A stretch of 64,000 bases of DNA from positions 32,364,001 to 32,428,000 of the forward strand of contig NC_043012.1 of assembly GCF_006345805.1 (NCBI RefSeq), given 5' to 3'. Positions 1 through 64,000 of the stretch are shown here, piece after piece. A model generated the notes under the pieces. It saw only the letters and a list, made by a program, of their open reading frames with translations. It was not told the DNA's origin and did not search any database. The translations under genes and the position numbers were made by a program. The first letter of the stretch is position 1, and each line of letters begins with the position of its first letter. Source of the stretch: Octopus sinensis. Lineage: Eukaryota.

Positions 1-920
1 GACAACCAGAAATGATGCGGTCAATTGTCTCATTGTACTAGTTTCACATTTTGCAATCGGTGTTAGGACCTGTTTTCATTATTTTGCTTTTCATGTTTGT
101 TTTTCTCCTCTGACAGTCCTCTGCAATGGATTGGTTAACCAGAAGTTGCTCCTTACAACCATACATCCCTCTCTGGCACCCCTTTTGATCTTCTGGTAAA
201 ACATTGTTGTTTTCCAACCCAGTTATAGATGACTGATGTGTGTTTCGTAGGATGTTGATAGACATGTTATCGGCCTATAATTTTGTGGTTGTGTGGTGTC
301 TTTATTTTGGGGAATTATGGTGGTTTGTTCTTCCAGCATCCAGTTCGGTGTTGATTCTGGCTTGCTTATTAAAAAATTAAATGTTGCTGCTATGTGGGTA
401 TGGGTACTGATGAGGTGTTTCAACCAGAGGGTGGGGACCTTGTCTGTCCCTGGAGTTTTTCAGTTGCTCGTATTCCTCAGTGTGACTGTGCTCTCTTGGC
501 CTGTGACGGTGGGCCATACCTATGTTGCTATTTTGTTCCTCCTTTCTTTTCTGGTTCCCTATTTACCCACCGAGAATTTTTGCTGTGTTATTTTTTCTTT
601 TTTTTCTTCCTTATCCCTTCCCAGTAAAACTAAATTGCTGATGTTGTTGGTATGTCATCTCTTGATATGGTATATTGTTTAACTTTATGTAAAGTCTTCT
701 CATGTTTATTTTAAATTCTCTATTTTCTTGGAAGAAGCGTTTCCCATTTTTCATACTGCTGTATGAGGCAATTTTTTGCTGCTATGTCCTGCTTAATTTT
801 TTTCTTTTACCTCTCAGGTATCTTCTTTATTTTTTATGTTGTATTGTTTTGTCATATGGACATTTTTATTTTTCATATTCGATCCCACTTTCTCTAGTTC
901 ACAAAGAAGTGATATTATTA
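1..920 (-). mobile_element. Degenerate non-LTR retrotransposon (R4/Dong-like, RLE type) RT N-terminal region
   Basis: Broken-frame peptides N*KTPGTDKV..LWLKHL, PNWMLE...QPQNYRPITCLST, LPEDQKGCQRGMYGCKEQLL. Confidence 0.8.
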
Positions 921-1289
921 TAATTGTTGTTGTTGTTGTTGTTAACTGGCAGAATCATTAGCACACTGGATGAAATGCTTAATGGTATTTTGCCCGTTGC
1001 TATGTTCTGTGTTCAAATTCCACCAAGGTCAACTTTGCTTTTCATCCTGTCAATAAAATAAGTACCAGCTGAGTACTGGGGTTGATGTGATTGATTTACC
1101 TCCCACCCTGGAAATTTCAGGCTTTGTGCCTATAATAGAAAGGATTATTATTATTATTATTTACCTTTCATCCCTTAGGGATTGATATAATAAGTACCAG
1201 TTGAACACTGGGGTCAATGTTATCAACTCATCACCTCTCCCAAAGTTGCTGCCCTTGTGGCAAAATTTGAAATCATCATCATCATCATT

Positions 1290-1605
1290 ATGATGGAACT
1301 TCTCCACTGCGGCTCAAGGATTGAGACGTGCAGTTTTGATGAGGCTGGTTGCAGGAAGCTGTCGGAGTCTATCCGCCTTTGTCACACCTGCCTGCCAGGC
1401 GTTGCCCTCTTCCACCGGAGTCAATCCTTGCTCCGCCGTTGGGGGTCTTGATGTTGGTGTTTGGTCGTATTTAGTCTGAGACCTCATCTTCAACCTTGCC
1501 GCCATGGATGGCCCTACCAGGAGTCTAAGACTCCAGGCGCCATCGCTCTCGGAATCATTGGAACACACAAGATCTTCCACCACGGCAAGAGACAACCATC
1601 GGAAG
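1290..1605 (-). mobile_element. Probable non-autonomous RTE-related element with (GAT)n tail
   Basis: Minus-strand 5' part GCCGTGGTGGAAGATCTTGTGTGTTCCAATGATTCCGAGAGC...CTCCTGGTAGGGCCATCCATGGC resembles RTE 5' UTRs as I recall them; GC-rich against the background. Confidence 0.5.
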
Positions 1606-2737
1606 AGATATTGCATGTACATTATAGTGATTAAGCTATTTCTTAAAACCATATCCAGAGTTGCTCCCCTTGCTCATTTAAAAAAAATGTTATTCATTGA
1701 CTATTGTTTTTTTTATTTTCTACATAATTATTTTGAGTTATATTTAATACTCCCTTACTTTCAAAATGTTAACACTAACTAAATTATATTATCGGATTAG
1801 TCTACTAAATATTTCATAATTTATTGGGAATTTTTAGATCCAGGAGAACATAATTATTTACATTAGAGATTTTATTTTCCCAGGCAAGGCAGTAGAAAAC
1901 ATTCCCATTAGACTGTCACAATTTTTGACCATTATATTTGACATTTAGGTTATCTCATTTCAGTTATCAACCTGTTTAGTGATAAAAAGATTTTTTTTTT
2001 TATTTTTCAGCTTATAATCGGCAGAAAAAAATTGATCTTTTTATCATCAGTATCATAAGAATTTCTATTAAATCAACATTTATAATAAGTCGACAGAATT
2101 GAATGATATTTTAAATAGATATCTATTAACTGTTGCTGAAATTTTCAAATACTTCTTTTATTTGATAAAACGAAAGAATCCACTGTTATTATTAGAGGGA
2201 CACACAAACAAACAAGTTCGACTAACTGTTGCACTCAAATGTTTTGTTGGTTTTGGTGTTGTCTTACATCAGCCAGTCATTATATGCAAGATCATGTTAA
2301 AGCAATGATAAACACACAACAAAAGTTCAAGCGTGATTCAGGAAATATAATTGTTGTAAAATTTAACATTGCCTATATTGGAATCTATACAATATACAGC
2401 CTTTTATAACTATCTTAGCTGGAGGGAAATCTATTGTAACTACTTTGAGAATATTCTCTGCTATTGGCCTTCTGACCTCGTTTTCTTCTTTCCTTTTCTT
2501 TTCTTTTCTTTTCTTCTATTTAAATAAAAGCTACTGACAGATTTCCAAGCAGTTTTAAATCTCTGCAACCTAGGCCATTTATTGTATGTATTCTGTTTTT
2601 TCTATTATTTTCTTTTTCTTTTCTTTTTCCCTGCACTTTAGTTGCTACAATACAACAGAGGTATTTAGATATAAATAAACATATAAAGAAATGTTTGATT
2701 CACAGCTGGGTGTTAAGATATGTATCGGTAGCAACTG

Positions 2738-2799
2738 AATCATTTCTGGATATACTGAAAGCAATTTGCAAATTGCTTTCAGTATATCCAGAAATGATT
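2738..2799. repeat. Perfect 62-bp palindrome without spacer
   Basis: aatcatttctggatatactgaaagcaatttg|caaattgctttcagtatatccagaaatgatt. Confidence 0.95.
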
Positions 2800-3969
2800 G
2801 CTAAACTTACTACAGATTTTATTCAATTATTACATAATTACACAACTGCAATGAGTTGGGGGGAAAAAACCCATAAAAGCCTGTATTATGGATGACAGCT
2901 TGTTTCTATTTGAAGTCTCTTGTCCAGTCCTTGGTAGTTTACCACTAAATGTGTGCAAGGAGGGGGTCCAAAGTTTGTGCAAAAAGTTTTGTGTGTGTGT
3001 GTGTAAAAGCTAAGTCTTAGCAAAATTGTTTTGTTGCTGACAGAAGGAAACAGGCTAAATGTGACAAAAGGAACTGTTTGAAAGTAACAGAAGGAATTGA
3101 CTGGTTTTTTTATCATTTTATCATTTTTTTTTATAGGTATTGCAAAAAGATACCTGTGTTAAAGCCAAACTAGGTCACTGAAATTAAACTGAAAGGGGCT
3201 TGTATCTAGATTCTCCATAGCTTCACCTAGGATGATGACAAATTCAACATGTTAAAAAATGGATTTAAGTGCTCAATTAGGGAACAATGGAAATGAACAT
3301 GAAAACTCAGGTTGCAATCCTTGGTCACAAATCATCATCATCATCATCATCATCGTTTAACGTCCGTTTTCCATGCTAGCATGGGTTGGACGATTTGACT
3401 GAGGTCTGGCGAACCAGATGGCTGCACCAGGCTCCAATCTGATCTGGCAGAGTTTCTACAGCTGGATGCCCTTCCTAATGCCAACCACTCCAAGAGTGTA
3501 GTGGGTACTTTTATGTGCAATTGGCACGAGGGCCAGTCAGGCAGTACTGGCAATGGCCACGCTCAAATGGTGCTTTTTATGTGCCACCTGCACAGGAGCC
3601 AGTCTAGCACATTACCTTTTTAATATTATAACATGCCTTGTTATTATCATTATTGCTGTTGGTGTTACTATAGCAAGAAGGCCACTACTAACACTATGCC
3701 TTTCTCAAATTCAATAAAATTCATAGGACTATCGGATTTACAGGGAGAACAATTGAGAGAATCCAGAGACTTCATGTAAAAAGATGTGAAAGTTGCATCA
3801 GTCCTATTCCTGATGCAAGGACACAGAGAAAGGCTAACTGGTGCCCTGATGGAAAAGTGACTGAAGGCAGTGTGGAATGAGAAATCCATTGTCAATTACG
3901 TAAGGTTCCTTGCTGATGGTGAGGCAACCATCCTAGTCAGGTATAAGGAGTTCATCTTCATTTCCTAGT

Positions 3970-4354
3970 GGGAAGCACTTCGTCGGTTACGACAACGAGG
4001 GTTCTGGTTGATCCGAATCAACGGAACAGCCTGCTCGTGAAATTAACGTGTAAGTGGCTGAGCACTCCACAGACACGTGTACCCTTAACGTAGTTCTCGG
4101 GGATATTCAGCGTGTCACAGAGAGTAACAAGGCCGGCCCTTTGAAATACAGGTACAACAGAAACAGGAAGTAAGAATGAGAGAAAGTTGTGGTGAAAGAG
4201 TACAGCAGGGATCACCACCATCCCCTGCCGGAGCCTCATGGAGCTTTAGGTGTTTTCACTCAATAAACACTCACAACGCCCGGTCTGGGAATCGAAACCG
4301 CGATCCTATGACCGCGAGTCCGCTGCCCTAACCACTGGGCCATTGCGCCTCCAC
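3970..4354 (-). mobile_element. tRNA-derived SINE (head GTGGAGGCGCAATGGCCCAGTGG), tail type 1, 10-bp TSD ATTTCCTAGT
   Basis: A box TGGCCCAGTGG, B box GGTTTCGATTCC; TSD at 3960-3969 and 4356-4365; similar copy at 19592-19957. Confidence 0.85.
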
Positions 4355-5353
4355 TATTTCCTAGTACATGAGTTTATGAGTGGTGGTGGTGGTGGTAGAT
4401 GTGCTGCTAGAAATAACCATGGTGGGCTGAGTAGCAATTTTTAGCCAAGAAACAGGATAACTTGGATGAATACAAATTGGCGAGTCAACTGGTAAGAGAT
4501 GGAGCTGCTGATTCAAATGAAAACAAAAAGAACCAAAAAGCTTCTCTGATGTAATTGAGCTGCCAAATAATACATAGTTGTTTGTAATGGTGGAAAAGAG
4601 AAGAGCCAGTGGAAGTTGGGTCTTCTCTCTGTTGTCAACCACCTACAGGTTTTTTGGTCATAGCTGAGGGACACCATGCTGCTGCCAGCCCCATATCACC
4701 ATAGCAACAACACCCAACTTCCTACGCAACCGCTAAGCCTGGATGCGCATTCATCCATCCGTCGATGCTCTCGGTGTCAGTGGTTGACCTGCTTTCTCTT
4801 CTGCCGGTCTTACGAATAGCAAAGGACCACATTTCGGACTTCTCCCACTACAGAGGCGCGATCTTACGAGCTCTGGGACGAAGACCGCTACGCAGCAGCA
4901 TAGCAACAACAATAAAAACACTAATATTTGCAGTAGCAGCAACAGTGATCACATAAGCAGTAAGAGTCACCGCAACCAAGTCTTCCAACCATGCCCCACT
5001 CACCTTTGGCAGCTGGTTTCAGTCCAATTTTCAGAGACTAGGTGATTTAATAAAGTGTGACATCTCTTTGGTGGCCAAACAAAATGGCCACCTGTTGAAA
5101 CCATTTTGAATCACACACTCAGACTGCTTGTCTGTCATGTCTTGCCCCGTTCTCATCTGACCAGACTGGAGCATCTGCCTTTTCACTTCTTACAAGAGGG
5201 ATGTGTTTCACTTGCAAGGCATTCCATCAGCTGCCAACATTTTCTGTGCAGTGGCTTCACAGAGCAATCTATATAGAGGATGTTTGTAGCTGATAAGAGA
5301 TCAACAGTGGAACAAATGCAAGCACAGTCACCACATGGTAAGATAAAGGAAAG

Positions 5354-5579
5354 GTGGTGAGCTGGCAGAAACATTAGTTCGCCGGGCAAAATGCGTAGCC
5401 ATATTTCGTCTGCCATCATTTTCTGAGTTCAAATTCCGCCAAGGTCAACTTTGCCTTTCATCCTTTCAGGGTCGATCAAATAAGTACCAGTTACACACTG
5501 GGGTCGATATAATCAACTTAATCCGTTTGTCCTTGTTTGTCTTCTCTGTGTTTAGCGCCTTGTGGGTAGTAAAGAAATA
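5354..5579 (+). mobile_element. tRNA-derived SINE with Deu/Nin-like domain, 17-bp TSD GGTAAGATAAAGGAAAG
   Basis: B box GAGTTCAAATTCC; CTTTCATCCTTTCAGGGTCGATCAAATAAGTACCAG domain; TSD at 5337-5353 and 5580-5596. Further copies near 945-1135, 5683-5900, 8000-8200, 17985-18170, 33255-33710, 53205-53432. Confidence 0.8.
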
Positions 5580-6739
5580 GGTAAGATAAAGGAAAGCCTA
5601 TTATTATTTTGTGAAGGAACTTTTTCCATGTTGCTTGACAGAAGTGAAAGAAATAAAACCCGACACTAATATTAACACCAAGTAAGGCAGTGAGCTGGAA
5701 GAATTGTTAGCATGCTGGACAAAATGCTTAGTGGCATTTTGTCCATCTTGACATTCTGAATTCAAATTCTGCAGAGGTCAACTTTACCTTTCATCCCCTT
5801 GGGGTCAATAAAATAAGTACCAGTTGAGTACTGGAGTCAAGGTAATCGACTTAACTCCTCCTCTGAAACTGCTGGTCTTGTGCCAAAATTTGAAATCAAT
5901 ATTAGCTCCAAGTATAAGAAGGAAAGAATTATTGACTGGCTTCTGTGCCGGTGGCAGATGACCTGCTGTGCTTGAGGAGACCTATTGAGTCAAGTACATC
6001 AACATCAAAATAAATATCAAATGGAAATTGTAGTTGTGATACCTGTGCCGGTGGTACTTAAAAAGCACCATTCGAACATGGTCGAGGCCAGCGCTGCCTT
6101 GACTGGCTTCTGTGCCAGGGGCACGTAAAAAGCACAAACCGATCGTGGCCACTGCCAGCCTCCCCTGGCACCTATGCCGGTGGCACATAAAAAGCACCCA
6201 CTACACTCATGGAGTGGTTGGTGTTAGGAAGGGCATCCAGCTGTAGAAACACTGCCAGATCAGACTGGAGCCTGGCTTCTCAGACCCCAGTCGAACCGTC
6301 CAACCCGTGCTAGCACGGAAAACGAACGTTGAATGATGATGATGATGAAATCAAAATTGTACAGATAATCAGTGGTAATCCAGATTATGATAATGAAAAA
6401 TCTCAAAATCTTCCAGAACAGTCGACTGTTTGTCTATTTTACCAGGCATAAATCATCATCATCATCATCATCGACATTTAATGTCCATTTTCCATGCTGA
6501 TACAGGTTGGTCAAGAGCCACCAAGGCCAGGAGCTGCACGAGTTTCCATTGTCTGTTCTGGCTTGATTTCTACAGTTGGATGCCCTTCCTAATGCCAATC
6601 ACTTTAGAGTGTACCGGTTGCATTTTACATGGCACTAGCACCAACACCAATGCTTCTCATGTGACACCTTGGTTGTCCCAAGAAGGAAGGTATGCACAGG
6701 GACACATCACAAGTAGAGTTATGTGTCCCTGTGCATACC

Positions 6740-7249
6740 TTCCTTCTTGGGACACATAACTCTACTTGTGAAGACCTGTTGAGGCAAGTGAAAATCAAAA
6801 AAAAATCAAAAAATCAAATCAAAATCGAAATCAATCAACATCAATGGAATTTGTAGTTATGGTACCAGTGCCGGTGGCACATAAGAGAACCATCCAAACG
6901 TGGCCGTAGCCAGTACCGCATTGACTGGCCTCCGTGCTGGTGGCACATAACAAACACCATCCGATCGTGGCCGTTGCCAGCCTCGCCTGGACTCCGTGCC
7001 GGTGGCACGTAAAAAGCACCATCCGAGCATGGCCGTTTGCCAGCCTTGTCTGGCACTTGTGTCGGTGGCACATAAAAAGCACCCACTACACTCACGGAGT
7101 GGTTGGCGTTAGGAAGGGCATCCAGCTGTAGAAACACTGTCAGATCTGACTGGCCTGGTGCAGCCTTCGGGCTTCCCAGACCCCAGTTAAACCGTCCAAC
7201 CCATGCTAGCATGGAAAGCGGATGTTAAACGATGATGATGATGATGATG
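6740..7249 (+). mobile_element. Abundant (GAT)n-tailed retroposon with internal ~45-bp minisatellite
   Basis: Repeated gtgccggtggcac(g/a)taaaaagcacc units, gttaggaagggcatccagctgtagaaac core, (GAT)n tail. Many other copies: 3331-3610, 5935-6347, 9812-10284, 17505-17674, 20688-20826, 23193-23590, 28785-29017, 29703-30170, 32390-32657, 35490-36007, 52258-52586, 57945-58106, 62546-62945. Confidence 0.85.
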
Positions 7250-7411
7250 AATTCTGTTGTGGTGGGCAGGTCTTCTTTAGTATAATTTGCACCACCATAT
7301 CTTGGTCGTCAGTCATGTCCTTCATAAGGGCCAGCATTTTGAAATTGGCCTTCAATGCTTCATCCCATGTCTTCCTGGGTCCCCTTCTTCCGCAACTTCC
7401 CTCCATTTTAA

Positions 7412-7633
7412 CCCTTTAGTATTCAGATTATTTTGTCAAGTGTAATGCTTATATATTTATGTTGATTTAAATAACTCATGCATTATCTTGTAGCTTAGAG
7501 ATTTTGATGATTGTTATTGTTTATTTTTAGCATGGCATTGTAGGATTAGTGTAAGAGGCTGGATCCTGTCAGTTTGAATGTAAGACAAGTAGAATATTTT
7601 GGGCCAGATATGGCCGGTTTAAATGCCAAAGGG
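7412..7633. mobile_element. piggyBac-type MITE (family 1) in TTAA
   Basis: TTAA|CCCTTTAG...CAAAGGG|TTAA; related copies at 25905-26093 and 61576-61797. Confidence 0.8.
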
Positions 7634-8734
7634 TTAAGTGATCAGCACTTCTTTATGCAACTGTCCTCATCCATCTGCATCACATGACCATAAATTTGTA
7701 GAGTATTTGTCTGAGAATGGTTTTAATTTAAATGATGACTGTTTGCATAATTACACATTAAGAATAAAAAATTTAAACAACTAAATTTAAAATTTTCAGG
7801 AATTGGAATTGTATAATAATAATAATAATAATAATAATAATGCTTTCATTATCGAAAAAACATTACTCTCATTATTCCATTTGAGTATAATGGCAAAATT
7901 GTCAGAGAATGAGACAAAATATCTTATGGTATTTCTTCTGAGGCAAAGTCGACCTCGGCAGAATTTGAACTCACAACATAGCAGCAGACGAAATACGGCT
8001 GGGCGAAATGCTTAGCCATATTTCATCTGCCGCTACATTCTGAGTTCAAATTCCGCAGAGGTCGACTTTGCTTTTCATCCTTTTGGGGTTGATTAAATAA
8101 GTACCAGTTACACACTGGAGTCGACATAATCAACTTAATCCATTTGTCTGTCCTCTCTGTGTTTAGCCCCTTGTGGGTAGTAAAGAAATAGGTATTTCCT
8201 CTGAGTCTAAATCCCACTGAGATCAACTTTACTGGTCATTCTTCCAGGCTGATAAAATAAAGAACTGGTTGAGTACGAGGGCTGTGGAAATTGACTATAT
8301 TTTTGCCCTCAAATTTGAAACATTGTATGTGTGTATTAGAAACAATATTTTTGCTCGGATATTCTACATCTTCTTAGCCAAGCTCATACTGATTCTCCTA
8401 CGACTTCTATCAGCAACGCAGTAGTTAGGCCATCGGTATCACTTCTAGTATCATCATAGAAAATATTTTCTTTGCCCGACTCACTGCATCATAAGAAACA
8501 CACAGTTTTAGATGCAACAGTGGAAACTTTTAGATTTTTTATTTATCTATTTTCCTTTTTATTGTGTCCGAGAAAAGTCATTCTATTTTAGTGCCTTATT
8601 ATTTAATACACTCACCGGTAAAGTTTCCACCCACTTACTTATTTATTTTTACTAAAATTTACGTTGCGTCTTGCAACCTTTTCAATAGTCAGTGATTCTG
8701 TCCATTACCGGAACTGCGTTCTTTTTGTTTGTTT

Positions 8735-9005
8735 GTACACATGCATGTACATACATGTGTATGTGTGTGTATGCACATATGTATGAATGTGCACACGTTT
8801 GTATGTATGTATGTACTCTGCATGTATATGTGTATGCGTATATATATGTATGCATGCACATTTGTATGTATGTATGTATTCTGCATATCCATGTACTTGT
8901 GTGTTTGCGTTTGTATTTATGTTTGTGTTTGTATGTGTGTGCATGTGTATTTATTTGTGTGTGTACCTCTGTCTCCTTGTGTGTGTCTTTATCGATTTGT
9001 GTGAC
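8735..9005. repeat. Degenerate (GTAT)/(GT) microsatellite region
   Basis: Low-complexity G/T/A repeats; source of the spurious overlapping ORFs at 8689-9080. Confidence 0.85.
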
Positions 9006-9227
9006 TATATAAACTGTGGGTATTTGGGTATGACACCTTCTATGTATATCTCCTATTCAGTACTGGGGATGTTTCATTAATGGGGACATACTCTTGTACT
9101 TGTCTGAGTGTTGGGTCCTTCAGGTGTTTGGATAAAATGCGTATGTCAAGTTGACCCCAGTGTGCCTCCATGTTGGTAGAGTATACATCTGTCCTTGTTC
9201 TTTACTTTTTCTAATGTCCAGGTTATA

Positions 9228-9638
9228 TCTCTATATATATAAACGGCAAAATGTCTGTCAGTGTGCGTTGCCTTTATACAAATCCACAATTTTTCAGTTA
9301 GAGGGCTCGCACTTTCTATGGTCATTCAAAACCGTCCAAGGGTGGTCGTGCACATCTTTACATTTCCCTAGTCACCCCGCAAAGCCATTAAAAAATCAAT
9401 AGGAGTGACATTTTGTGAATTTTCTATCCAAAACCCAATGAAAATACCCGAAACTTGATACGCCAATTGAATGCCAGCTAGCTGTATGTGATTGTTCAGC
9501 GATTTGGACAGTACTCGTGTGTATGTGCGCACGCATTTTGATTGGGTTTAGAATAGAAAATTCACAAAAAAGTCACTTCTATTGATTTTTTAATGGCTTT
9601 GCGGGGTGACTGGGGAGATGTAAAGAGGTGCACGACCA
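9228..9638 (+). mobile_element. Same Helitron-like family, 3' end replaced by an inverted internal segment
   Basis: A|TCTCTATATATATAAACGG start; body matches 25408-25737; 9535-9638 is the reverse complement of 9343-9445. Confidence 0.7.
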
Positions 9639-12600
9639 TCTCACTGATGTAAGGGGATTTACTCTCAGTTTGAAGAGACACACAAGGTTGAAACACTGCA
9701 GTGTCTCAAAGTCCCTTTACACCAATGAACTACACATGTTATGTACATTGGGAGATGTTTTCTGATAAGAAACAACAGTAATCAGATTTTTACATTGGAA
9801 TCTGTCAGAACATCATCATCATCATTTAACGTCCACTTTCCATGCTAGCATGGGTTGGACGATTTTGACTGAGGGCTGGCGAACCAAACTCCAGTCTGAT
9901 CTGGCAGTGTTTCTACAGCTGGATGCCCTTCCTAACGCCAACCACTCCGAGAGTGTAGTGGGTGCTTTTACATGCCACTGGCATGAGGGCTAGTTTGGTG
10001 GAACTGGCAACGGCCACACCCAAATAGTGCTTTTTATGTGCCACCTGCAACAGGAGCCAGTCCAGCGGCACTGGCGACAACCTCGCTTGAATGTTTCATG
10101 TGCCACCAGCACAAGTGCTTGTAAGGTGACACGGTAATGATCACGCTCAAATGGTGTGCTTAACGTGCCATCGGCACGAAGGCCAGCTTGTTGCTCTGGC
10201 AACGATCTCACTCGTATGGTACTCTTAGCGCTCCACTAGCAACGGATGCCAGTCACTGAGTTTGACTTCGACTTTGATTTCAATCATATTGAGAATTAAT
10301 AGATATTGTTTGGATTCTTGCAGTTCTGCATGCACCTCTTGAATGATCAATTTGACAGACATCAGCAAATAATTTGTTTGTTAATTTATTTAAACCAGAA
10401 CCTGTATTCTTGTTAGATTCACCAGAGTGGGATACTTTTGACTGAGGAGACACAATAAGGTTGAAATGCCACTGTGTTTCAAAGTCCCCTAACACTGGTG
10501 AATCATGTGTTATAAACTCACATCATCTAAAGAGAAGATATATTGTCTGATGGTGAAAAACAACAGTGATCAAATATTCATGTTCAAATTTGCCAGAATG
10601 TATTGAGAATGAATAGATAATATTACTGAAATATACCTTACTCAGTGCAAATTGGAATGCTTGTGTCAGAATTTGAACTCATGACCTTTGTGTAATTAAT
10701 TATTGTACCTTATATATATATATATCAATAAATTTCAAAATTACATTCAACAAGATAAAAAAATAACACAAAAATTGTAGTTTTTCATATAAAAATTTTT
10801 ATTTGTGTTTGAAAACCACCCAGAACCATGAATGTAGTTTTAGTCAAAGCATTTAAAAACATTTTAGAACAAGTTTTATTGAAAACTTCTTGTGACAATC
10901 CAATAAGAAAAAAAAACTGACGAAAGCACAGCATAAGATAAAATATAAATAAGAGGTTGGCAAGAGGATTAATGTTTAATTCAACTAAACAAAATATATG
11001 ATAGACAATAAATATTTTTTCAAATGTTAGAAAGTGAATCTGAGGAGAAACCTAGCCAACTTACATTACATGTTCCTCACAACTCTGGACAAATTGAAAC
11101 CTCAAAACTGTTATGGCGATAGACATAACAGATTCTTTAAAAATTAAATTCAGCATTATAAATTATTCTGCCGTAATTTGATATGTCAGGCTTCTATGGT
11201 TGGAAGACATTGAAAGACATTTTAAGGGATAGTTTTGTTCATTATGAACTGTCAATATAAAACAAATAAGTTAATGTTAGTGTATAATTAAAGTAGTTAT
11301 GAGGTGTTTGTAGAGAAGTAAATGTAACAAGCTGGGGTCAAGACACTGTGTCATAGATGTAAGAGAGAAGTCTAAACTAGACACAAGGTTTTACATTTGG
11401 GAGAAGGGAAAGGTTAAGTTAGTTATTTTGACCTCAAAATGCTTCCTGAAGTTCATTTTATCAACCCCAAAATGATGAAAGGCCATTTGAAATCAGAATG
11501 TGATAAGGCAGAACTAAATACCACACAATATTTTATCTGTTGTTTTACTGATTCTGCTAAGTCACAGTCTAAGCATATTAAAACTTGTCTAACCAGTTAT
11601 GCTGCTTGGCTTTTCATTTTAATGCATTTAGAAAAACAATATAAATGCTTTGTTAAAAACAAAAATTATATTGAAGAATGAGTACTGAAGCCCTTATATA
11701 CTTTTTATTTGGATAGGCTTTATATTATAGCACAATATCTTTTTTCAAAATGGAAACTATATATTTCAACTGGTTGTTGTCCCTTGTCCTAACAATCTAT
11801 TTTTGTGTCTCTAATTTGGGAGAGTATTATATTACAGCAGATGTTGGTAGCATGTTTTCGTTTTATATCTTGTTATAGATATTGTGCTGTTATAATATGT
11901 TATCTAATATGCCTCTGTTGATGTAGTTTACAGGACTTGTTGATATCAAATTTTTGTAGCACATCAATATCACATTGCTATTACATTTGTTGATGTTACA
12001 GTCACTACACATGTTGATATCACGTTGTAATAACTTCTACAGCCTTTGTTGACATAAAAAATATCAAGTCACTATAGCACAATATGTATCAATATCAACA
12101 TTGTTATGTGTTGATATTGCATTGTTGTGCACACACTGATTTCATATCGTTATAAACATGTGTCAGTATCATACTGCTGCTGCTATAGTACACCTGTATC
12201 ACATTTTGACAAAACACTAAATAGTAACCCATCAACTTCTAAAAGTTTCACCGTTTCCTAGCATAACAAATTTGACAAGTTGTGGTGCACCTGAGCACTG
12301 TATACTATAATTTCATTATTATTATTATTATACCCTTCCATGCACATGCACACATGTATGTCATGACTCATACACTGTTCACTTTCCTAACTTTTCGACA
12401 TAATTCTATGCACCTTTGATGAGTTGTAGTGCACCACCCAGTGTTTGGTTGTACACATGCATGTGCATACATGTGTATGTGTGTGTATGCACATGTATGA
12501 ATGTGCACACGCTTGTATGTATGTATGTACTCTATACACAATTTCATTATTCTCATAACAAATTTGAAAGAGAAACATCTTTTCCTTTTCTGACCACGTT

Positions 12601-12928
12601 CAAGATTTTTAGCCTAATGTGAGCTGCTGGCTACACCTTTCATTCACATATTAATTCTATTAGATTATATTTTCAATGCTATAATTACATTAATTTTTTA
12701 ATTAGTCATTCTCACTGATTCTCACCTGGCATACTGGTTCCTTAAAACTTCAAATACATTTCGTTATTGTCTTTCCATCAGGTTCCCACACAACTTTTAT
12801 ACGGCATGGTTTTTATGTTGTTTGTTTCAGCTGTTTTTATTCATCTGCATTTCACCATTTTATAGTTTTCATAGAACTCATCCACAAATATGCCTACATA
12901 TCATAGGAGGTGAATTGGTGGCCATTAA

Positions 12929-13118
12929 CCCTTTTGACACCAACCCCGGCTGAAACCGCTTCTGGTTTTGTTTTCAAAAGTTCTAAATTAAAATCTACTG
13001 AACATTAGTTACAATTTATGTTCCTAACGCTAGCGTAATTTACTAAATTCTTTGTTATATTTAAAATCAACTGAAAGAAACACAGAGCATCTCAATAGAA
13101 ATATGATGATTAAAAGGG
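12929..13118. mobile_element. piggyBac-type MITE (family 2) in TTAA
   Basis: TTAA|CCCTTTTG...AAAAGGG|TTAA. Confidence 0.78.
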
Positions 13119-13723
13119 TTAAAACAGTATATTTGTTCTCCCTATATGCTACAAGCTCTAATTGCATCAAGGTCGGCTTTATCTTTCATCCTTCTGGTAG
13201 TGTATAAAATAATGTTGTGACCCGAGGGGATTAATGGGATTGTAAAAGTGTTGGAAGAGAATGTGTGTTTCAGCTCTCTTGCATTCTTGAGAGGCAGACT
13301 GAATCTCAAATATTCATTTTAACAACCCCACAAGGTCTGCTTTTAACAAAGAGAGCTCTGTTCAACATTCATGCCAAGTCCCCAGTTTGAGGCTAACTTC
13401 CTATCTTTCATCTCCTGAAAATCAAGGGCCAAGACTAACTTCCTATCTTTCATCTCCTGAATAATCAAGGGTCAAGGGTGCAGCTTCTTCTTCTCCTCTG
13501 ACTAAATAGTATGAAAACATTTTTAAATGAAAAGAATTTACAAAAGATGGGCAATTTTTTAATTACTAATTTTTGTGCTAACATTTTTATACTTAAGTAA
13601 AAAGATGCTAGATTTTATAACATAATTAAACAAATAAAAAAGAAACCAAATGTGAAATTGAGGGCTAATAAAGAAGTTTTCTTAAAAACGAATTCATGAA
13701 AGTACCAACAAAGACAAGAAAAT

Positions 13724-13757
13724 TTAAATACTGCATTTTACTGTTTCTGTTGGTGCT
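13724..13757 (-). CDS. HMGCR: HMGCR probable terminal coding exon 21 ((R)[10 protein letters not shown]), 34 nt
   Basis: Strongest downstream acceptor (tcttttttttcttttctttttcAG, AG at 13759-13758). Phase 2 completes AG+A = Arg; short tail with a near-terminal Cys as in other HMGCRs; TAA at 13726-13724. No transcript evidence. Confidence 0.75.
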
Positions 13758-16700
13758 CTGAAAAAGAAAAGAAAAAAAGAACATTAATAGTACGTGTATG
13801 GGAGTTTAATATTTGGGTGTTAAAAGAAAAGCAACATTTAACATACTTTCATACAGTTCTATACTTGAGAGCTACATTATTTACATTTGACAGATATTTG
13901 TCCTCATCTTGTTTGTTGTTAACACAATGTTTTGGCTGGTTTCCTGGGGAAATTTTGAACCTGGGTTCTCATTCCTAAGGTATTTTTCGATGTTGTTGTT
14001 CATTATTTACATTTGACAGATATTTGTCTTCATCTTTTTTGTTGTTAACACGTTTCAACTGATATACCCTCCACCCTTCTTCTGTAAATAATGTACAGAA
14101 TTCCTCATCTCTTAAATATAGAACTGTGTTGCTGTTGTATTTATTATTATTATTCAGGTAACTGCCTGGGGCATATGGCATAGTGGTTAAGAGCACGGAC
14201 TACTAACCCCAAGATTCCAAGTTCGGTTCCAAGCAGTTACCTGAACTGCAACAGCAACATAATACATAAAATCTTAAACTAATAATTTAGAAGATAATTA
14301 CTACATTGACCTAGTTCTTTGATGTTTCAAATTTGAGGATTTATAAGTAATTTACAAAAATCTTGCAAATTTCTAGTTTCAAATATTTAAGTTCCATACA
14401 AAAGTAAAACAAGTTATTGATTATTTAAGAAGCTAACGAAGCACCTCAGAGATATTTAATTCTCATATTTACTATTTCATACTATAATCATCCAAAAGTG
14501 GTTTACACCAAAATCCTTTGTGGTTTTAAATAACAATGATAAAGAGGATTTGAGCATGCCACAGTAAGTTTAGAAAATGGATCACCATTTATACGGTTCC
14601 TCCATTGATTATAGCAGAGGTCTTTCTACAACTACCAGTACCATGCTATTGAGAATCAGACTTAGTGAATTGTTAGTACAGGAATGAGTAGTTGAACCTT
14701 CAGCAAGTGGATTTGCTCTAAATTGATGTAGATACCTGTAATGTTTTTTTTTTAACTAAATAGATCTCCACATCAAAATTTGATTTAGCAAAGTGTCAAT
14801 TAGTGTTCACAAATAATAAACAAAATCTGTGACAAACACTAAATAACACTAGGTGCAGGAGTGGCTGTGTGGTAAGTAGCTTGCTTAACAACCACATGGT
14901 TCCGGGTTCAGTCCCACTGCGTGGCACCTTGGGCAAGTGTCTTCTACTATAGTCTCGGGCCGACCAAAGCCTTGTGAGTGGATTTGGTAGACGGAAACCG
15001 GAAGAAGCCCATCGTGTATGTGTTTGTCCCCCCAACATCGCTTGACAACCGATGCTGGTGTGTTTACGTCCCTGTAACTTAGCAGTCCGGTAAAAAGAGA
15101 CCGATAGAATAAGTACTAGGCTTACAAAGAAAAAGTCCTGGGGTCGATTTGTTCGACTAAAGGCGGTGCTCCAGCATGGCCACAGTCAAATGACTGAAAC
15201 AAGTAAAAGGGTAATCTTACCTGTTATGTCTCATATGGCTTTTCACTAAATGTCCAGCAGCAAGTGCTGACATTAAGGACAGTTCTCCGGCTAACACAGT
15301 ACTGCAAACGATTTGTGCAAATGTCGCAGCATTCTTCCCTGGTGTTTCATTGGGTCCCTCTACTCCAAGCATCTGTGGTAACGACAAAGAGTAGATATAA
15401 GTTAATTTCCACAAAAATCATGTAATAATTGAAATTAAAATTTCATGAAAGCGATAACCCACAATACACTAATTGCCCTAACATGCGTGAAATTTGACTT
15501 GTGACCACCGTTGTTGTTGCTGCCATCTGTGGTTGTTTTCAGCTGAAGAGGCAGAGAAACTTGGCTCAAGGGGAGAGAATCACTGAGTTTTTTTGTTTTA
15601 TTTTGTTATAATTATTTTATTATGCGAGTAAATATTTCTTTATAATTCATTCTGATTTTATTTTCTTTTGTTTTTTTCATGTTTTGGTTGCCCTAGTAGC
15701 TGCAAGTAGATACAGATAAATTTACTTTGCCTTAAATTTTGGGGCTTATCAAAGTACCACAACTTGGGATTAAACTATCATCATCATTTAAAATGTTTAT
15801 ATAAGCGATCAACTTTTAATGATACCTAAAGGTAAACAAAACAATGTTTTGTCTAAATATACAGTGTTAATTAAAAAAAAAGAAAAAAAGTAGGGTATGT
15901 GGGTATTTTGAAAATACCTCACCAAGTGATGTTTGTGTCCTGCATAGTTATCAGTTGCCTTTTGGCAAGGCATAGCACCCGTTTAGCCCACCCTGGATAG
16001 GTGAAGTCATGGGACTGCAACATGGTGGATTGTGCAGAAGTAGTAGAAGAGCTCAAATGAGCCAATTGTGCTTCTTACATTGATGCTGAGTGGGGGAATC
16101 CTAGAAGATGAATGGTCAAGGGCATCAATCTCTATCAAGAGAGTAACTGTAATGCATCCATAGGGGGTGGTGGCCATGGTTGTGTAATACACTATTGAAA
16201 GATTCATCACGAGTCAAGCTTCCAATTCAGATTCATAATAATGGAATTGGATAGCAACAGAGAGTCATGAGAATCCGTAAAAGCAGCAGATGCAAAAAGA
16301 ACTTGCCTTTCGTTACCAAAGTGGTTCTGGCTCTGAGTACAAATGTCTGGTTTTCATGAGTTTCGAATTAAAATCTTCCACCAAACCTTAGTCACAATTT
16401 ATGTTCCTAACACTAGCTGAATGATAACTAAATTATTTTACCAAATTCTTTGTTACATCTAAAGTAATTAAGATAAACACTGAACATCTCAAAATAAATA
16501 CAGTAAATATAGGCACAGGAGTGGCTGTGTGGTAAGTAGCTTGCTAACCAATCACATGGTTCCGGGTTCAGTCCCACTGCATGGCATCTTGGGCAAGTGT
16601 CTTCTGCTATAGCCCCAGGCTGACCAATGCCTTGTGAGTGGATTTGGTAGACGGAAACTGAAAGAAGCCTGTCGTATATATGTATATATATGTATATATA

Positions 16701-19700
16701 TATATATGTATGTGTGTGTTTGTGTGTCCCCCTAGCATTGCTTGACAACCGATGCTGGTGTGTTTACGTCCCCGTTACTTAGCGGTTCGGCAAAAGAGAC
16801 CGATAGAATAAGTACTGGGCTTACAAAGAATAAGTCCCGGGGTCGATTTGCTCGACTAAAGGCGGTGCTCCAGCATGGCCGCAGTCAAATGACTGAAACA
16901 AGTAAAAGAGTAAAGAGTAACGAAAGGGTTAAGTAACGGGATCATAAACAGAGAGACTTTTACGTTTGAGATTTTAAAGATCTGTCTGTGGCAAAAGAGA
17001 CGGAGACCTGATGATCTATTACAATATACACAATGATAAAGATAAAGTATAACTACAGACATTACTGTAAAATAGGCTTATTTTAATATTTAATTCCTTT
17101 ATTATTGCTACAGTTTACTTATTATCATTGGAAGCTGACAAAATCGTTTGTGCACCAGACAAAATGCTTAGCAACATTTTGTTCGTTTTTACACCGTGAG
17201 TTCAAATTCTGCCAAGGCCAGATTGAATAGCTCCCTCCTTCAAAATTACAGGCCTTGTGCCTATTTTAGAAAGGATTATTGGGAGTTCGTGTGAAGTTGT
17301 ATTGAGCTCATGTTGTCAAGACATTTCTGACGTCACACAATTTGTGTGTGTGCCTGTGTATTTAATATACTTCTACTGTTGATAATGATAAGCTATCAGG
17401 CCAGTCTTAATCAAGCAGTCACACAATCAATTGTTTCCCAGCCATGTTCCCCTTTGACACAGTACATGTAACACCATATTATCTAATATTTATTTTATTT
17501 TATGGCACACAAAAAGCACCCACTGAACTCACGGAGTGGATGGCGTTAGGAAGGGTATCCAGCTGTAGAAACACCGCCAGATCAGACTGGAGCCTGGTGC
17601 AGCCTTCTGGCTTCCCAGAACCGGGTCGAACCGTCCAACCCGTGCTAGCATGGAAAGCGGACGTTAAACGATGATAGTTAGGTGAAATATGGAGGACATT
17701 TAGCTGCTTTTCTTGCAGGTCAAGCCACCACATAGAGACTCTTTTATTAGTTTGTATTTTGGCTACGCTTAGTGGAAGGTGGTGACAGTACAATGGAATA
17801 AATTTACTCTTTTCTTCATGTACTATTTTTGTGTGATGCTATTTAACATCCATTTTCCATGCCATGTGAGGAGATGCTAGCATCAACTCCAAGATTAGGT
17901 ATTACTTTCTACCAAGATGCTGCATGCCAGATATACTGACAAAGGATCATATCAGATACAATGATAGAGGATTATATTAAATATATTGGTTTCAAATTTT
18001 GGCACAAGGCCGGCAATTTTGTGGGAGGCAGTAAGTCGATTACATCAATCCCAGTGATCAACTGATACTTATTTCATCAACCCCGAAAGGATGTAGGGCA
18101 AAATCAACCCCAGTGGAATTTGAACTCAGAGCATTTTGCCTGACATGCTAACGGTTCTGCCAGTTCGTCACCTTAATTATAACAAATATATAGACAAAGA
18201 GAATCATGCCAGATATACTGAGGCAGTGAGACAGAAGTTCAAGTCAGATATATTGACAGAGAATATCAGATCAGATATCCTCACTGAGAGACTTGAGTCA
18301 GACATAGACGGAGAGGATTGTGTTAGATAAGGGTTGCTGAAGCATGGAACAGACTGCCGGCATCAGTTGTTAGTTGTCGGAGCACTGCATCCTTCAAAAC
18401 TTCCAGGCTTCCTGAGATTCGCCAACACTACACCTGATTTTCTCCCCTCCATACACATGCAAGCATGTATCTGACTCATACACCGTTCACTTCCCAGACA
18501 TTTGTACATGACAAGTTGTGGTGCACCTGAGCACTGTATACAATAATTTCATTATATTATATATATATTTGTTACTTTTAAAATCATAAATTTATTAAAT
18601 AGAAAGGTTGCTACTTACTTTTAAGCATGCAGCTTGCGGCTGTAGTCTTGTTCCCCCACCAACTGTCCCAAGTTCCAGTGAAGGCATTGTACAACTGATA
18701 TAAAGATCAGAATTGTTGTCCCCTGTTGCTTCCATTAATGTTATACAATTAGAACTAGACACATTTTCTGCTGGGTCCTGAGGATAGAATAATAGCAGAA
18801 TTATTTCAAATTCCTGTTGGTAGACATAATAATGGATATACATATATATATATATATATAGCTGTTTATGCAATTTTATAATTGTATCACAAAGGAAAGA
18901 AGGAAGGATTGATAGTTAGATATGCTAACCCTGAAATTATATTTGTGACTGAGAAGTTGACTTTTGTTATTTTAGTTTAAAAACAAATCTTAATCATCAA
19001 TATTTATGTCAAAAATAAAATAATCTTCTCATTCAACTTGGTAACTGGATGTGATTTTTGTCAGCATCGTAGTGTATATTGAGATATTTTTAAATTCCAT
19101 GGATAGCTGAAATATCTTTAATAAGATATATAGGCGCAGGAGTGGCTGTGTGGTAAGTAGCTTGCTTACCAACCACATGGTTCCGGGTTCAGTCCCACTG
19201 CGTGGCACCTTGGGCAAGTGTCTTCTACTATAGCCTTGGGCCGACCAAAGCCTTGTGAGTGGATTTGGTAGACGGAAACTGAAATGTCTCACACATATGT
19301 AAGGACAAAAGTAAAGCTACTAAGTTGGAGTTTGAAACCCAATGCAACGCCAGATACGATTGAGTATTGTTACATGTGTAACATCTCCGCACAATCATCA
19401 GACACAAACCACATAAGGAAATAAAAGCTGAATAACAGAAGAAACGCGATCAGTCAAGTAGGAAGTATATAGAAAACGAAAAATTGCACCTGAGCACTGT
19501 ATACAATAATTTTATTATAAATAAATGGAAAGGTAAGAGTTATCTCCCTTAGATCTTAAAACACGCTCTCTCTCTCTCTCTCATATACATCGTGGCACTC
19601 CGTCGGTTACAACGACGAGGGTTGCAGTTGATCCAATTAACGGAACAGCCTGCTCGTGAAATTAACGTGCAAGTGGCTGAACACTCCACAGACACGTGTA

Positions 19701-19973
19701 CCCTTAACGTCGTTCCCGGGTGGGGGGGAGATTCAGCGTGACAAGGCTGGCTTTTTGAAATACAAGTACAACAGAAACAGAAAGAATGAGTGAGAGGAAT
19801 TTGTGGTGAAAGAATACAGCAGGGTTCGCCACCATCCCCTGCCAGAGCTTTGTGGAGCTTTAAGTGTTTTCGCTCAATAAACACTCACAACGCCTGGTCT
19901 GCGAATCGAAACCGCAATCCTATGACCGCGAGAACCACTGGGCCATTGCACCTCCACCATATCTATCTATCTA

Positions 19974-20018
<45 letters not shown>

Positions 20019-23000
20019 GCACACATACATAATGGGCTTCTTTCAGTTTCCATCTACCAAATCCACTCACAAGGCTTTGGTCTGCTTGAATTTATAGTAG
20101 AAGACATTTGCCCAAGGTGCCACGCAGTGGGACTGAACCCAGAACCATGTGGCTGGTAAGCAAGCTACTTACCACACAACCACATCTGTACCTAAAATAT
20201 TTTTAAAAAAGACACCACATTTTTGAGAATATTGTTGAGAAAGACGACAAGTTGGTTCAAATTGATGCTATTTCATTTGGTTTGCTTGCCTGCAGGTAAA
20301 CTGTCGGTGAAGATGTTGCTGTAAATGTCTGGGATTAAAGCACAGGTTTAACATGAAGACTAGTTAGGAGATTAATGACTATAAGACTTACTTGGCCAGT
20401 AGCAATATATACAGCAGTAACGATGTTGGCAGAATGAGCATTGAAGCCTCCCTGTGTACCCGCCATAGCTGAACCAACCAGATTTTTGGCAATATTCAGG
20501 TCAACTAATGCAGGCACACTGATTTTAAGAACTTCTCGTACAACCTTGCCAGGAATTACTGCTTCAGCCACCACACTTTTGCCTCGACCATTAACCCTGT
20601 ATAAATAGAGAAAAAAAGGTTAAACTGAATGTTAATGGTTTTGTGTACTGATTTTTAAAAATAATAAATGATTACTTACAGAAGTCATCATCATTTAACA
20701 TCCGCTTTCCATGCTAGCATGGGTTGGACGATTTGACTGAGGTCTGGTGAACCAGACTCCAATCTGATCTGGCAGAGTTTCTACAGCTGGATGCCCTTCC
20801 TAATGCCAACCACTCCGAGAGTGTAGAAGTAATTACAGAAATAGCAAATAATTGGAACTATATAATATTGGTTTCAAATTTTGACACAAGGCCAGTAATT
20901 TCGAGATGGGTGGGGTATAAGTCGATTACTTCAACTTCAGTGCTCAACTGGTACTTATTCTATCGACCCCGAAAGGATGAAAGGCAAAGTTGACCTCAGC
21001 GAGGACCATATAAAATTTAAATATTTATAATTGAGATTTGGTTTCAAAACTATAAAGCATTAAACTATTTCTTAGTTTCCAGTTTTCTTGAAACAATGAA
21101 ACTAAGATTTCATGATTATGCAACCAGTATATTTTAATACTACAAAGCTCTAGATAATAAAACCAACAGAATTAAAAGTAGTCATTATAAAATTCTAAAT
21201 CTTCTTTTCAGTAATTGCATTGACTCAACATGCCCACCACCACATACTACATTCTTCGCAGTCAGTGGGATAAATGTTGGAAACTCAAAAAAATTCAGAC
21301 AGTTCCGAAAGATAATAATTCCTGCTATTCCATATTATAAACCTTTCTACAAGCCAAGATATGTTTAGATAAGTCTACACCACACCATTGTCCCACATAT
21401 CTGGGAAGATCAATCAAACCAATAAAGAAAACCAAACAAAACTGTAGATATATAAAAAAAGAAAGGGCATGACATGTTATCCTAATAAATGATTGGTCAA
21501 AGCACACCTGTTCAGGACAGCCAGGATCCACTATATATGGGACCCACATCTGTTAAAAACTCTTTTCTCAAAACAGAACCTTCAGAGAAGTTACACAATT
21601 ATTGTGAGCACTATGATTTTAATATTGCAAAATAAGAAAGTACTTGTCAATGAGGATTGAAGTTTTTTGAGAAATATTTATTCAGGCAACATGGAAACTA
21701 ATTTTGTAGTGAAGGACCAACAACAGAGAGAAAGGAGTAATAGAAATACTGACTTACCAATTAATAGCAGCACATTTCTTATCTGTACAATAATTACCAC
21801 TAACACTCATAATTTCCATGTTAGGAAACTTGTCTTGCAATACTCTAAGAGCATTTTCCACTCCCTGAAAAATAAGCACAACATCTTATGAAGAACTAAA
21901 AAAAATTTTTCTTTTTAATATGAATAATATGCAAAATTAAACCCACTTCAGAAAAGAAAACAAAACAAACAATAGAAGGTAACCAACAACTGTGATAATT
22001 TCTAAATTGAGTAAGAAATGGTTATCAGATATTTAGAAAAGTTATTTATATCTGATGAAATATTCATGTTCAATATACAAACTCCACTTATGTTTGATTT
22101 TCAAACTCCACCTGTCTAACACCCGTGGACATGTTTACAAAGTCAGAAAACAGCACCGCTCCCATGACTTTCGGAAACATTTTTTCACGCTAAGAGTTGC
22201 TGAAGCATGGAACAAACTACCGGCATCAGTTGTTAGTTGTCGGAGCACTGCATCCTTCAAAACTTCCATGCTTCCTGAGATTTGCTAACACTACACCTGA
22301 TTTTCCCCCCTCCATACACACGCAAGCATGTATCATACACTGTTCACTTCCCAGACATTTGTACATTACTGCATATACTCTATACGCACTTTCTGACAAG
22401 TTGTGGTGCACCTGAGCACTGTATACAAAAATTTCATTATTATTATTATTATCGATTCAAATGTGATGTTTTAAAAAATATCACCTTAGAAAGCATATTC
22501 ATTCCCATGGCGTCACCTGTTGTAGCTACAAATCGAATAAATAAGTATCTTCCAGCTAGATTTGCTTGCAAGCTAGTTAAATTAGCAAAACTGAAATAAG
22601 AAAGAAAATCTGTTAATAGTCTATATAATGATACAGGACTAAAAATTATAAAAACAATTTAGGTGTTCATTAAATGTTAAACAGCAAACGTGGCTTTTAG
22701 CTGTTCCATTAGATGTGAAACATGTAGCTGTGATTCTCAGCTGTTCCATTAGATGTGAAACATGTAGCTGTGACTCTTGGCTGTTCACTAAATGTTAAAT
22801 TATCAACAAGACTCAGCTGTTAATTTAATGTGACATGAATTATAGGAATTGCTCAGCTGTTAATTAAATACAACACAAATTATTGTAACTGCTCAATTTC
22901 TCAGTAAATGTGAGAGTAAAGACTCAGCTTTCATTAATTGTGACGCATAAATTAAAATCCTCACCGACTAGTTTCATTAAATTTCTTTTGAACAAAGTGG

Positions 23001-26000
23001 AATGCTTCTTTTTCATTGAGCCAAAGTTTTAATTTCCTGCAGTAACAAAAAAAAAAAAAAAAAAATCATTTCCATAAAAAATCACAATAAACAATAACCT
23101 AAGTCAAGGAGATTTTAAAATAAAACAATGTATTTTTATAAGAGGGGAAAGGAAGTAACTACTTGGTCTCCTTGGCTGTACCTCACTCAGTTCATCATCA
23201 TCATCATCGTTTAATGGCCGTTTTCCATGCTAGCATGGGTTGGACGATTCGATCGGGGTCAGGGAAGCCAGAAGGCTGCACCAGGCTCCAGTCTGCTTTG
23301 GCAGTGTTTCTACAGCTGGATGCCCTTCCTAACGCCAACCACTCTGAGAGTGTAGTGGGTGCTTTTTATGTGCCAGGCGAGGCTGGCAACAGCCACGATC
23401 AGTTGGTGCTTTTTACATGCCACCGGCACGGAAGCCAGTCAAGGCAGCACTGGCATCGACCGGGTACGGATGGTGCTTTTTACATGCCACCGACACAGGT
23501 GCCAGGCAAGGCTGGCAACAGCTATGATCAGTTGATGCTTTTTACGTGCCACCGGCATGGAAGCCAGTAAAGGTGGCACTGGCATAGAATTAAATGAAGT
23601 GCAGTAGATACGGGTGCAAGACCACTGACTACAAAGATCATTATCATCCTTTAATGTTCATTTTCCATGCTGGCATGGGTTTGATGGTTTGACCAGAATT
23701 GACAAGCTGGAGAGCTGCACCATTTGGCATGGTTTCTACAGCTGGATGTCCTTCCTAACGCCAACCACTTGACAGTGTGTGCTGGGTGCTTCTTACATGG
23801 CACAGGACTCTTGCAGGCCAAGCCTCTTTTTACGTAGGATGTGACCTTAATACTTCAGCAGACAAGGATGGGTTTTCTTGAATACAACAAAGCACCAGGT
23901 ATCTTGAGATATCACTGAAAACTCTGCTTAGCTATGGAAATGTACTTCAGTGTAAAACTGTGCCAATCTCACTTTCGATGAGTTAACAATGTGAAAGGTA
24001 CCCAGCTGTGAAACTACATGCTCCAATAATTTATGTATTTTCAACATTTCTAAAACAAAACAGTGATGTTAACTTGAAAGAAAAACGAACAAATAATTGA
24101 CAGAACTGGTCCGGTTTTTGTTTATAGCAAACACTCATGAGTGATTCTTTTATTTCGAATTAGAAGAGAAACCAACCATGTCAGTTTGTTTCAAGATATG
24201 TGGGACAATGGTGTGGTGTAGACTTATCTAAACTATGCCAGTGTAAAAAAGTGAATGTAACATCATTAACAATGACAGTAGAAATGATTGTGATGACGCC
24301 AATGTAGGGTATTATATTAGCGCAAGTAATGTAATACTTCATCTGGTATTAGATCTGTATGTAAGAGTTTCAAAAATGAAGTTATGCTTCGTTTTTGAAT
24401 CTGGCAAAGCTTTTAAGTGATACACAAGCATTCAACTATGAGTGTAAGCTAACGAAGTTCGTCACTTAATTTCTTGTTTCCCAGTCATTTATATAATTTC
24501 TTATTACACTCTTTACTTGACAAACATTTTTTTCTGAAGCATACGTATATCGAGTTCTAATATCAGGTTAATTAGTATTGCTTTGTCTAAGCAAAATATT
24601 AAGATATATATATATAAGAATTGTGATTTCAAATTAGCTAACGAATGTTTGTAACTCTATGCAGTGGGATTGAACCCAGAACCAAGTACTTGGGAATCAA
24701 ACTTTAACTACATAGCCACTCATACACCTGTGTACATGTGTGTGTGTGTGCACGCTCTAGCATGGCCACAGTCCTTGGACTGAAACATATAAAAGAATAT
24801 ATATACACACACACGAGGTGGTGCTGAAAAGTTCCTGGCTTTGGGTAGAAGAAAAATACAGGATGATCAGTTAAATTATGATTTTATTCAACATATTCCC
24901 CTCTCAGATTCACACACTTATTGCAGCGGTCCTTCAGTTTTTCTAAGCCCTGTAAAAGAACTTGAATGGTTGGGCCTCTAACCAGGTCTTTCACAAAACT
25001 CTTAAAGCCAGGAACTAGCTTCGTCAGAGCCCACCATACCACACAACAGAGTGATAATACACACACACACACATAGATACATATGCCATATACCAGTAAA
25101 TTACAGTTCTCTATTTCATCAACTCACTACATATGAAAGGGGAAGTTGAATGTAGCAAGACAAGAAAAGCAAAAGTAAATAGTGCTGTGTGATGTTTTGT
25201 TTAAGTTACTTCCACATCTATCACTTATTGTCTCTGCCTTTCACAGGTAAAACACCTATTTTTGTATGGAAAGGAGAATGTATATGACTGGTACTTATTT
25301 TGTCAATTAAGAGGAAAGACATTTTGACTGAATTCCAAACAGTAAGACACCAATAACAGTCTTAATCTGATTCTCTATACTATTCTTCTCATTTAATTAA
25401 TACTGAACTAGCACGCCGGGTCATAGTGCTAGTGCATGCGCACATACACGCGAGTACTGTCCAAATCACCGACCAATCACATACAGCTAGCTGGCATTCA
25501 ATTGGCGTATCAAGTTTCGGGCATTTTGATTGGGTTTTGGATGGAAAATTCACAAAAAAGTAACTTCTATTGATTTTTTAATGGCTTTGCGGGGTGACTG
25601 GGGAAATGTAAAGATGTGCACGACCACTCTTGGACGGTTTTGAATGACCATAGAAAGTGCGAGCCCTCTAACTGAAAAATTGTGGATTTGTAAAAAGGAC
25701 ACACACACAGACATTTTGCCGTTTATATACATAGAGATTACTTACATGCATTCTTCCGCCGTTGGGAACCGTACAACCGGACCCCTTGTCATACCATCAC
25801 TTAAGAGGAAGCTGCGTACACCACCACTTTTCTGATTTTACAGAATGGAAACATTACTCATTATGTTATAGGTGACAGCAATTAAACATAGAAGAAAGAG
25901 TTAACCTTTTAGTATTCAGATTATTCTGTCAAATATAATGTTTGTTTGTTTATATTATCTTGTAGTTTAGAGATTTTGCTGATGTGATTGTTTAGTTTTA

Positions 26001-29000
26001 GAATGACATTGTAAGGGTGATGTGAAAGACCAGATCTGGCCCGTTTCAATATAAAACCGGTTAAATATTTTGGCTGGTTTGAATGCTAAAGGGTTAAACA
26101 AGATTAATATTACAGAGAATAGAAGTGTGGTATCAAAGTCTAATAACACAAGTCACTAAAACTAAATTAGAAAGCTGAGCATTGATTCAATTCGTCAAGA
26201 ATTTACTGATTTTAACTGAATTGGTTTAATTTTGCAAACTTGTAGAATATGGTTTCAATAAAATAAGTACCAGTGAAGCATCTGGATAAAGAGTAGGAAC
26301 TTATCAGAAATAGTAATAACATATGTCTTATAACAGACTGGAAATAATGAGTCTTCAAGTTACCCAAAACTCTAGCTACTTATTTTCCCTATTTGATGAG
26401 TTGATGCAAAAAGGGTAAAATTAAGAGATTATAAGTAAACAGTGCAAGTGTTTCTGGTTTTAATATATCTACAAGTACAAAATTTAAAGAGTAAGAATAA
26501 AAAAATTGTAATTTTATGGCTAGAAGAGTAATTGGAGAGAGCTTACACGAATAATTAATAATTTGATACAGATCAGTACAAAAAGCAGAATAAACCAGAA
26601 TTTATCAGATAAATATATTTACCTTCAAAGCTGTGCAACCTCTGTTGGTGCTAGCAACTAAACAGCCTTCGGTAGTGGCCATGGGAACATAATAGTCTTT
26701 ACTATTCATAAATAATGGACCTACTACACCAACAGGGACAGGGACATAACCAATGACATTTTCACAACATGCTCCATAAACCTACAATGAAAAATTCGAT
26801 AGATTTTGAGAGGAATAAGGGCACGATGAGTTTTGAGAAAATGAAACAATAAAAAGAAAAAAGAGAAACATGTATTTCTATATATTTATATGTATATTTT
26901 TTTAGATGTGGAGGGATAAGAGAGATTAAAAACTCACAGCAGAATAATCATAGTTCTTAAAAGGAAGCTTTTCCATCACACTTTTGTCAGTTAAGTTTTC
27001 ATCAATAAGTCCCCTCCTGAAAAGTCAAGAAAGCAACCAATATAAATAAATACTAACATAGTAGTGAATAATAGCACAAAACAGATATCTAGCCCAACTT
27101 GTAGCTACTGTAATAGATTGGAGTTTGAAAATGTACAAGTGCTTTAGTAGACAACAAATAATTCAGATGGGCCCCGAATGCAGAAGACATACGAAGGCTA
27201 GAGAGTAATGAAGCTGGTATGCTCTGCTGGATGTACGATGTCAGTATACATGTGTGACAGAGCGCTAGTGCATTGAGAGAAAAACTAGGCATAAGAGGAA
27301 TTAGCTGCAGTGTGCAAGAGAGATGATTGTGCTGGTTTGGTTATGTGATGCGTATGGATGTAGATTGTTGCATAGAGAGACCCAGGAAGACATACAATGA
27401 AGTATTGAAGGTCAATCTCAAGACACTGAGCCTTACAAAGGATATGACAATGGACAGAGATATCTGGCACATTGCTGTACTCAGGAAAACCCATCCACCC
27501 ATAGCAGAATTGATTCTTGTGCTGGTGTCACATAGAAAGAGCACCCAGTACATGTTAAAAAGCATCCAGCTATAGAAATCAGGCCTGAACAGAAAATGGC
27601 GCCTGGTGTGGTCCTGGCCAGAACAATAACTTCACTTAACTCAACAGGTCTTCGCAAGCACAGTTTATTGCCCAATGATTGAAGGGTACTCTTAAATGGG
27701 CCAGTTATGCTGCACTGGCACAAGCCATGGTTATGGTCTCACTTGGCTTGCTGGGTCTTCTCAAGTACAGCATATCTCCAAAGGTCTCAGTCACTTCTCA
27801 TTGCCTCTGTGAGGCCCAACGTTCAATGGTTGTGCTTCACCACATCATCCTAGATCTTCCTGGGTCTACCTCTCCCACAGGTTCCTTCAACCGCTAGGGT
27901 GTGACACTTTTTCACACAGCTGTCCTCATCCATATGCAACAGAAGACCATACCAATGCAGTTGTCTATCTTGCTACACCACATTGATGTTTCTTATGTCC
28001 AACTTTTCTCTCAGGGCGCTTACACTCAGTCATGTATGCACACTGACATTATACATCCAGCGAAGAATACTAGCTTCATTCCTTGCAAGCTTACACATAT
28101 CCTCAGCAGTCATGGCCCATGTTTCACTGCCATGTAGCATGGCTGTTCACATACATGCATCATACAGTCTACAGTTTACTCTAAGCGAGAGGATCTTTGT
28201 CACCAGCAGAGGTAGGAGCTCTCTGAACTTGGCCCAGGTTATTCTTATTCTAGCAGCTACACTCTCAGAGCTTTCACCCCTGCTACTGACTTTGGTCACC
28301 TAGGTAACGGAAGCTATCAACTACTTCTAGTTTTTCCCCCTGGCATGTGATGGAATCTGTTTTCTGAACATCTTCGGTGTTTATTGCCCCTGAGCATCTG
28401 CCACACACAAAAACTATCTTCCCAGTTAACCTTCCTTTGATTATTGCTGCACCTCTTATATGTCCATAACTTACACTGGGTACATCTTATAGTTTCTACC
28501 AACACCTTTTCATCAGATCTACCTGAAGGGATTTGTCTGCCTTCCCACTTATTAAGACTTTGGTTTTTGCTAGACTGACTCTTAGAGTCAATCTTTGATT
28601 CTACACCTTGCTTCCACACCTGAAACTTCTGATAGTAACTCAGTTATTAAAACAAGGTCATCAGCAAAGAGAAGCTCCCAGAAGCAACCAGTTACGCACT
28701 GGGGTCGATATAATCGACTTAGTCCGTTTGTCTGTCCCCTCTATGTTTAGCCCCTTGTGGGTAGTAAAGAAATAGGTAGCCATGAAATCGTAGTTGGGTT
28801 GTTGCTGGTGTCATGTAAATGGAACTTGTGCCAGAGGCACATAAAAAGCATCCACTACACTCTTGGAATAGTTGGCATTAGGAAGGGCATCCAGCTGCAG
28901 AAACCAAGCCAAATCAGATGAGAACCTGGTGCAGCTCTCCAGCTTACCAGTTCCAGTCAAACCATCTAACCCACGCGAGCATAGAAAGCGGACATTAAAA

Positions 29001-32000
29001 TGATAATGATGATGATTTGACAGGACTGCACCAAGTCCCAGGGTCTCTTTTGGCATGGTTTAACCAACATCATCATCACCAACAGCGTTTTAATGCTCAC
29101 TTTTCCATGCTTGCATGAGTCAAATGAAATTCACTGAGGTATAGTTTTCAATGGCTGGATACCCTTCCTGTCAACCTTCACTAGTTTCCAAACAAAGTAA
29201 CAACCTCCTAGTTTAACCCTTTTGTTACCGATTTATTTTGAGATGCTCTGTGCTTCTTTCCATTATTTTAAATATAACAAAGAATTTAGTAAAATAACTT
29301 AGTTATCATTAAGCTAGTGTTAGGAACATAAATTGTGACTAAGGTTTGGTGAAAGATTTTAATTAAAACGTATGCAAACAAAACATTTGTACTACAGAAC
29401 CAGAGCCAGTTTCAGCCAGGTTGGTAATGAAAGGGTTAATGAACAATGAATAGTTTAGACGTAATTATGAGCTTTTTTTGTTTATAAAGATAACACATGT
29501 GAAGCAACCCAAATGTGTTTTTGCAGTTGACTGCAGTCATACAATGTCACGTGTATTTGATGGTGAGATTGTTGCTTTATTTTCAAGTCAGTGAACACAC
29601 ATAAGGCAGCAGTGCATTATGGAGTCACTCACTCGAATGCACACACATAGACGTAACAACATGCTTCAGTTTCTACCAACCATTTTCACTCACAACTATA
29701 ATAATCATCATCATCATCATTTAACGTCCGCTTTCCATGCTTGCATGGGTTGGACAATTTTGACTGAGGACTGGCGAACCAGATGGCTGCACCAGGCTCC
29801 AATCTTGATCTGGCAGAGTTTCTACAGCTGAATGCCCTTCCAAATGCCAACCACTCCAAGAGTGTAGTGGGTGCTTTTTACGTGCCACTGGCACGCGCGC
29901 CAGCCAGGCTGTACTGGCAATTACCTCGCTCGAATCTTTTTACACATGCCAGTGAAGCGACGTTGGTAACGATCATGTTTGAATGGTGCCCTTTTACATG
30001 CTAAGGGTACGGAAGGCAGTTGGCTGCTCTGGCAACGATCATGCTCGGATGGTGCTCTTGGCACCCTACTAGCACAGGCATAAGTGTCAGTAAGGCAACG
30101 CTGGTAACGATCATACTCGAATAGCAGCGCTGTCAATGATCACACTCGTATAGTGCTCTTTGCACCCTGCTAAAGTTCTATAATATAGAACTTTATCCAA
30201 CAATGTTCAGTTAGTAAGACTAAACCTTTAACCACATGGTTTTAAAGTGACATTTTAACCACAAAACCATGCCTGTACCTATAGCTATATCTATGTGTAT
30301 ACGTATGTGTGGCTAAGTGGAAATTCTTGTTTTAACATGTGTGTTCTGAGTGTAAAACAAAACACCACTATCATAGAAATTATGTTGTTTGTCTGTGAAA
30401 GCAAGTTAAGGTTGTTTGTTGTTCAATATTGGAGGAAATATAAATTTGCTTGGAAATTGGTAGAGGTTGGTGACAAGAAAAGCATTCAGTTGAAGAAAAT
30501 TCTACCTCGCTAAAATCTTATCTGTCTCACCATGCAAGCATGGAAAAGTAGATGTTATAATGATGACTATGTTTGCAAATGATATGGTGATGTTTATAGC
30601 TGAGTAGAATTGTATAAGCTATGCAATCATGGTAAAACAAAAAGTCATAACATTACCTGACATCAATTCCTCTTTCAAAGTCACCTAGAACTTTTTCCAG
30701 TTGGTAACCAGCTATATGTTTCTTTTTGACAAGCTCAATAATTTCTTTGTTACTTAATGCACTGATTCCTTCCTGTAAAAAAAAAAAAAAAAATGGATCA
30801 AATGAGAATTTGTAATCTGGATAATAGTTATTAGTAAGATATAATACACAGCAACCAACTGAATATTCTAATTAAAGTGAATTAAGTAACATTAGGCCCA
30901 AAATCAACATTTAATTCACATTTGTATTTCAAAGATAAAATAGAAATTTCTTGATAAATGTGCATTCGGACTTCTGTTCTCTGGCACATGTGGGGTTGAG
31001 TAGAAATTGTATGACCTGTGCAATCACAGAGACTGAGCTGGAAACCATGTGGGTAGGAAGCAAACTTCTTAACCACATGTCCATGCCAGCACTTGGATCT
31101 GAAAACTATTATAAACCATCTGACTACTTTTTCTCCATGCCTTACTTCACTGACTGCATCAAATAAATTCTCTAACTCAGAAATGCTAAGAACTGATAGT
31201 TCTTAGCCAAATAATATTTTCTAGCACTAAATAGCAGAGAAATTTCATAAGATTTATAACTTATTGAATCCTAAAACTTCACTTTAATACTGGACATTTG
31301 ATCTACGAAAATATCAGAGAAAAAAATTTTGCAGTTACTGCTCAGAAATTTTAATTCCTTGAAGATCATTGGGTTTTCTTCTCCCCCCCCCCCCATTTTT
31401 TTTAGTCTGTCCAAAAGGAACAAGAATCTACTTACACTAGGTTTCTTTACTTGGTGACGTTCTTCAGTTTCTGATGAATTTTTAAGGGATTTCACACATT
31501 CGGATGACTGAGGTGATTCAAAACATGTCTGTGTTGATATTTCAACTTTGTTTCTCTTATCTGTCAAATAAACAGAAATAATTTTCATTATATTAGAAGA
31601 TTATTGTATTTTCCTATTGCATTATTTATTTATCATTTCTAATTAAGAAATATTGACAAAATATTGCTATATATACTGCAAATTTATACATACTATTGTT
31701 TTTGAAAATTCTATGACACTAAATTAATGAAAATGCATGGTAAAAATATGAGATGCATATTTTGTTTTGTAGCGTATTTTGAATAACTAATATAAATATC
31801 AGTAGAAAACATTTATTTTGATTTTTAAGTTTAGTGAAGAAATTCAATCACCTTTCAATAAACTGCCCATGCTGGTGTCAATATTAACATCAAAAAATAT
31901 ATATTTTAATCCCAACAGGATGATCAACAACAGTGTGGTGACATAATCAGCTGTAAACAGTCTGCAGAAATAAAAAGATAAGAAAAAAAAAAGAGAGATA

Positions 32001-35000
32001 TTATCTGCATTCTACAGTCAACTTTAGTACAAGAAGAGGTTAACTAAGCCAAGGTTAAAAGTTAACAATATCCCCACCTCCTTAAATAAGAAAATACAGG
32101 TTTGGTCTGTGAATAAAACACTCATGAAATTTGTAATGATCCAACAAGTTACACCAGTATGCTGTGATATTCATCTTTAGTTAAGTGTAGTGGGTCATTG
32201 AGAATTTTAAAAATATTTGTCAGGAATAACATAAGTTTCAGTTGCATCACATTATATTTTTATTAGTTAGTCTAAGAAAGATGAGGCCAATCCTCTCAGA
32301 GCAGTGGAGGTGTTGGAGTTAATTTGGCTGATGTTCAACTTGAATTTCAGTACAGTAAAATAAAAAGGAAGCATTCCACAAGTTTGATTTCATAGTCGCC
32401 GCCAGTGCTGCTGGACTGGCCCCTGTGCAGGTGGCACATAAAAAGTACCATTTGGGCGTGACCGTTGACAGTACCACCTGACTGGCCCTCATGCTGGTGG
32501 CATGTAAAAGCACCCACTTCACTCTTGAAGTGGTTGGCGTTAGGAAGGGCATCCAGCTGTAGAAACTCTGCCAGATCAGATTGGAGTCTGGTTCGCCAGA
32601 CCTCAGTCAAATCGTCCAACCCATGCTAGCATGGAAAGCGAACATTAAATGATGATGAATGGGGAAATATATAGAATTTGGACAGTGGAGATGTCAGGGC
32701 AGAGATATTGAATGGGTTTGAGTCACACATTTAGTAAATTCAGAAGAGTATAGACCATTGAAATAACAGTAGAAGAATTAAGAGATTGCAGTCAATCAGT
32801 GGTACAAGTGGTTATAGTAGGTTGGTGACTGAATGCTTATCAATCAGAGAACCTTTTATGCAATCTAATATGAACTACATATAGTTTTATATCGACATCT
32901 CATTGTTTGCATTGTAAAATATGTTAGAAGGTAGAAATGAATTGGGGAAAAATGATAGAAAGTTGATAAACCCTTTCAGCAGCAGATAATAGAACTCTAC
33001 ATATATTTTGTTCAAATATAAAAATCTGATAAAAACACAATTCAAAGTATAAATTCATATCAGAACAAACCTTCCTAAATAAAACTGCCAGAAAGATATC
33101 TCTGGTTGGATTTTATGATTCATATCTGATGTAGAAATGATATTCTGATACAACATTGTATCTGCACCTTTTACACTATCCGTGATCCATCGGCTGTAGA
33201 CATGTACAAAAACCAAACCAGTAGACTGTAATAAAAAATAAAATAAATAAATAAGAAGAACGGTTTCAAATTTTGCCACAAGGGCAGCCATTTTGGGGAG
33301 GGGATGTGCCGATTACACTAGTACTTACTTTATCGACTCTGAAAAGATGAAAGGCAAAGTCAACCTCGGTGGAATTTGAACTCAGAATATAGCAGCAAAC
33401 AAAATACTGCTAAGCATTTCACCCAGCATGCTAACAATTCTGCCAGCTCGCTGCCTTAATAGTAATAATAATAATAATCCTTTCTACTATAGGCACAAGG
33501 CTTGAAATTTTGGGGGAGGTGGCCAGTAGATTAGATCGACTCCAGTACACAAGTGGCACTTAAATTATCAACCCCAAAAGGATGAAAGGCAAAGTCAACC
33601 TCGGTGGAATTTGAACTCAGAATATAGCAGCAAACAAAATACTGCTAAGCATTTCACCCAGCATGCTAACAATTCTGCCAGCTCACCACCTTAATAGTAA
33701 TAATAATAATAAAATTTTACTCATAATTACAGTCAATATTAATAAATGACAAAACAAAATTTCAAAGCTAGGCTGAATGTTTCTGAACATTCAAATATTT
33801 ACATGCAGACACTGTTAATGCATATACCTCTATCTGCTGTCAATATTTATTTATTTATTTACTACCCACAAGTGGCTAAACACAGAGAGGACCAACAAGG
33901 ACAGACAAACGGATTAAGTCAATTATATCGACCCCAGTGTGTAACTGGTACTTAATTTATCAACACTGAAAGGCAAAGTCGATCTCGGCGGAATTTGAAC
34001 TCAGAACGTAGCGGCAGACGAAATACTTGTTTCTTTACTACCCACAGAGAGGACAAACGGATTAAGTCGATTACATCGACCCTAGTGCGTAACTGGTACT
34101 TATTTAATCGACCCCGAAAGGATGAAAGGCAAAGTCGACCTCGGCAGAATTTGAACTCAGAACGTAACGGCAGACAAAATATGGCTATGCATTTTGTCCA
34201 GTGTGCTAACGTTTCTGCCAGCTCACCGCCTTCCGCTGTCAATATTTATTATATAAGCAATGTTTTGGCATGAAGGTTAAGCTGAGATTGAACAACAAAA
34301 ATTAGATGGGTAACATTAAGATTAGCTTTATATTCTAAGAATAGATTCAACACTCTCAGGAAATAAAAGTAACTAAAAACATCTTACCATAATGATTTTG
34401 ACCACTTGTATAACAGGATTTGACTTTTGTTCTTCATCCCCATCTTTGTTCATTATAAATTGAAATTTCGATACTGGCTGCTCGTGGATTACACCATGAC
34501 AAAGCTACATACAGAAGAGAGGAAACATTTTTTTCTAAATAATTTACCACACTATGATCATGATCATCATATAACTAAATTGTTTAAAAAAATTTTTTTA
34601 ATATAATAATAATAATAATAATCTTAATCAAATCTTCCATCAGTAGACATAGACTGATTTGACTTGCATTGCCTATATAACTTCCAAATTACTGTTGGAA
34701 TCATTTCATTTATTATACATCACATTGATAAAATACTCAAAATTATTCCAGAAAACCAATACAACTTGACAAGTACAACAATCTTTAAATTCACAGATAC
34801 ATTACTTGAGAAAGCTCACTCATAAAACTTACCTCAAGCATTAAAGCCAAACAAGCAGGATAGAAGGTCATAAGTGCTAAATAGTTGGCTAATACGGAAA
34901 GACAAGCAAAGTAGCTGATGGTTTCTAATTGTTTCCAGCCTGAAATAAAATTTATCAAAATAAAAGATCAATAAAAAAAATATAAGGATACCAAGTGTCA

Positions 35001-38000
35001 GCTACAAAAATATGATTTTAAGACAGATTTGTCACCAACTCTTACCTATTTCCAAGCAAATTTATATTTCCTTCAGTCAACTGAATAACGAACAACACAG
35101 ACATGCATTCACAAAGAACACCATTTAGTAAGTATCTTAACATTCATGCATCAAAAGTTAATATCCACTGAATTCTATCTAAATTATAAATCCCAACACC
35201 ACTATAAACAGTAGGCCGGAACTATCACTGATTTATAAACAAGAATTAAACAGCTGGAGAATGAAATAAGGTAAAATAAAACAGGAATCAACTGTGACTC
35301 TGCCATGTTCTAAGTGTCTTGTGGAGAAGATACAACATACAAGTGTAACAACTATATCCCCAAGGTTAAACTCTATCAAGAAATGAACAAAGGGGAAAAT
35401 TGCACATATAACATCTCGAGCACTTGTAGTGGGGGTTGAAGTGGGAAATACGAAAATCTGTGAAAATTCGAAATCAAAGTGAAATTCGATGACATGCATG
35501 AGCACCATACGAGCATGATCATTGACAGAGCGGCTAACTGGCTTCCGTGCCAGTGGCACAATAAAAGGCACCATTCGAGTGTGATCGTTACCAGCTTCAC
35601 CTTACTGGCACTTGTGCCCCGTGCTAGTAGGGTGCGAAGAGTACCACCTGAGCATGATCGTTGCCAGAACAGCTAACTGGCTTCTGTGCCGGTGGCATGT
35701 AGGAGGCACCATTTGAGAGGGATCGTTACCAGCATCACTTTACTGGCACCTGGGTCATTGGCATGTGTAAAAAAAAAAAAAAATTCAAGCGAGGTCATTG
35801 CCAGTACTGCCTGACTGGCCCCCGTGCCGGTGGCATGTAAAAGTACCCACTTCACTCTCGGAGTGGTTGGCATTAGGCAGGGCATCCAGCTGTTGAAACT
35901 CTGCCAGATCAAGACTGGAGCCTGATGCAGCCATCTGGTTGCCAACCCTCAGTCAAATCGTCCAACCCATGCTAGCATGGAAAGCGGACGTTAAATGATG
36001 ATGATGATTCTAAAATATGGAACAATTATTTTTTTTTTTATGACAGGAAATGAAGACCACAGACCCTGCAGGCTCTTTTTTCCCCAGTCTGGTGATACCT
36101 ATATGATATTCAGTTGGATGATGTTTTCTGAGATTATTAGATTGATAGTAGCAAAGGTATTTTTAAAAAGAATGCAATTCAATGGAAAAAGTTTTGACAA
36201 AGTGTTTAACCCTTTAATAGTAAAACCAGCCTTAACTGGATTAAATATTCCACCTGTTTTATGTTTTATATTCAAACCAGCCAGATCCAGTCTCTAACAC
36301 CCATTCTACAATGTCATTTCAAAAATAGACAATTACATCATCAAAATCTCAAGGCTACAGGATAAGTGATGATTAATTCAAAATAATGTGAATAAATAAG
36401 CAATTACATTTGACAGAGTGAGCTGAATTAAAAAAAATTAATGAAGTAGTCTTGGGTGCAAATCACAATATGAACAGTATGAGAGTTAGGTACATCAGAT
36501 GAAAGAGAGAGGGGGAGGGAGGGAGAGAGAGAGGGGGTACACAGTTACATAGAACATCTGAGACAGAAGGAGGGTTATAGTTATGATTTGAGAAACCGCA
36601 AATCAATATCCAATCAAATGAAACATTTTAAATTGTTTTGCTGATTTTATATTTAACTGTTCGCAGAATCTAATTCTTAAATTGAACAACACAAATCATC
36701 AGTTAATCAGAAAAAAGGGCTATTTTACACAACTTACCTGATAGTGTGCCTACACCAAATACTAGTGTTTGTACTATAGCATCTAGAGTGATAGCCGGGC
36801 CAAGCTTGGACATACCTTGTGCAATATTGTCCTGGACTTCATACTGAAAGAAAAATAGATTTCATGTAAAAGAAAATCCATAACCAAGGAAGGCCATAGA
36901 CATCTAGCAAGAAGTACAACTCTTTCTTCCATATTTCCCAGTCATCAGTCAACCTCCAACCCCACTCTTCCCAGTCACCATTCTTTGTTGTTGCTCAACT
37001 AACCTGTTTGTAATTTTCTTACACCTCTTCTACTGGAGGTTTGTCCATGTTTCAGCAATTCAAGTTGACATTAGTGTGAGAGACACAAAGATAGAAAAAG
37101 CTGCTGGCCCATCAGGAATAGTCAGAGGTGCTCAAAATATCTGACAATGTAGGATATGCCCTACTAGATCAATAAGAGGTAGACCTCCTACCATAACTTC
37201 TATGGCTAAGAAGACCCTTAAAGAGGGATGGAACGGGTAGACCAGAGCTATACGGATCCCCCTAAACAATGATCAGATTAAAAAGATGGTCACACATGCA
37301 ATGGGTGCAAGTACCAAAACCACATCAAGGGCCATATATTTAAGTTTAATGGCAAGATATAACACCCAAGAGGAAGTTGCAGCCATCGGTGTCAGTATCA
37401 CTGACAATGTGGCTAACTTATTTATGGTATGGTGAAATAGGAGACTTAAAGAGAAATTAGCAGAGAACTCCATAAACCTAACCATGTACTCCTGCTATGT
37501 GGATGATATCAACATAGTAGCCAAAGCACCCCTACAAGACAATGTTGATGATCTAGAAGCCTACACTATGGAGAGCATCCAGCAAATAGCTAACTCCATC
37601 CACCAGAGTATTGAAATAACTATGGACTATGCTAGTAAGCACCCAGACTATAGGTTACCCATTTTAGACTCAGAACTCTGGCTAGAAACAAAGAACGTTA
37701 AGGTCCAAATCCTTCACTTTCATCCAATTGCCCAGTGGTTAGGGCAGCGGACTCGCGGTTGGAGGTTCGCGGTTTCAATTCCCAGACTGGGCATTGTGTG
37801 TGTTTATTGAGCAAAAACATCTAAAGCTCCACGAGGCTCCAGCAGGGGGTGGTGGAGACCACCCGTTGTACTCTTTCTCTCACTCTTTCTTCCTGTTTCT
37901 TGTCCCTGACTTCCTACGCAACCGCTGAGCGTGGATGTGCATTCATCCATCCGTCGATGCTCTCGGTGTCGGGGGTTGACCTGCTTTCTCTTCTGCGGGT

Positions 38001-38767
38001 CTTACGAATAGCAAAGGACCATGTTTCGGACTTCTCCCACTACAGAGGCGCGATCTTGCGAGCTCTGGGATGAAGACCGCTTCGCTCAACAAACAAAGCA
38101 GCAGCAGCATCAATGACGGCAATAACAACAACTACCATAATTGCAACACACTGCCGTGGCCACCACCACTGTAGTTTTCAGTAACAAAGCTCATTTCATT
38201 TCCTAGCTGTAGATGTATCCTTACTCTGACAACTCTCTCTCTCTCTTTCTCTTTCTCAATGTAACTGCCTTCCCTGTTCATCTCTCTCTCTCTCTCAATG
38301 TAACTGCCTTCCCTGTCCATCTCCCTTCTCTCTCTCGCAATGTAACTGCCTTCCCTGTCCATCTCTCCTCTCTCTTTCTCTCTCGCAATGTAACTGCTTC
38401 CCCTGCACATCTCTATCTGCCTTTCTTTAACTTAACTACCCAGAACTAAACACATCTCTTTCTCTTTACCTTTCCCTCTCCACTTTACAGCACATCCTTA
38501 ACACTTCTCTCTCCCTCTTTTCTCTCACTGTCTTTTTCTATTGCTCTTTGCCTCTCCCTTCAACTTACCATGTGACACATTTGGCCTTATTATACACCTT
38601 TCTCTACTTCTTCCTCACTTCTTTCTTTTCCACTCACTCCTCCCACTTTCTCTCACTTTTACTCCACCTCTCTTACTAACTAAAGTATAACAGATGAACA
38701 AACAAGCAGATTATTATATTGATAATGAAATCCATGGAAAGATATTGCCTATGAGAATAGAGATATG

Positions 38768-38807
<40 letters not shown>

Positions 38808-41800
38808 CACTATGATGACCGTGACCGCCCAGGCTATCAGATGTTGCTACACATCGCTGGTCACAATGCACTTTGCATTGTTTTAGCCTTCAAATGTTGC
38901 CGCCCTGCTGGCTAAGTGAGCAGGCCAACAGAAGAAAGCGAGAGAAATTTGTGGCGAAAGAGTACAGCAGGGATTGCCACCCCCACACCCCCCCTGCCGG
39001 AGCCTCGTGGAGCTTTAGGTGTTTTCGCACAATAAACACTCACAACGCCCAGTCCGGGAATTGAAGTCGAGATCCTACAACCGCGAGTCCGCTGCCCTAA
39101 CCACTGGGCCATTGCGCCTCCACATTATATATATATATATATATACTACAAAATTAGAGAATGGAGAAACATACTTAAATCAATAAAACATCAACTATCC
39201 GATGATACCCAATCAATACTTTAATACACCATTACATATGAGTAAAGGCATTATATAAAATGAGATATACAGTAATAGTAAAAAGATAAAGAGATATAAG
39301 TAAAAAATTTTTTCAAATATAATATGCAATTAAATCAAAACTGACAGCTGTTTCGGCAGTGAGGGCAGTCATACCTCATTTAACCTCTTAGCCATAAAGG
39401 CAGGTATAAATGAGCATTAACAAGGATGCCCCACGGCCTCTTCAGAGAATTAAATTAAATTTGTTATAATTGTGAAAAATATAATATAACCATATACATA
39501 TAAATATAAAAATATAAAAATGTAAAATATAAAAAAATAAAAAACTTATACATCATAATGCTACACTTATATAATATAATACCTATTGGTACAATAAAGG
39601 AAGGTAAACAGAACAAAATAAAACAAAATATATATCAGTGTATATACTAATATTAATAAGTACCGATATTATACATATTTGGCTAATAGTTTTTTTTAAA
39701 AAAAATAACACATAGGGAGATGAAAAATAATAATTAAAACCATGGTTCAGTTCATAAAATTCTAAAGCTATGAAAGTTAATAAAAATTACTATTAATATT
39801 AATAATAATAATAATAATAAAAAAATAATAATAATAATAATAGATACAGTTAAGTTAGCACCAAGTCCATCCTTTCAAGATCGAAATAACTATGAGTTTT
39901 AGAAATGCTGATCACTAGGTAAAGAAAATTTAGATTAATTCGATTGGCTATTGGTTTGAAATTTAAATCACAAAAGAAAATTATACGGTTGGTTAGTCAC
40001 GGAACGCCAATATTCACACACGCATCTACAGATCAATCGCACATACACACATAGTTATATGTATATACATACACTTATACACATACATAATCACAAGCAA
40101 CAATAGCACATAGATAAACAAAAAGGGAAGCAGCTATGCTACCATTTAGTCCTTCAAAAATATAACTGTGCTTCAAATAACGAAAAAAGAACCACCCATG
40201 CATTTCATAAAATATTTAATTTAGATATAAATATATTTTTAAATATCAATATGTTACTAAGTCAGAAAATTATTTCATGGGTAACTTAAAATTTATAACA
40301 CCGGTTTGTTGCATAGTAAACATACGGTTGTTAGATTTATCGTAAGTTTGTTATGATTCCAAGTACGCTAAATTATAAAATATAAAATATATATTAATTT
40401 ATATATTATAAATAAATCACTTATTTACTTAATAAATTTAATGCCATAATATACCAGTTTAGGCATTAAAAAATAGAAGGGGAAGTACTAATGTAAACGC
40501 TTATGAGAACATCACAGAAATTTTATAAAAATTATATTATAAATACTTAAGGTAAAATGTGAAAAGATAAATAAGAAGGAATAAGAACTAAGGAATAAAT
40601 ACGGTTATACACATATAAGTACAAACCAGTATATATGTATTCATATATTATTAAAATTAAATAAAAATAAATGATAGATATGTATGTATAAAACTACCCT
40701 AGTATAAGTAAATAAGTAAAAAATAAATAGATAACAAATTAGATGACTTGATATGTATGTAAACATCTACACTTAAATAGGCAAATAAATAAATAATTAG
40801 AAGACTAAATGCAGAGATTGATAACATTACAATAAAATAAAATAAAATAAAAATAAAAAATAAATAAAGTGAATATATGTTATATTGTTGAAAGTAAATA
40901 TGTATGGAAGGATAATTTAAAGTACAGATCCAGAGGACTATAGATATAAACTAAATATATAAGGCTGGTAATATTTATAAAGCCAAATGTATGTAAATGA
41001 GAAAATGAAAAAAATGAAAAACATGAAAAAGGTTTATTAGTGAGTAGCATAAGATACAAATTAAGGTGAGTACAAAGAAAGACCAAATATACAATAAAAA
41101 CCTTCCAAAAAACACATACAAAAAACCTATATTCTCTACCTAAACACACCAAACTTATAAAAGGCTCTCATATATTACATATTATACAATATCCTTACAT
41201 TATCTAGAGCTAGGTATCTAACCAAGATATACATATATACTATGCAATATACTATGCAATATTAGAAAACTTCAAAAATCACATATTACAAGGCAAATAC
41301 CAAAGTGAATATGTTATATCGTGTCATATTGCATTTCCCTTAAAAAACAAACAAAAACCCACATACAAAAAACAAGAAACAAATAATACTAGACACATCT
41401 ATTATTTTATATACAATGTAGCTATAAAAATTATAAAATTATAAATTTATAATTTGTATACTTAAGAATTATAGAAGACCACAGGTATAGTTAGTTAAAG
41501 AAGGGAGTTAAAAAATTAATAATAGTGGAAGTGCTAAGTTCTATTTGAATCTAGAAAAGGTGAACGGTAGCCTATGAATGCAAAAGAAGTTTTTTTCATT
41601 AATGTTGTTAATAATTTGCCGACCCGCTTTAATAATGAAAAAAATTTCATTAATACATAGAGAGCATTTTTTATTTTTTCCATTATACACAGGTGCTGAA
41701 GTTAGTATTTTCCAGTTTAATCTAAAATCTAAGTTCTTACTTTTAAGTTCCCAAAGTAAGCACTTAGCCCTGTAGAGTACATTCTATTTTTATTTCTAAA

Positions 41801-44800
41801 AGTATATCTGTGATAATTCAATCTTGTTTTATGCTATTCATAGTTGCCCCGATATACACCCTACTACTCAATTGTGTATCTACAGTGCATTGGTAAACTA
41901 CCTCCTTCCTGAGGCATTGATTACCAATACACATTTATTTTTGTTTCTGCAATTACAAAGATTAACAGAATGAGGAAATCTAAGATTGGTCTCCACCCCT
42001 ATACTACCATTCACATTATAAGTGTTACAATTGTTATCATCATCCAAACCCAAAATCAACGAATGAGTTAATTTCACATTATCGGCTATATTCCTTCACT
42101 AGTACTAGTATTGGTAGTAGTAGTATGATCTATTACATTTATATTATCTCTGACAGGTACGGTGCACTCATTATTAGTAAGGGGGTTGTTCACATTCGTT
42201 CTAAGAAAGGTACTGTTCCTATTATTATTAGAGGGGCACATTTCCCTGGTCTAAATTCAATTTTCTATCCTTATAGAAGTGATCCAGTTCCTGTTATTAA
42301 AAGAGGAGATAATGGTGGCTAGATTATGGGTAATGCTATATCCCACTCTAACAGTACTGTTGTTAATTAAAGAACTAAATTTATTCTTATCCTTACCAAA
42401 ATGCCTAAATATAACATTACAGAGATGACGCCTTATTTTGTGTTAAGAATACATCAAATAGGAGATTAGATCTTCTGAAAAAAAGAATAAATAAATTTTT
42501 TAAAAGTTTCGGCCTATCCATTATCATTGAAAGTGAAAATTATTCTGCTAATTATTTAGATGTTAATTGTAACATTACTAATGGTTTACATAAACCCTAT
42601 ATTAAACCTAATTCTAACCTAATATATATTAACCGTTCAAGTAATCACCCCCCTCAAATTAAAAATGCACTAGTGCGTAGCATTAGTCAGAGAATTTCTA
42701 GTTTATCCTCTAACGAGGAAATTTTAACAAGCATTGTGATAGATACAATGCAGCATTGCTTAAGGCAGGATACAAAAGTAAGATATGGTTTATACCTAAG
42801 GGGAACCCTCCTAATGGAGGTAGAACTATCAGGAACAACACCAATAGATTTAGGATAAGCAACAATATACATATGAATAGTAAAAATGGAATATATGATA
42901 ACACCTATAATAAATGTAGAAGTGATGTTAACCTCGGAAAGGTGAACGGTAGCTCAAATAGATCTGAGCATACGGGTAATAGTAGTAATATTAATAATAA
43001 TATACTAATTAAAACTTATGGTAGACATGATAATGGTAAAGTTTACTTGCGCAATAACCATGGGAATATTGATATAGTTAGATATAACAATGACAGTGGT
43101 AAGAATAGTAATCCTATGGGTTGGTCTAGGAATAGGATTTTTACAAATAACAATAATTCTATAGGCAATCCTATTTCTGATAAGGATACACTATGGTTGA
43201 TTATCCCATATGCAATGCAGATTAAAACAAACATAGTGAGAGCTTTGCATAATGTTATATTTAGGCATTTTGGTAAGGATAAGAATAAATTTAGTCCTTT
43301 AATTAACAACAGTACTGTTAGAGTGGGATATAGCATTACCCATAATCTAGCCACCATTATCTCCTCTTTTAATAACAGGAAACTGGATCACTTCTATAAG
43401 GATAGAAAATTGAATTTAGACCAGGGAAATGTGCCCCTCTTTAATAATAATAGGAACAGTAACTTTCTTAGAACGAATGTGAACAACCCCCTTACTAATA
43501 ATGAGTGCACCGTACCTGTCAGAGATAATATAAATGTAATAGATCATACTACTACTACCAATACTAGTACTAGTGATAGGAATATAGCCGATAATGTGAA
43601 ATTAACTCATTCGTTGATTTTGGGTTTGGATGATGATAACAATTGTAACACTTATAATGTGAATGGTAGTATAGGGGTGGAGACCAATCTTAGATTTCCT
43701 CATTCTGTTAATCTTTGTAATTGCAGAAACAAAAATAAATGTGTATTGGTAATCAATGCCTCAGGAAGGAGGTAGTTTACCAATGCACTGTAGATACACA
43801 ATTGAGTAGTAGGGTGTATATCGGGGCAACTATGAATAGCATAAAACAAAGATTGAATTATCACAGATATACTTTTAGAAATAAAAATAGAATGTACTCT
43901 ACAGGGCTAAGTGCTTACATTTGGGAACTTAAAAGTAAGAACTTAGATTTTAGATTAAACTGGAAAATACTAACTTCAGCACCTGTGTATAATGGAAAAA
44001 ATAAAAAATGCTCTCTATGTATTAATGAAATTTTTTTCATTATTAAAGCGGGTCGGCAATTATTAACAACATTAATGAAAAAAAACTTCTTTTGCATTCA
44101 TAGGCTACCGTTCACCTTTTCTAGATTCAAATAGAACTTAGCACTTCCACTATTATTAATTTTTTAACTCCCTTCTTTAACTAACTATACCTGTGGTCTT
44201 CTATAATTCTTAAGTATACAATTATAAATTTATAATTTTATAATTTTTATAGCTACATTTGTATAATAATAATAGATGTGTCTAGTATTATTTGTTTCTT
44301 GTTTTTTGTATGTGGGTTTTTGTTTGTTTTTTAAGGGAAATGCAATATGACACGATATAACATATTCACTTTGGTATTTGCCTTGTAATATGTGATTTTT
44401 GAAGTTTTCTAATATTGCATAGTATATTGCATAGTATATATGTATATCTTGGTTAGATACCTAGCTCTAGATAATGTAAGGATATTGTATAATATGTAAT
44501 ATATGAGAGCCTTTTATAAGTTTGGTGTGTTTAGGTAGAGAATATAGGTTTTTTGTATGTGTTTTTTGGAAGGTTTTTATTGTATATTTGGTCTTTCTTT
44601 GTACTCACCTTAATTTGTATCTTATGCTACTCACTAATAAACCTTTTTCATGTTTTTCATTTTTTTCATTTTCTCATTTACATACATTTGGCTTTATAAA
44701 TATTACCAGCCTTATATATTTAGTTTATATCTATAGTCCTCTGGATCTGTACTTTAAATTATCCTTCCATACATATTTACTTTCAACAATATAACATATA

Positions 44801-46703
44801 TTCACTTTATTTATTTTTTATTTTATTTTATTTTTATTTTATTGTAATGTTATCAATCTCTGCATTTAGTCTTCTAATTATTTATTTATTTGCCTATTTA
44901 AGTGTAGATGTTTACATACATATCAAGTCATCTAATTTGTTATCTATTTATTTTTTACTTATTTACTTATACTAGGGTAGTTTTATACATACATATCTAT
45001 CATTTATTTTTATTTAATTTTAATAATATATGAATACATATATACTGGTTTGTACTTATATGTGTATAACCGTATTTATTCCTTAGTTTTTATTCCTTCT
45101 TATTTATCTTTTCACATTTTACCTTAAGTATTTATAATATAAATTTTTAAAAATTTCTGTGATGTTCTCATAAGCGTTTACATTAGTACTTCCCCTTCTA
45201 TTTTTTAATGCCTAAACTGGTATATTATGGCATTAAATTTATTAAGTAAATAAGTGATTTATTTATAATATATAAATTAATATATATTTTATATTTTATA
45301 ATTTAGCGTACTTGGAATCATAACAAACTTACGATAAATCTAACAACCGTATGTTTACTATGCAACAAACCGGTGTTATAAATTTTAAGTTACCCATGAA
45401 ATAATTTTCTGACTTAGTAACATATTGATATTTAAAAATATATTTATATCTAAATTAAATATTTTATGAAATGCATGGGTGGTTCTTTTTTCGTTATTTG
45501 AAGCACAGTTATAATTTTGAAGGACTAAATGGTAGCATAGCTGCTTCCCTTTTTGTTTATCTATGTGCTAGTTGTTGCTTGTGATTATGTATGTGTATAA
45601 GTGTATGTATATACATACAACTATGTGTGTATGTGCGATTGATCTGTAGATGCGTGTATGAATATTGGCGTTCCGTGACTAACCAACCGTATAATTTTCT
45701 TTTGTGATTTAAATTTCAAACCAATAGCCAATCGAATTAATCTAAATTTTCTTTACCTAGTGATCAGCATTTCTAAAACTCATAGTTATTTCGATCTTGA
45801 AAGGATGGACTTGGTGCTAACTTAACTGTATCTATTATTATTATTATTATTTTTTTATTATTATTATTATTATTAATATTAATAGTAATTTTTATTAACT
45901 TTCATAGCTTTAGAATTTTATGAACTGAACCATGGTTTTAATTATTATTTTTCATCTCCCTATGTGTTAGTTTTTTTTAAAAAAAAACTATTAGCCAAAT
46001 ATGTATAATATCGGTACTTATTAATATTAGTATATACACTGATATATATTTTGTTTTATTTTGTTCTGTTTACCTTCCTTTATTGTACCAATAAGTATTA
46101 TATTATATAAGTGTAGCATTATGATGTATAAGTTTTTATATTTTTTATATTTTACATTTTTATATTTTTATATTTATATGTATATGGTTATATTATATTT
46201 TTCACAATTATAACAAATTTAATTTAATTCTCTGAAGAGGCCGTGGGGCATCCTTGTTAATGCCTCATTTATACCTGCCTTTATGGCTAGAGGTTAAATG
46301 AGGTATGACTGCCCTCACTGCCGAAACAGCTGTCAGTTTTGATTTAATTGCATATTATATTTGAAAAATTTTTTACTTATATCTCTTTATCTTTTTACTA
46401 TTACTGTATATCTCATTTTATATAATGCCTTTACTCATATGTAATGGTGTATTAAAGTATTGATTGGGTATCATCGGATAGTTGATGTTTTATTGATTTA
46501 AGTATGTTTCTCCATTCTCTAATTTTGTAGTATTAATTTACGGTAATATTATTACCTTTACCCATATAATACAATAGATGAACTGATTGTTTGACAATTT
46601 TTAACATCTATGTATTAATCTTGTTGGGTACCTATCTGGCAGTATATTGGATATATATTATCCCATGGTGGGTTGAATTTTCAACCCCTATCTCATTTTA
46701 TAA

Positions 46704-46772
<69 letters not shown>

Positions 46773-47366
46773 GCTGGTGCAGAATTGTAATGAAAATACA
46801 TATTGAGAACTTCCATATGGTGCTCTTAAACATTGTAGCCAAATACCAGAAATCCAAAAAAATCAGAACTACAAAAAAATTGTTCTCATGGGTACTGCCT
46901 ACATCCTAAGAAAAACATTGTCAATCTGAAAATATCTCTTAAAACTCTTTCAAAACTCAAGTATTACAAATTTAACAGAATCTTAGTTCTCAGATTCTGG
47001 ACTCCTTCTCCTTCATATATTATTGACTGTCATACGTAACAAGGAATAGTAAACATCCATTTGCTGTTACAGGAGTCTCTGGGTGAAACGTGGAACAGCT
47101 TGTATAAAACAAAGTAACAACAATGTAAATAAATAAATAATAATAATAACAACAACAACTGTAGGTTAGTGGCTGAATATAGCTGAAGTGGCAAAAGAAA
47201 ATTATGACTGGCAGAGAAAATGATTTAAGAATGTCCTCAGCAGTCACGCCCCATGTTTCACTGCCATGTAGCATGACTGTTCGTACGCATGCGTCGTACA
47301 GTCTACCTTTTTACTCTGTTTGAATTACATAATAGTGGTTTTTCTCTCTATATATATATATAATAT

Positions 47367-47399
<33 letters not shown>

Positions 47400-50300
47400 T
47401 CGCTGGTGCAGAATTGTAATGAAAATACATATTGAGAACTTCCATATGGTGCTCTTAAACATTGTAGCCAAATACCAAGAAATCCAAAAAAATCAGAACT
47501 ACAAAAAAATTGTTCTCATGGGTACTGCCTACATCCTAAGAAAAACATTGTCAATCTGAAAATATCTCTTAAAACTCTTTCAAAACTCAAGTATTACAAA
47601 TTTAACAGAATCTTAGTTCTCAGATTCTGGACTCCTTCTCCTTCAATATATTATTGACTGTCATACGTAACAAGGAATAGTAAACATCCATTTGCTGTTA
47701 CAGGAGTCTCTGGGTGAAACGTGGAACAGCTTGTATAAAACAAAGTAACAACAATGTAAATAAATAAATAATAATAATAACAACAACAACTGTAGGTTAG
47801 TGGCTGAATATAGCTGAAGTGGCAAAAGAAAATTATGACTGGCAGAGAAAATGATTTAAGAATGTCCTCAGCAGTCACGCCCCATGTTTCACTGCCATGT
47901 AGCATGACTGTTCGTACGCATGCGTCGTACAGTCTACCTTTTTACTCTGTTTGAATTACATAATAGTGGTTTTTCTCTCTCTATATATATATATAGAGTG
48001 TGAAATTTGATTTAATACTAAATTGAATTTTTCCCTGTAAGTTTGGAGTTATACTCTCTAATATTATTATTATTATATATACATATATATATATGTATGT
48101 GTGTGTGTATGTATGTATATATATATATACACACACACACATATGTATGTATGTATACGCACACACATATGAAATTAAAGTTTAGAATGACCCAATGTCT
48201 GTATATAATCTGTATACATATAATTATAGATTGACTCAATTGAAAGCATTGAAATGGAAATTACTGATCAAAAGGAAACATAAGAACAGATTAGAAAAAA
48301 AAATGGTAGGAATCGTATGCTTACAGGTGAAGTTGAACCCAAGGCAAAGCAAGCAAGAGTACTGGCACTGGACAGATCAATAAGGAGAATCAAACAGGGA
48401 AATGCCTCACTGTAAAAGAAAGAAACATATTTTATACAAATTATATAAAGTGAATAAATGAAAAACAAACATACCAATCACATTTAAAGCAGCCATAAAA
48501 ATTGTATGGAATTCTGCTCATTAATTTATCCAGAAAAATTGCTGTTTTGTAGCTTTGTCAGAACCAAGAGCCACTCTCTTAGACAATATCTTTAAGAAGT
48601 GGCACGTAAAAGCACCCACTACACTCTCGGAGTGGTTGGCGTTAGGAAGGGCATATATGGAGCATATAGAGCCATCTCAGAAATGTTGGGTATGAGCAGT
48701 AAATGGCAGTTTATAGTGATTCATTTACTGTGAAGAGGGTATACATTAGTATATTTTCATAGCTACTGTTATTGTATTACTCTGGCAATCAACTGATCCA
48801 TTTCACCAGATATGCCACACCTCAGCTTAACTAAAGAGTATACAGTATGTCTCTAACACAGAGGCTTTACTAAACAGACTGTAGAGTTGCAATGTGGGTA
48901 AGTTGCATTCCTTGTCTTACCTGGCTGTGGATTTGGTGGTAGCCACCATAAACATGGGTAAAGTAAACTAAAAAAACAAGGTAGTTGCTGCTCTTATCAA
49001 GCCATATATCAGTTTACCAGTCTTGTTTCTATAACTGTGTTGGTATGAGTGAGAGAGAAGCTTGAAAGGCTTGGCTAGAACAAGTGCTAATTTGGGCAAT
49101 ATATTGTCTCAGGATAATGTTTAGATTCTATTTAAATCCTATTTTTCAAGGAGCAGACAAAATACTTAAATTGGTGGCAAAGAGACTGAGTTAATTTATT
49201 AGTAAGAAGAGTATATAATTTGAATTTAAGCATGTGGTTGTATGTAGTAAAAATTAGAAAATACAAAATGTGAAACTAAAATAATCATAAATCTTAAACA
49301 GTAGATAAAACTTTACAATTTCAAAAAATTGTTGCTTAAGGTCTTCACTTCCAAACTTCAAAACCATAACTTTTACACACACACACAACCAAGCAGTGCT
49401 AAGTACTATTTGTGAAATATATTTATAAAACTGATCAACTAAAGGTGATGTGTTTTAAGAAGTTTGCTTCCCAACCACATGGTTCTGGGTTCAGTCCCAC
49501 TACAAGGCACCTAGGGCAAGTGTCTTCTATTATAGCTTCAGACTGACTAAAGCCTTGTGAGTAGATTTGATAGACAGAAGCTGAAAAAAGTCCATTGTGT
49601 GTGTGTTTACATCCCTGTAACTTAGCAGATTGGCAAATGAGACCGTTAGAATAAGTACTGAGCTTTACAAAAAAAAACTAATTACTGGGATTGGTAAGTT
49701 CAACTAAAATTCTTCAAGGAAGTGCCCCAGCATGACTAGAACAAATAAAAGATAAAGGGCAAATCATAACTTTAAGTGCAACTTTTTTCCAAAATTAACA
49801 AAAATAACGGAAACAGTAGAAGGAAATGGGGGGGGGAGAAAGAAAACTCTAAATTCCTTTCAATGAGAATATTCTATCAAGACATCAGAAATTTGACTGT
49901 TATAAAAAGACATTGGATTCAACAGACATTTCTTCTATTTACAGTGAGAAGGCTCATCAGAATTATTTCTTTACCTTAACCCTTTTGTTACTGTATTATT
50001 TTGAGATACTCTGTGTTTCTTTCAATTACTTTAAATATAACAAAGAATTTAGTAAAATAACTTAGTTATCATTAAGCTGATGTTAGGAACATAAATTTTA
50101 CCACAGAGCCAGAGCCAGTTTTGGCCGGATTAGTAACAAAAGGGTTAAGTGAGTTATATAAAAATGTATTTGAAAGGAAATGGTTCATGCCAGTTTTCCA
50201 TCTGTTTAATGTGTATTGAACGTGATAGGATCTGTATTTTTATTGAATAAAACAATATCAGCAACATGTTTAACCCTTTTGATACCAACCTACCTGAGAT

Positions 50301-53300
50301 CCTCCTGGTTCTGTGACACAAATTTATTGTTTTAAAGTGATCTAAATTACAATCTTCCATTAAAACTGTACGTCTGTTTTTTCAGACCAGCTTAATAATG
50401 ACAAAGATATTTTACTAAAAGGGTTAGAGTAAAAGCTACAGCCGAGAAATGACTATTGTTTATGAACTTCATAGCTTCAGAATTAAAACACAAGAAAGAA
50501 AATCACACACACACACACACACACACAAATACATACATGTTTTTTCTTTATGTTGATTTGTAATAAAAACAATTTAACATTCAGCTGAAGAATTACTTAA
50601 CCCTTTTGTTACCAACCCGGTTGAAACTGGCTCTGGCTCTGAATACAAGTCACAACTTATGTTCCTAACACTAGCTGAATGATAATTAAGTTATTTTAGT
50701 AAATTCTTTGTTGTATTTAAAGTAATTGAAAGAAACACAGAGCATCTCAAAATAAATACAGTAAGGAAAGGGTTAATACTTTTTGTGATTTTACATGAAG
50801 ATTAGTGACAGTGACTCGGAAGTTTCCGTTTGCTAGCTTTTGCCAGACTATCAAATGAAGGCATGCAGGCCAAAATTTCCAAGTCACTATTACCACTTTC
50901 TTGTAAAAGTATAAAACAACAACAGCAACAAACACACACATACATACACACAGAATCATTATCATCATTTAATGTCCATTTTCCATGCTGGCATGGGTTG
51001 GATAGTTTGACAGGAGCTAGCAAGCCAGAGGACTGCACCAGGCCTTGACTGTCTGATTTGGCATGGGTTTCACAGCTGGATGCCCTTCCAAATACCAACC
51101 ACTCTATAGCGTGGACTGGATGCACCAGCACTGGCAGGGCCACCAAATAACTTGCAAGACGAAGACCTTTTGAAAGGGTGGGTATTGGAGGAGGTGGCCT
51201 TGTACCAAAAGGACAGAAACAGGTGTCTTGCAGTAGAGGAAATACATGGTTACCCTAGTCCAAGTGGGGTAGAGAGACAGAATGAAAAAGAGCGGGTGTG
51301 GAAGAGAGTGAAAGTGTGAGAGCACAAGAGATAGCAAGGGTGAAAGAAAGAGAGAGAGAGAAAGATGATGGCAACGTGACAGAGCATAATCGTAAGGTAA
51401 GCAGGATGCGAATACAAATGGGATGGTAGAGTATTGCCAAGGGTGTATGGGGTCCACATAAACGCAAAGGTGTGTGTGGGGGGTTGCGGTGACTGGTGAA
51501 ACCTGGGTGTATACAAGAGATGGGGGAACCAGATAGCAATGGTACAGTAAGCAGGTCAGTGAGGACAGGATTGGGCTGCAGGAGTGGGGCAGGGAGAGAT
51601 AAGCATAATGCCTGAAAAAGCGGAAATGTGATGAAGAGAAGAGGGGATGTAGTTTAGTCTATTGGGGTAGGATGAAGAAATTCTATATATATATATATGA
51701 TGCATTTAATTTCCAGTTTTTAAAACTTTATTTTGATACTTTGTATGTGAAAATGTTTTCGAACTACATTAACTCTGAGTCAGAGATGTTGATTTTGTAT
51801 TCCAGTGTCACATAATAACTGAAGATAATGATTAATTCAGTAAGAAAATGGGAATTTTGAACACTGGCTCATGATCTAAATTTGGAAGAAGTAGAGTCAA
51901 CGTAATCAAAACTGGTCTCTTTTATCTTATCATTTAATGTCCGCTTTCCATGCTAGCATGGGTCTTTTATCTTATTATTTACTTGTTTCTGTCATTGGGC
52001 TGTGGCCATGCTGGGGCACTGCCTTGAAGGGTTTAGTCAAACAAATTTACCCCAGTACTTATTTTTAATTTTAAGCCTGATACTTATTCTATTGGTCTCT
52101 TTTGCTGAACTGCTAAGTTATAGGAACATAAACAAACCGACACTATTTGTCAAGTGATGATGGAGGACAAATACATATACACATATATTCACATATGTAT
52201 GTGTGTGTGTGTATATATACATATGTTTGTGTGTATATATGTGTGTGTGTATATATATCATCATCATCGTTTAACGTCCGTTTTCCATGCTAACATGGGT
52301 TGGCTGGTTTGACCGGGGTCTGGGAAGCCAGGAGGCTGCACCAGACTCCAGCCTGATCTGGCAATGTTTCTACAGCTGAATGCCCTTCCTAACACAGACC
52401 ACTCTCTGAGTGTAGTGGGTGCTTTTTATGTGTCACCGGCACAGTTGCCGGGGGGGGGGGGGGGCTGGCAACGGCCACGATCGGTTGATGCTTTTTACGT
52501 ACCACCGGCACGGAAGCCAGTCAACCATATACAGATGGTGCTTTTTACGTGCCACTGGCACAGGTGCCAGGAGGCTGGCAACAGCCTATATATATATATA
52601 AAATAATAATAATAATAATAATACTACAGAGATGGAATTTATAAATATTACAATGTATCACTATGTGCGTTTGCACAAGTCACATGTTTCTTAAGATCAT
52701 AGTCCATATTCCTGGGATGATTACAGTTGAGTCCATAGTATCCCTGGACATCAGGCAGATCATGTGCATGCCTTCATTTCTTTAGGTGATATGGCATTAG
52801 CGAATGTTTAACAACAGGTTGTTTATCAATTTTGACCAAGGAAAAGATTGATCAGAGTATGAGGCGATGGAAGGAGAGGAAGGAATGGGGGCACGTGAGG
52901 TGATGTTGGACTTATTCTGATATCTGCGTATGCAGATGTCAAGTTGTCCTGACTGCCTTGCTGATTCTGTTATTATTCATTCAGAAAACAAACACAAGAA
53001 AATGTTGAAATAATAAAAAGAAAAATAATGTAAAGATTAGTTATTGTTGCATTAATTATTATATTAATTATAATGCTACATGAATAAATAAATGTCTGAG
53101 AAGCATTGTTAATAAGCTTGTAAGTTTTCAGGATATTACACTCTCATTGTTGGAGATGAAACATTTTTTAAAATATATATATTAGCAACAAAGGCAGTAT
53201 CAATACCTATTTCTCTACTACTCACAAGGGGCTAAACACAAAGGGGACAAACAAGGACAGACACATGGATTAAGTCGATTATATTGACCCCAGTGCGCAA

Positions 53301-56089
53301 CTGGTACTTATTTAATCAACCCCAAAAGGATGAAAAGCAAAATCGACCCCGGCGGAATTTGAACTCAGAACATAACGGCAGACGATATACGCATTTCGCC
53401 CGTCGTGCTAAAGTTTCTGCCAGTTAGCCGCCACTTGGTATCAATACCAAGAGTTAATATTTATCCCTACTTAAACATGGATGTTCTGTTGGAACAAACT
53501 ACACTGCAATAGATATCATGAGGGGAAATTCACATATTGGCACTTGGTGCAAAATGCACTCTAGCAATATAAACAAGAATGCATTTTACATGAAAAGCTA
53601 ATATGAGAGTTTTTCTCATGGTACTTACTACAGTACTGTTTGTTCTAACAGAACAGCCATGTTTACCATTTTTTAAAAATATTTACATCCCTCTCCCCCA
53701 CTATGTCTCAACAACAACAAAAACACATATATGGACACTTGATATATGTAAAATATTGGGTTTAGACAGGTAGCTAAATTGCTTCCACTCTCTCAGTTGA
53801 GACCCCCTTCAGTCATGACTGACCGTGGGATTGCACCTAGAAAGTTACCCTCCCAGGCACAAGTCCGGGCAAGGTTGTTTATGGAAGACCAGCAGTCGCC
53901 CATGCATACCAGCCTCTCCTCTCCACGCCACCAGTGTTATCCAAGGGAAAGGCAACAGCAGATACAGCTTGGCACCAGTGACGTCGCAACTCATTTCTAC
54001 AGCTGAGTGAACTGGAGCAACGTGAAATAAAGTGTCTTGCTCAAGAACACAACACACAGCCCGGTCTGGGATTTGAACTCACAACCTCACTCACGATCGT
54101 AAGCTCGACACTCTAACCACTGAGCCATGCGCCTTCACACTCTGTCAGTATCAATTAATTTAACTGGTCACATTATTTGAGTGAAAGTGCATGTCATAAA
54201 CGAATATTCTGTACATTTAGAGGATTACAATTTAGTTGATATTTAAAAAAAAAAATTAAAAAGAACAATGAAAGTAACTTACCTGAATCCAGTATGATCA
54301 ATCTTAACCACGTTTAACACAGCAATACTAAATAACAGGCTGGAGAACAGAGCAAACAATGCAGACACAGCTGAAATAAATGAAAAACATAAGAAACATG
54401 AAGGATTGAACACTGAAATAAAAGTGAAAAACTGAATTTTTCCCAAATAAATATTCTATTTATCTGCAAATTCTTTAGAATTCTAAATAATAATACAGTA
54501 GTGGAAATTATCTTTATTATTAAATGGTACTGTAAATTTGGAAATATGTATCTAAAAATTTCCCCGATATTGGAAATCAGGAAAATAAACTGTGGTGAAT
54601 TTCTTATCTTAATCATTCAAACTGATAAACTCAAGTCAGTAAACTTAAGAGCCATTGAGATAAATCTAAAAAAAATATCTATCTCTCTTACAACTAGAGT
54701 TATTTTACAACTCTGACTCAGTAAAAACCAACAACCTACATATACTCTAACCCCCTTTAATGCACCACTTCCTCTTGTCATCCTGTGTTTAACACTCCTA
54801 AAACTCTGTACTAAACTTTCTTTTATTTCTTTCCAGAATGTTTGGAACTCCCTGTTCGTATTTTTCAGACATGCATCAACCTATGTAGGCTCACTTTGAA
54901 TATGACCAGCACGGGCCTCACCAATCTGGGTTAGCTGTCCTATTTGTGACCATCGCTTCAGACAAAATAAGATAGAGAAAAAAAGTTTTTTGATTTTTTA
55001 CTGTTGCAGGTAACATGTTTTACAAAAGAGAGTCAGAGTTACTCTTTGACACTGAAGAAAGCAGCAAAATCTCAGACTGAATAATGCTGGAATTTCTTTC
55101 TTTTTCTTTTTTGGCATCAACTATAGTGTTTAGAGTTAACCCTTCTTTCCTAACTATAACATTTTGTTGTGCTAATCTATTATTAATAATAATTTCTATT
55201 AAGCAAACTTTTATTGGAAGAGAATATAGTCCATTGCAATCATCCTGGTATATTACTGGTAGTTTTACATATTCTTAGGCAATAAAAGACAAAGTTAACA
55301 TTGCTCATTCTGCTGTTAATTGTAGCTAGAAAATATCACCATCATCGTCATCATCATACCAAATCCTAGGAGTGTAGAAGTAATATTAATTAGTGAATAA
55401 AGCACTAGATTACTAATATCATCAGCCATAATTTATAAAATGCTACTAGCATTTAGTTGAGTTTCAGGGTGGGGTGGCAGAGACCCACTGTTTGCAGCAT
55501 AAGATGTTATCACTTTTCTGGTTTTATATAATTCTAGGATTAATCCATAACATAAAATTCTGAAGCCACATTTCCATCTCTCCTCCAATACACACAAGAA
55601 AAATAAAACTTGAATAATGTTAAAAGTTTTTAACAGGAGACCAACTATTCTAAATACAGACCTTTTGTTATATATTTGACTGTCTTTAGATGCAGAACTT
55701 ACCTCCACCTCAGCAATAAAAAAGTATTAGAGTGTGAACTGCCCACAAAACCACACCATTCACTCGTTCATTTTCTAGCTGCCATAAACATTTCTATTTC
55801 TTTACAAATGTGGACAACTGTTGAGGTTGGTTTCAGGTTATAAATCTAATTTTATGGCAACAAGACCCAAAAAATGTATGTGGTTCTTTTACTCTTTTAT
55901 TTGCTTCAGCCATTTGACTGCAGCCATGCTGGAGCACCACCTTTAGTTGACCAAATCGACCCCAGGACTTATTCTTTGTAAGCCTAGTACTTATTCTATC
56001 GGTCTCTCTTGCCAAACTGCAAAGTGACGGTGACATAAATACACCAGCATCGGTTGTCAAGCAATGTTGGGGGACAAACACAGATAAAA

Positions 56090-56124
<35 letters not shown>

Positions 56125-56797
56125 AACATATATACGACAGGCTTCTTTCAGTTTCCGTCTGCCAAATCCACCCACAAGGCTTTGGTCAGCCTGGGGCTAT
56201 AGTAGCAAACACTTGCCCAAGGTGCCACACAGTGGGACTGAACCTGGAACCATGTGGTTGGTAAGCAAGCTACTTACCACACAGCCACTCCCGCGCACTG
56301 AAAGTACATGAGTAAGAAAGAGGGGGAAGTAGACTGAAAATAGAAGAAAAGTGGTGGTAGTAGTAAGAGGAGTACTCACTCAGTAAATAATGGGATCCAA
56401 TTTTCTTCAGATCCCGAAATTTCAAATAGAGAGACATAACAGCAACATCTCTTGCTATTTTGATGCCAATTGTACTGAAGGATTGCATTTTCTAGAAAGT
56501 AAACAAAAAATTTATTTCAATACAATAATTAGAAGGTGAAAGGAAATAAAGGCCAAGAAAACAGTATTGTGATGTAATGGGAAAGTGTTTACTCACATCA
56601 ATGTTAGAACATGCATAGTTCCAGCCACAGATTTTTACTTCACTTGAGTACATGGTCATTGACATGAAACACAGAGTCACTGTTAATGTCCCGATGATCA
56701 CTTCCCATGGATGTAAGGCACAGAATTTGCCATAAGTCCAGAACATCGATTTTAACATCACACTAGCTACGTTTAGACTTCTTGTGAGTGCTACCAT
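13724..56797 (-). CDS. HMGCR: 3-hydroxy-3-methylglutaryl-CoA reductase, class I, ER membrane-bound; 21 coding exons; 2481 nt = 826 aa + stop (813 aa from second Met at 56758)
   Basis: Manually spliced exons all have AG acceptors, GT donors and consistent phases. Diagnostic motifs: [33 protein letters not shown] (catalytic Glu), [24 protein letters not shown] (catalytic Lys), GQD (catalytic Asp), GTVGGG, GELSLM, LVKSHM (catalytic His). Confidence 0.97.
13860..14240 (-). mobile_element. Penelope-type terminal-repeat remnants (two partial tandem copies) with decayed hammerhead cores
   Basis: Duplicated ttatttacatttgacagatatttgtc..catct..gttgttaacac segment. The minus strand reads CAGAAGA-AGGGTG-gagggtatat-CAGTT-GAAACGTGTTAAC at about 14045-14090. 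Confidence 0.55.
14850..15210 (+). mobile_element. tRNA-derived CORE-type SINE (octopus OR2-like)
   Basis: A box TGGCTGTGTGG, B box GGTTCAGTCCC, CORE-like GTGGCACCTTGGGCAAGTGTCTTCT. Further copies at 16510-16920, 19130-19284, 20015-20190, 49445-49745, 55885-56297, 62290-62490. Confidence 0.8.
15221..15372 (-). CDS. HMGCR: HMGCR coding exon 20 ([51 protein letters not shown]), 152 nt
   Basis: GELSLM...LVKSHM catalytic His; cacAG acceptor, AG|GTAAGA donor. Confidence 0.97.
16510..16920 (+). mobile_element. CORE-type SINE, full length, with internal (TA)/(TG) microsatellite
   Basis: Colinear with 14850-15210. Confidence 0.85.
18325..18556 (+). mobile_element. CR1-clade LINE 3' end (same family as 22085-22450)
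   Basis: Near-identical ctgaagcatggaaca...gttgtggtgcacctgagcactgtatacaataatttcattat sequence. Confidence 0.8.
18619..18777 (-). CDS. HMGCR: HMGCR coding exon 19 ([53 protein letters not shown]), 159 nt
   Basis: Catalytic Asp (GQ|D) and GTVGGG; ctcAG acceptor, GTAAGT donor. Confidence 0.98.
20392..20596 (-). CDS. HMGCR: HMGCR coding exon 18 ([68 protein letters not shown]), 205 nt
   Basis: [17 protein letters not shown] and NAH.ANIV motifs; tacAG acceptor, GTAAGT donor. Confidence 0.98.
21758..21864 (-). CDS. HMGCR: HMGCR coding exon 17 ([36 protein letters not shown]), 107 nt
   Basis: cis-loop SGNYCTDKK; tttcAG acceptor, GTAAGT donor inside the Trp codon. Confidence 0.97.
22085..22450 (+). 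mobile_element. CR1-clade LINE 3' end with (ATT)n tail
   Basis: [46 protein letters not shown] is the CR1 ORF2 terminus. Confidence 0.85.
22485..22590 (-). CDS. HMGCR: HMGCR coding exon 16 ([35 protein letters not shown]), 106 nt
   Basis: [12 protein letters not shown](H)-binding motif; tttcAG acceptor, GTGATA donor. Confidence 0.98.
22660..22950. repeat. Degenerate ~40-bp minisatellite filling most of HMGCR intron 15
   Basis: About 8 units of (ctc)agctgtt....aatgtga; two units (tagctgttccattagatgtgaaacatgtagctgtga) are nearly identical. Confidence 0.75.
22965..23036 (-). CDS. HMGCR: HMGCR coding exon 15 ([24 protein letters not shown]), 72 nt
   Basis: ctgcAG acceptor after a poly-T tract, GTGAGG donor; aligns with VKAWLE...F..IKEAFDSTSR. 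Confidence 0.94.
24813..25038 (-). mobile_element. Mariner-derived non-autonomous element
   Basis: TIR ACGAGGTGGTGCTGAAAAGTTCCTGGCTT with a degenerate partner near 25004-25038; minus strand encodes the transposase C-terminus [22 protein letters not shown]. Confidence 0.8.
25408..25737 (-). mobile_element. Non-autonomous Helitron-like element
   Basis: Minus strand: A|TCTCTATGTATATAAACGG...CTAGCAC-tatgacccggc-GTGCTAG|T (5' TC, 3' hairpin + CTAG, A|T target). Confidence 0.72.
25746..25831 (-). CDS. HMGCR: HMGCR coding exon 14 ([29 protein letters not shown]), 86 nt
   Basis: [10 protein letters not shown] motif; atcAG acceptor, GTAAGT donor. Confidence 0.97.
25905..26093. mobile_element. piggyBac-type MITE (family 1) in TTAA
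   Basis: TTAA at 25901-25904 and 26094-26097; internal sequence matches 7412-7633. Confidence 0.78.
26623..26781 (-). CDS. HMGCR: HMGCR coding exon 13 ([53 protein letters not shown]), 159 nt
   Basis: ENVIG dimerisation motif and ATTEGCL catalytic Glu; tgtAG acceptor, GTAAAT donor. Confidence 0.98.
26938..27016 (-). CDS. HMGCR: HMGCR coding exon 12 ([26 protein letters not shown]), 79 nt
   Basis: ttttcAG acceptor, GTGAGT donor; LP.++Y+Y motif. Confidence 0.94.
27100..27490 (+). mobile_element. RTE-clade LINE 3' fragment
   Basis: [13 protein letters not shown]...[28 protein letters not shown]...RPRKTYNEV...DRDIWH. Confidence 0.8.
27810..28620 (-). mobile_element. RTE-clade LINE RT C-terminal fragment
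   Basis: [14 protein letters not shown]...[17 protein letters not shown]...[16 protein letters not shown]...[22 protein letters not shown]. Confidence 0.88.
29217..29435. mobile_element. piggyBac-type MITE (family 2) in TTAA
   Basis: TTAA|CCCTTTTGTTACC...GGTAATGAAAGGG|TTAA. Confidence 0.8.
30657..30772 (-). CDS. HMGCR: HMGCR coding exon 11 ([39 protein letters not shown]), 116 nt
   Basis: ttacAG acceptor, GTAATG donor; aligns with [23 protein letters not shown]...ERGVSIR. Confidence 0.95.
31436..31560 (-). CDS. HMGCR: HMGCR coding exon 10, linker ([42 protein letters not shown]), 125 nt
   Basis: gacAG acceptor, GTAAGT donor; restores phase 1 to 0 between exons 9 and 11. [14 protein letters not shown] resembles the EC-L-IL motif that precedes the catalytic domain. 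Confidence 0.8.
31852..31961 (-). CDS. HMGCR: HMGCR coding exon 9 ([36 protein letters not shown]), 110 nt
   Basis: ctgcAG acceptor, GTGATT donor; TM8 with the KYIFF motif. Confidence 0.92.
33071..33225 (-). CDS. HMGCR: HMGCR coding exon 8 ([52 protein letters not shown]), 155 nt
   Basis: ttacAG acceptor, GTTTGT donor; GLV.VH..SRW and WQFYL motifs. Confidence 0.94.
33852..34234 (-). mobile_element. Head-to-tail partial dimer of the Deu/Nin-like SINE with one 16-bp TSD and (TAAA)n tail
   Basis: TSD GCTGTCAATATTTATT at 33836-33851 and 34235-34250; B-box/Deu segment present twice. Confidence 0.8.
34388..34504 (-). CDS. HMGCR: HMGCR coding exon 7 ([39 protein letters not shown]), 117 nt
   Basis: tgtAG acceptor, GTAAGA donor; KSNPV equals human KPNPV (K248 region). 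Confidence 0.94.
34833..34939 (-). CDS. HMGCR: HMGCR coding exon 6 ([35 protein letters not shown]), 107 nt
   Basis: tttcAG acceptor, GTAAGT donor; SVLANY...MTF.PAC motif. Confidence 0.96.
36738..36843 (-). CDS. HMGCR: HMGCR coding exon 5 ([36 protein letters not shown]), 106 nt
   Basis: tttcAG acceptor, GTAAGT donor; aligns with [24 protein letters not shown]. Confidence 0.96.
37150..37725 (+). mobile_element. Degenerate reverse-transcriptase fragment of a second, divergent Penelope-like element
   Basis: Frameshifted [39 protein letters not shown]...[12 protein letters not shown]...[15 protein letters not shown]...[14 protein letters not shown] at 37496-37507; interrupted at its 3' end by a SINE. 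Confidence 0.7.
37730..38085 (+). mobile_element. Same-head SINE, tail type 3
   Basis: cccagtggttagggcagcggactcgcgg head; tail cttcctacgcaaccgct...gaagaccgct also occurs alone at about 4720-4890. Confidence 0.78.
38232..38420. repeat. Four-unit ~42-bp minisatellite with (CT)n spacers
   Basis: caatgtaactgc at about 38257, 38296, 38338 and 38386. Confidence 0.85.
38808..39123 (-). mobile_element. Same-head SINE, tail type 2
   Basis: Head and body match 3970-4354; 3' part differs (...gcctgctcacttagccagc...ggtcacggtcatc). Confidence 0.8.
39143..42419 (-). repeat. Inverted copy (left arm, 3277 bp) of the Penelope 3' portion 43250-46533 (3284 bp)
   Basis: Reverse complement matches throughout (the identical 90-aa ORFs at 40880-41152 minus and 44522-44794 plus show this). 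Differences are scattered 1-bp indels and a few transitions. Spacer 42420-43249. Confidence 0.97.
39332..39455 (-). ncRNA. Second hammerhead copy in the inverted arm, sense to the HMGCR pre-mRNA
   Basis: Reverse complement of 46222-46345 with the core intact (CTGAAGA 39445-39439, GAAA 39354-39351, GTC 39345-39343); two 1-nt indels in the helix II extension. Confidence 0.82.
42418..46533 (+). mobile_element. Penelope-like retroelement, 5'-truncated at the RT catalytic motif; RT C-terminus + linker + GIY-YIG endonuclease + long 3' region
   Basis: Starts YRDDALF (42418), then NYLDVN...[24 protein letters not shown]...[26 protein letters not shown]...[12 protein letters not shown], and VVY...[18 protein letters not shown]...[12 protein letters not shown]...CSLCINE (43739-44134). 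Two 1-bp frameshifts near 42722 and 43745. Confidence 0.93.
46222..46345 (+). ncRNA. Type-I hammerhead ribozyme (Penelope-associated) with extended helix II
   Basis: CTGAAGA (46232-46238), GGC/GCC helix II closing, GAAA (46323-46326), palindromic helix III ACAGCTGT, GUC cleavage triplet (46332-46334). Confidence 0.85.
46706..46770. repeat. (TA)n microsatellite at the right boundary of the Penelope insertion
   Basis: Uninterrupted TA run; a matching (TA)n run at 39125-39145 marks the left boundary. Confidence 0.95.
46771..47349 (+). repeat. Tandem duplication unit 1 (RLE-LINE 3' end + RTE fragment), bounded by (TA)n
   Basis: [26 protein letters not shown] is a typical RLE-LINE C-terminus; minus-strand MLHGSETW is an RTE motif; near-identical to 47400-47980. 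Confidence 0.9.
47400..47980 (+). repeat. Tandem duplication unit 2
   Basis: Identical 84-aa ORFs at 47020-47274 and 47651-47905 (offset 631 bp); differs from unit 1 by single-base indels. Confidence 0.9.
48325..48409 (-). CDS. HMGCR: HMGCR coding exon 4 ([28 protein letters not shown]), 85 nt
   Basis: ttacAG acceptor, GTAAGC donor; aligns with [25 protein letters not shown]. Confidence 0.96.
49980..50772. mobile_element. Cluster of three piggyBac-type MITEs (49980-50144, 50274-50423, 50601-50772)
   Basis: Each begins TTAA|CCCTTTT and ends AAGGG|TTAA (middle copy TTAG). Confidence 0.78.
53795..54138 (-). mobile_element. tRNA-derived SINE, separate family
   Basis: Minus-strand GTGAAGGCGCATGGCTCAGTGG A box, GAGTTCAAATCC B box, CTTGAGCAAGACACTT central motif. 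Confidence 0.75.
54283..54370 (-). CDS. HMGCR: HMGCR coding exon 3 ([30 protein letters not shown]), 88 nt
   Basis: tttcAG acceptor, GTAAGT donor, phase 1 to 2; aligns with GIAGLFTIFSSFVFS. Confidence 0.93.
55885..56297 (-). mobile_element. CORE-type SINE, full length
   Basis: Reverse complement of the 16510-16920 family. Confidence 0.85.
56380..56491 (-). CDS. HMGCR: HMGCR coding exon 2 ([37 protein letters not shown]), 112 nt
   Basis: ttctAG acceptor, GTGAGT donor; aligns to the TM2/sterol-sensing region (human [24 protein letters not shown]). Confidence 0.92.
56597..56797 (-). CDS. HMGCR: HMGCR coding exon 1 ([67 protein letters not shown])
   Basis: Matches the vertebrate N-terminus MLSRLF...HPWEVIV...KICGWNY. 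Donor GTGAGT at 56596. An acceptor (pyrimidine tract + AG at 56810-56809) lies 11 nt upstream of the first ATG, implying an upstream non-coding exon. Confidence 0.95.
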
Positions 56798-56898
56798 TTT
56801 TCAAATTTCTAAAAATACAAAAGAGAAAAAAAAATGAATTTGTGCATATTTATTAAATTAAACATTACAGGATCATTTGATAATAATTAAAAGGCAGT

Positions 56899-57292
56899 GG
56901 ATCTTTTCAGTTTGAACGGCAGTTTTTTCTAGCAGTGTCATATGAAATTGTCACCCATAATTATGACCCTAGTATCGATCTATTGCATTTCAATCTGTTT
57001 TAGGGTTAGGGGGAAGAGTATCTTTTTTTCTTCAGAAATGTAAATAAACCCAATCTGTTTCATATTCATACGGCACAGAATGTTTTCACCTCAATAGACA
57101 TCATTGATTGGTTGAAATTGCAGAAATTGAAGAAAAAAAAAACAACAAATATCTTACAAACTATAGAATTTTCTCAATAAAGCCAAGAGAAAAAGATGTT
57201 TTATAAACACATTCTACCAGTATACGAAGTTTAAAAGTGTTTAGTCACGTGGAAATTATTTTAAAAGACTGCCGTTCAAACCGAAAAGATCC
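56899..57292 (-). mobile_element. MITE copy 1, ~29-bp TIR GGATCTTTTCGGTTTGAACGGCAGTTTTT, 8-bp TSD AAGGCAGT
   Basis: TIRs at both ends; TSD at 56891-56898 and 57293-57300; opposite orientation to copies 2-5. Confidence 0.92.
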
Positions 57293-58254
57293 AAGGCAGT
57301 TCTTATCAAAAAGAGAAATCAATGATATGAGTATGAATATGACTGTTATTGATTTAAACAAACGACATACTGCTCATTTCAAATTCCCTATTATTGCAAA
57401 CAGGAAAATGATAGTACCCTAGTGAATTACTGGTACACTAAATTTCCTACTAAATTCACCATCAATTAAGATGTTAGTTTCAGTACTCACACACTTCAGC
57501 AGATTTTGCACATAAAAGTCAACCCATGCCAGCATGGAAAACGGACATTAAAGGATGATGATGAAGAAGTCAGAAGAAATATGATAAATTTTAAATGTCA
57601 CGGGTATCTTTAGTGTTACTAACTAGAGACTGTCTTCATGTTGTGGAACTTGGTGCTTCAATGAGTATTTAGTTATCTGATCAACTGAATTACTATCTGA
57701 CAAGCTTCGACATAGTTCTTCACTTACTCAGTTTCAATCCCAGGACTTGGAGTGACCTGAGACTATGGTAAAAGACATCCAAGATATCACTCAGTGGGAT
57801 CAAACGGAAGATTTTAGTTCTGTGAAGCGAACTGCTGAACCATTTGGTCACGTAGAGGTTGGCAAAATCAGTCTGGCCCATCTCTCTTCATTAAAATTCA
57901 TGACTACAAACTAATGAATCATTTGTTTACAGTACTGCTACACCCACAACACTCAGGGAGTGGTTGGCGTTAGGAAGGGCATCCAGCTGTAGAAACACTG
58001 CCAGATCAGACTGGGCTTGGTGCAGCCTCCTGGCTTCCCAGACCCTGGTCGAACCGTCCAACCCATGCTAGCATGGAAAACGGACATTAAACAATGATGA
58101 TGATGATTGAAGATGTCAAAGTCAGTAGCTTCACTGTATCTAAGATTGCATCTGACAAGACCTTCATTAATTATCTATACTAGACCCTTTATTAATTATC
58201 TGGACTACAATGTTAGTTGTCCGGTACCACATCCACATGATATCTGCACTCAAA

Positions 58255-58670
58255 AGATCTTTTCGGTTTGACCGACAGTTTTTTTTAATAATTTCCACGT
58301 AACTAAACACTTTTAAACTTTGTATACTGGTAGAATGTGTTTGTAAAACATCTTTTTCTCTTGGCTTTATTGAGAAAATTCTATAGTTTGTAAGATATTT
58401 GTTGATTTTTTTCTTCAATTTCTGCAATTTCAACAAATCAATGATGTCTATTGAGGTAAAAAAAAAAACATTCTGTGCCGTATGAATATGTCCCTCGTTT
58501 AAGAAACAGATTGGGTTTATTTACATTTCTGAAGAAAAAAAGATACCCTTCCCCCCACCCCTAACCCTAAAACAGATTGAAATGCAATAGATTGATACTA
58601 GGGTATTAATTATGGGTGACGATTTCATATGACACCGCTAGAAAAACTGCTGTTTAAACCGAAAAGATCC
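58255..58670 (+). mobile_element. MITE copy 2, TSD CACTCAAA
   Basis: TSD at 58247-58254 and 58671-58678. Confidence 0.92.
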
Positions 58671-59270
58671 CACTCAAATTCTAAATAAATATTTTTTTCA
58701 GGTAGGAATTTTTCTTTCAAGTGATATGATTTATATATATTTTTTTTTTAATTCAGCTAAAGAGACATAGTCTTAAATAGTCTTAATTGAATGCAAATTT
58801 TTAGGGAAGCCATGTTTTAATAAAATTTCTTTTGTTTTTTATGTTACAGAAAAAAAGTTCCAAATAATATTTTTGTGCTTATTTGCAAGAAATGGTTCAG
58901 AAAGAAGTATCACAGAATAGGTCAGCTGGGAAGCATAAAGATAAAAATAGTTTTGTATGTAATAATTGTAGTTACAGACTCCTAGAAGAGAAGTGTATGA
59001 ATAGTGCCATTGATGTATTTTGGGTAAGTGATAAAATTATAATGCTTAAGTTGTTGATAAAGAGCTACTAAACATTACAAATAGTTTAACTCTCGCACCT
59101 GATGACTATGGCCTTGACACCAGATTAAGATAGAGCGGATTTGTATCATTTCTTATAAATGGGATCTAAATTTTAAAAATTTACACATCATCATCGTTTA
59201 ACATATATTTTCCATACTGGCATGGATTGGATGGTTTGACAGGAGCTGTCCAGACTTCAATTGTCTGTTC

Positions 59271-59679
59271 GGATCTTTTCGGTTTGAACGGCAGTTTTTT
59301 AACATAATTTCCATGTAACTAAACACTTTTAAACTTCTTATACTGGTAGAATGTGTTTATAAAACATCTTTTTCTCTTGGCTTTCTTGAGAAAATTCTAT
59401 AGTTTGTAAGATATTTGTTGTTTTTTTTCTGCAATTTCAACCAATCAATGATGTCTATTGAGGTGAAAAACATTCTGTGCTGTATGAATATGTCCCTCGT
59501 TTAAGAAACAGATTGGGTTTATTTACATTTTTGAAGAAAAAAAGATACCCTTCCCCTCACCCCTGACCCTAACCCTAAAACAGCTTGAAATGCAATAGAT
59601 CAATACTAGGGTCATAATTATGGGTGACAATTTCATATGACACCGCTAGAAAAAATTGTCATTCAAACCGAAAAGATTC
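59271..59679 (+). mobile_element. MITE copy 3, TSD GTCTGTTC
   Basis: TSD at 59263-59270 and 59680-59687. Confidence 0.92.
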
Positions 59680-60032
59680 GTCTGTTCTAATATAGTTTTT
59701 ATGGCTAGCTGCCTTTCCTAACACTAACCACTCTACAGAATATAACGCGTGCTTTTTACGTGCCATTGGCACAAGTGCATTTATGCAGCACCAGCACAAG
59801 AGTTCAATCGACACTGAACTAACAGCTGTAAACAAAATTACGTGCAATTTACTTCTAAAGTAAGCTAAAAATAATGGCCATCAAATATCAAAAGGAAAAA
59901 AATTATAACATTGACAAAAGTCATTCAAAAATTGTAACTCTATTTGCAAAAAGCGAAATTACTTTCTTGCCAACCTAATAAATGAAAACATATAGATATA
60001 TTATTTGCAATTTAAAGTTTAATAGTTACATT

Positions 60033-60446
60033 GGATCTTTTCGGTTTGAACGGCAGTTTTTTAAAATAATTTCCATGTAACTAACACTTTTAAACTTCGT
60101 ATACTGGTAGAATGTGTTTATAAAACATCTTTTTCTCTTGGCTTTATTGAGAAAATTCTATAGTTTGTAAGATATTTGTTTTTTTTTTTCTTCAATTCTG
60201 CAATTTCAACCAATCAATGATATCTACTGAGGTGAAAACATTCTGTGCCGTATGAATATGTTCCTCGTTTAAGAAACAGATTGGGTTTATTTACATTTTT
60301 GAAGAAAAAAGATACCCTTCCCCTCACCCCTGACCCTAACCCTAAAACAGCTTGAAATGCAATAGATCAATACTAGGGTCATAATTATGGGTGACAATTT
60401 CATATGACACCGCTAGAAAAAATTGTCATTCAAACCGAAAAGATTC
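60033..60446 (+). mobile_element. MITE copy 4, chimera of copies 5 (5' part) and 3 (3' part)
   Basis: Left flank GTTACATT (copy-5 TSD), right flank GTCTGTTC (copy-3 TSD); internal variants switch between 60262 and 60299. Confidence 0.9.
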
Positions 60447-60800
60447 GTCTGTTCTAATATAGTTTTTATGGCTAGCTGCCTTTCCTAACACTAACCACTC
60501 TACAGAATATAACGCGTGCTTTTTACGTGCCATTGGCACAAGTGCATTTATGCAGCACCAGCACAAGAGTTCAATCGACACTGAACTAACAGCTGTAAAC
60601 AAAATTACGTGCAATTTACTTCTAAAGTAAGCTAAAAATAATGGCCATCAAATATCAAAAGGAAAAAAATTATAACATTGACAAAAGTCATTCAAAAAAT
60701 TGTAACTCTATTTGCAAAAAGCGAAATTACTTTCTTGCCAACCTAATAAATGAAAACATATAGATATATTATTTGCAATTTAAAGTTTAATAGTTACATT

Positions 60801-61219
60801 GGATCTTTTCGGTTTGAACGGCAGTTTTTTAAAATAATTTCCATGTAACTAAACACTTTTAAACTTCGTATACTGGTAGAATGTGTTTATAAAACATCTT
60901 TTTCTCTTGGCTTTATTGAGAAAATTCTATAGTTTGTAAGATATTTGTTTTTTTTTTCTTCAATTTCTGCAATTTCAACCAATCAATGATATCTACTGAG
61001 GTGAAAACATTCTGTGCCGTATGAATATGTTCCTCGTTTAAGAAACAGATTGGGTTTATTTACATTTCTGAAGAAAAAAGATACCCTTCCCCCTAATCCT
61101 AACTAACCCTAACTCTAAAACAGATTGAAATGCAATAGATCGATACTAGGTTCATAATTATGGGTGACAATTTCATATGACACCGCTAGAAAAAACTGCT
61201 GTTCAAACCAAAAAGATCT
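60801..61219 (+). mobile_element. MITE copy 5, TSD GTTACATT
   Basis: TSD at 60793-60800 and 61220-61227. Confidence 0.92.
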
Positions 61220-61575
61220 GTTACATTTTCTAAGCAAGTTCAAATTTAATGACAAAAGTGAAAACACTTGGGTTCCACACAAGCTTATGTTTGATGCTAA
61301 TTACAGAGAGATTGTTCAATCTACAGTTGCGGCCAAAATGTTCAGAACGGCATTGTTTTCGTCAGAAAAGTAAGTATAAGTTTTTATCAAAGTTGTTTTA
61401 TATTCTATAATTTTCACAGACAATAAATACGATATTATTTGTTATTGTCTGAGATTTTGGTGTAATTTAAGAGGATAATACAAAAGTTATGGATGATTTA
61501 GTGATTTACTGCAAAACCCATGACAGCCAAAGTGATCAGAACGGTTGCTTTTACTCCGTGTTTTAGTATATTTAA

Positions 61576-61797
61576 CCCTTTAGTATTTAAACTGGTTATA
61601 TCCGGCCAAAAGTATTCTGCCTGTTTTATGCTCAAACTGGCCAGATCTGGTCTCTCACACCAACCCTACAATATCATTTTAAAAATTAACAGCTACCTCA
61701 TCAAAATCTCATAGCACCAAGATTAATGCCTGATTAGTTCAAGGCAATGTGGATAAAAAAGGATTAATTTTGGCAGAATAATGCGAACACTAAAGGG
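61576..61797. mobile_element. piggyBac-type MITE (family 1, reverse orientation) in TTAA
   Basis: TTAA|CCCTTTAG...CTAAAGGG|TTAA. Confidence 0.78.
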
Positions 61798-62945
61798 TTA
61801 ACCAGCGAACTCTAATGTTTTGAATTTGTTTACGTGACGGTTCGTTTATTAAACATTAGTAAGAATATCTGCAGTGTACTTTGTTAATATAATGCCACTT
61901 ACTCCGTTACCAAGTTTTGATTGGGGATAGAACGGCAAGAGATATGGAACAAGGAATGAGGAGAATTAAGCTATCAAAGTTTTAATAGGGGACAGGACAA
62001 AGTATGGGAGATAAGAATGTGAATTGAACGGGAGAAACGAATAATTATCATTATAGAGAGACAAATAATTATCATAATAAACTTAACGAGATAGGACTAA
62101 AATTAAAATTATATTTGAGGGGACAATATCAATGGTTAGCTCATGAAAAACAAACAGTAAATAAATAATACATTTTAAGTGTTAATGGCGAATGTAGTAC
62201 GAGGGATCGAAAGAAATGAAATGAGTAGATCTTAGCTTGCTTTGGACATCGTTGGCCGATATATATATATATATATAATATACATGTATATGTTTTTGCT
62301 TGTGCCCCTACCATCACTTGACAACTGATGTTGGTGCGTCTACATCCCTGTAACTTAGCGATTTGGCAAAAGCGGTCAATAGAATAAGTACTAGGCTTAC
62401 CAAGAATAAGTCTTGGGGTTGATTTGTTTGACTAAAGGCGGTGCTCGAGCATGGCCACAGTCAAATGACTGAAACAAGTAAAAGAGTAAAAAGTAAGGCT
62501 GAAGAGTTGTAGAGAAATGGATATATATATATATATATATATATATCATCGTTTAACGTCTGCTTTCCATGCTGCCATGGGTTGGACGATTTGACTGAGG
62601 GCTGGCGAACCAGATGGCTGCACCAGGCTCCAATCTTGATGTGGCAATGTTTCTACAGCTGGGTGCCCTTCCTAACACCAACCACTCCCTGAGTGTAGTG
62701 GGTGCTTTTATGTGCCACCGGCACAGGGGCCAGTCAAGAAGTACTGGCAATGGCCATGCTCAAAAGGTGTTTTTACGTGCCACTTGCACAGGAGCCAGTC
62801 TAGCGGCACTGGCAACAATCCCACTCAAATATTTTTCACGTGCCACCAGCAACGCTGGTAATGATCACGCTCGAATGGTGCTTTTTTCACGCCACTGGCA
62901 CGGAAGCCAGTCAGCTGCTCTAGCAACGATCACGCTCGGATGGTG

Positions 62946-62982
<37 letters not shown>

Positions 62983-63429
62983 CACACACACATACATATA
63001 TATATATGTAGAGAGAGAAGGAGAGGGAGAGAGTACTGTTCTATTACTGGTAGGATCAACAGAAAAAGTACTCCATTCAGTGAAAAATAAATATTGAATA
63101 AACACAGAATTTAAATGTGAACAACTGTAAGTTTCATGCTCTGATAGAACAGCAATCATACAAGCTTGTCAAGTATGCTGTGTACTATCCAGTAACCGTT
63201 CAGGCTCAAGATAAACATGGCTGCTCTCTAAAAACTGTAAGAAAGAACAGGCCTGAACAAGGGGGGGGGAAATAGAAAGGAACAAATAAAAGCAAAGCTT
63301 GGTTGGAAGTAAAGGAAATAAGACTGGTGTCCCTTTGGCCTGTTAAAATGAGAATCAGCAATGGTTGGTGAAGGTTAATTCGATGAGGAAGAGTTAAAGT
63401 TTGTAAGGCTATATACCTAATCCAGACAT

Positions 63430-63635
63430 GTGGTCTTCTCTAGTTCAAAAGTAGAAACTTGGCAAGGTGTTTGCATTTTGTGAAAAGCTCTAGTCTTGAG
63501 TCTAGTAATTTAGAGGAGTTCTTAGATTTATCCTTTTTAAATCTAAGAATTTCACTGACCTGAACTTGAGATTGGAATGCTTCACAAAATGCAAACATCT
63601 TTTCAAGTTTCTACTATTGAACTAGAGAACACTAC
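63430..63635 (+). other. 206-nt long imperfect hairpin with G.T-biased pairing on the + strand
   Basis: Arms paired base by base (for example 63436-63484 with 63581-63629, and 63515-63530 with 63538-63553); 7-nt terminal loop TCCTTTT. Confidence 0.85.
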
Positions 63636-64000
63636 CCACTCTGGGTTAAGCCATGCTTAACAAACTTTAATCTTTCCCCATCAAATTAACCTTCACAAAC
63701 CATGGTTAATTCCCATTGTAACAGGTCAAAGCGACACAAATCTTATTTCCTTTCCCTCCAAGCTTTTCTTTTTCTCATTTCTTCCTTTTTTTTCTTTATC
63801 TGTTTTGTTCTCTCATACTTTTTCTCCAACAGCAGCCATGTTCATTTAGAGCCTGAAAGATCAAAGAAGAAGGAGGAGGAGGAGGAGAGAGAGCGAGGGA
63901 GAAAGGAGGAGAAAGAGGCAGAGAAGAAAAAATAAAAATCAACAAAGCAATTCTTAATTTTTGAGAATTTTAAGCCACTTGATTTTGAGGTCCTTAGAAA

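What the first reader, a model, noticed from the sequence alone, without database searches (positions are those of the whole stretch)
39332..39455. A sense-oriented ribozyme in the HMGCR pre-mRNA, preceded by its own antisense copy
Seen: HMGCR is transcribed on the minus strand, so the left-arm hammerhead (core intact) is sense within intron 4 and could cut the nascent transcript after 39343. Polymerase transcribes the complementary arm (46533 to 43250) first. Inference: the earlier antisense arm could base-pair with the ribozyme and silence it, so the palindrome would neutralise its own self-cleaving element. ADAR-mediated unwinding could tune this.
Basis: inference. Interest (0 to 1): 0.72.

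Follow-up and report, generated by a model that had tools for sequence, protein, structure and literature searches.

The report
Retrotransposon hammerhead inside an octopus HMGCR intron
The hammerhead motif is real, but it is the standard ribozyme of a Penelope-like retrotransposon that landed as a head-to-head inverted pair in an intron of an octopus-type HMGCR gene, so it is most likely an ordinary, inert passenger and not a self-silencing gene switch.

Summary
On the minus strand at 39445..39343 there is a complete hammerhead core: CUGAAGA, long helix II, GAAA, C-AGCU-G, UC, with cleavage after C39343. HMGCR is on the minus strand. The motif lies between coding exons 4 and 5. The complementary arm, 46532 to 43250, is transcribed first.

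The feature is not special to HMGCR. The 7.6-kb block 39137-46702 is one composite insertion of a Penelope-like element (PLE). It looks like the Hydra clade: a CxCX5C linker, a C-terminal GIY-YIG nuclease and (TA)n flanks. It consists of a 5'-truncated copy (42420-46702, +) joined head-to-head to a shorter inverted copy (42419-39137, -). Both copies carry the same intact hammerhead. An Octopus sinensis copy with an intact 783-aa ORF has the same ribozyme. Relatives elsewhere show the same inverted pairs and hammerheads with palindromic helix III.

This hammerhead type has a 2-bp helix III. Published tests of the type find it inactive as a single copy; it needs a dimer or the element's protein. 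Antisense masking is thermodynamically plausible, but it follows automatically from the head-to-head geometry. I judge it a new member of a known kind, of low interest.

The parts
39328..39458 (-). Left-arm hammerhead ribozyme motif, sense to HMGCR. Core CUGAAGA is at 39445-39439. Helix II (84 nt, interrupted) is at 39438-39355. GAAA is at 39354-39351. Helix III is C-AGCU-G, 39350-39345. U16.1 is 39344 and C17 is 39343. The predicted break is 39343|39342. Helix I strands are about 39458-39446 and 39342-39328.
46219..46349 (+). Right-arm hammerhead motif with the same intact core (CUGAAGA at 46232, GUC ending at 46334). It is antisense to HMGCR, and its minus-strand transcript is the complement of the left-arm ribozyme.
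39137..42419 (-). Inverted, more deeply 5'-truncated copy of the Penelope-like element (the left arm). It lacks the last ~170 nt of the element's 3' end. It carries CNCRNKNKC (41957-41931) and GIY-YIG remnants (VVYQCTV 41901-41881, YIGAT 41856-41842).
42420..46702 (+). Longer 5'-truncated copy of the same element. It starts inside RT motif C (RDDALF, 42421-42438) and runs through the 'spacer' and the right arm to the (TA)n. It is 92.5% identical over its whole length to an O. sinensis copy with an intact ORF.
43716..44134 (+). Endonuclease region of the right copy: CxCX5C linker (CNCRNKNKC, 43716-43742), a frameshift, then a GIY-YIG domain ORF (43739-44134: VVYQCTV, YIGAT, CSLC..E, CIH).
39119..39136 (.). 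(TA)n microsatellite abutting the left end of the insertion; one half of the target site.
46703..46770 (.). (TA)34 microsatellite abutting the right end of the insertion; the other half of the target site.
48313..48400 (-). HMGCR coding exon 4 (..[27 protein letters not shown]..), the last exon upstream of the insertion in the transcript. The 5' boundary is approximate.
36736..36846 (-). HMGCR coding exon 5 ([37 protein letters not shown]), the first exon downstream of the insertion.

Best explanation
The motif is the resident hammerhead ribozyme of a Penelope-like retrotransposon with Hydra-clade features. The element integrated into a (TA)n microsatellite inside HMGCR intron 4 of an octopus-type genome.

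Integration produced the usual PLE composite: a 5'-truncated copy (42420-46702, +) with a second, shorter copy joined head-to-head in inverted orientation (42419-39137, -). Each copy carries one hammerhead in its 3' untranslated region, about 200 nt (left) or 370 nt (right) from its outer end.

The ribozyme belongs to the element. It has a 2-bp helix III and the self-complementary stretch ACAGCUGU, so it is built to act as a dimer, and probably with the element's protein, on the element's own RNA. Its exact role is still unsettled in the literature.

In the HMGCR pre-mRNA it is a passenger. There is one sense copy, no cis partner, a competent fold that is not the MFE, and 3.3 kb of perfect antisense transcribed just before it. 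I expect little or no cleavage, and the intron is simply spliced out. If the insertion affects the host at all, the cause is more likely the 3.3-kb intronic RNA hairpin than the ribozyme.

Shown here: the motif, the element's identity, the inverted architecture, its recurrence at other loci, the host gene's strand and the intron. Inferred: inactivity in vivo, hairpin formation, and absence of any effect on HMGCR.
For: Core and fold of the motif:
- Sequence and pattern searches.
- Homodimer -88.7 kcal/mol against 2 x -40.8 for monomers, with an intermolecular extended helix III.

Element identity:
- The window ORF remnants hit a family of 74 proteins, plus 814 for the RT half. They share YRDDG..NYLDV..SNHPP..IIWFNPPYS..CNCRNKxxC..(I/V)Y..YIG..R..H..CxLC..E..CRH.
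- An AF2 model of the window's EN ORF (pLDDT 86.8) has as its best PDB matches the GIY-YIG nucleases T4 EndoII, I-TevI and Hpy188I.
- An AF2 model of a full-length relative matches reverse transcriptases, including TERT 3du5 at E=1e-7; 137 hits have E<=0.001.
- Pfam RVT_1 hits 3 of 30 relatives and GIY-YIG hits 2 of 30.

Hydra-clade hallmarks described in PMC8557442:
- The CxCX5C linker, CxxC and CxH motifs around the conserved E, a hammerhead, and (TA)n targets are all seen here.

Other copies of the family:
- O. sinensis locus L001 has an intact 783-aa ORF, the same hammerhead with a G-C to G-U change in helix II, and (TA)n on both sides.
- Relatives carry hammerheads with the same GAAA-CAG..CUG-UH palindromic helix III but different, self-complementary helix II (L002), and a variant in L004.
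- Head-to-head inverted copies with an asymmetric spacer occur at L002, L003 and L004, as the literature describes.

Low activity of this ribozyme type as a monomer: PMC4209133 and PMC11167929.
Against: - Rfam covariance models do not score the motif. The 84-nt helix II is atypical for PLE hammerheads and removes the usual loop-loop contact, so even dimeric activity is uncertain.
- Pfam does not recognise the window's own ORF fragments or the 783-aa octopus ORF.
- No direct terminal repeats (pLTRs) were found. The full unit is about 5 kb, larger than the <3 kb reported for Hydra elements.
- No phylogeny was made, so the clade assignment rests on motifs alone.
- My descriptor found no hammerhead in two relatives' loci (L003, L005).
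- Nothing here measures RNA, so 'inert passenger' is an expectation and not a result.
Confidence: 0.82

Rival explanations
1. The sense hammerhead can cut nascent HMGCR pre-mRNA. The earlier-transcribed antisense arm pairs with it and keeps it off, and ADAR editing of the hairpin tunes how much ribozyme escapes. The palindrome would then act as a self-neutralising, tunable brake on HMGCR expression.
For: The core is intact with an optimal GUC triplet. The sense orientation in intron 4 and the order of transcription are as stated. The duplex is far more stable than the ribozyme fold. Upstream complementary strands are known to block ribozyme assembly in vivo (PMC2817708, abstract). An intronic ribozyme can modulate its host gene (CPEB3, PMC10919898). 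Coleoid cephalopods edit RNA heavily (general knowledge).
Against: The architecture is generic for this transposon family and is found at unrelated loci. This ribozyme class is essentially inactive as a lone copy, so there is little to neutralise. The competent fold is not the MFE. The element copies are frameshifted pseudocopies, and nothing suggests selection on this locus. Editing would also damage the core adenosines (inference).
Confidence: 0.05
2. The hammerhead plays no part, but the 3.3-kb perfect intronic hairpin itself matters to the host. It could act as an ADAR hyper-editing substrate, a source of small RNAs against the transposon family, a structure that loops out 7.4 kb of the intron and changes splicing kinetics, or a fragile palindrome in DNA.
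For: The arms are about 99% complementary over 3.28 kb with an 830-nt loop, and both lie inside one transcription unit. Long intronic inverted repeats are classic ADAR substrates (general knowledge).
Against: No RNA data are available here. The differences between the arms show no A-to-G excess, though that comparison is at DNA level and says little. The AT-rich arms (24-28% GC) may be coated by proteins in vivo.
Confidence: 0.1
3. The motif is a chance match to the short hammerhead consensus in AT-rich transposon DNA and not a ribozyme at all.
For: Rfam finds nothing. Helix II is unusually long and interrupted. The consensus is short.
Against: 0.006 matches are expected per shuffled window. 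The motif is kept, with a pair-preserving change, in a copy that is 92.5% identical overall, about 97% within the motif against 86-93% for the 3' UTR stretches around it. Relatives of the same protein family carry hammerheads with the same palindromic helix III design next to their ORFs. The literature reports hammerheads as universal in this clade.
Confidence: 0.03

Closest known systems
Hammerhead ribozymes of Penelope-like elements (min-HHRs; Cervera & de la Pena 2014, PMC4209133; Arkhipova and co-workers)
   Same: It is a type-I hammerhead on the sense strand of the element's terminal non-coding region, with a canonical core, G10.1-C11.1, and a 1-2 bp helix III with a palindromic loop that allows a dimer. 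It is often found as two motifs on opposite strands or as lone motifs from truncated copies.
   Different: Helix II is 84 nt (about 30 bp with bulges) instead of 4-8 bp. No extra nucleotide between A9 and G10.1 is needed. Only one hammerhead occurs per copy and no pLTR direct repeat was detected.
Hydra clade of C-terminal EN+ Penelope-like elements (Craig et al. 2021, PMC8557442)
   Same: It has a single ORF with a short RT, a CxCX5C linker, a GIY-YIG nuclease without CCHH but with CxxC and CxH around the conserved E, a hammerhead, insertion into (TA)n, and aquatic invertebrate hosts including Mollusca.
   Different: The octopus unit is about 5 kb (783-aa ORF with two N-rich inserts, 2.6-kb 3' UTR) against <3 kb. 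Clade membership was not tested by phylogeny.
Complex tandem/inverted PLE insertions (Evgen'ev & Arkhipova 2005; Craig et al. 2021; Frangieh et al. 2024, PMC11167929)
   Same: An inverted 5'-truncated copy abuts the 5' end of a longer copy. The two 3' ends differ, which recalls the 'tail'. The PLE enzyme cleaves and extends both DNA strands in vitro.
   Different: The 3'-end difference here is about 170 nt, not 30-40 bp. Both copies are 5'-truncated, so neither is autonomous.
Functional intronic self-cleaving ribozymes (CPEB3 HDV-like ribozyme, PMC10919898; ultraconserved intronic hammerheads HH9/HH10 of amniotes)
   Same: It is a sense-strand self-cleaving motif inside an intron of a protein-coding gene, where cleavage would compete with splicing.
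   Different: Those ribozymes are stable, active monomers conserved at orthologous positions. This one is a young transposon copy with a dimer-type helix III and no evidence of conservation at the locus.
Intronic inverted-repeat retroelement pairs (for example inverted Alu pairs) as dsRNA and ADAR substrates
   Same: Two copies of one retroelement in opposite orientation inside one pre-mRNA can form a long hairpin.
   Different: Here both arms arose in a single integration event, are 3.3 kb long and about 99% matched, and carry a ribozyme motif.

Membership tests
Hammerhead ribozyme (type I, PLE/dimer type) | Invariant core C3 U4 G5 A6 N7 G8 A9 / G12 A13 A14 / A15.1-U16.1 / H17 | tested here: met
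   CUGAAGA .. GAAA .. GUC is read directly, and the exact pattern occurs on both arms.
Hammerhead ribozyme (type I, PLE/dimer type) | Three helices around the core, with a G10.1-C11.1 closing pair | tested here: met
   The constrained fold keeps helix I (2+4+4 bp), helix II (3+3+5 bp and a distal extension) and helix III (A-U, C-G) at -35.6 kcal/mol. The unconstrained MFE (-40.8) instead pairs core nucleotides.
Hammerhead ribozyme (type I, PLE/dimer type) | Short helix III with a palindromic loop, allowing an active dimer | tested here: met
   ACAGCUGU is self-complementary. The cofold of two copies forms an intermolecular helix III at -88.7 kcal/mol, against -81.6 for two monomers.
Hammerhead ribozyme (type I, PLE/dimer type) | Score above threshold with curated covariance models (Rfam Hammerhead_1/3/HH9/HH10/II) | tested here: not met
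   There is no hit at gathering score or at E<=10 in 38500-47500. A relative's short-helix-II motif reaches only 24 bits, E=0.06, with HH9.
Hammerhead ribozyme (type I, PLE/dimer type) | Helices supported by covariation among related copies | tested here: inconclusive
   The three octopus copies are 96-99% identical. Only one informative change was seen, G-C to G-U in helix II. More distant relatives have unrelated but self-complementary helix II sequences.
Hammerhead ribozyme (type I, PLE/dimer type) | Site-specific self-cleavage | not testable with these tools
   This needs in vitro transcription and cleavage assays or RNA end mapping.
Penelope-like element, C-terminal EN+ (Hydra clade) | Reverse transcriptase domain | tested here: met
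   At family level, the AF2 model of P0196 matches RTs including TERT 3du5 at E=1e-7, and RVT_1 hits 3 of 30 relatives. In the window only the part from motif C (RDDALF, 42421) onward survives.
Penelope-like element, C-terminal EN+ (Hydra clade) | C-terminal GIY-YIG endonuclease | tested here: met
   VVY..YIG..R..H..E motifs are conserved in 20 sequences. The AF2 model (pLDDT 86.8) has as its top PDB matches T4 EndoII (probability 0.96-0.98, E about 0.03), I-TevI and Hpy188I. Pfam GIY-YIG hits 2 of 30 relatives. Pfam misses the window's own ORF.
Penelope-like element, C-terminal EN+ (Hydra clade) | CxCX5C linker motif; no CCHH inside EN; CxxC and CxH flanking the conserved E/N | tested here: met
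   CNCRNKNKC is at 43716-43742, CSLC at 44009-44020 followed by E, and CIH at 44093-44101. The same pattern appears across relatives. Absence of CCHH was judged by inspecting alignment A2.
Penelope-like element, C-terminal EN+ (Hydra clade) | Insertion into (TA)n microsatellites | tested here: met
   (TA)n abuts both outer ends in the window, both ends of the O. sinensis copy and the hammerhead pair in L002.
Penelope-like element, C-terminal EN+ (Hydra clade) | Pseudo-LTRs (partial tandem) and/or an adjacent inverted 5'-truncated copy | tested here: met
   The inverted 5'-truncated copy is present and recurs in L002, L003 and L004. Direct pLTRs were not found in the window or in L001.
Penelope-like element, C-terminal EN+ (Hydra clade) | Phylogenetic placement of the RT within the Hydra clade; unit length <3 kb | not tested
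   No reference PLE set was available for a tree. Length was checked and does not fit: the unit is about 5 kb in L001.
Host-functional intronic ribozyme (CPEB3 type, HH9/HH10 type) | Stable monomeric active fold | tested here: not met
   Helix III is only 2 bp, and the competent fold lies 5.2 kcal/mol above the MFE.
Host-functional intronic ribozyme (CPEB3 type, HH9/HH10 type) | Conservation at the orthologous intron in other species | not testable with these tools
   No octopod HMGCR locus could be retrieved. The HMGCR search returned no cephalopod protein, and the window ORF is not on record.

The most novel reading that the evidence does not exclude
The lone sense hammerhead does cleave a fraction of nascent HMGCR pre-mRNA, for instance by pairing in trans with transcripts of other copies of the family or with help from the element's protein. 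On this reading the 3.3-kb antisense arm, modulated by the heavy A-to-I editing of coleoid cephalopods, sets how much escapes. A transposon-derived ribozyme plus its own antisense copy would then form an editing-sensitive brake on a rate-limiting sterol/isoprenoid enzyme.
Probability: 0.03. Interest if true: 0.75.

Novelty: new member of a known kind. Interest (0 to 1): 0.2.

Why it matters
It matters mainly as a correction. A striking 'ribozyme facing its own antisense inside HMGCR' turns out to be the normal anatomy of a Penelope-like element insertion. Scans should therefore expect paired, opposite-strand hammerheads wherever these elements land, introns included.

Three minor points of value remain:
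- It documents an octopus PLE family with Hydra-clade hallmarks and an intact 783-aa ORF in O. sinensis that NCBI names a 'GATA zinc finger' protein.
- Its hammerhead has an unusually long (84-nt) helix II that curated models miss.
- Sense-oriented intronic copies like this one would be natural test cases for whether PLE hammerheads ever cleave in vivo, and for how long intronic hairpins are handled in an animal with very active ADARs.

Tried and rejected
- Rfam on the whole window (gathering score) and on 38500-47500 (E<=10) returned only microsatellite-driven miRNA noise and no hammerhead.
- Pfam on the window's ORF fragments, on P0121 and relatives, and on the 783-aa octopus ORF gave nothing meaningful.
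- Profile searches of the PDB sequences with alignments A2 and A4 gave only spurious ASXL1 hits. Fold comparison was needed instead.
- The HMGCR protein search confirmed the gene but returned no cephalopod sequence, so neither the species nor an orthologous 'empty site' could be obtained. The exact-match look-up of the window's EN ORF found no record.
- My first generic hammerhead descriptor required 4 closing pairs in helix II and missed the motif, because of a C/U mismatch after 3 bp. The relaxed version was used.
- I looked for target-site duplications at the outer ends. None can be discerned beyond the (TA)n itself.
- I looked for direct terminal repeats (pLTRs) in L001 and found only (TA)n matches.
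- I looked for an A-to-G bias between the arms as a trace of editing and found none.
- My descriptor found no hammerhead in L003 or L005.
- ARAGORN finds no tRNA in the window, although tRNA-like SINE heads are present.
- I considered an assembly artefact (a missed-adapter palindrome) and rejected it. The structure is asymmetric: the 830-nt unique stretch continues one copy's ORF, the 3' ends are unequal, and the arms differ by scattered indels. It matches the family's structure at other loci.
Full report
**1. The observation**

Read on the minus strand, 39458..39328 is AAUUUAAUUCU-CUGAAGA-[84 nt]-GAAA-C-AGCU-G-UC|AGUUUUGAUUUAAUU. Every invariant hammerhead position is present: C3 U4 G5 A6 (A7) G8 A9, G12 A13 A14, the A15.1-U16.1 pair, and a GUC cleavage triplet whose C17 is base 39343.

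The first three pairs of helix II are G-C, G-C and C-G. Then come a C/U mismatch, 3 bp, a bulged U, 5 bp and a further imperfect hairpin. Helix I is 2 bp, a 2x2 loop, 4 bp and 4 bp.

A descriptor taken from this sequence has zero chance expectation. A generic descriptor (core, a G-C closed helix II of at least 3 bp and up to 120 nt, an even palindromic helix III, UH) finds only the two arm copies, against a mean of 0.006 per dinucleotide-shuffled window; 3 of 500 shuffles had one hit. A stricter version missed the motif. Rfam finds no hammerhead at gathering score or at E<=10. The likeliest reason is the very long helix II combined with a minimal helix III.

**2. The palindrome and the host gene**

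The arms 39137-42419 and 43250-46532 are inverted copies. They differ by about 25 substitutions and about 15 single-base indels, and 830 nt lie between them. Both arms carry the same hammerhead core. They differ only by two 1-nt indels in distal helix II, so the right-arm ribozyme is as intact as the left one.

HMGCR motifs (EGCLVAS, DAMGMN, GTVGGGT) lie on the minus strand. The concatenated exon peptides hit thousands of PF00368 proteins. A tblastn map places the coding exons as follows:
- 56758-~56595, the ATG exon ([20 protein letters not shown])
- ~56488-56378
- 54383-54285 (a weak match)
- ~48400-48313
- the insertion
- 36846-36736, then 34961-34815, and so on down to 15375-15220

The element is therefore in intron 4 counted from the ATG exon. 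The left-arm hammerhead is sense to the pre-mRNA, and the right arm is transcribed first, as antisense. I confirm the observation.

**3. What the arms are**

On the plus strand, the spacer and the right arm read as the 3' part of a retroelement ORF:
- RDDALF (42421)
- NYLDV (42550)
- SNHPP (42640)
- a long N-rich stretch
- CNCRNKNKC (43716-43742)
- a frameshift
- VVYQCTV...YIGAT...R..H...CSLC..E...CIH (43739-44134)

Pfam does not recognise these fragments. A protein search does find relatives: 74 hits, the best being an Octopus sinensis protein at 87% identity.

The locus of that protein is L001, on O. sinensis chromosome record CM016888.1. It aligns with window 42418-46772 at 92.5% over 4.4 kb, and with the left arm in reverse. 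L001 contains an intact 783-aa ORF, the same hammerhead 2.1 kb downstream of the stop codon, and (TA)n on both sides.

The 'spacer' is therefore not a spacer. It is the extra 5' part of the right-hand copy (42420-46702). The left arm is a second copy, more deeply 5'-truncated, joined to it head-to-head. The left copy also stops about 170 nt short of the full 3' end. The whole composite, 39137-46702, is bracketed by (TA)n at 39119-39136 and 46703-46770.

**4. The family**

- Relatives share a conserved layout (alignments A2, A3, A4)..FDV.MG..DGAEVCELVG...GLYRDDGL...NYLDV...Y.KP...YI...SNHPP...IIWFNPPYS..V.TN...KHFP...CNCRNK..CPL.G.C...(I/V)Y.A.V...YIG.TE..FK.R..NH..SF....LSK.IW.LK...W.I....Y....C.LC..EK......LN...E....CRH.
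- The AF2 model of the window's EN ORF (pLDDT 86.8) has as its best PDB matches T4 EndoII, I-TevI and Hpy188I, all GIY-YIG nucleases. The E-values are weak, about 0.03, with probability 0.96-0.98.
- The AF2 model of a full-length 564-aa relative (pLDDT 79.8) matches reverse transcriptases: retron and DRT RTs, TERT 3du5 at E=1e-7, group II intron RT, LINE-1 ORF2p and R2. In all, 137 matches have E<=0.001.
- Scanned one by one against Pfam, 3 of 30 relatives reach RVT_1 and 2 of 30 reach GIY-YIG. No other family recurs.

An RT fused to a C-terminal GIY-YIG nuclease is the defining architecture of EN+ Penelope-like elements. Craig et al. 2021 (PMC8557442) define the Hydra clade by these features:
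- a CxCX5C linker in place of CX2-5CxxC
- loss of the CCHH motif
- CxxC and CxH motifs around the conserved E/N
- readily detected hammerheads
- hosts among aquatic invertebrates, including Mollusca
- insertion into (TA)n in almost all families

All of these are seen here. Two things do not fit: the unit is about 5 kb, not <3 kb, and I found no direct pLTRs. I made no tree. 'Hydra-clade-like PLE' is the supported label. PLEs are annotated in octopus genomes (PMC13282606).

**5. The inverted pair is a family trait, not a property of HMGCR**

[quoted passage not shown] Frangieh et al. 2024 (PMC11167929) showed that a purified PLE protein cleaves and extends both DNA strands and starts reverse transcription at internal sites, which explains the variable 3' 'tails'.

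The loci of three relatives fetched here show the same architecture:
- L003: arms of 1510 nt, 100% matched, 688-nt gap
- L004: arms of 553 nt, 976-nt gap, with a hammerhead-like motif just beyond each ORF end
- L002: arms of 184 nt with an 18-nt gap, and arms of 287 nt with a 1224-nt gap

In L002, two hammerheads also face each other across a (TA)n.

In any head-to-head pair the antisense arm is transcribed before the sense arm, whichever strand is read. 'Preceded by its own antisense copy' is therefore automatic.

**6. Would the ribozyme act on the HMGCR transcript?**

Helix III is only A-U and C-G closing an AGCU loop, and ACAGCUGU is self-complementary. Relatives have GAAA-CAGUACUG-UC and GAAA-CAGGCCUG-UA, the same design with different and internally complementary helix II sequences. 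This is the dimer-type metazoan PLE hammerhead.

Published activity of this type is low:
- Cervera and de la Pena report that a single motif gave no detectable cleavage, and that dimers were weak and mostly needed non-physiological Mg2+ (PMC4209133).
- Frangieh et al. found that their PLE hammerhead cleaved only when the element's protein was added. They also found that cleavage was dispensable for insertion in vitro and that RNA-seq showed no ends at the site.

Calculated energies for this motif:

| Structure | Energy (kcal/mol) |
|---|---|
| Cleavage-competent monomer fold | -35.6 |
| Unconstrained MFE, which pairs C3-G5 with the CAG of helix III | -40.8 |
| Homodimer with an extended helix III | -88.7 |
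| Duplex with the antisense arm segment | -252 |

The pre-mRNA holds one sense copy only, because the other copy is antisense. The long helix II also removes the usual loop I/loop II contact that makes type-I hammerheads fast at cellular Mg2+. That last point is inference.

The ribozyme sits at the outer end of the second-transcribed arm. A hairpin nucleated at the 830-nt loop would zip up to the ribozyme as it emerges, which is also inference.

Masking is thus plausible, but there is probably little activity to mask. ADAR editing would convert core adenosines (A6, A9, A13, A14, A15.1) as readily as flanking ones, so it is not an obvious 'on' switch (inference from general hammerhead biochemistry).

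A 2026 preprint reports that tandem hammerhead retrozymes derived from PLEs are depleted from vertebrate introns (10.64898/2026.07.22.740005). This fits the idea that active, tandem, dimer-capable copies are harmful in genes. It says nothing against a lone copy being tolerated.

**7. State of the copies**

Both window copies share a frameshift immediately after CNCRNKNKC relative to the intact L001 ORF, and the right copy has another near 42720. They are 5'-truncated and non-autonomous.

Within the 138-nt ribozyme region the window and L001 differ at 5 positions (about 97% identity), against 86-93% for the 3' UTR stretches around it. One of these changes turns a helix II G-C into G-U. This is a mild hint of constraint at family level and too little for a covariation test.

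**8. Verdict**

The feature is real and correctly located. It is a known kind of object, a PLE hammerhead in a standard inverted PLE insertion, here in a new host family and with an unusually long helix II.

The self-neutralising, ADAR-tuned switch is not excluded, but nothing specific supports it. I give it about 3-5%. If the insertion affects the host at all, the cause is more likely the long intronic hairpin than the ribozyme.

No step in this work needed referral.

Noticed in passing
window 46749-48007: A ~630-bp tandem duplication (two units, 96-100% identical) lies immediately right of the insertion. Each unit begins with a (TA)n tract and carries on the minus strand a LINE-type RT C-terminal fragment ([22 protein letters not shown]; 47310-47023 and 47941-47654). 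It is unclear whether the duplication is linked to the PLE integration.
   Followed up: partly
window 37725-37849 / 38990-39114, and many other sites (e.g. 62759-62556, 52425-52267, 23365-23207, 3562-3353): A tRNA-like SINE (head GGCCCAGTGGTTAGGGCAGCGGACTCGCGG..) is scattered through the HMGCR introns on both strands. One inverted pair ends 5 bp from the (TA)n at the left edge of the PLE. ARAGORN calls no tRNA.
   Followed up: partly
window 38239-38519: A CT-rich tandem array of ~40-48-nt units (CAATGTAACTGCCTTCCCTGT core) lies in the intron just downstream (in the transcript) of the insertion.
   Followed up: no
L001 7566-9917 (Octopus sinensis CM016888.1, about 5.018-5.020 Mb): An intact 783-aa RT-GIY-YIG ORF of the same PLE family is flanked by (TA)n. 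Part of it is annotated in NCBI as 'GATA zinc finger domain-containing protein 14-like' (P0121). This is probably a misannotation caused by two asparagine-rich inserts in the ORF. An intact ORF suggests that the family was recently active.
   Followed up: partly
L002 8376-8484 and 2904-3213; L004 3184 and 5155: In relatives from unidentified ENA eukaryote contigs, hammerheads occur as inverted pairs. In L002 two sit tail-to-tail across a (TA)n. L004 has a variant, CUGAUGA-UCGCUUAGUGCGU-GAAA-CUCGAG-UA, whose helix II closing pair is not G-C, about 50 nt past the ORF stop.
   Followed up: partly
window 43742-43775 and about 42720; left arm about 41931: Both window copies share a frameshift right after the CxCX5C motif, and the right copy has a second one. 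The arm-to-arm differences are dominated by 1-nt indels and TA/AT swaps. Some of these could be long-read assembly errors and not mutations.
   Followed up: partly
window 56758-15220 (minus strand): The HMGCR gene spans more than 41 kb here, with at least 16 coding exon segments detectable by tblastn. The sterol-sensing-domain exons flank the insertion. The last detected coding exon is 15375-15220 (..[12 protein letters not shown]).
   Followed up: partly
window 1-460 (minus strand): The window edge holds reverse-transcriptase-like ORF fragments (..RPITCLSTSYETHISHL.., ..EDQKGCQRGMYGCKEQLLVNQSI..) typical of a LINE. They are unrelated to the PLE.
   Followed up: no

What the first reader, a model, noticed from the sequence alone, without database searches (positions are those of the whole stretch)
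63430..63635. 206-nt hairpin whose mismatches are G.U wobbles only on the + strand
Seen: manual pairing gives 10 G.T pairs (left-arm positions 63432, 63462, 63467, 63491, 63493, 63497, 63498, 63511, 63516, 63518) and no A.C pairs within helices. There are also single C.C, A.A and C.T mismatches, small bulges and one internal loop. Neutral transition decay of a DNA palindrome should give G.T and A.C about equally, so 10:0 is roughly 1 in 1000 for a given strand. The sequence matches no repeat in this window. Inference: selection on a + strand RNA structure (long miRNA/hpRNA precursor or editing substrate). Alternatives are a genomic copy of an A-to-I edited dsRNA (all wobbles fit A-to-G) or strand-biased C-to-T deamination.
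Basis: partly seen in the sequence, partly recalled or inferred. Interest (0 to 1): 0.75.

Follow-up and report, generated by a model that had tools for sequence, protein, structure and literature searches.

The report
Decaying palindrome upstream of octopus HMGCR
The 206-base hairpin is real, but it is only the inner third of an old 659-base palindrome upstream of the octopus HMG-CoA reductase gene that changes as fast as the DNA around it, so its one-sided surplus of G·U pairs is weak evidence for a functional RNA.

Summary
The hairpin exists. Three things were missed.

1. It is the core of a 659-nt imperfect palindrome, 63199-63857. The outer arms lean the other way (G·U-type:A·C-type 10:15). 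The whole palindrome is balanced at 22:18, and the two strands fold almost equally (-312.6 vs -304.9).
2. Three A·C-type oppositions in the core sit inside loops.
3. Runs this lopsided are common. 9 of 32 unrelated inverted repeat pairs in this window hold a 12:3 run, and neutral simulation gives a strand gap this large 4-5% of the time.

The window is Octopus sinensis, about 6.4 kb upstream of HMGCR. [quoted passage not shown] One signal remains. Since the species split, the core gained 7 G·U-type changes and 0 A·C-type; 6 of the 7 are C→T on the + strand. Chance in a neutral palindrome is most likely (~0.65). A local strand-biased C→T mutation process (~0.17) fits better than selection on an RNA (~0.08).

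The parts
63199..63857 (.). Whole imperfect palindrome (659 nt); the flagged hairpin is its inner third
   Evidence: The self-inverted blastn hit 63199-63857 is 72% identical over 683 columns. Arms I1, I2 and I14 appear, and the arm alignment. MFE is -312.6 on the + strand and -304.9 on the - strand. It is orthologous in O. vulgaris (L129 3733-4390) and O. bimaculoides (L127 2359-2983).
63199..63429 (.). Left outer arm
   Evidence: It pairs with 63636-63857. The outer arms hold 10 G·U-type and 15 A·C-type oppositions, 22 transversion mismatches and 7 indels. O. bimaculoides has a 34-nt deletion at 63247-63280.
63430..63635 (+). Core hairpin as flagged
   Evidence: The + strand MFE is -110 with 90 pairs, 11 of them G·U; the - strand MFE is -85.9. 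Homologous oppositions are 12 G·U-type, 3 A·C-type and 6 transversions over 97 columns. The sequence is identical in O. vulgaris and differs at 11 positions in O. bimaculoides.
63531..63537 (+). Apical loop (UCCUUUU) above a 16-bp uninterrupted stem (one G·U pair; 63515-63530 with 63538-63553)
   Evidence: Taken from the MFE structure and the pair table. One substitution falls in the loop (63534, T in O. sinensis, G in O. bimaculoides).
63636..63857 (.). Right outer arm
   Evidence: It pairs with 63199-63429. O. sinensis and O. bimaculoides differ here by 3.6%.
56597..56758 (-). Context only: first coding exon of HMG-CoA reductase. The ATG is at 56758 and a 3' splice acceptor lies at about 56806
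   Evidence: Pfam HMG-CoA_red and Sterol-sensing hits on window ORFs. tblastn maps the exons from 56758 down to 15220 on the - strand. An octopus mRNA contig, L121, aligns as 21 blocks from 56805 to 13595. The annotated gene start in O. sinensis corresponds to window 56797.

Best explanation
The feature is an old, single-locus, imperfect DNA palindrome of 659 bp. It began either as a local inverted duplication or as a foldback or MITE-like insertion. It lies in non-coding DNA about 6.4 kb upstream of the annotated start of the HMG-CoA reductase gene of Octopus sinensis. It was already present, with its arms already diverged, in the common ancestor of O. sinensis, O. vulgaris and O. bimaculoides, and it has kept decaying at the local neutral rate. 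The hairpin potential is a by-product of that origin. The + strand G·U surplus in the inner 206 nt is a chance fluctuation in the direction of transitions, offset by the opposite lean in the outer arms. If the region is ever transcribed, either strand would form a long dsRNA and be an ordinary ADAR substrate, as many octopus inverted repeats are.

Shown: the palindrome, its orthology, its neutral rate and the balanced totals. Inferred: its origin, and that the core bias is chance.
For: **Structure and balance in one genome**
- The palindrome extends to 63199-63857.
- The whole-palindrome count is 22 G·U-type to 18 A·C-type, and the two strands fold almost equally, -312.6 vs -304.9.
- Arm-to-arm mismatch density is 21.6% in the core and 21.8% in the outer arms.

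**How unusual the core is**
- The local excess of 9 is typical of 40 random signs (P = 0.52).
- Neutral simulation gives a standard deviation of about 12 kcal/mol for the strand difference, P(|ΔΔG| ≥ 24.1) = 0.04-0.05, and a mean MFE of -106 to -110. That equals the observed + strand value.
- Among 32 other inverted pairs of interspersed repeats in this window, 28% hold a 15-transition run of 12:3 or more. Their totals are 455:476.

**Comparison across species**
- The palindrome is orthologous in three species.
- Core divergence is 5.3% against 6.4% for non-core (p = 0.65). A model in which only WC↔G·U changes are tolerated predicts about 4 substitutions; 11 were observed (Poisson P = 0.003).
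- There are no compensatory pairs.
- O. bimaculoides carries a 34-nt deletion in one outer arm.
- In O. bimaculoides the whole palindrome is again balanced, 18:20.
- The reconstructed ancestral core was more stable on both strands (+ about -122, - about -105 to -107), so both are eroding.

**Literature**
- Porath et al. report that the octopus genome is exceptionally rich in loci able to form long dsRNA (PMC5625713).
- A survey of molluscs, which sequenced O. bimaculoides small RNAs, found no evidence of an endo-siRNA pathway (PMC12479628).
Against: - The core bias does not stop at the ancestral mismatches. Changes since the species split, polarised against the partner arm, are 7 G·U-type to 0 A·C-type in the core, against 3:6 in the outer arms (Fisher p = 0.011; 7:0 two-sided p = 0.016).
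- Pooling events from both lineages, a change-point test that allows for the choice of boundary gives P = 0.017.
- On the three-species alignment, 99.4% of cells pair on the + strand and 87.2% on the mirrored - strand.
- Polarisation assumes that the perfectly paired state is ancestral. No outgroup was available.
Confidence: 0.65

Rival explanations
1. A strand-asymmetric mutation process confined to the core, mainly C→T on the + strand. For example, cytosine deamination could act while that strand of the central palindrome is single-stranded, through hairpin or cruciform extrusion, an R-loop, or local + sense transcription. This would produce G·U-type oppositions with no selection on any RNA.
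For: - The total substitution rate in the core equals the flanks, and only the direction is skewed. That is what a mutation bias predicts and what purifying selection does not.
- G·U-type changes are in excess, 7 observed against 3.4 expected at the flank rate (P = 0.055), rather than A·C-type merely missing.
- 6 of the 7 polarised changes are C→T on the + strand, none in a CpG context. 5 of those 6 lie in the right arm, beside tandem changes at 63602-63603 (GC→TT) and 63559-63560 (CC→TT).
- C/T against G/A differences in the core are 7:1.
Against: - The flanks show no such bias (C/T 57, G/A 71) and the outer arms are 6:5, so the process would have to be limited to about 200 nt.
- No mechanism or transcript is shown.
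- The numbers are small, and polarisation rests on the partner arm only.
- 7:1 is p ≈ 0.07.
Confidence: 0.17
2. One reading: the core is transcribed from the + strand as a long hairpin RNA. It could be a young small-RNA precursor or a regulated dsRNA/ADAR substrate, and selection tolerates G·U but removes A·C and other disruptions.
For: - The + strand hairpin is 24-27 kcal/mol more stable than the - strand in both O. sinensis and O. bimaculoides.
- In the MFE pairing, all five one-sided changes between the species are G·C↔G·U, so they keep + strand pairs and break - strand pairs.
- Recent changes are 7 G·U-type to 0 A·C-type.
- The core has no indels among the three species.
Against: - There is no conservation above the neutral rate, 5.3% vs 6.4%.
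- Arm mismatch density equals that of the outer arms.
- There are 0 compensatory pairs.
- Disrupting transversions became fixed in both lineages: 63602 gives C·G→C·U, and 63598 gives A·U→A·A.
- The + strand stability equals the neutral simulation mean.
- No Rfam family reaches its threshold. The best is MIR8007 at 48.8 bits against a gathering score of 195.
- The length (206 to 659 nt) is far from the ~70-nt animal pre-miRNA.
- Molluscs show no endo-siRNA pathway (PMC12479628).
- The only annotated gene nearby is on the opposite strand.
Confidence: 0.08
3. The locus is a genomic retro-copy of an A-to-I hyper-edited dsRNA, so that the wobble G's record edited adenosines.
For: By definition, every G·U pair can be derived from A·U by A→G on the + strand.
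Against: - Only 1 of the 7 changes that can be polarised is A→G; 6 are C→T.
- The 5' neighbour of the wobble G is G in 3 of 11 cases, which ADAR disfavours.
- The core is embedded without a break in a larger palindrome whose outer arms lean the other way.
- The bias accumulated step by step in two lineages rather than in one event.
Confidence: 0.01

Closest known systems
Inverted-repeat loci of octopus that can form long dsRNA, the main substrates of ADAR hyper-editing (Porath et al. 2017, PMC5625713; Zolotarov et al. 2022, PMC9699675)
   Same: A long, nearly continuous intramolecular duplex made by two inverted copies in non-coding DNA. Porath et al. report that such loci are unusually common in the octopus genome.
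   Different: No transcript or editing is shown here. The locus lies upstream of the annotated gene rather than in an intron or 3'UTR. Its arms are a single-locus palindrome, not two copies of a dispersed repeat seen elsewhere in the window.
Foldback elements and MITEs, and small-RNA genes born from them (from general knowledge: human mir-548 from Made1, plant MIRNA genes from inverted duplications)
   Same: A palindromic sequence of a few hundred bases whose transcript would be a long hairpin. It is old enough to carry many mismatches.
   Different: No target-site duplication. No second copy in 64 kb or in three 54-66 kb orthologous loci. It is present at the same site in all three species, so there is no sign of mobility. 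No small-RNA evidence.
Drosophila-type hpRNA (endo-siRNA hairpin) loci (from general knowledge)
   Same: A hairpin of hundreds of bases derived from an inverted duplication, more stable on one strand.
   Different: A survey of mollusc small RNAs, which sequenced O. bimaculoides libraries, found no evidence of an endo-siRNA pathway (PMC12479628). No target gene with similarity to the arms was seen in the window.
Canonical animal microRNA precursors (MirGeneDB criteria; the 164 O. vulgaris genes of PMC9699675)
   Same: An imperfect hairpin with G·U pairs and a small apical loop.
   Different: Three to ten times too long. No Rfam miRNA family reaches threshold. No arm-specific conservation, since the core changes at the flank rate. 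Fragments of the hairpin are absent from that paper's supplementary text.

Membership tests
Structured RNA under purifying selection | Sequence or structure conserved above the local neutral rate | tested here: not met
   O. sinensis vs O. bimaculoides: core 11/206 = 5.3%, non-core 127/1970 = 6.4%, Fisher p = 0.65.
Structured RNA under purifying selection | Compensatory (both-sides) base-pair changes | tested here: not met
   0 of 90 pairs changed on both sides with the pair kept. Power is low, because there are only two distinct sequences.
Structured RNA under purifying selection | One-sided changes keep the pair on the claimed strand only | tested here: inconclusive
   All 5 one-sided changes are G·C↔G·U on the + strand and break the pair on the - strand. 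One pair is also lost (G·U→A·A). The counts are small: 7:0 gives p = 0.016, and the independent branch gives 4:0, p = 0.06.
Canonical animal miRNA | Hairpin of about 60-70 nt matching a curated family model | tested here: not met
   The hairpin is 206 nt within a 659-nt palindrome. The best Rfam hit is MIR8007 at 48.8 bits against a gathering score of 195. All hits are generic hairpin matches.
Canonical animal miRNA | Reads from both arms with 2-nt offsets and uniform 5' ends | not testable with these tools
   No read data can be mapped here.
hpRNA / endo-siRNA locus | Long inverted-repeat hairpin | tested here: met
hpRNA / endo-siRNA locus | 21-23-nt Dicer duplexes, and an siRNA pathway in the organism | not testable with these tools
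   No reads are available. The literature reports no endo-siRNA pathway evidence in molluscs; the survey included O. bimaculoides small-RNA data (PMC12479628).
MITE / foldback transposon | Target-site duplication at the ends of the inverted repeats | tested here: not met
   The best candidate is 5/8 at a shifted boundary, which is chance level over about 150 trials. At this age a duplication could have decayed.
MITE / foldback transposon | Multiple dispersed copies | tested here: inconclusive
   None in the 64-kb window or in the three orthologous loci. Whole genomes could not be searched.
MITE / foldback transposon | Presence/absence differences between related genomes | tested here: not met
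   Present at the same position in O. sinensis, O. vulgaris and O. bimaculoides.
ADAR dsRNA substrate | Long, nearly perfect intramolecular duplex | tested here: met
   90 pairs in the core and about 264 in the whole palindrome.
ADAR dsRNA substrate | Transcribed, with clustered A-to-G mismatches in reads | not testable with these tools
   No RNA-seq is accessible. No gene other than HMGCR is called within 10 kb in three annotations.
Retro-copy of an edited RNA | Wobble G's derive from A, with the ADAR neighbour preference | tested here: not met
   6 of the 7 polarised changes are C→T. The 5' neighbour is G at 3 of 11 wobble G's.

The most novel reading that the evidence does not exclude
The inner 206 nt is a + strand long hairpin RNA specific to the genus Octopus, lying upstream of HMGCR and antisense to it. 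Weak selection would tolerate G·U pairs but remove A·C-type changes. It could be a young small-RNA precursor or a regulated dsRNA/ADAR substrate, born from an inverted duplication and caught while the rest of the palindrome decays freely.
Probability: 0.07. Interest if true: 0.55.

Novelty: new member of a known kind. Interest (0 to 1): 0.2.

Why it matters
As it stands, the locus is one more of the many dsRNA-capable inverted repeats of the octopus genome, so its value is mainly as a method lesson. A G·U-only hairpin carved out of a larger palindrome is not evidence of RNA selection by itself. The boundaries and the 'helices' are defined by the very asymmetry being tested.

The one point worth following is that the + strand C→T direction continued independently in two lineages while the overall rate stayed neutral. 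If that holds up with more species, it would point to one of two things. One is a strand-specific mutation process at palindrome centres. The other is a very young hairpin RNA gene forming from an inverted duplication, a route well described in plants but poorly documented in molluscs.

Tried and rejected
- **Rfam, permissive threshold, on 62800-64000.** Only generic sub-threshold miRNA-hairpin hits, including on the neighbouring (CT)n(AT)n microsatellite.
- **Exact look-ups of the ORFs across the hairpin and right arm, and a homology search with the 52-aa hairpin ORF.** Nothing found. This is uninformative, because that collection holds only annotated proteins for eukaryote genomes.
- **Two metagenome scans, a 26-mer and a 17-mer from the arms.** None, then 120+ chance hits with no extension beyond 32 nt.
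- **Target-site duplication search.** None found.
- **ADAR neighbour motif.** Not met.
- **Search of the octopus miRNA paper's supplements for hairpin fragments.** None found.
- **HMGCR homology search with concatenated exons.** It returned only short fragments from other phyla. The orthologues were reached another way: exon 1, then a representative protein, then its 90% cluster, then the genomic loci.
- **The 5' UTR exon (131 nt) of a related octopus mRNA.** It could not be placed in the window or in 10 kb upstream in any of the three species. Whether the palindrome lies in a first intron therefore stays open.
- **A more distant cephalopod's contigs (L122-L126).** They align only at exon 1 and reach just 1 kb upstream.

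Full report
**1. The observation**

Positions 63430-63635 fold on the + strand into a single long hairpin: MFE -110 kcal/mol, z = -17.9, and no shuffle folds as well. The - strand reaches only -85.9. The C·C, A·A and C·T mismatches are at 63435·63630, 63449·63616 and 63463·63602. Nothing else in the window resembles the sequence.

**2.

The inverted symmetry does not stop at 63430 and 63635. It runs from 63199 to 63857, a 659-nt imperfect palindrome that is 72% identical over 683 aligned columns.

Aligning the left arm to the reverse complement of the right arm gives these oppositions:

| Region | G·U-type | A·C-type | Transversions | Mismatch density |
|---|---|---|---|---|
| Whole palindrome | 22 | 18 | 28 | |
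| Core | 12 | 3 | 6 | 21.6% |
| Outer arms | 10 | 15 | 22 | 21.8% |

The three A·C-type oppositions in the core are 63485·63580, 63488·63577 and 63502·63563. The hairpin's outer edge is set by C·A, A·C and T·C at 63427-63429.

The whole palindrome folds almost equally on both strands, -312.6 vs -304.9. The outer arms therefore favour the - strand by about 16 kcal/mol. Mismatch density is the same in the core and the outer arms.

**3. How unusual the core is, within one genome**

- For a region fixed in advance, 12:3 gives p = 0.035 and the whole palindrome gives p = 0.64. The largest excess over any sub-interval of the 40 ordered transitions is 9, which is typical of random signs (P = 0.52; anchored at the centre, 0.31).
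- I simulated strand-symmetric neutral decay of a perfect palindrome with 100-nt arms to the observed divergence. The standard deviation of the strand energy difference is about 12 kcal/mol. A difference of at least 24.1 occurs in 4-5% of runs. The mean MFE is -106 to -110, so the + strand is no more stable than expected and the - strand is simply on the low side.
- As an empirical control I used 32 other inverted pairs of diverged interspersed repeats in this window, which are tens of kilobases apart and cannot be selected hairpins. Nine of them (28%) hold a run of 15 transitions split 12:3 or worse. Their totals are 455:476.
- Two of the wobble pairs (63497·63568 and 63498·63567, CUUGAG against CUUGAG) are the signature of one CpG/CpG site decaying to TpG in both arms. 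CpG is 2 observed against 22 expected in the palindrome.

**4. Organism and context**

- A SINE-like ORF next to the palindrome matches a hypothetical protein of Octopus vulgaris.
- Pfam screening of all ORFs of at least 50 aa found HMG-CoA reductase and sterol-sensing exons.
- Exon 1 as a query found P0088. Its 90% cluster holds HMGCR of O. vulgaris/sinensis and of O. bimaculoides, and those gave the genomic loci L127-L129.
- The window is 100% identical to O. sinensis CM016874.1, with window position w equal to record position 32,364,000 + w.
- The palindrome lies 6.4 kb upstream of the annotated gene start in O. sinensis, 5.6 kb in O. vulgaris and 7.0 kb in O. bimaculoides. No other gene is called in the 10-kb flank in any of the three annotations.
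- A related octopus mRNA, L121, has a 131-nt 5' exon spliced onto the acceptor at about 56806. I could not place that exon anywhere in the 10 kb upstream. Whether the palindrome sits in a first intron, and would then be transcribed as the - strand, remains open.

**5. Comparison across species**

The palindrome is orthologous in all three species, 98.5% identical in O. vulgaris and 90.4% in O. bimaculoides. It is therefore a single inherited locus, not a recent insertion.

Divergence between O. sinensis and O. bimaculoides:

| Region | Divergence |
|---|---|
| Core | 5.3% |
| Left outer arm | 4.6% |
| Right outer arm | 3.6% |
| Unique flanks | 5.0-8.5% |
| Core, counted | 11/206 |
| All non-core, counted | 127/1970 (Fisher p = 0.65) |

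- A model in which only WC↔G·U changes are tolerated predicts about 4 substitutions in the core. Eleven were observed (Poisson P = 0.003).
- O. bimaculoides has lost 34 nt of the left outer arm.
- On the three-species alignment no pair shows a compensatory change.
- The O. bimaculoides core again has 12 G·U-type and 2 A·C-type oppositions, and its whole palindrome has 18:20. It folds at -112.4 on the + strand and -85.8 on the - strand.

**6. The residual signal**

The eleven core differences are not random in direction.

- In the MFE pairing, five are G·C↔G·U toggles: 63432·63633, 63433·63632, 63462·63603, 63505·63560 and 63487·63580. One pair goes from G·U to A·A (63467·63598). One mismatch goes from C·U to U·G (63463·63602). 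None is a WC↔A·C toggle.
- The same helices mirrored onto the - strand pair in 87.2% of cells, against 99.4% on the + strand.
- I polarised each change by taking the state that pairs with the partner arm as ancestral. This is an assumption, because there is no outgroup. It gives 7 G·U-type changes, 3 on the sinensis/vulgaris branch and 4 on the bimaculoides branch. It gives 0 A·C-type changes and 2 disrupting transversions, one per branch. The outer arms give 3:6.
- 7:0 is p = 0.016 two-sided. Core against outer arms is p = 0.011.
- Pooling events from both lineages, a change-point test that allows for the choice of boundary gives P = 0.017, and the range test gives P = 0.29.
- Six of the seven are C→T on the + strand, none at a CpG. 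Five of those six are in the right arm, next to tandem changes GC→TT (63602-63603) and CC→TT (63559-63560).
- The flanks show no such bias: C/T 57 against G/A 71.

**7. Interpretation**

Purifying selection on a + strand hairpin can only remove changes. It predicts a lower rate, and G·U-type changes at no more than the neutral rate. I observe the neutral total rate, with G·U-type changes above expectation (7 vs 3.4, P = 0.055) and A·C-type changes below it (0 vs 3.4, P = 0.035). There are disrupting transversions in both lineages. Both strands have eroded since the ancestor, which folded at about -122 on the + strand and about -105 to -107 on the - strand.

That pattern fits chance, or a local + strand C→T mutation bias, better than selection. 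The 'retro-copy of an edited RNA' alternative fails because the changes are C→T rather than A→G, and because 3 of the 11 wobble G's have a 5' G.

Priors also weigh against a small-RNA precursor:
- No Rfam family reaches its threshold.
- The object is 3 to 10 times longer than an animal pre-miRNA.
- Molluscs show no endo-siRNA pathway (PMC12479628).
- Long dsRNA-capable loci are exceptionally frequent in the octopus genome, so many hairpins are available to show a 2-sigma asymmetry (PMC5625713).

My weights are: neutral palindrome with a chance bias about 0.65, local strand-biased mutation about 0.17, + strand RNA under weak selection about 0.08, and the remainder unassigned.

**8. Origin**

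I found no target-site duplication. There is no second copy in the window or in the orthologous loci, and no presence/absence difference among the three species. I cannot tell a local inverted duplication from a fossil foldback or MITE-like insertion. Whole-genome copy number could not be tested.

**9. Limits**

- There are only two effectively independent lineages, because O. vulgaris is identical to O. sinensis in the core.
- Polarisation has no outgroup.
- No expression data, no MirGeneDB search and no whole-genome search were possible.
- The pairing of 63580 depends on whether the gapless or the MFE register is used (A·C→A·U or G·C→G·U). Both readings favour the + strand.

Noticed in passing
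window 39145-46705 (arms 39143-42419 and 43250-46533): A ~7.5-kb insertion with 3.29-kb inverted arms that are 99% identical sits in an HMGCR intron. It carries ORFs at 42714-43772 (353 aa, N-rich, no Pfam hit) and 43739-44131 (131 aa), and parts of both are duplicated in the other arm. [quoted passage not shown] It looks like a very young mobile element specific to O. sinensis.
   Followed up: partly
window 13595-56805, - strand: A complete HMG-CoA reductase gene. A related octopus mRNA aligns as 21 blocks, the ATG is at 56758, and the sterol-sensing and catalytic domains are both present. The window corresponds to O. sinensis CM016874.1:32,364,001-32,428,000.
   Followed up: yes
window 56806 and upstream: A strong 3' splice acceptor (polypyrimidine tract followed by AG) lies just upstream of the ATG exon. 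A related octopus mRNA carries a 131-nt 5' exon that I could not find within 10 kb upstream in three Octopus genomes. The HMGCR first exon is therefore unannotated, distant or poorly conserved.
   Followed up: partly
window 56900-57294 and 58256-61218: Four copies of a ~400-nt repeat, spaced about 770-1000 bp apart (87-89% identical), lie in inverted orientation to a fifth copy at 56900-57294, directly upstream of the HMGCR ATG exon.
   Followed up: no
window 3335-3609, 6041-6348, 6869-7250, 9811-10116, 23192-23557, 32395-32658, 35568-36008, 52257-52565, 62545-62946 and others: A dispersed SINE-like repeat of ~260-430 nt occurs in both orientations. Chance ORFs across it share the motif [13 protein letters not shown]. 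One such ORF is annotated as a 'hypothetical predicted protein' in O. vulgaris, which is probably a repeat-derived gene model.
   Followed up: partly
window 63559-63560 and 63602-63603; 63247-63280: Inside the palindrome there are tandem double substitutions between species: CC in O. sinensis against TT in O. bimaculoides, and TT against GC. O. bimaculoides also has a 34-nt deletion that removes the poly-G tract of the left outer arm.
   Followed up: partly
window 62943-63040 and 63858-63925: Compound microsatellites flank the palindrome, (CT)n(AT)n(AC)n on the left and a purine-rich (GGA/GAG)n on the right. They give spurious sub-threshold miRNA-family hits in Rfam.
   Followed up: no
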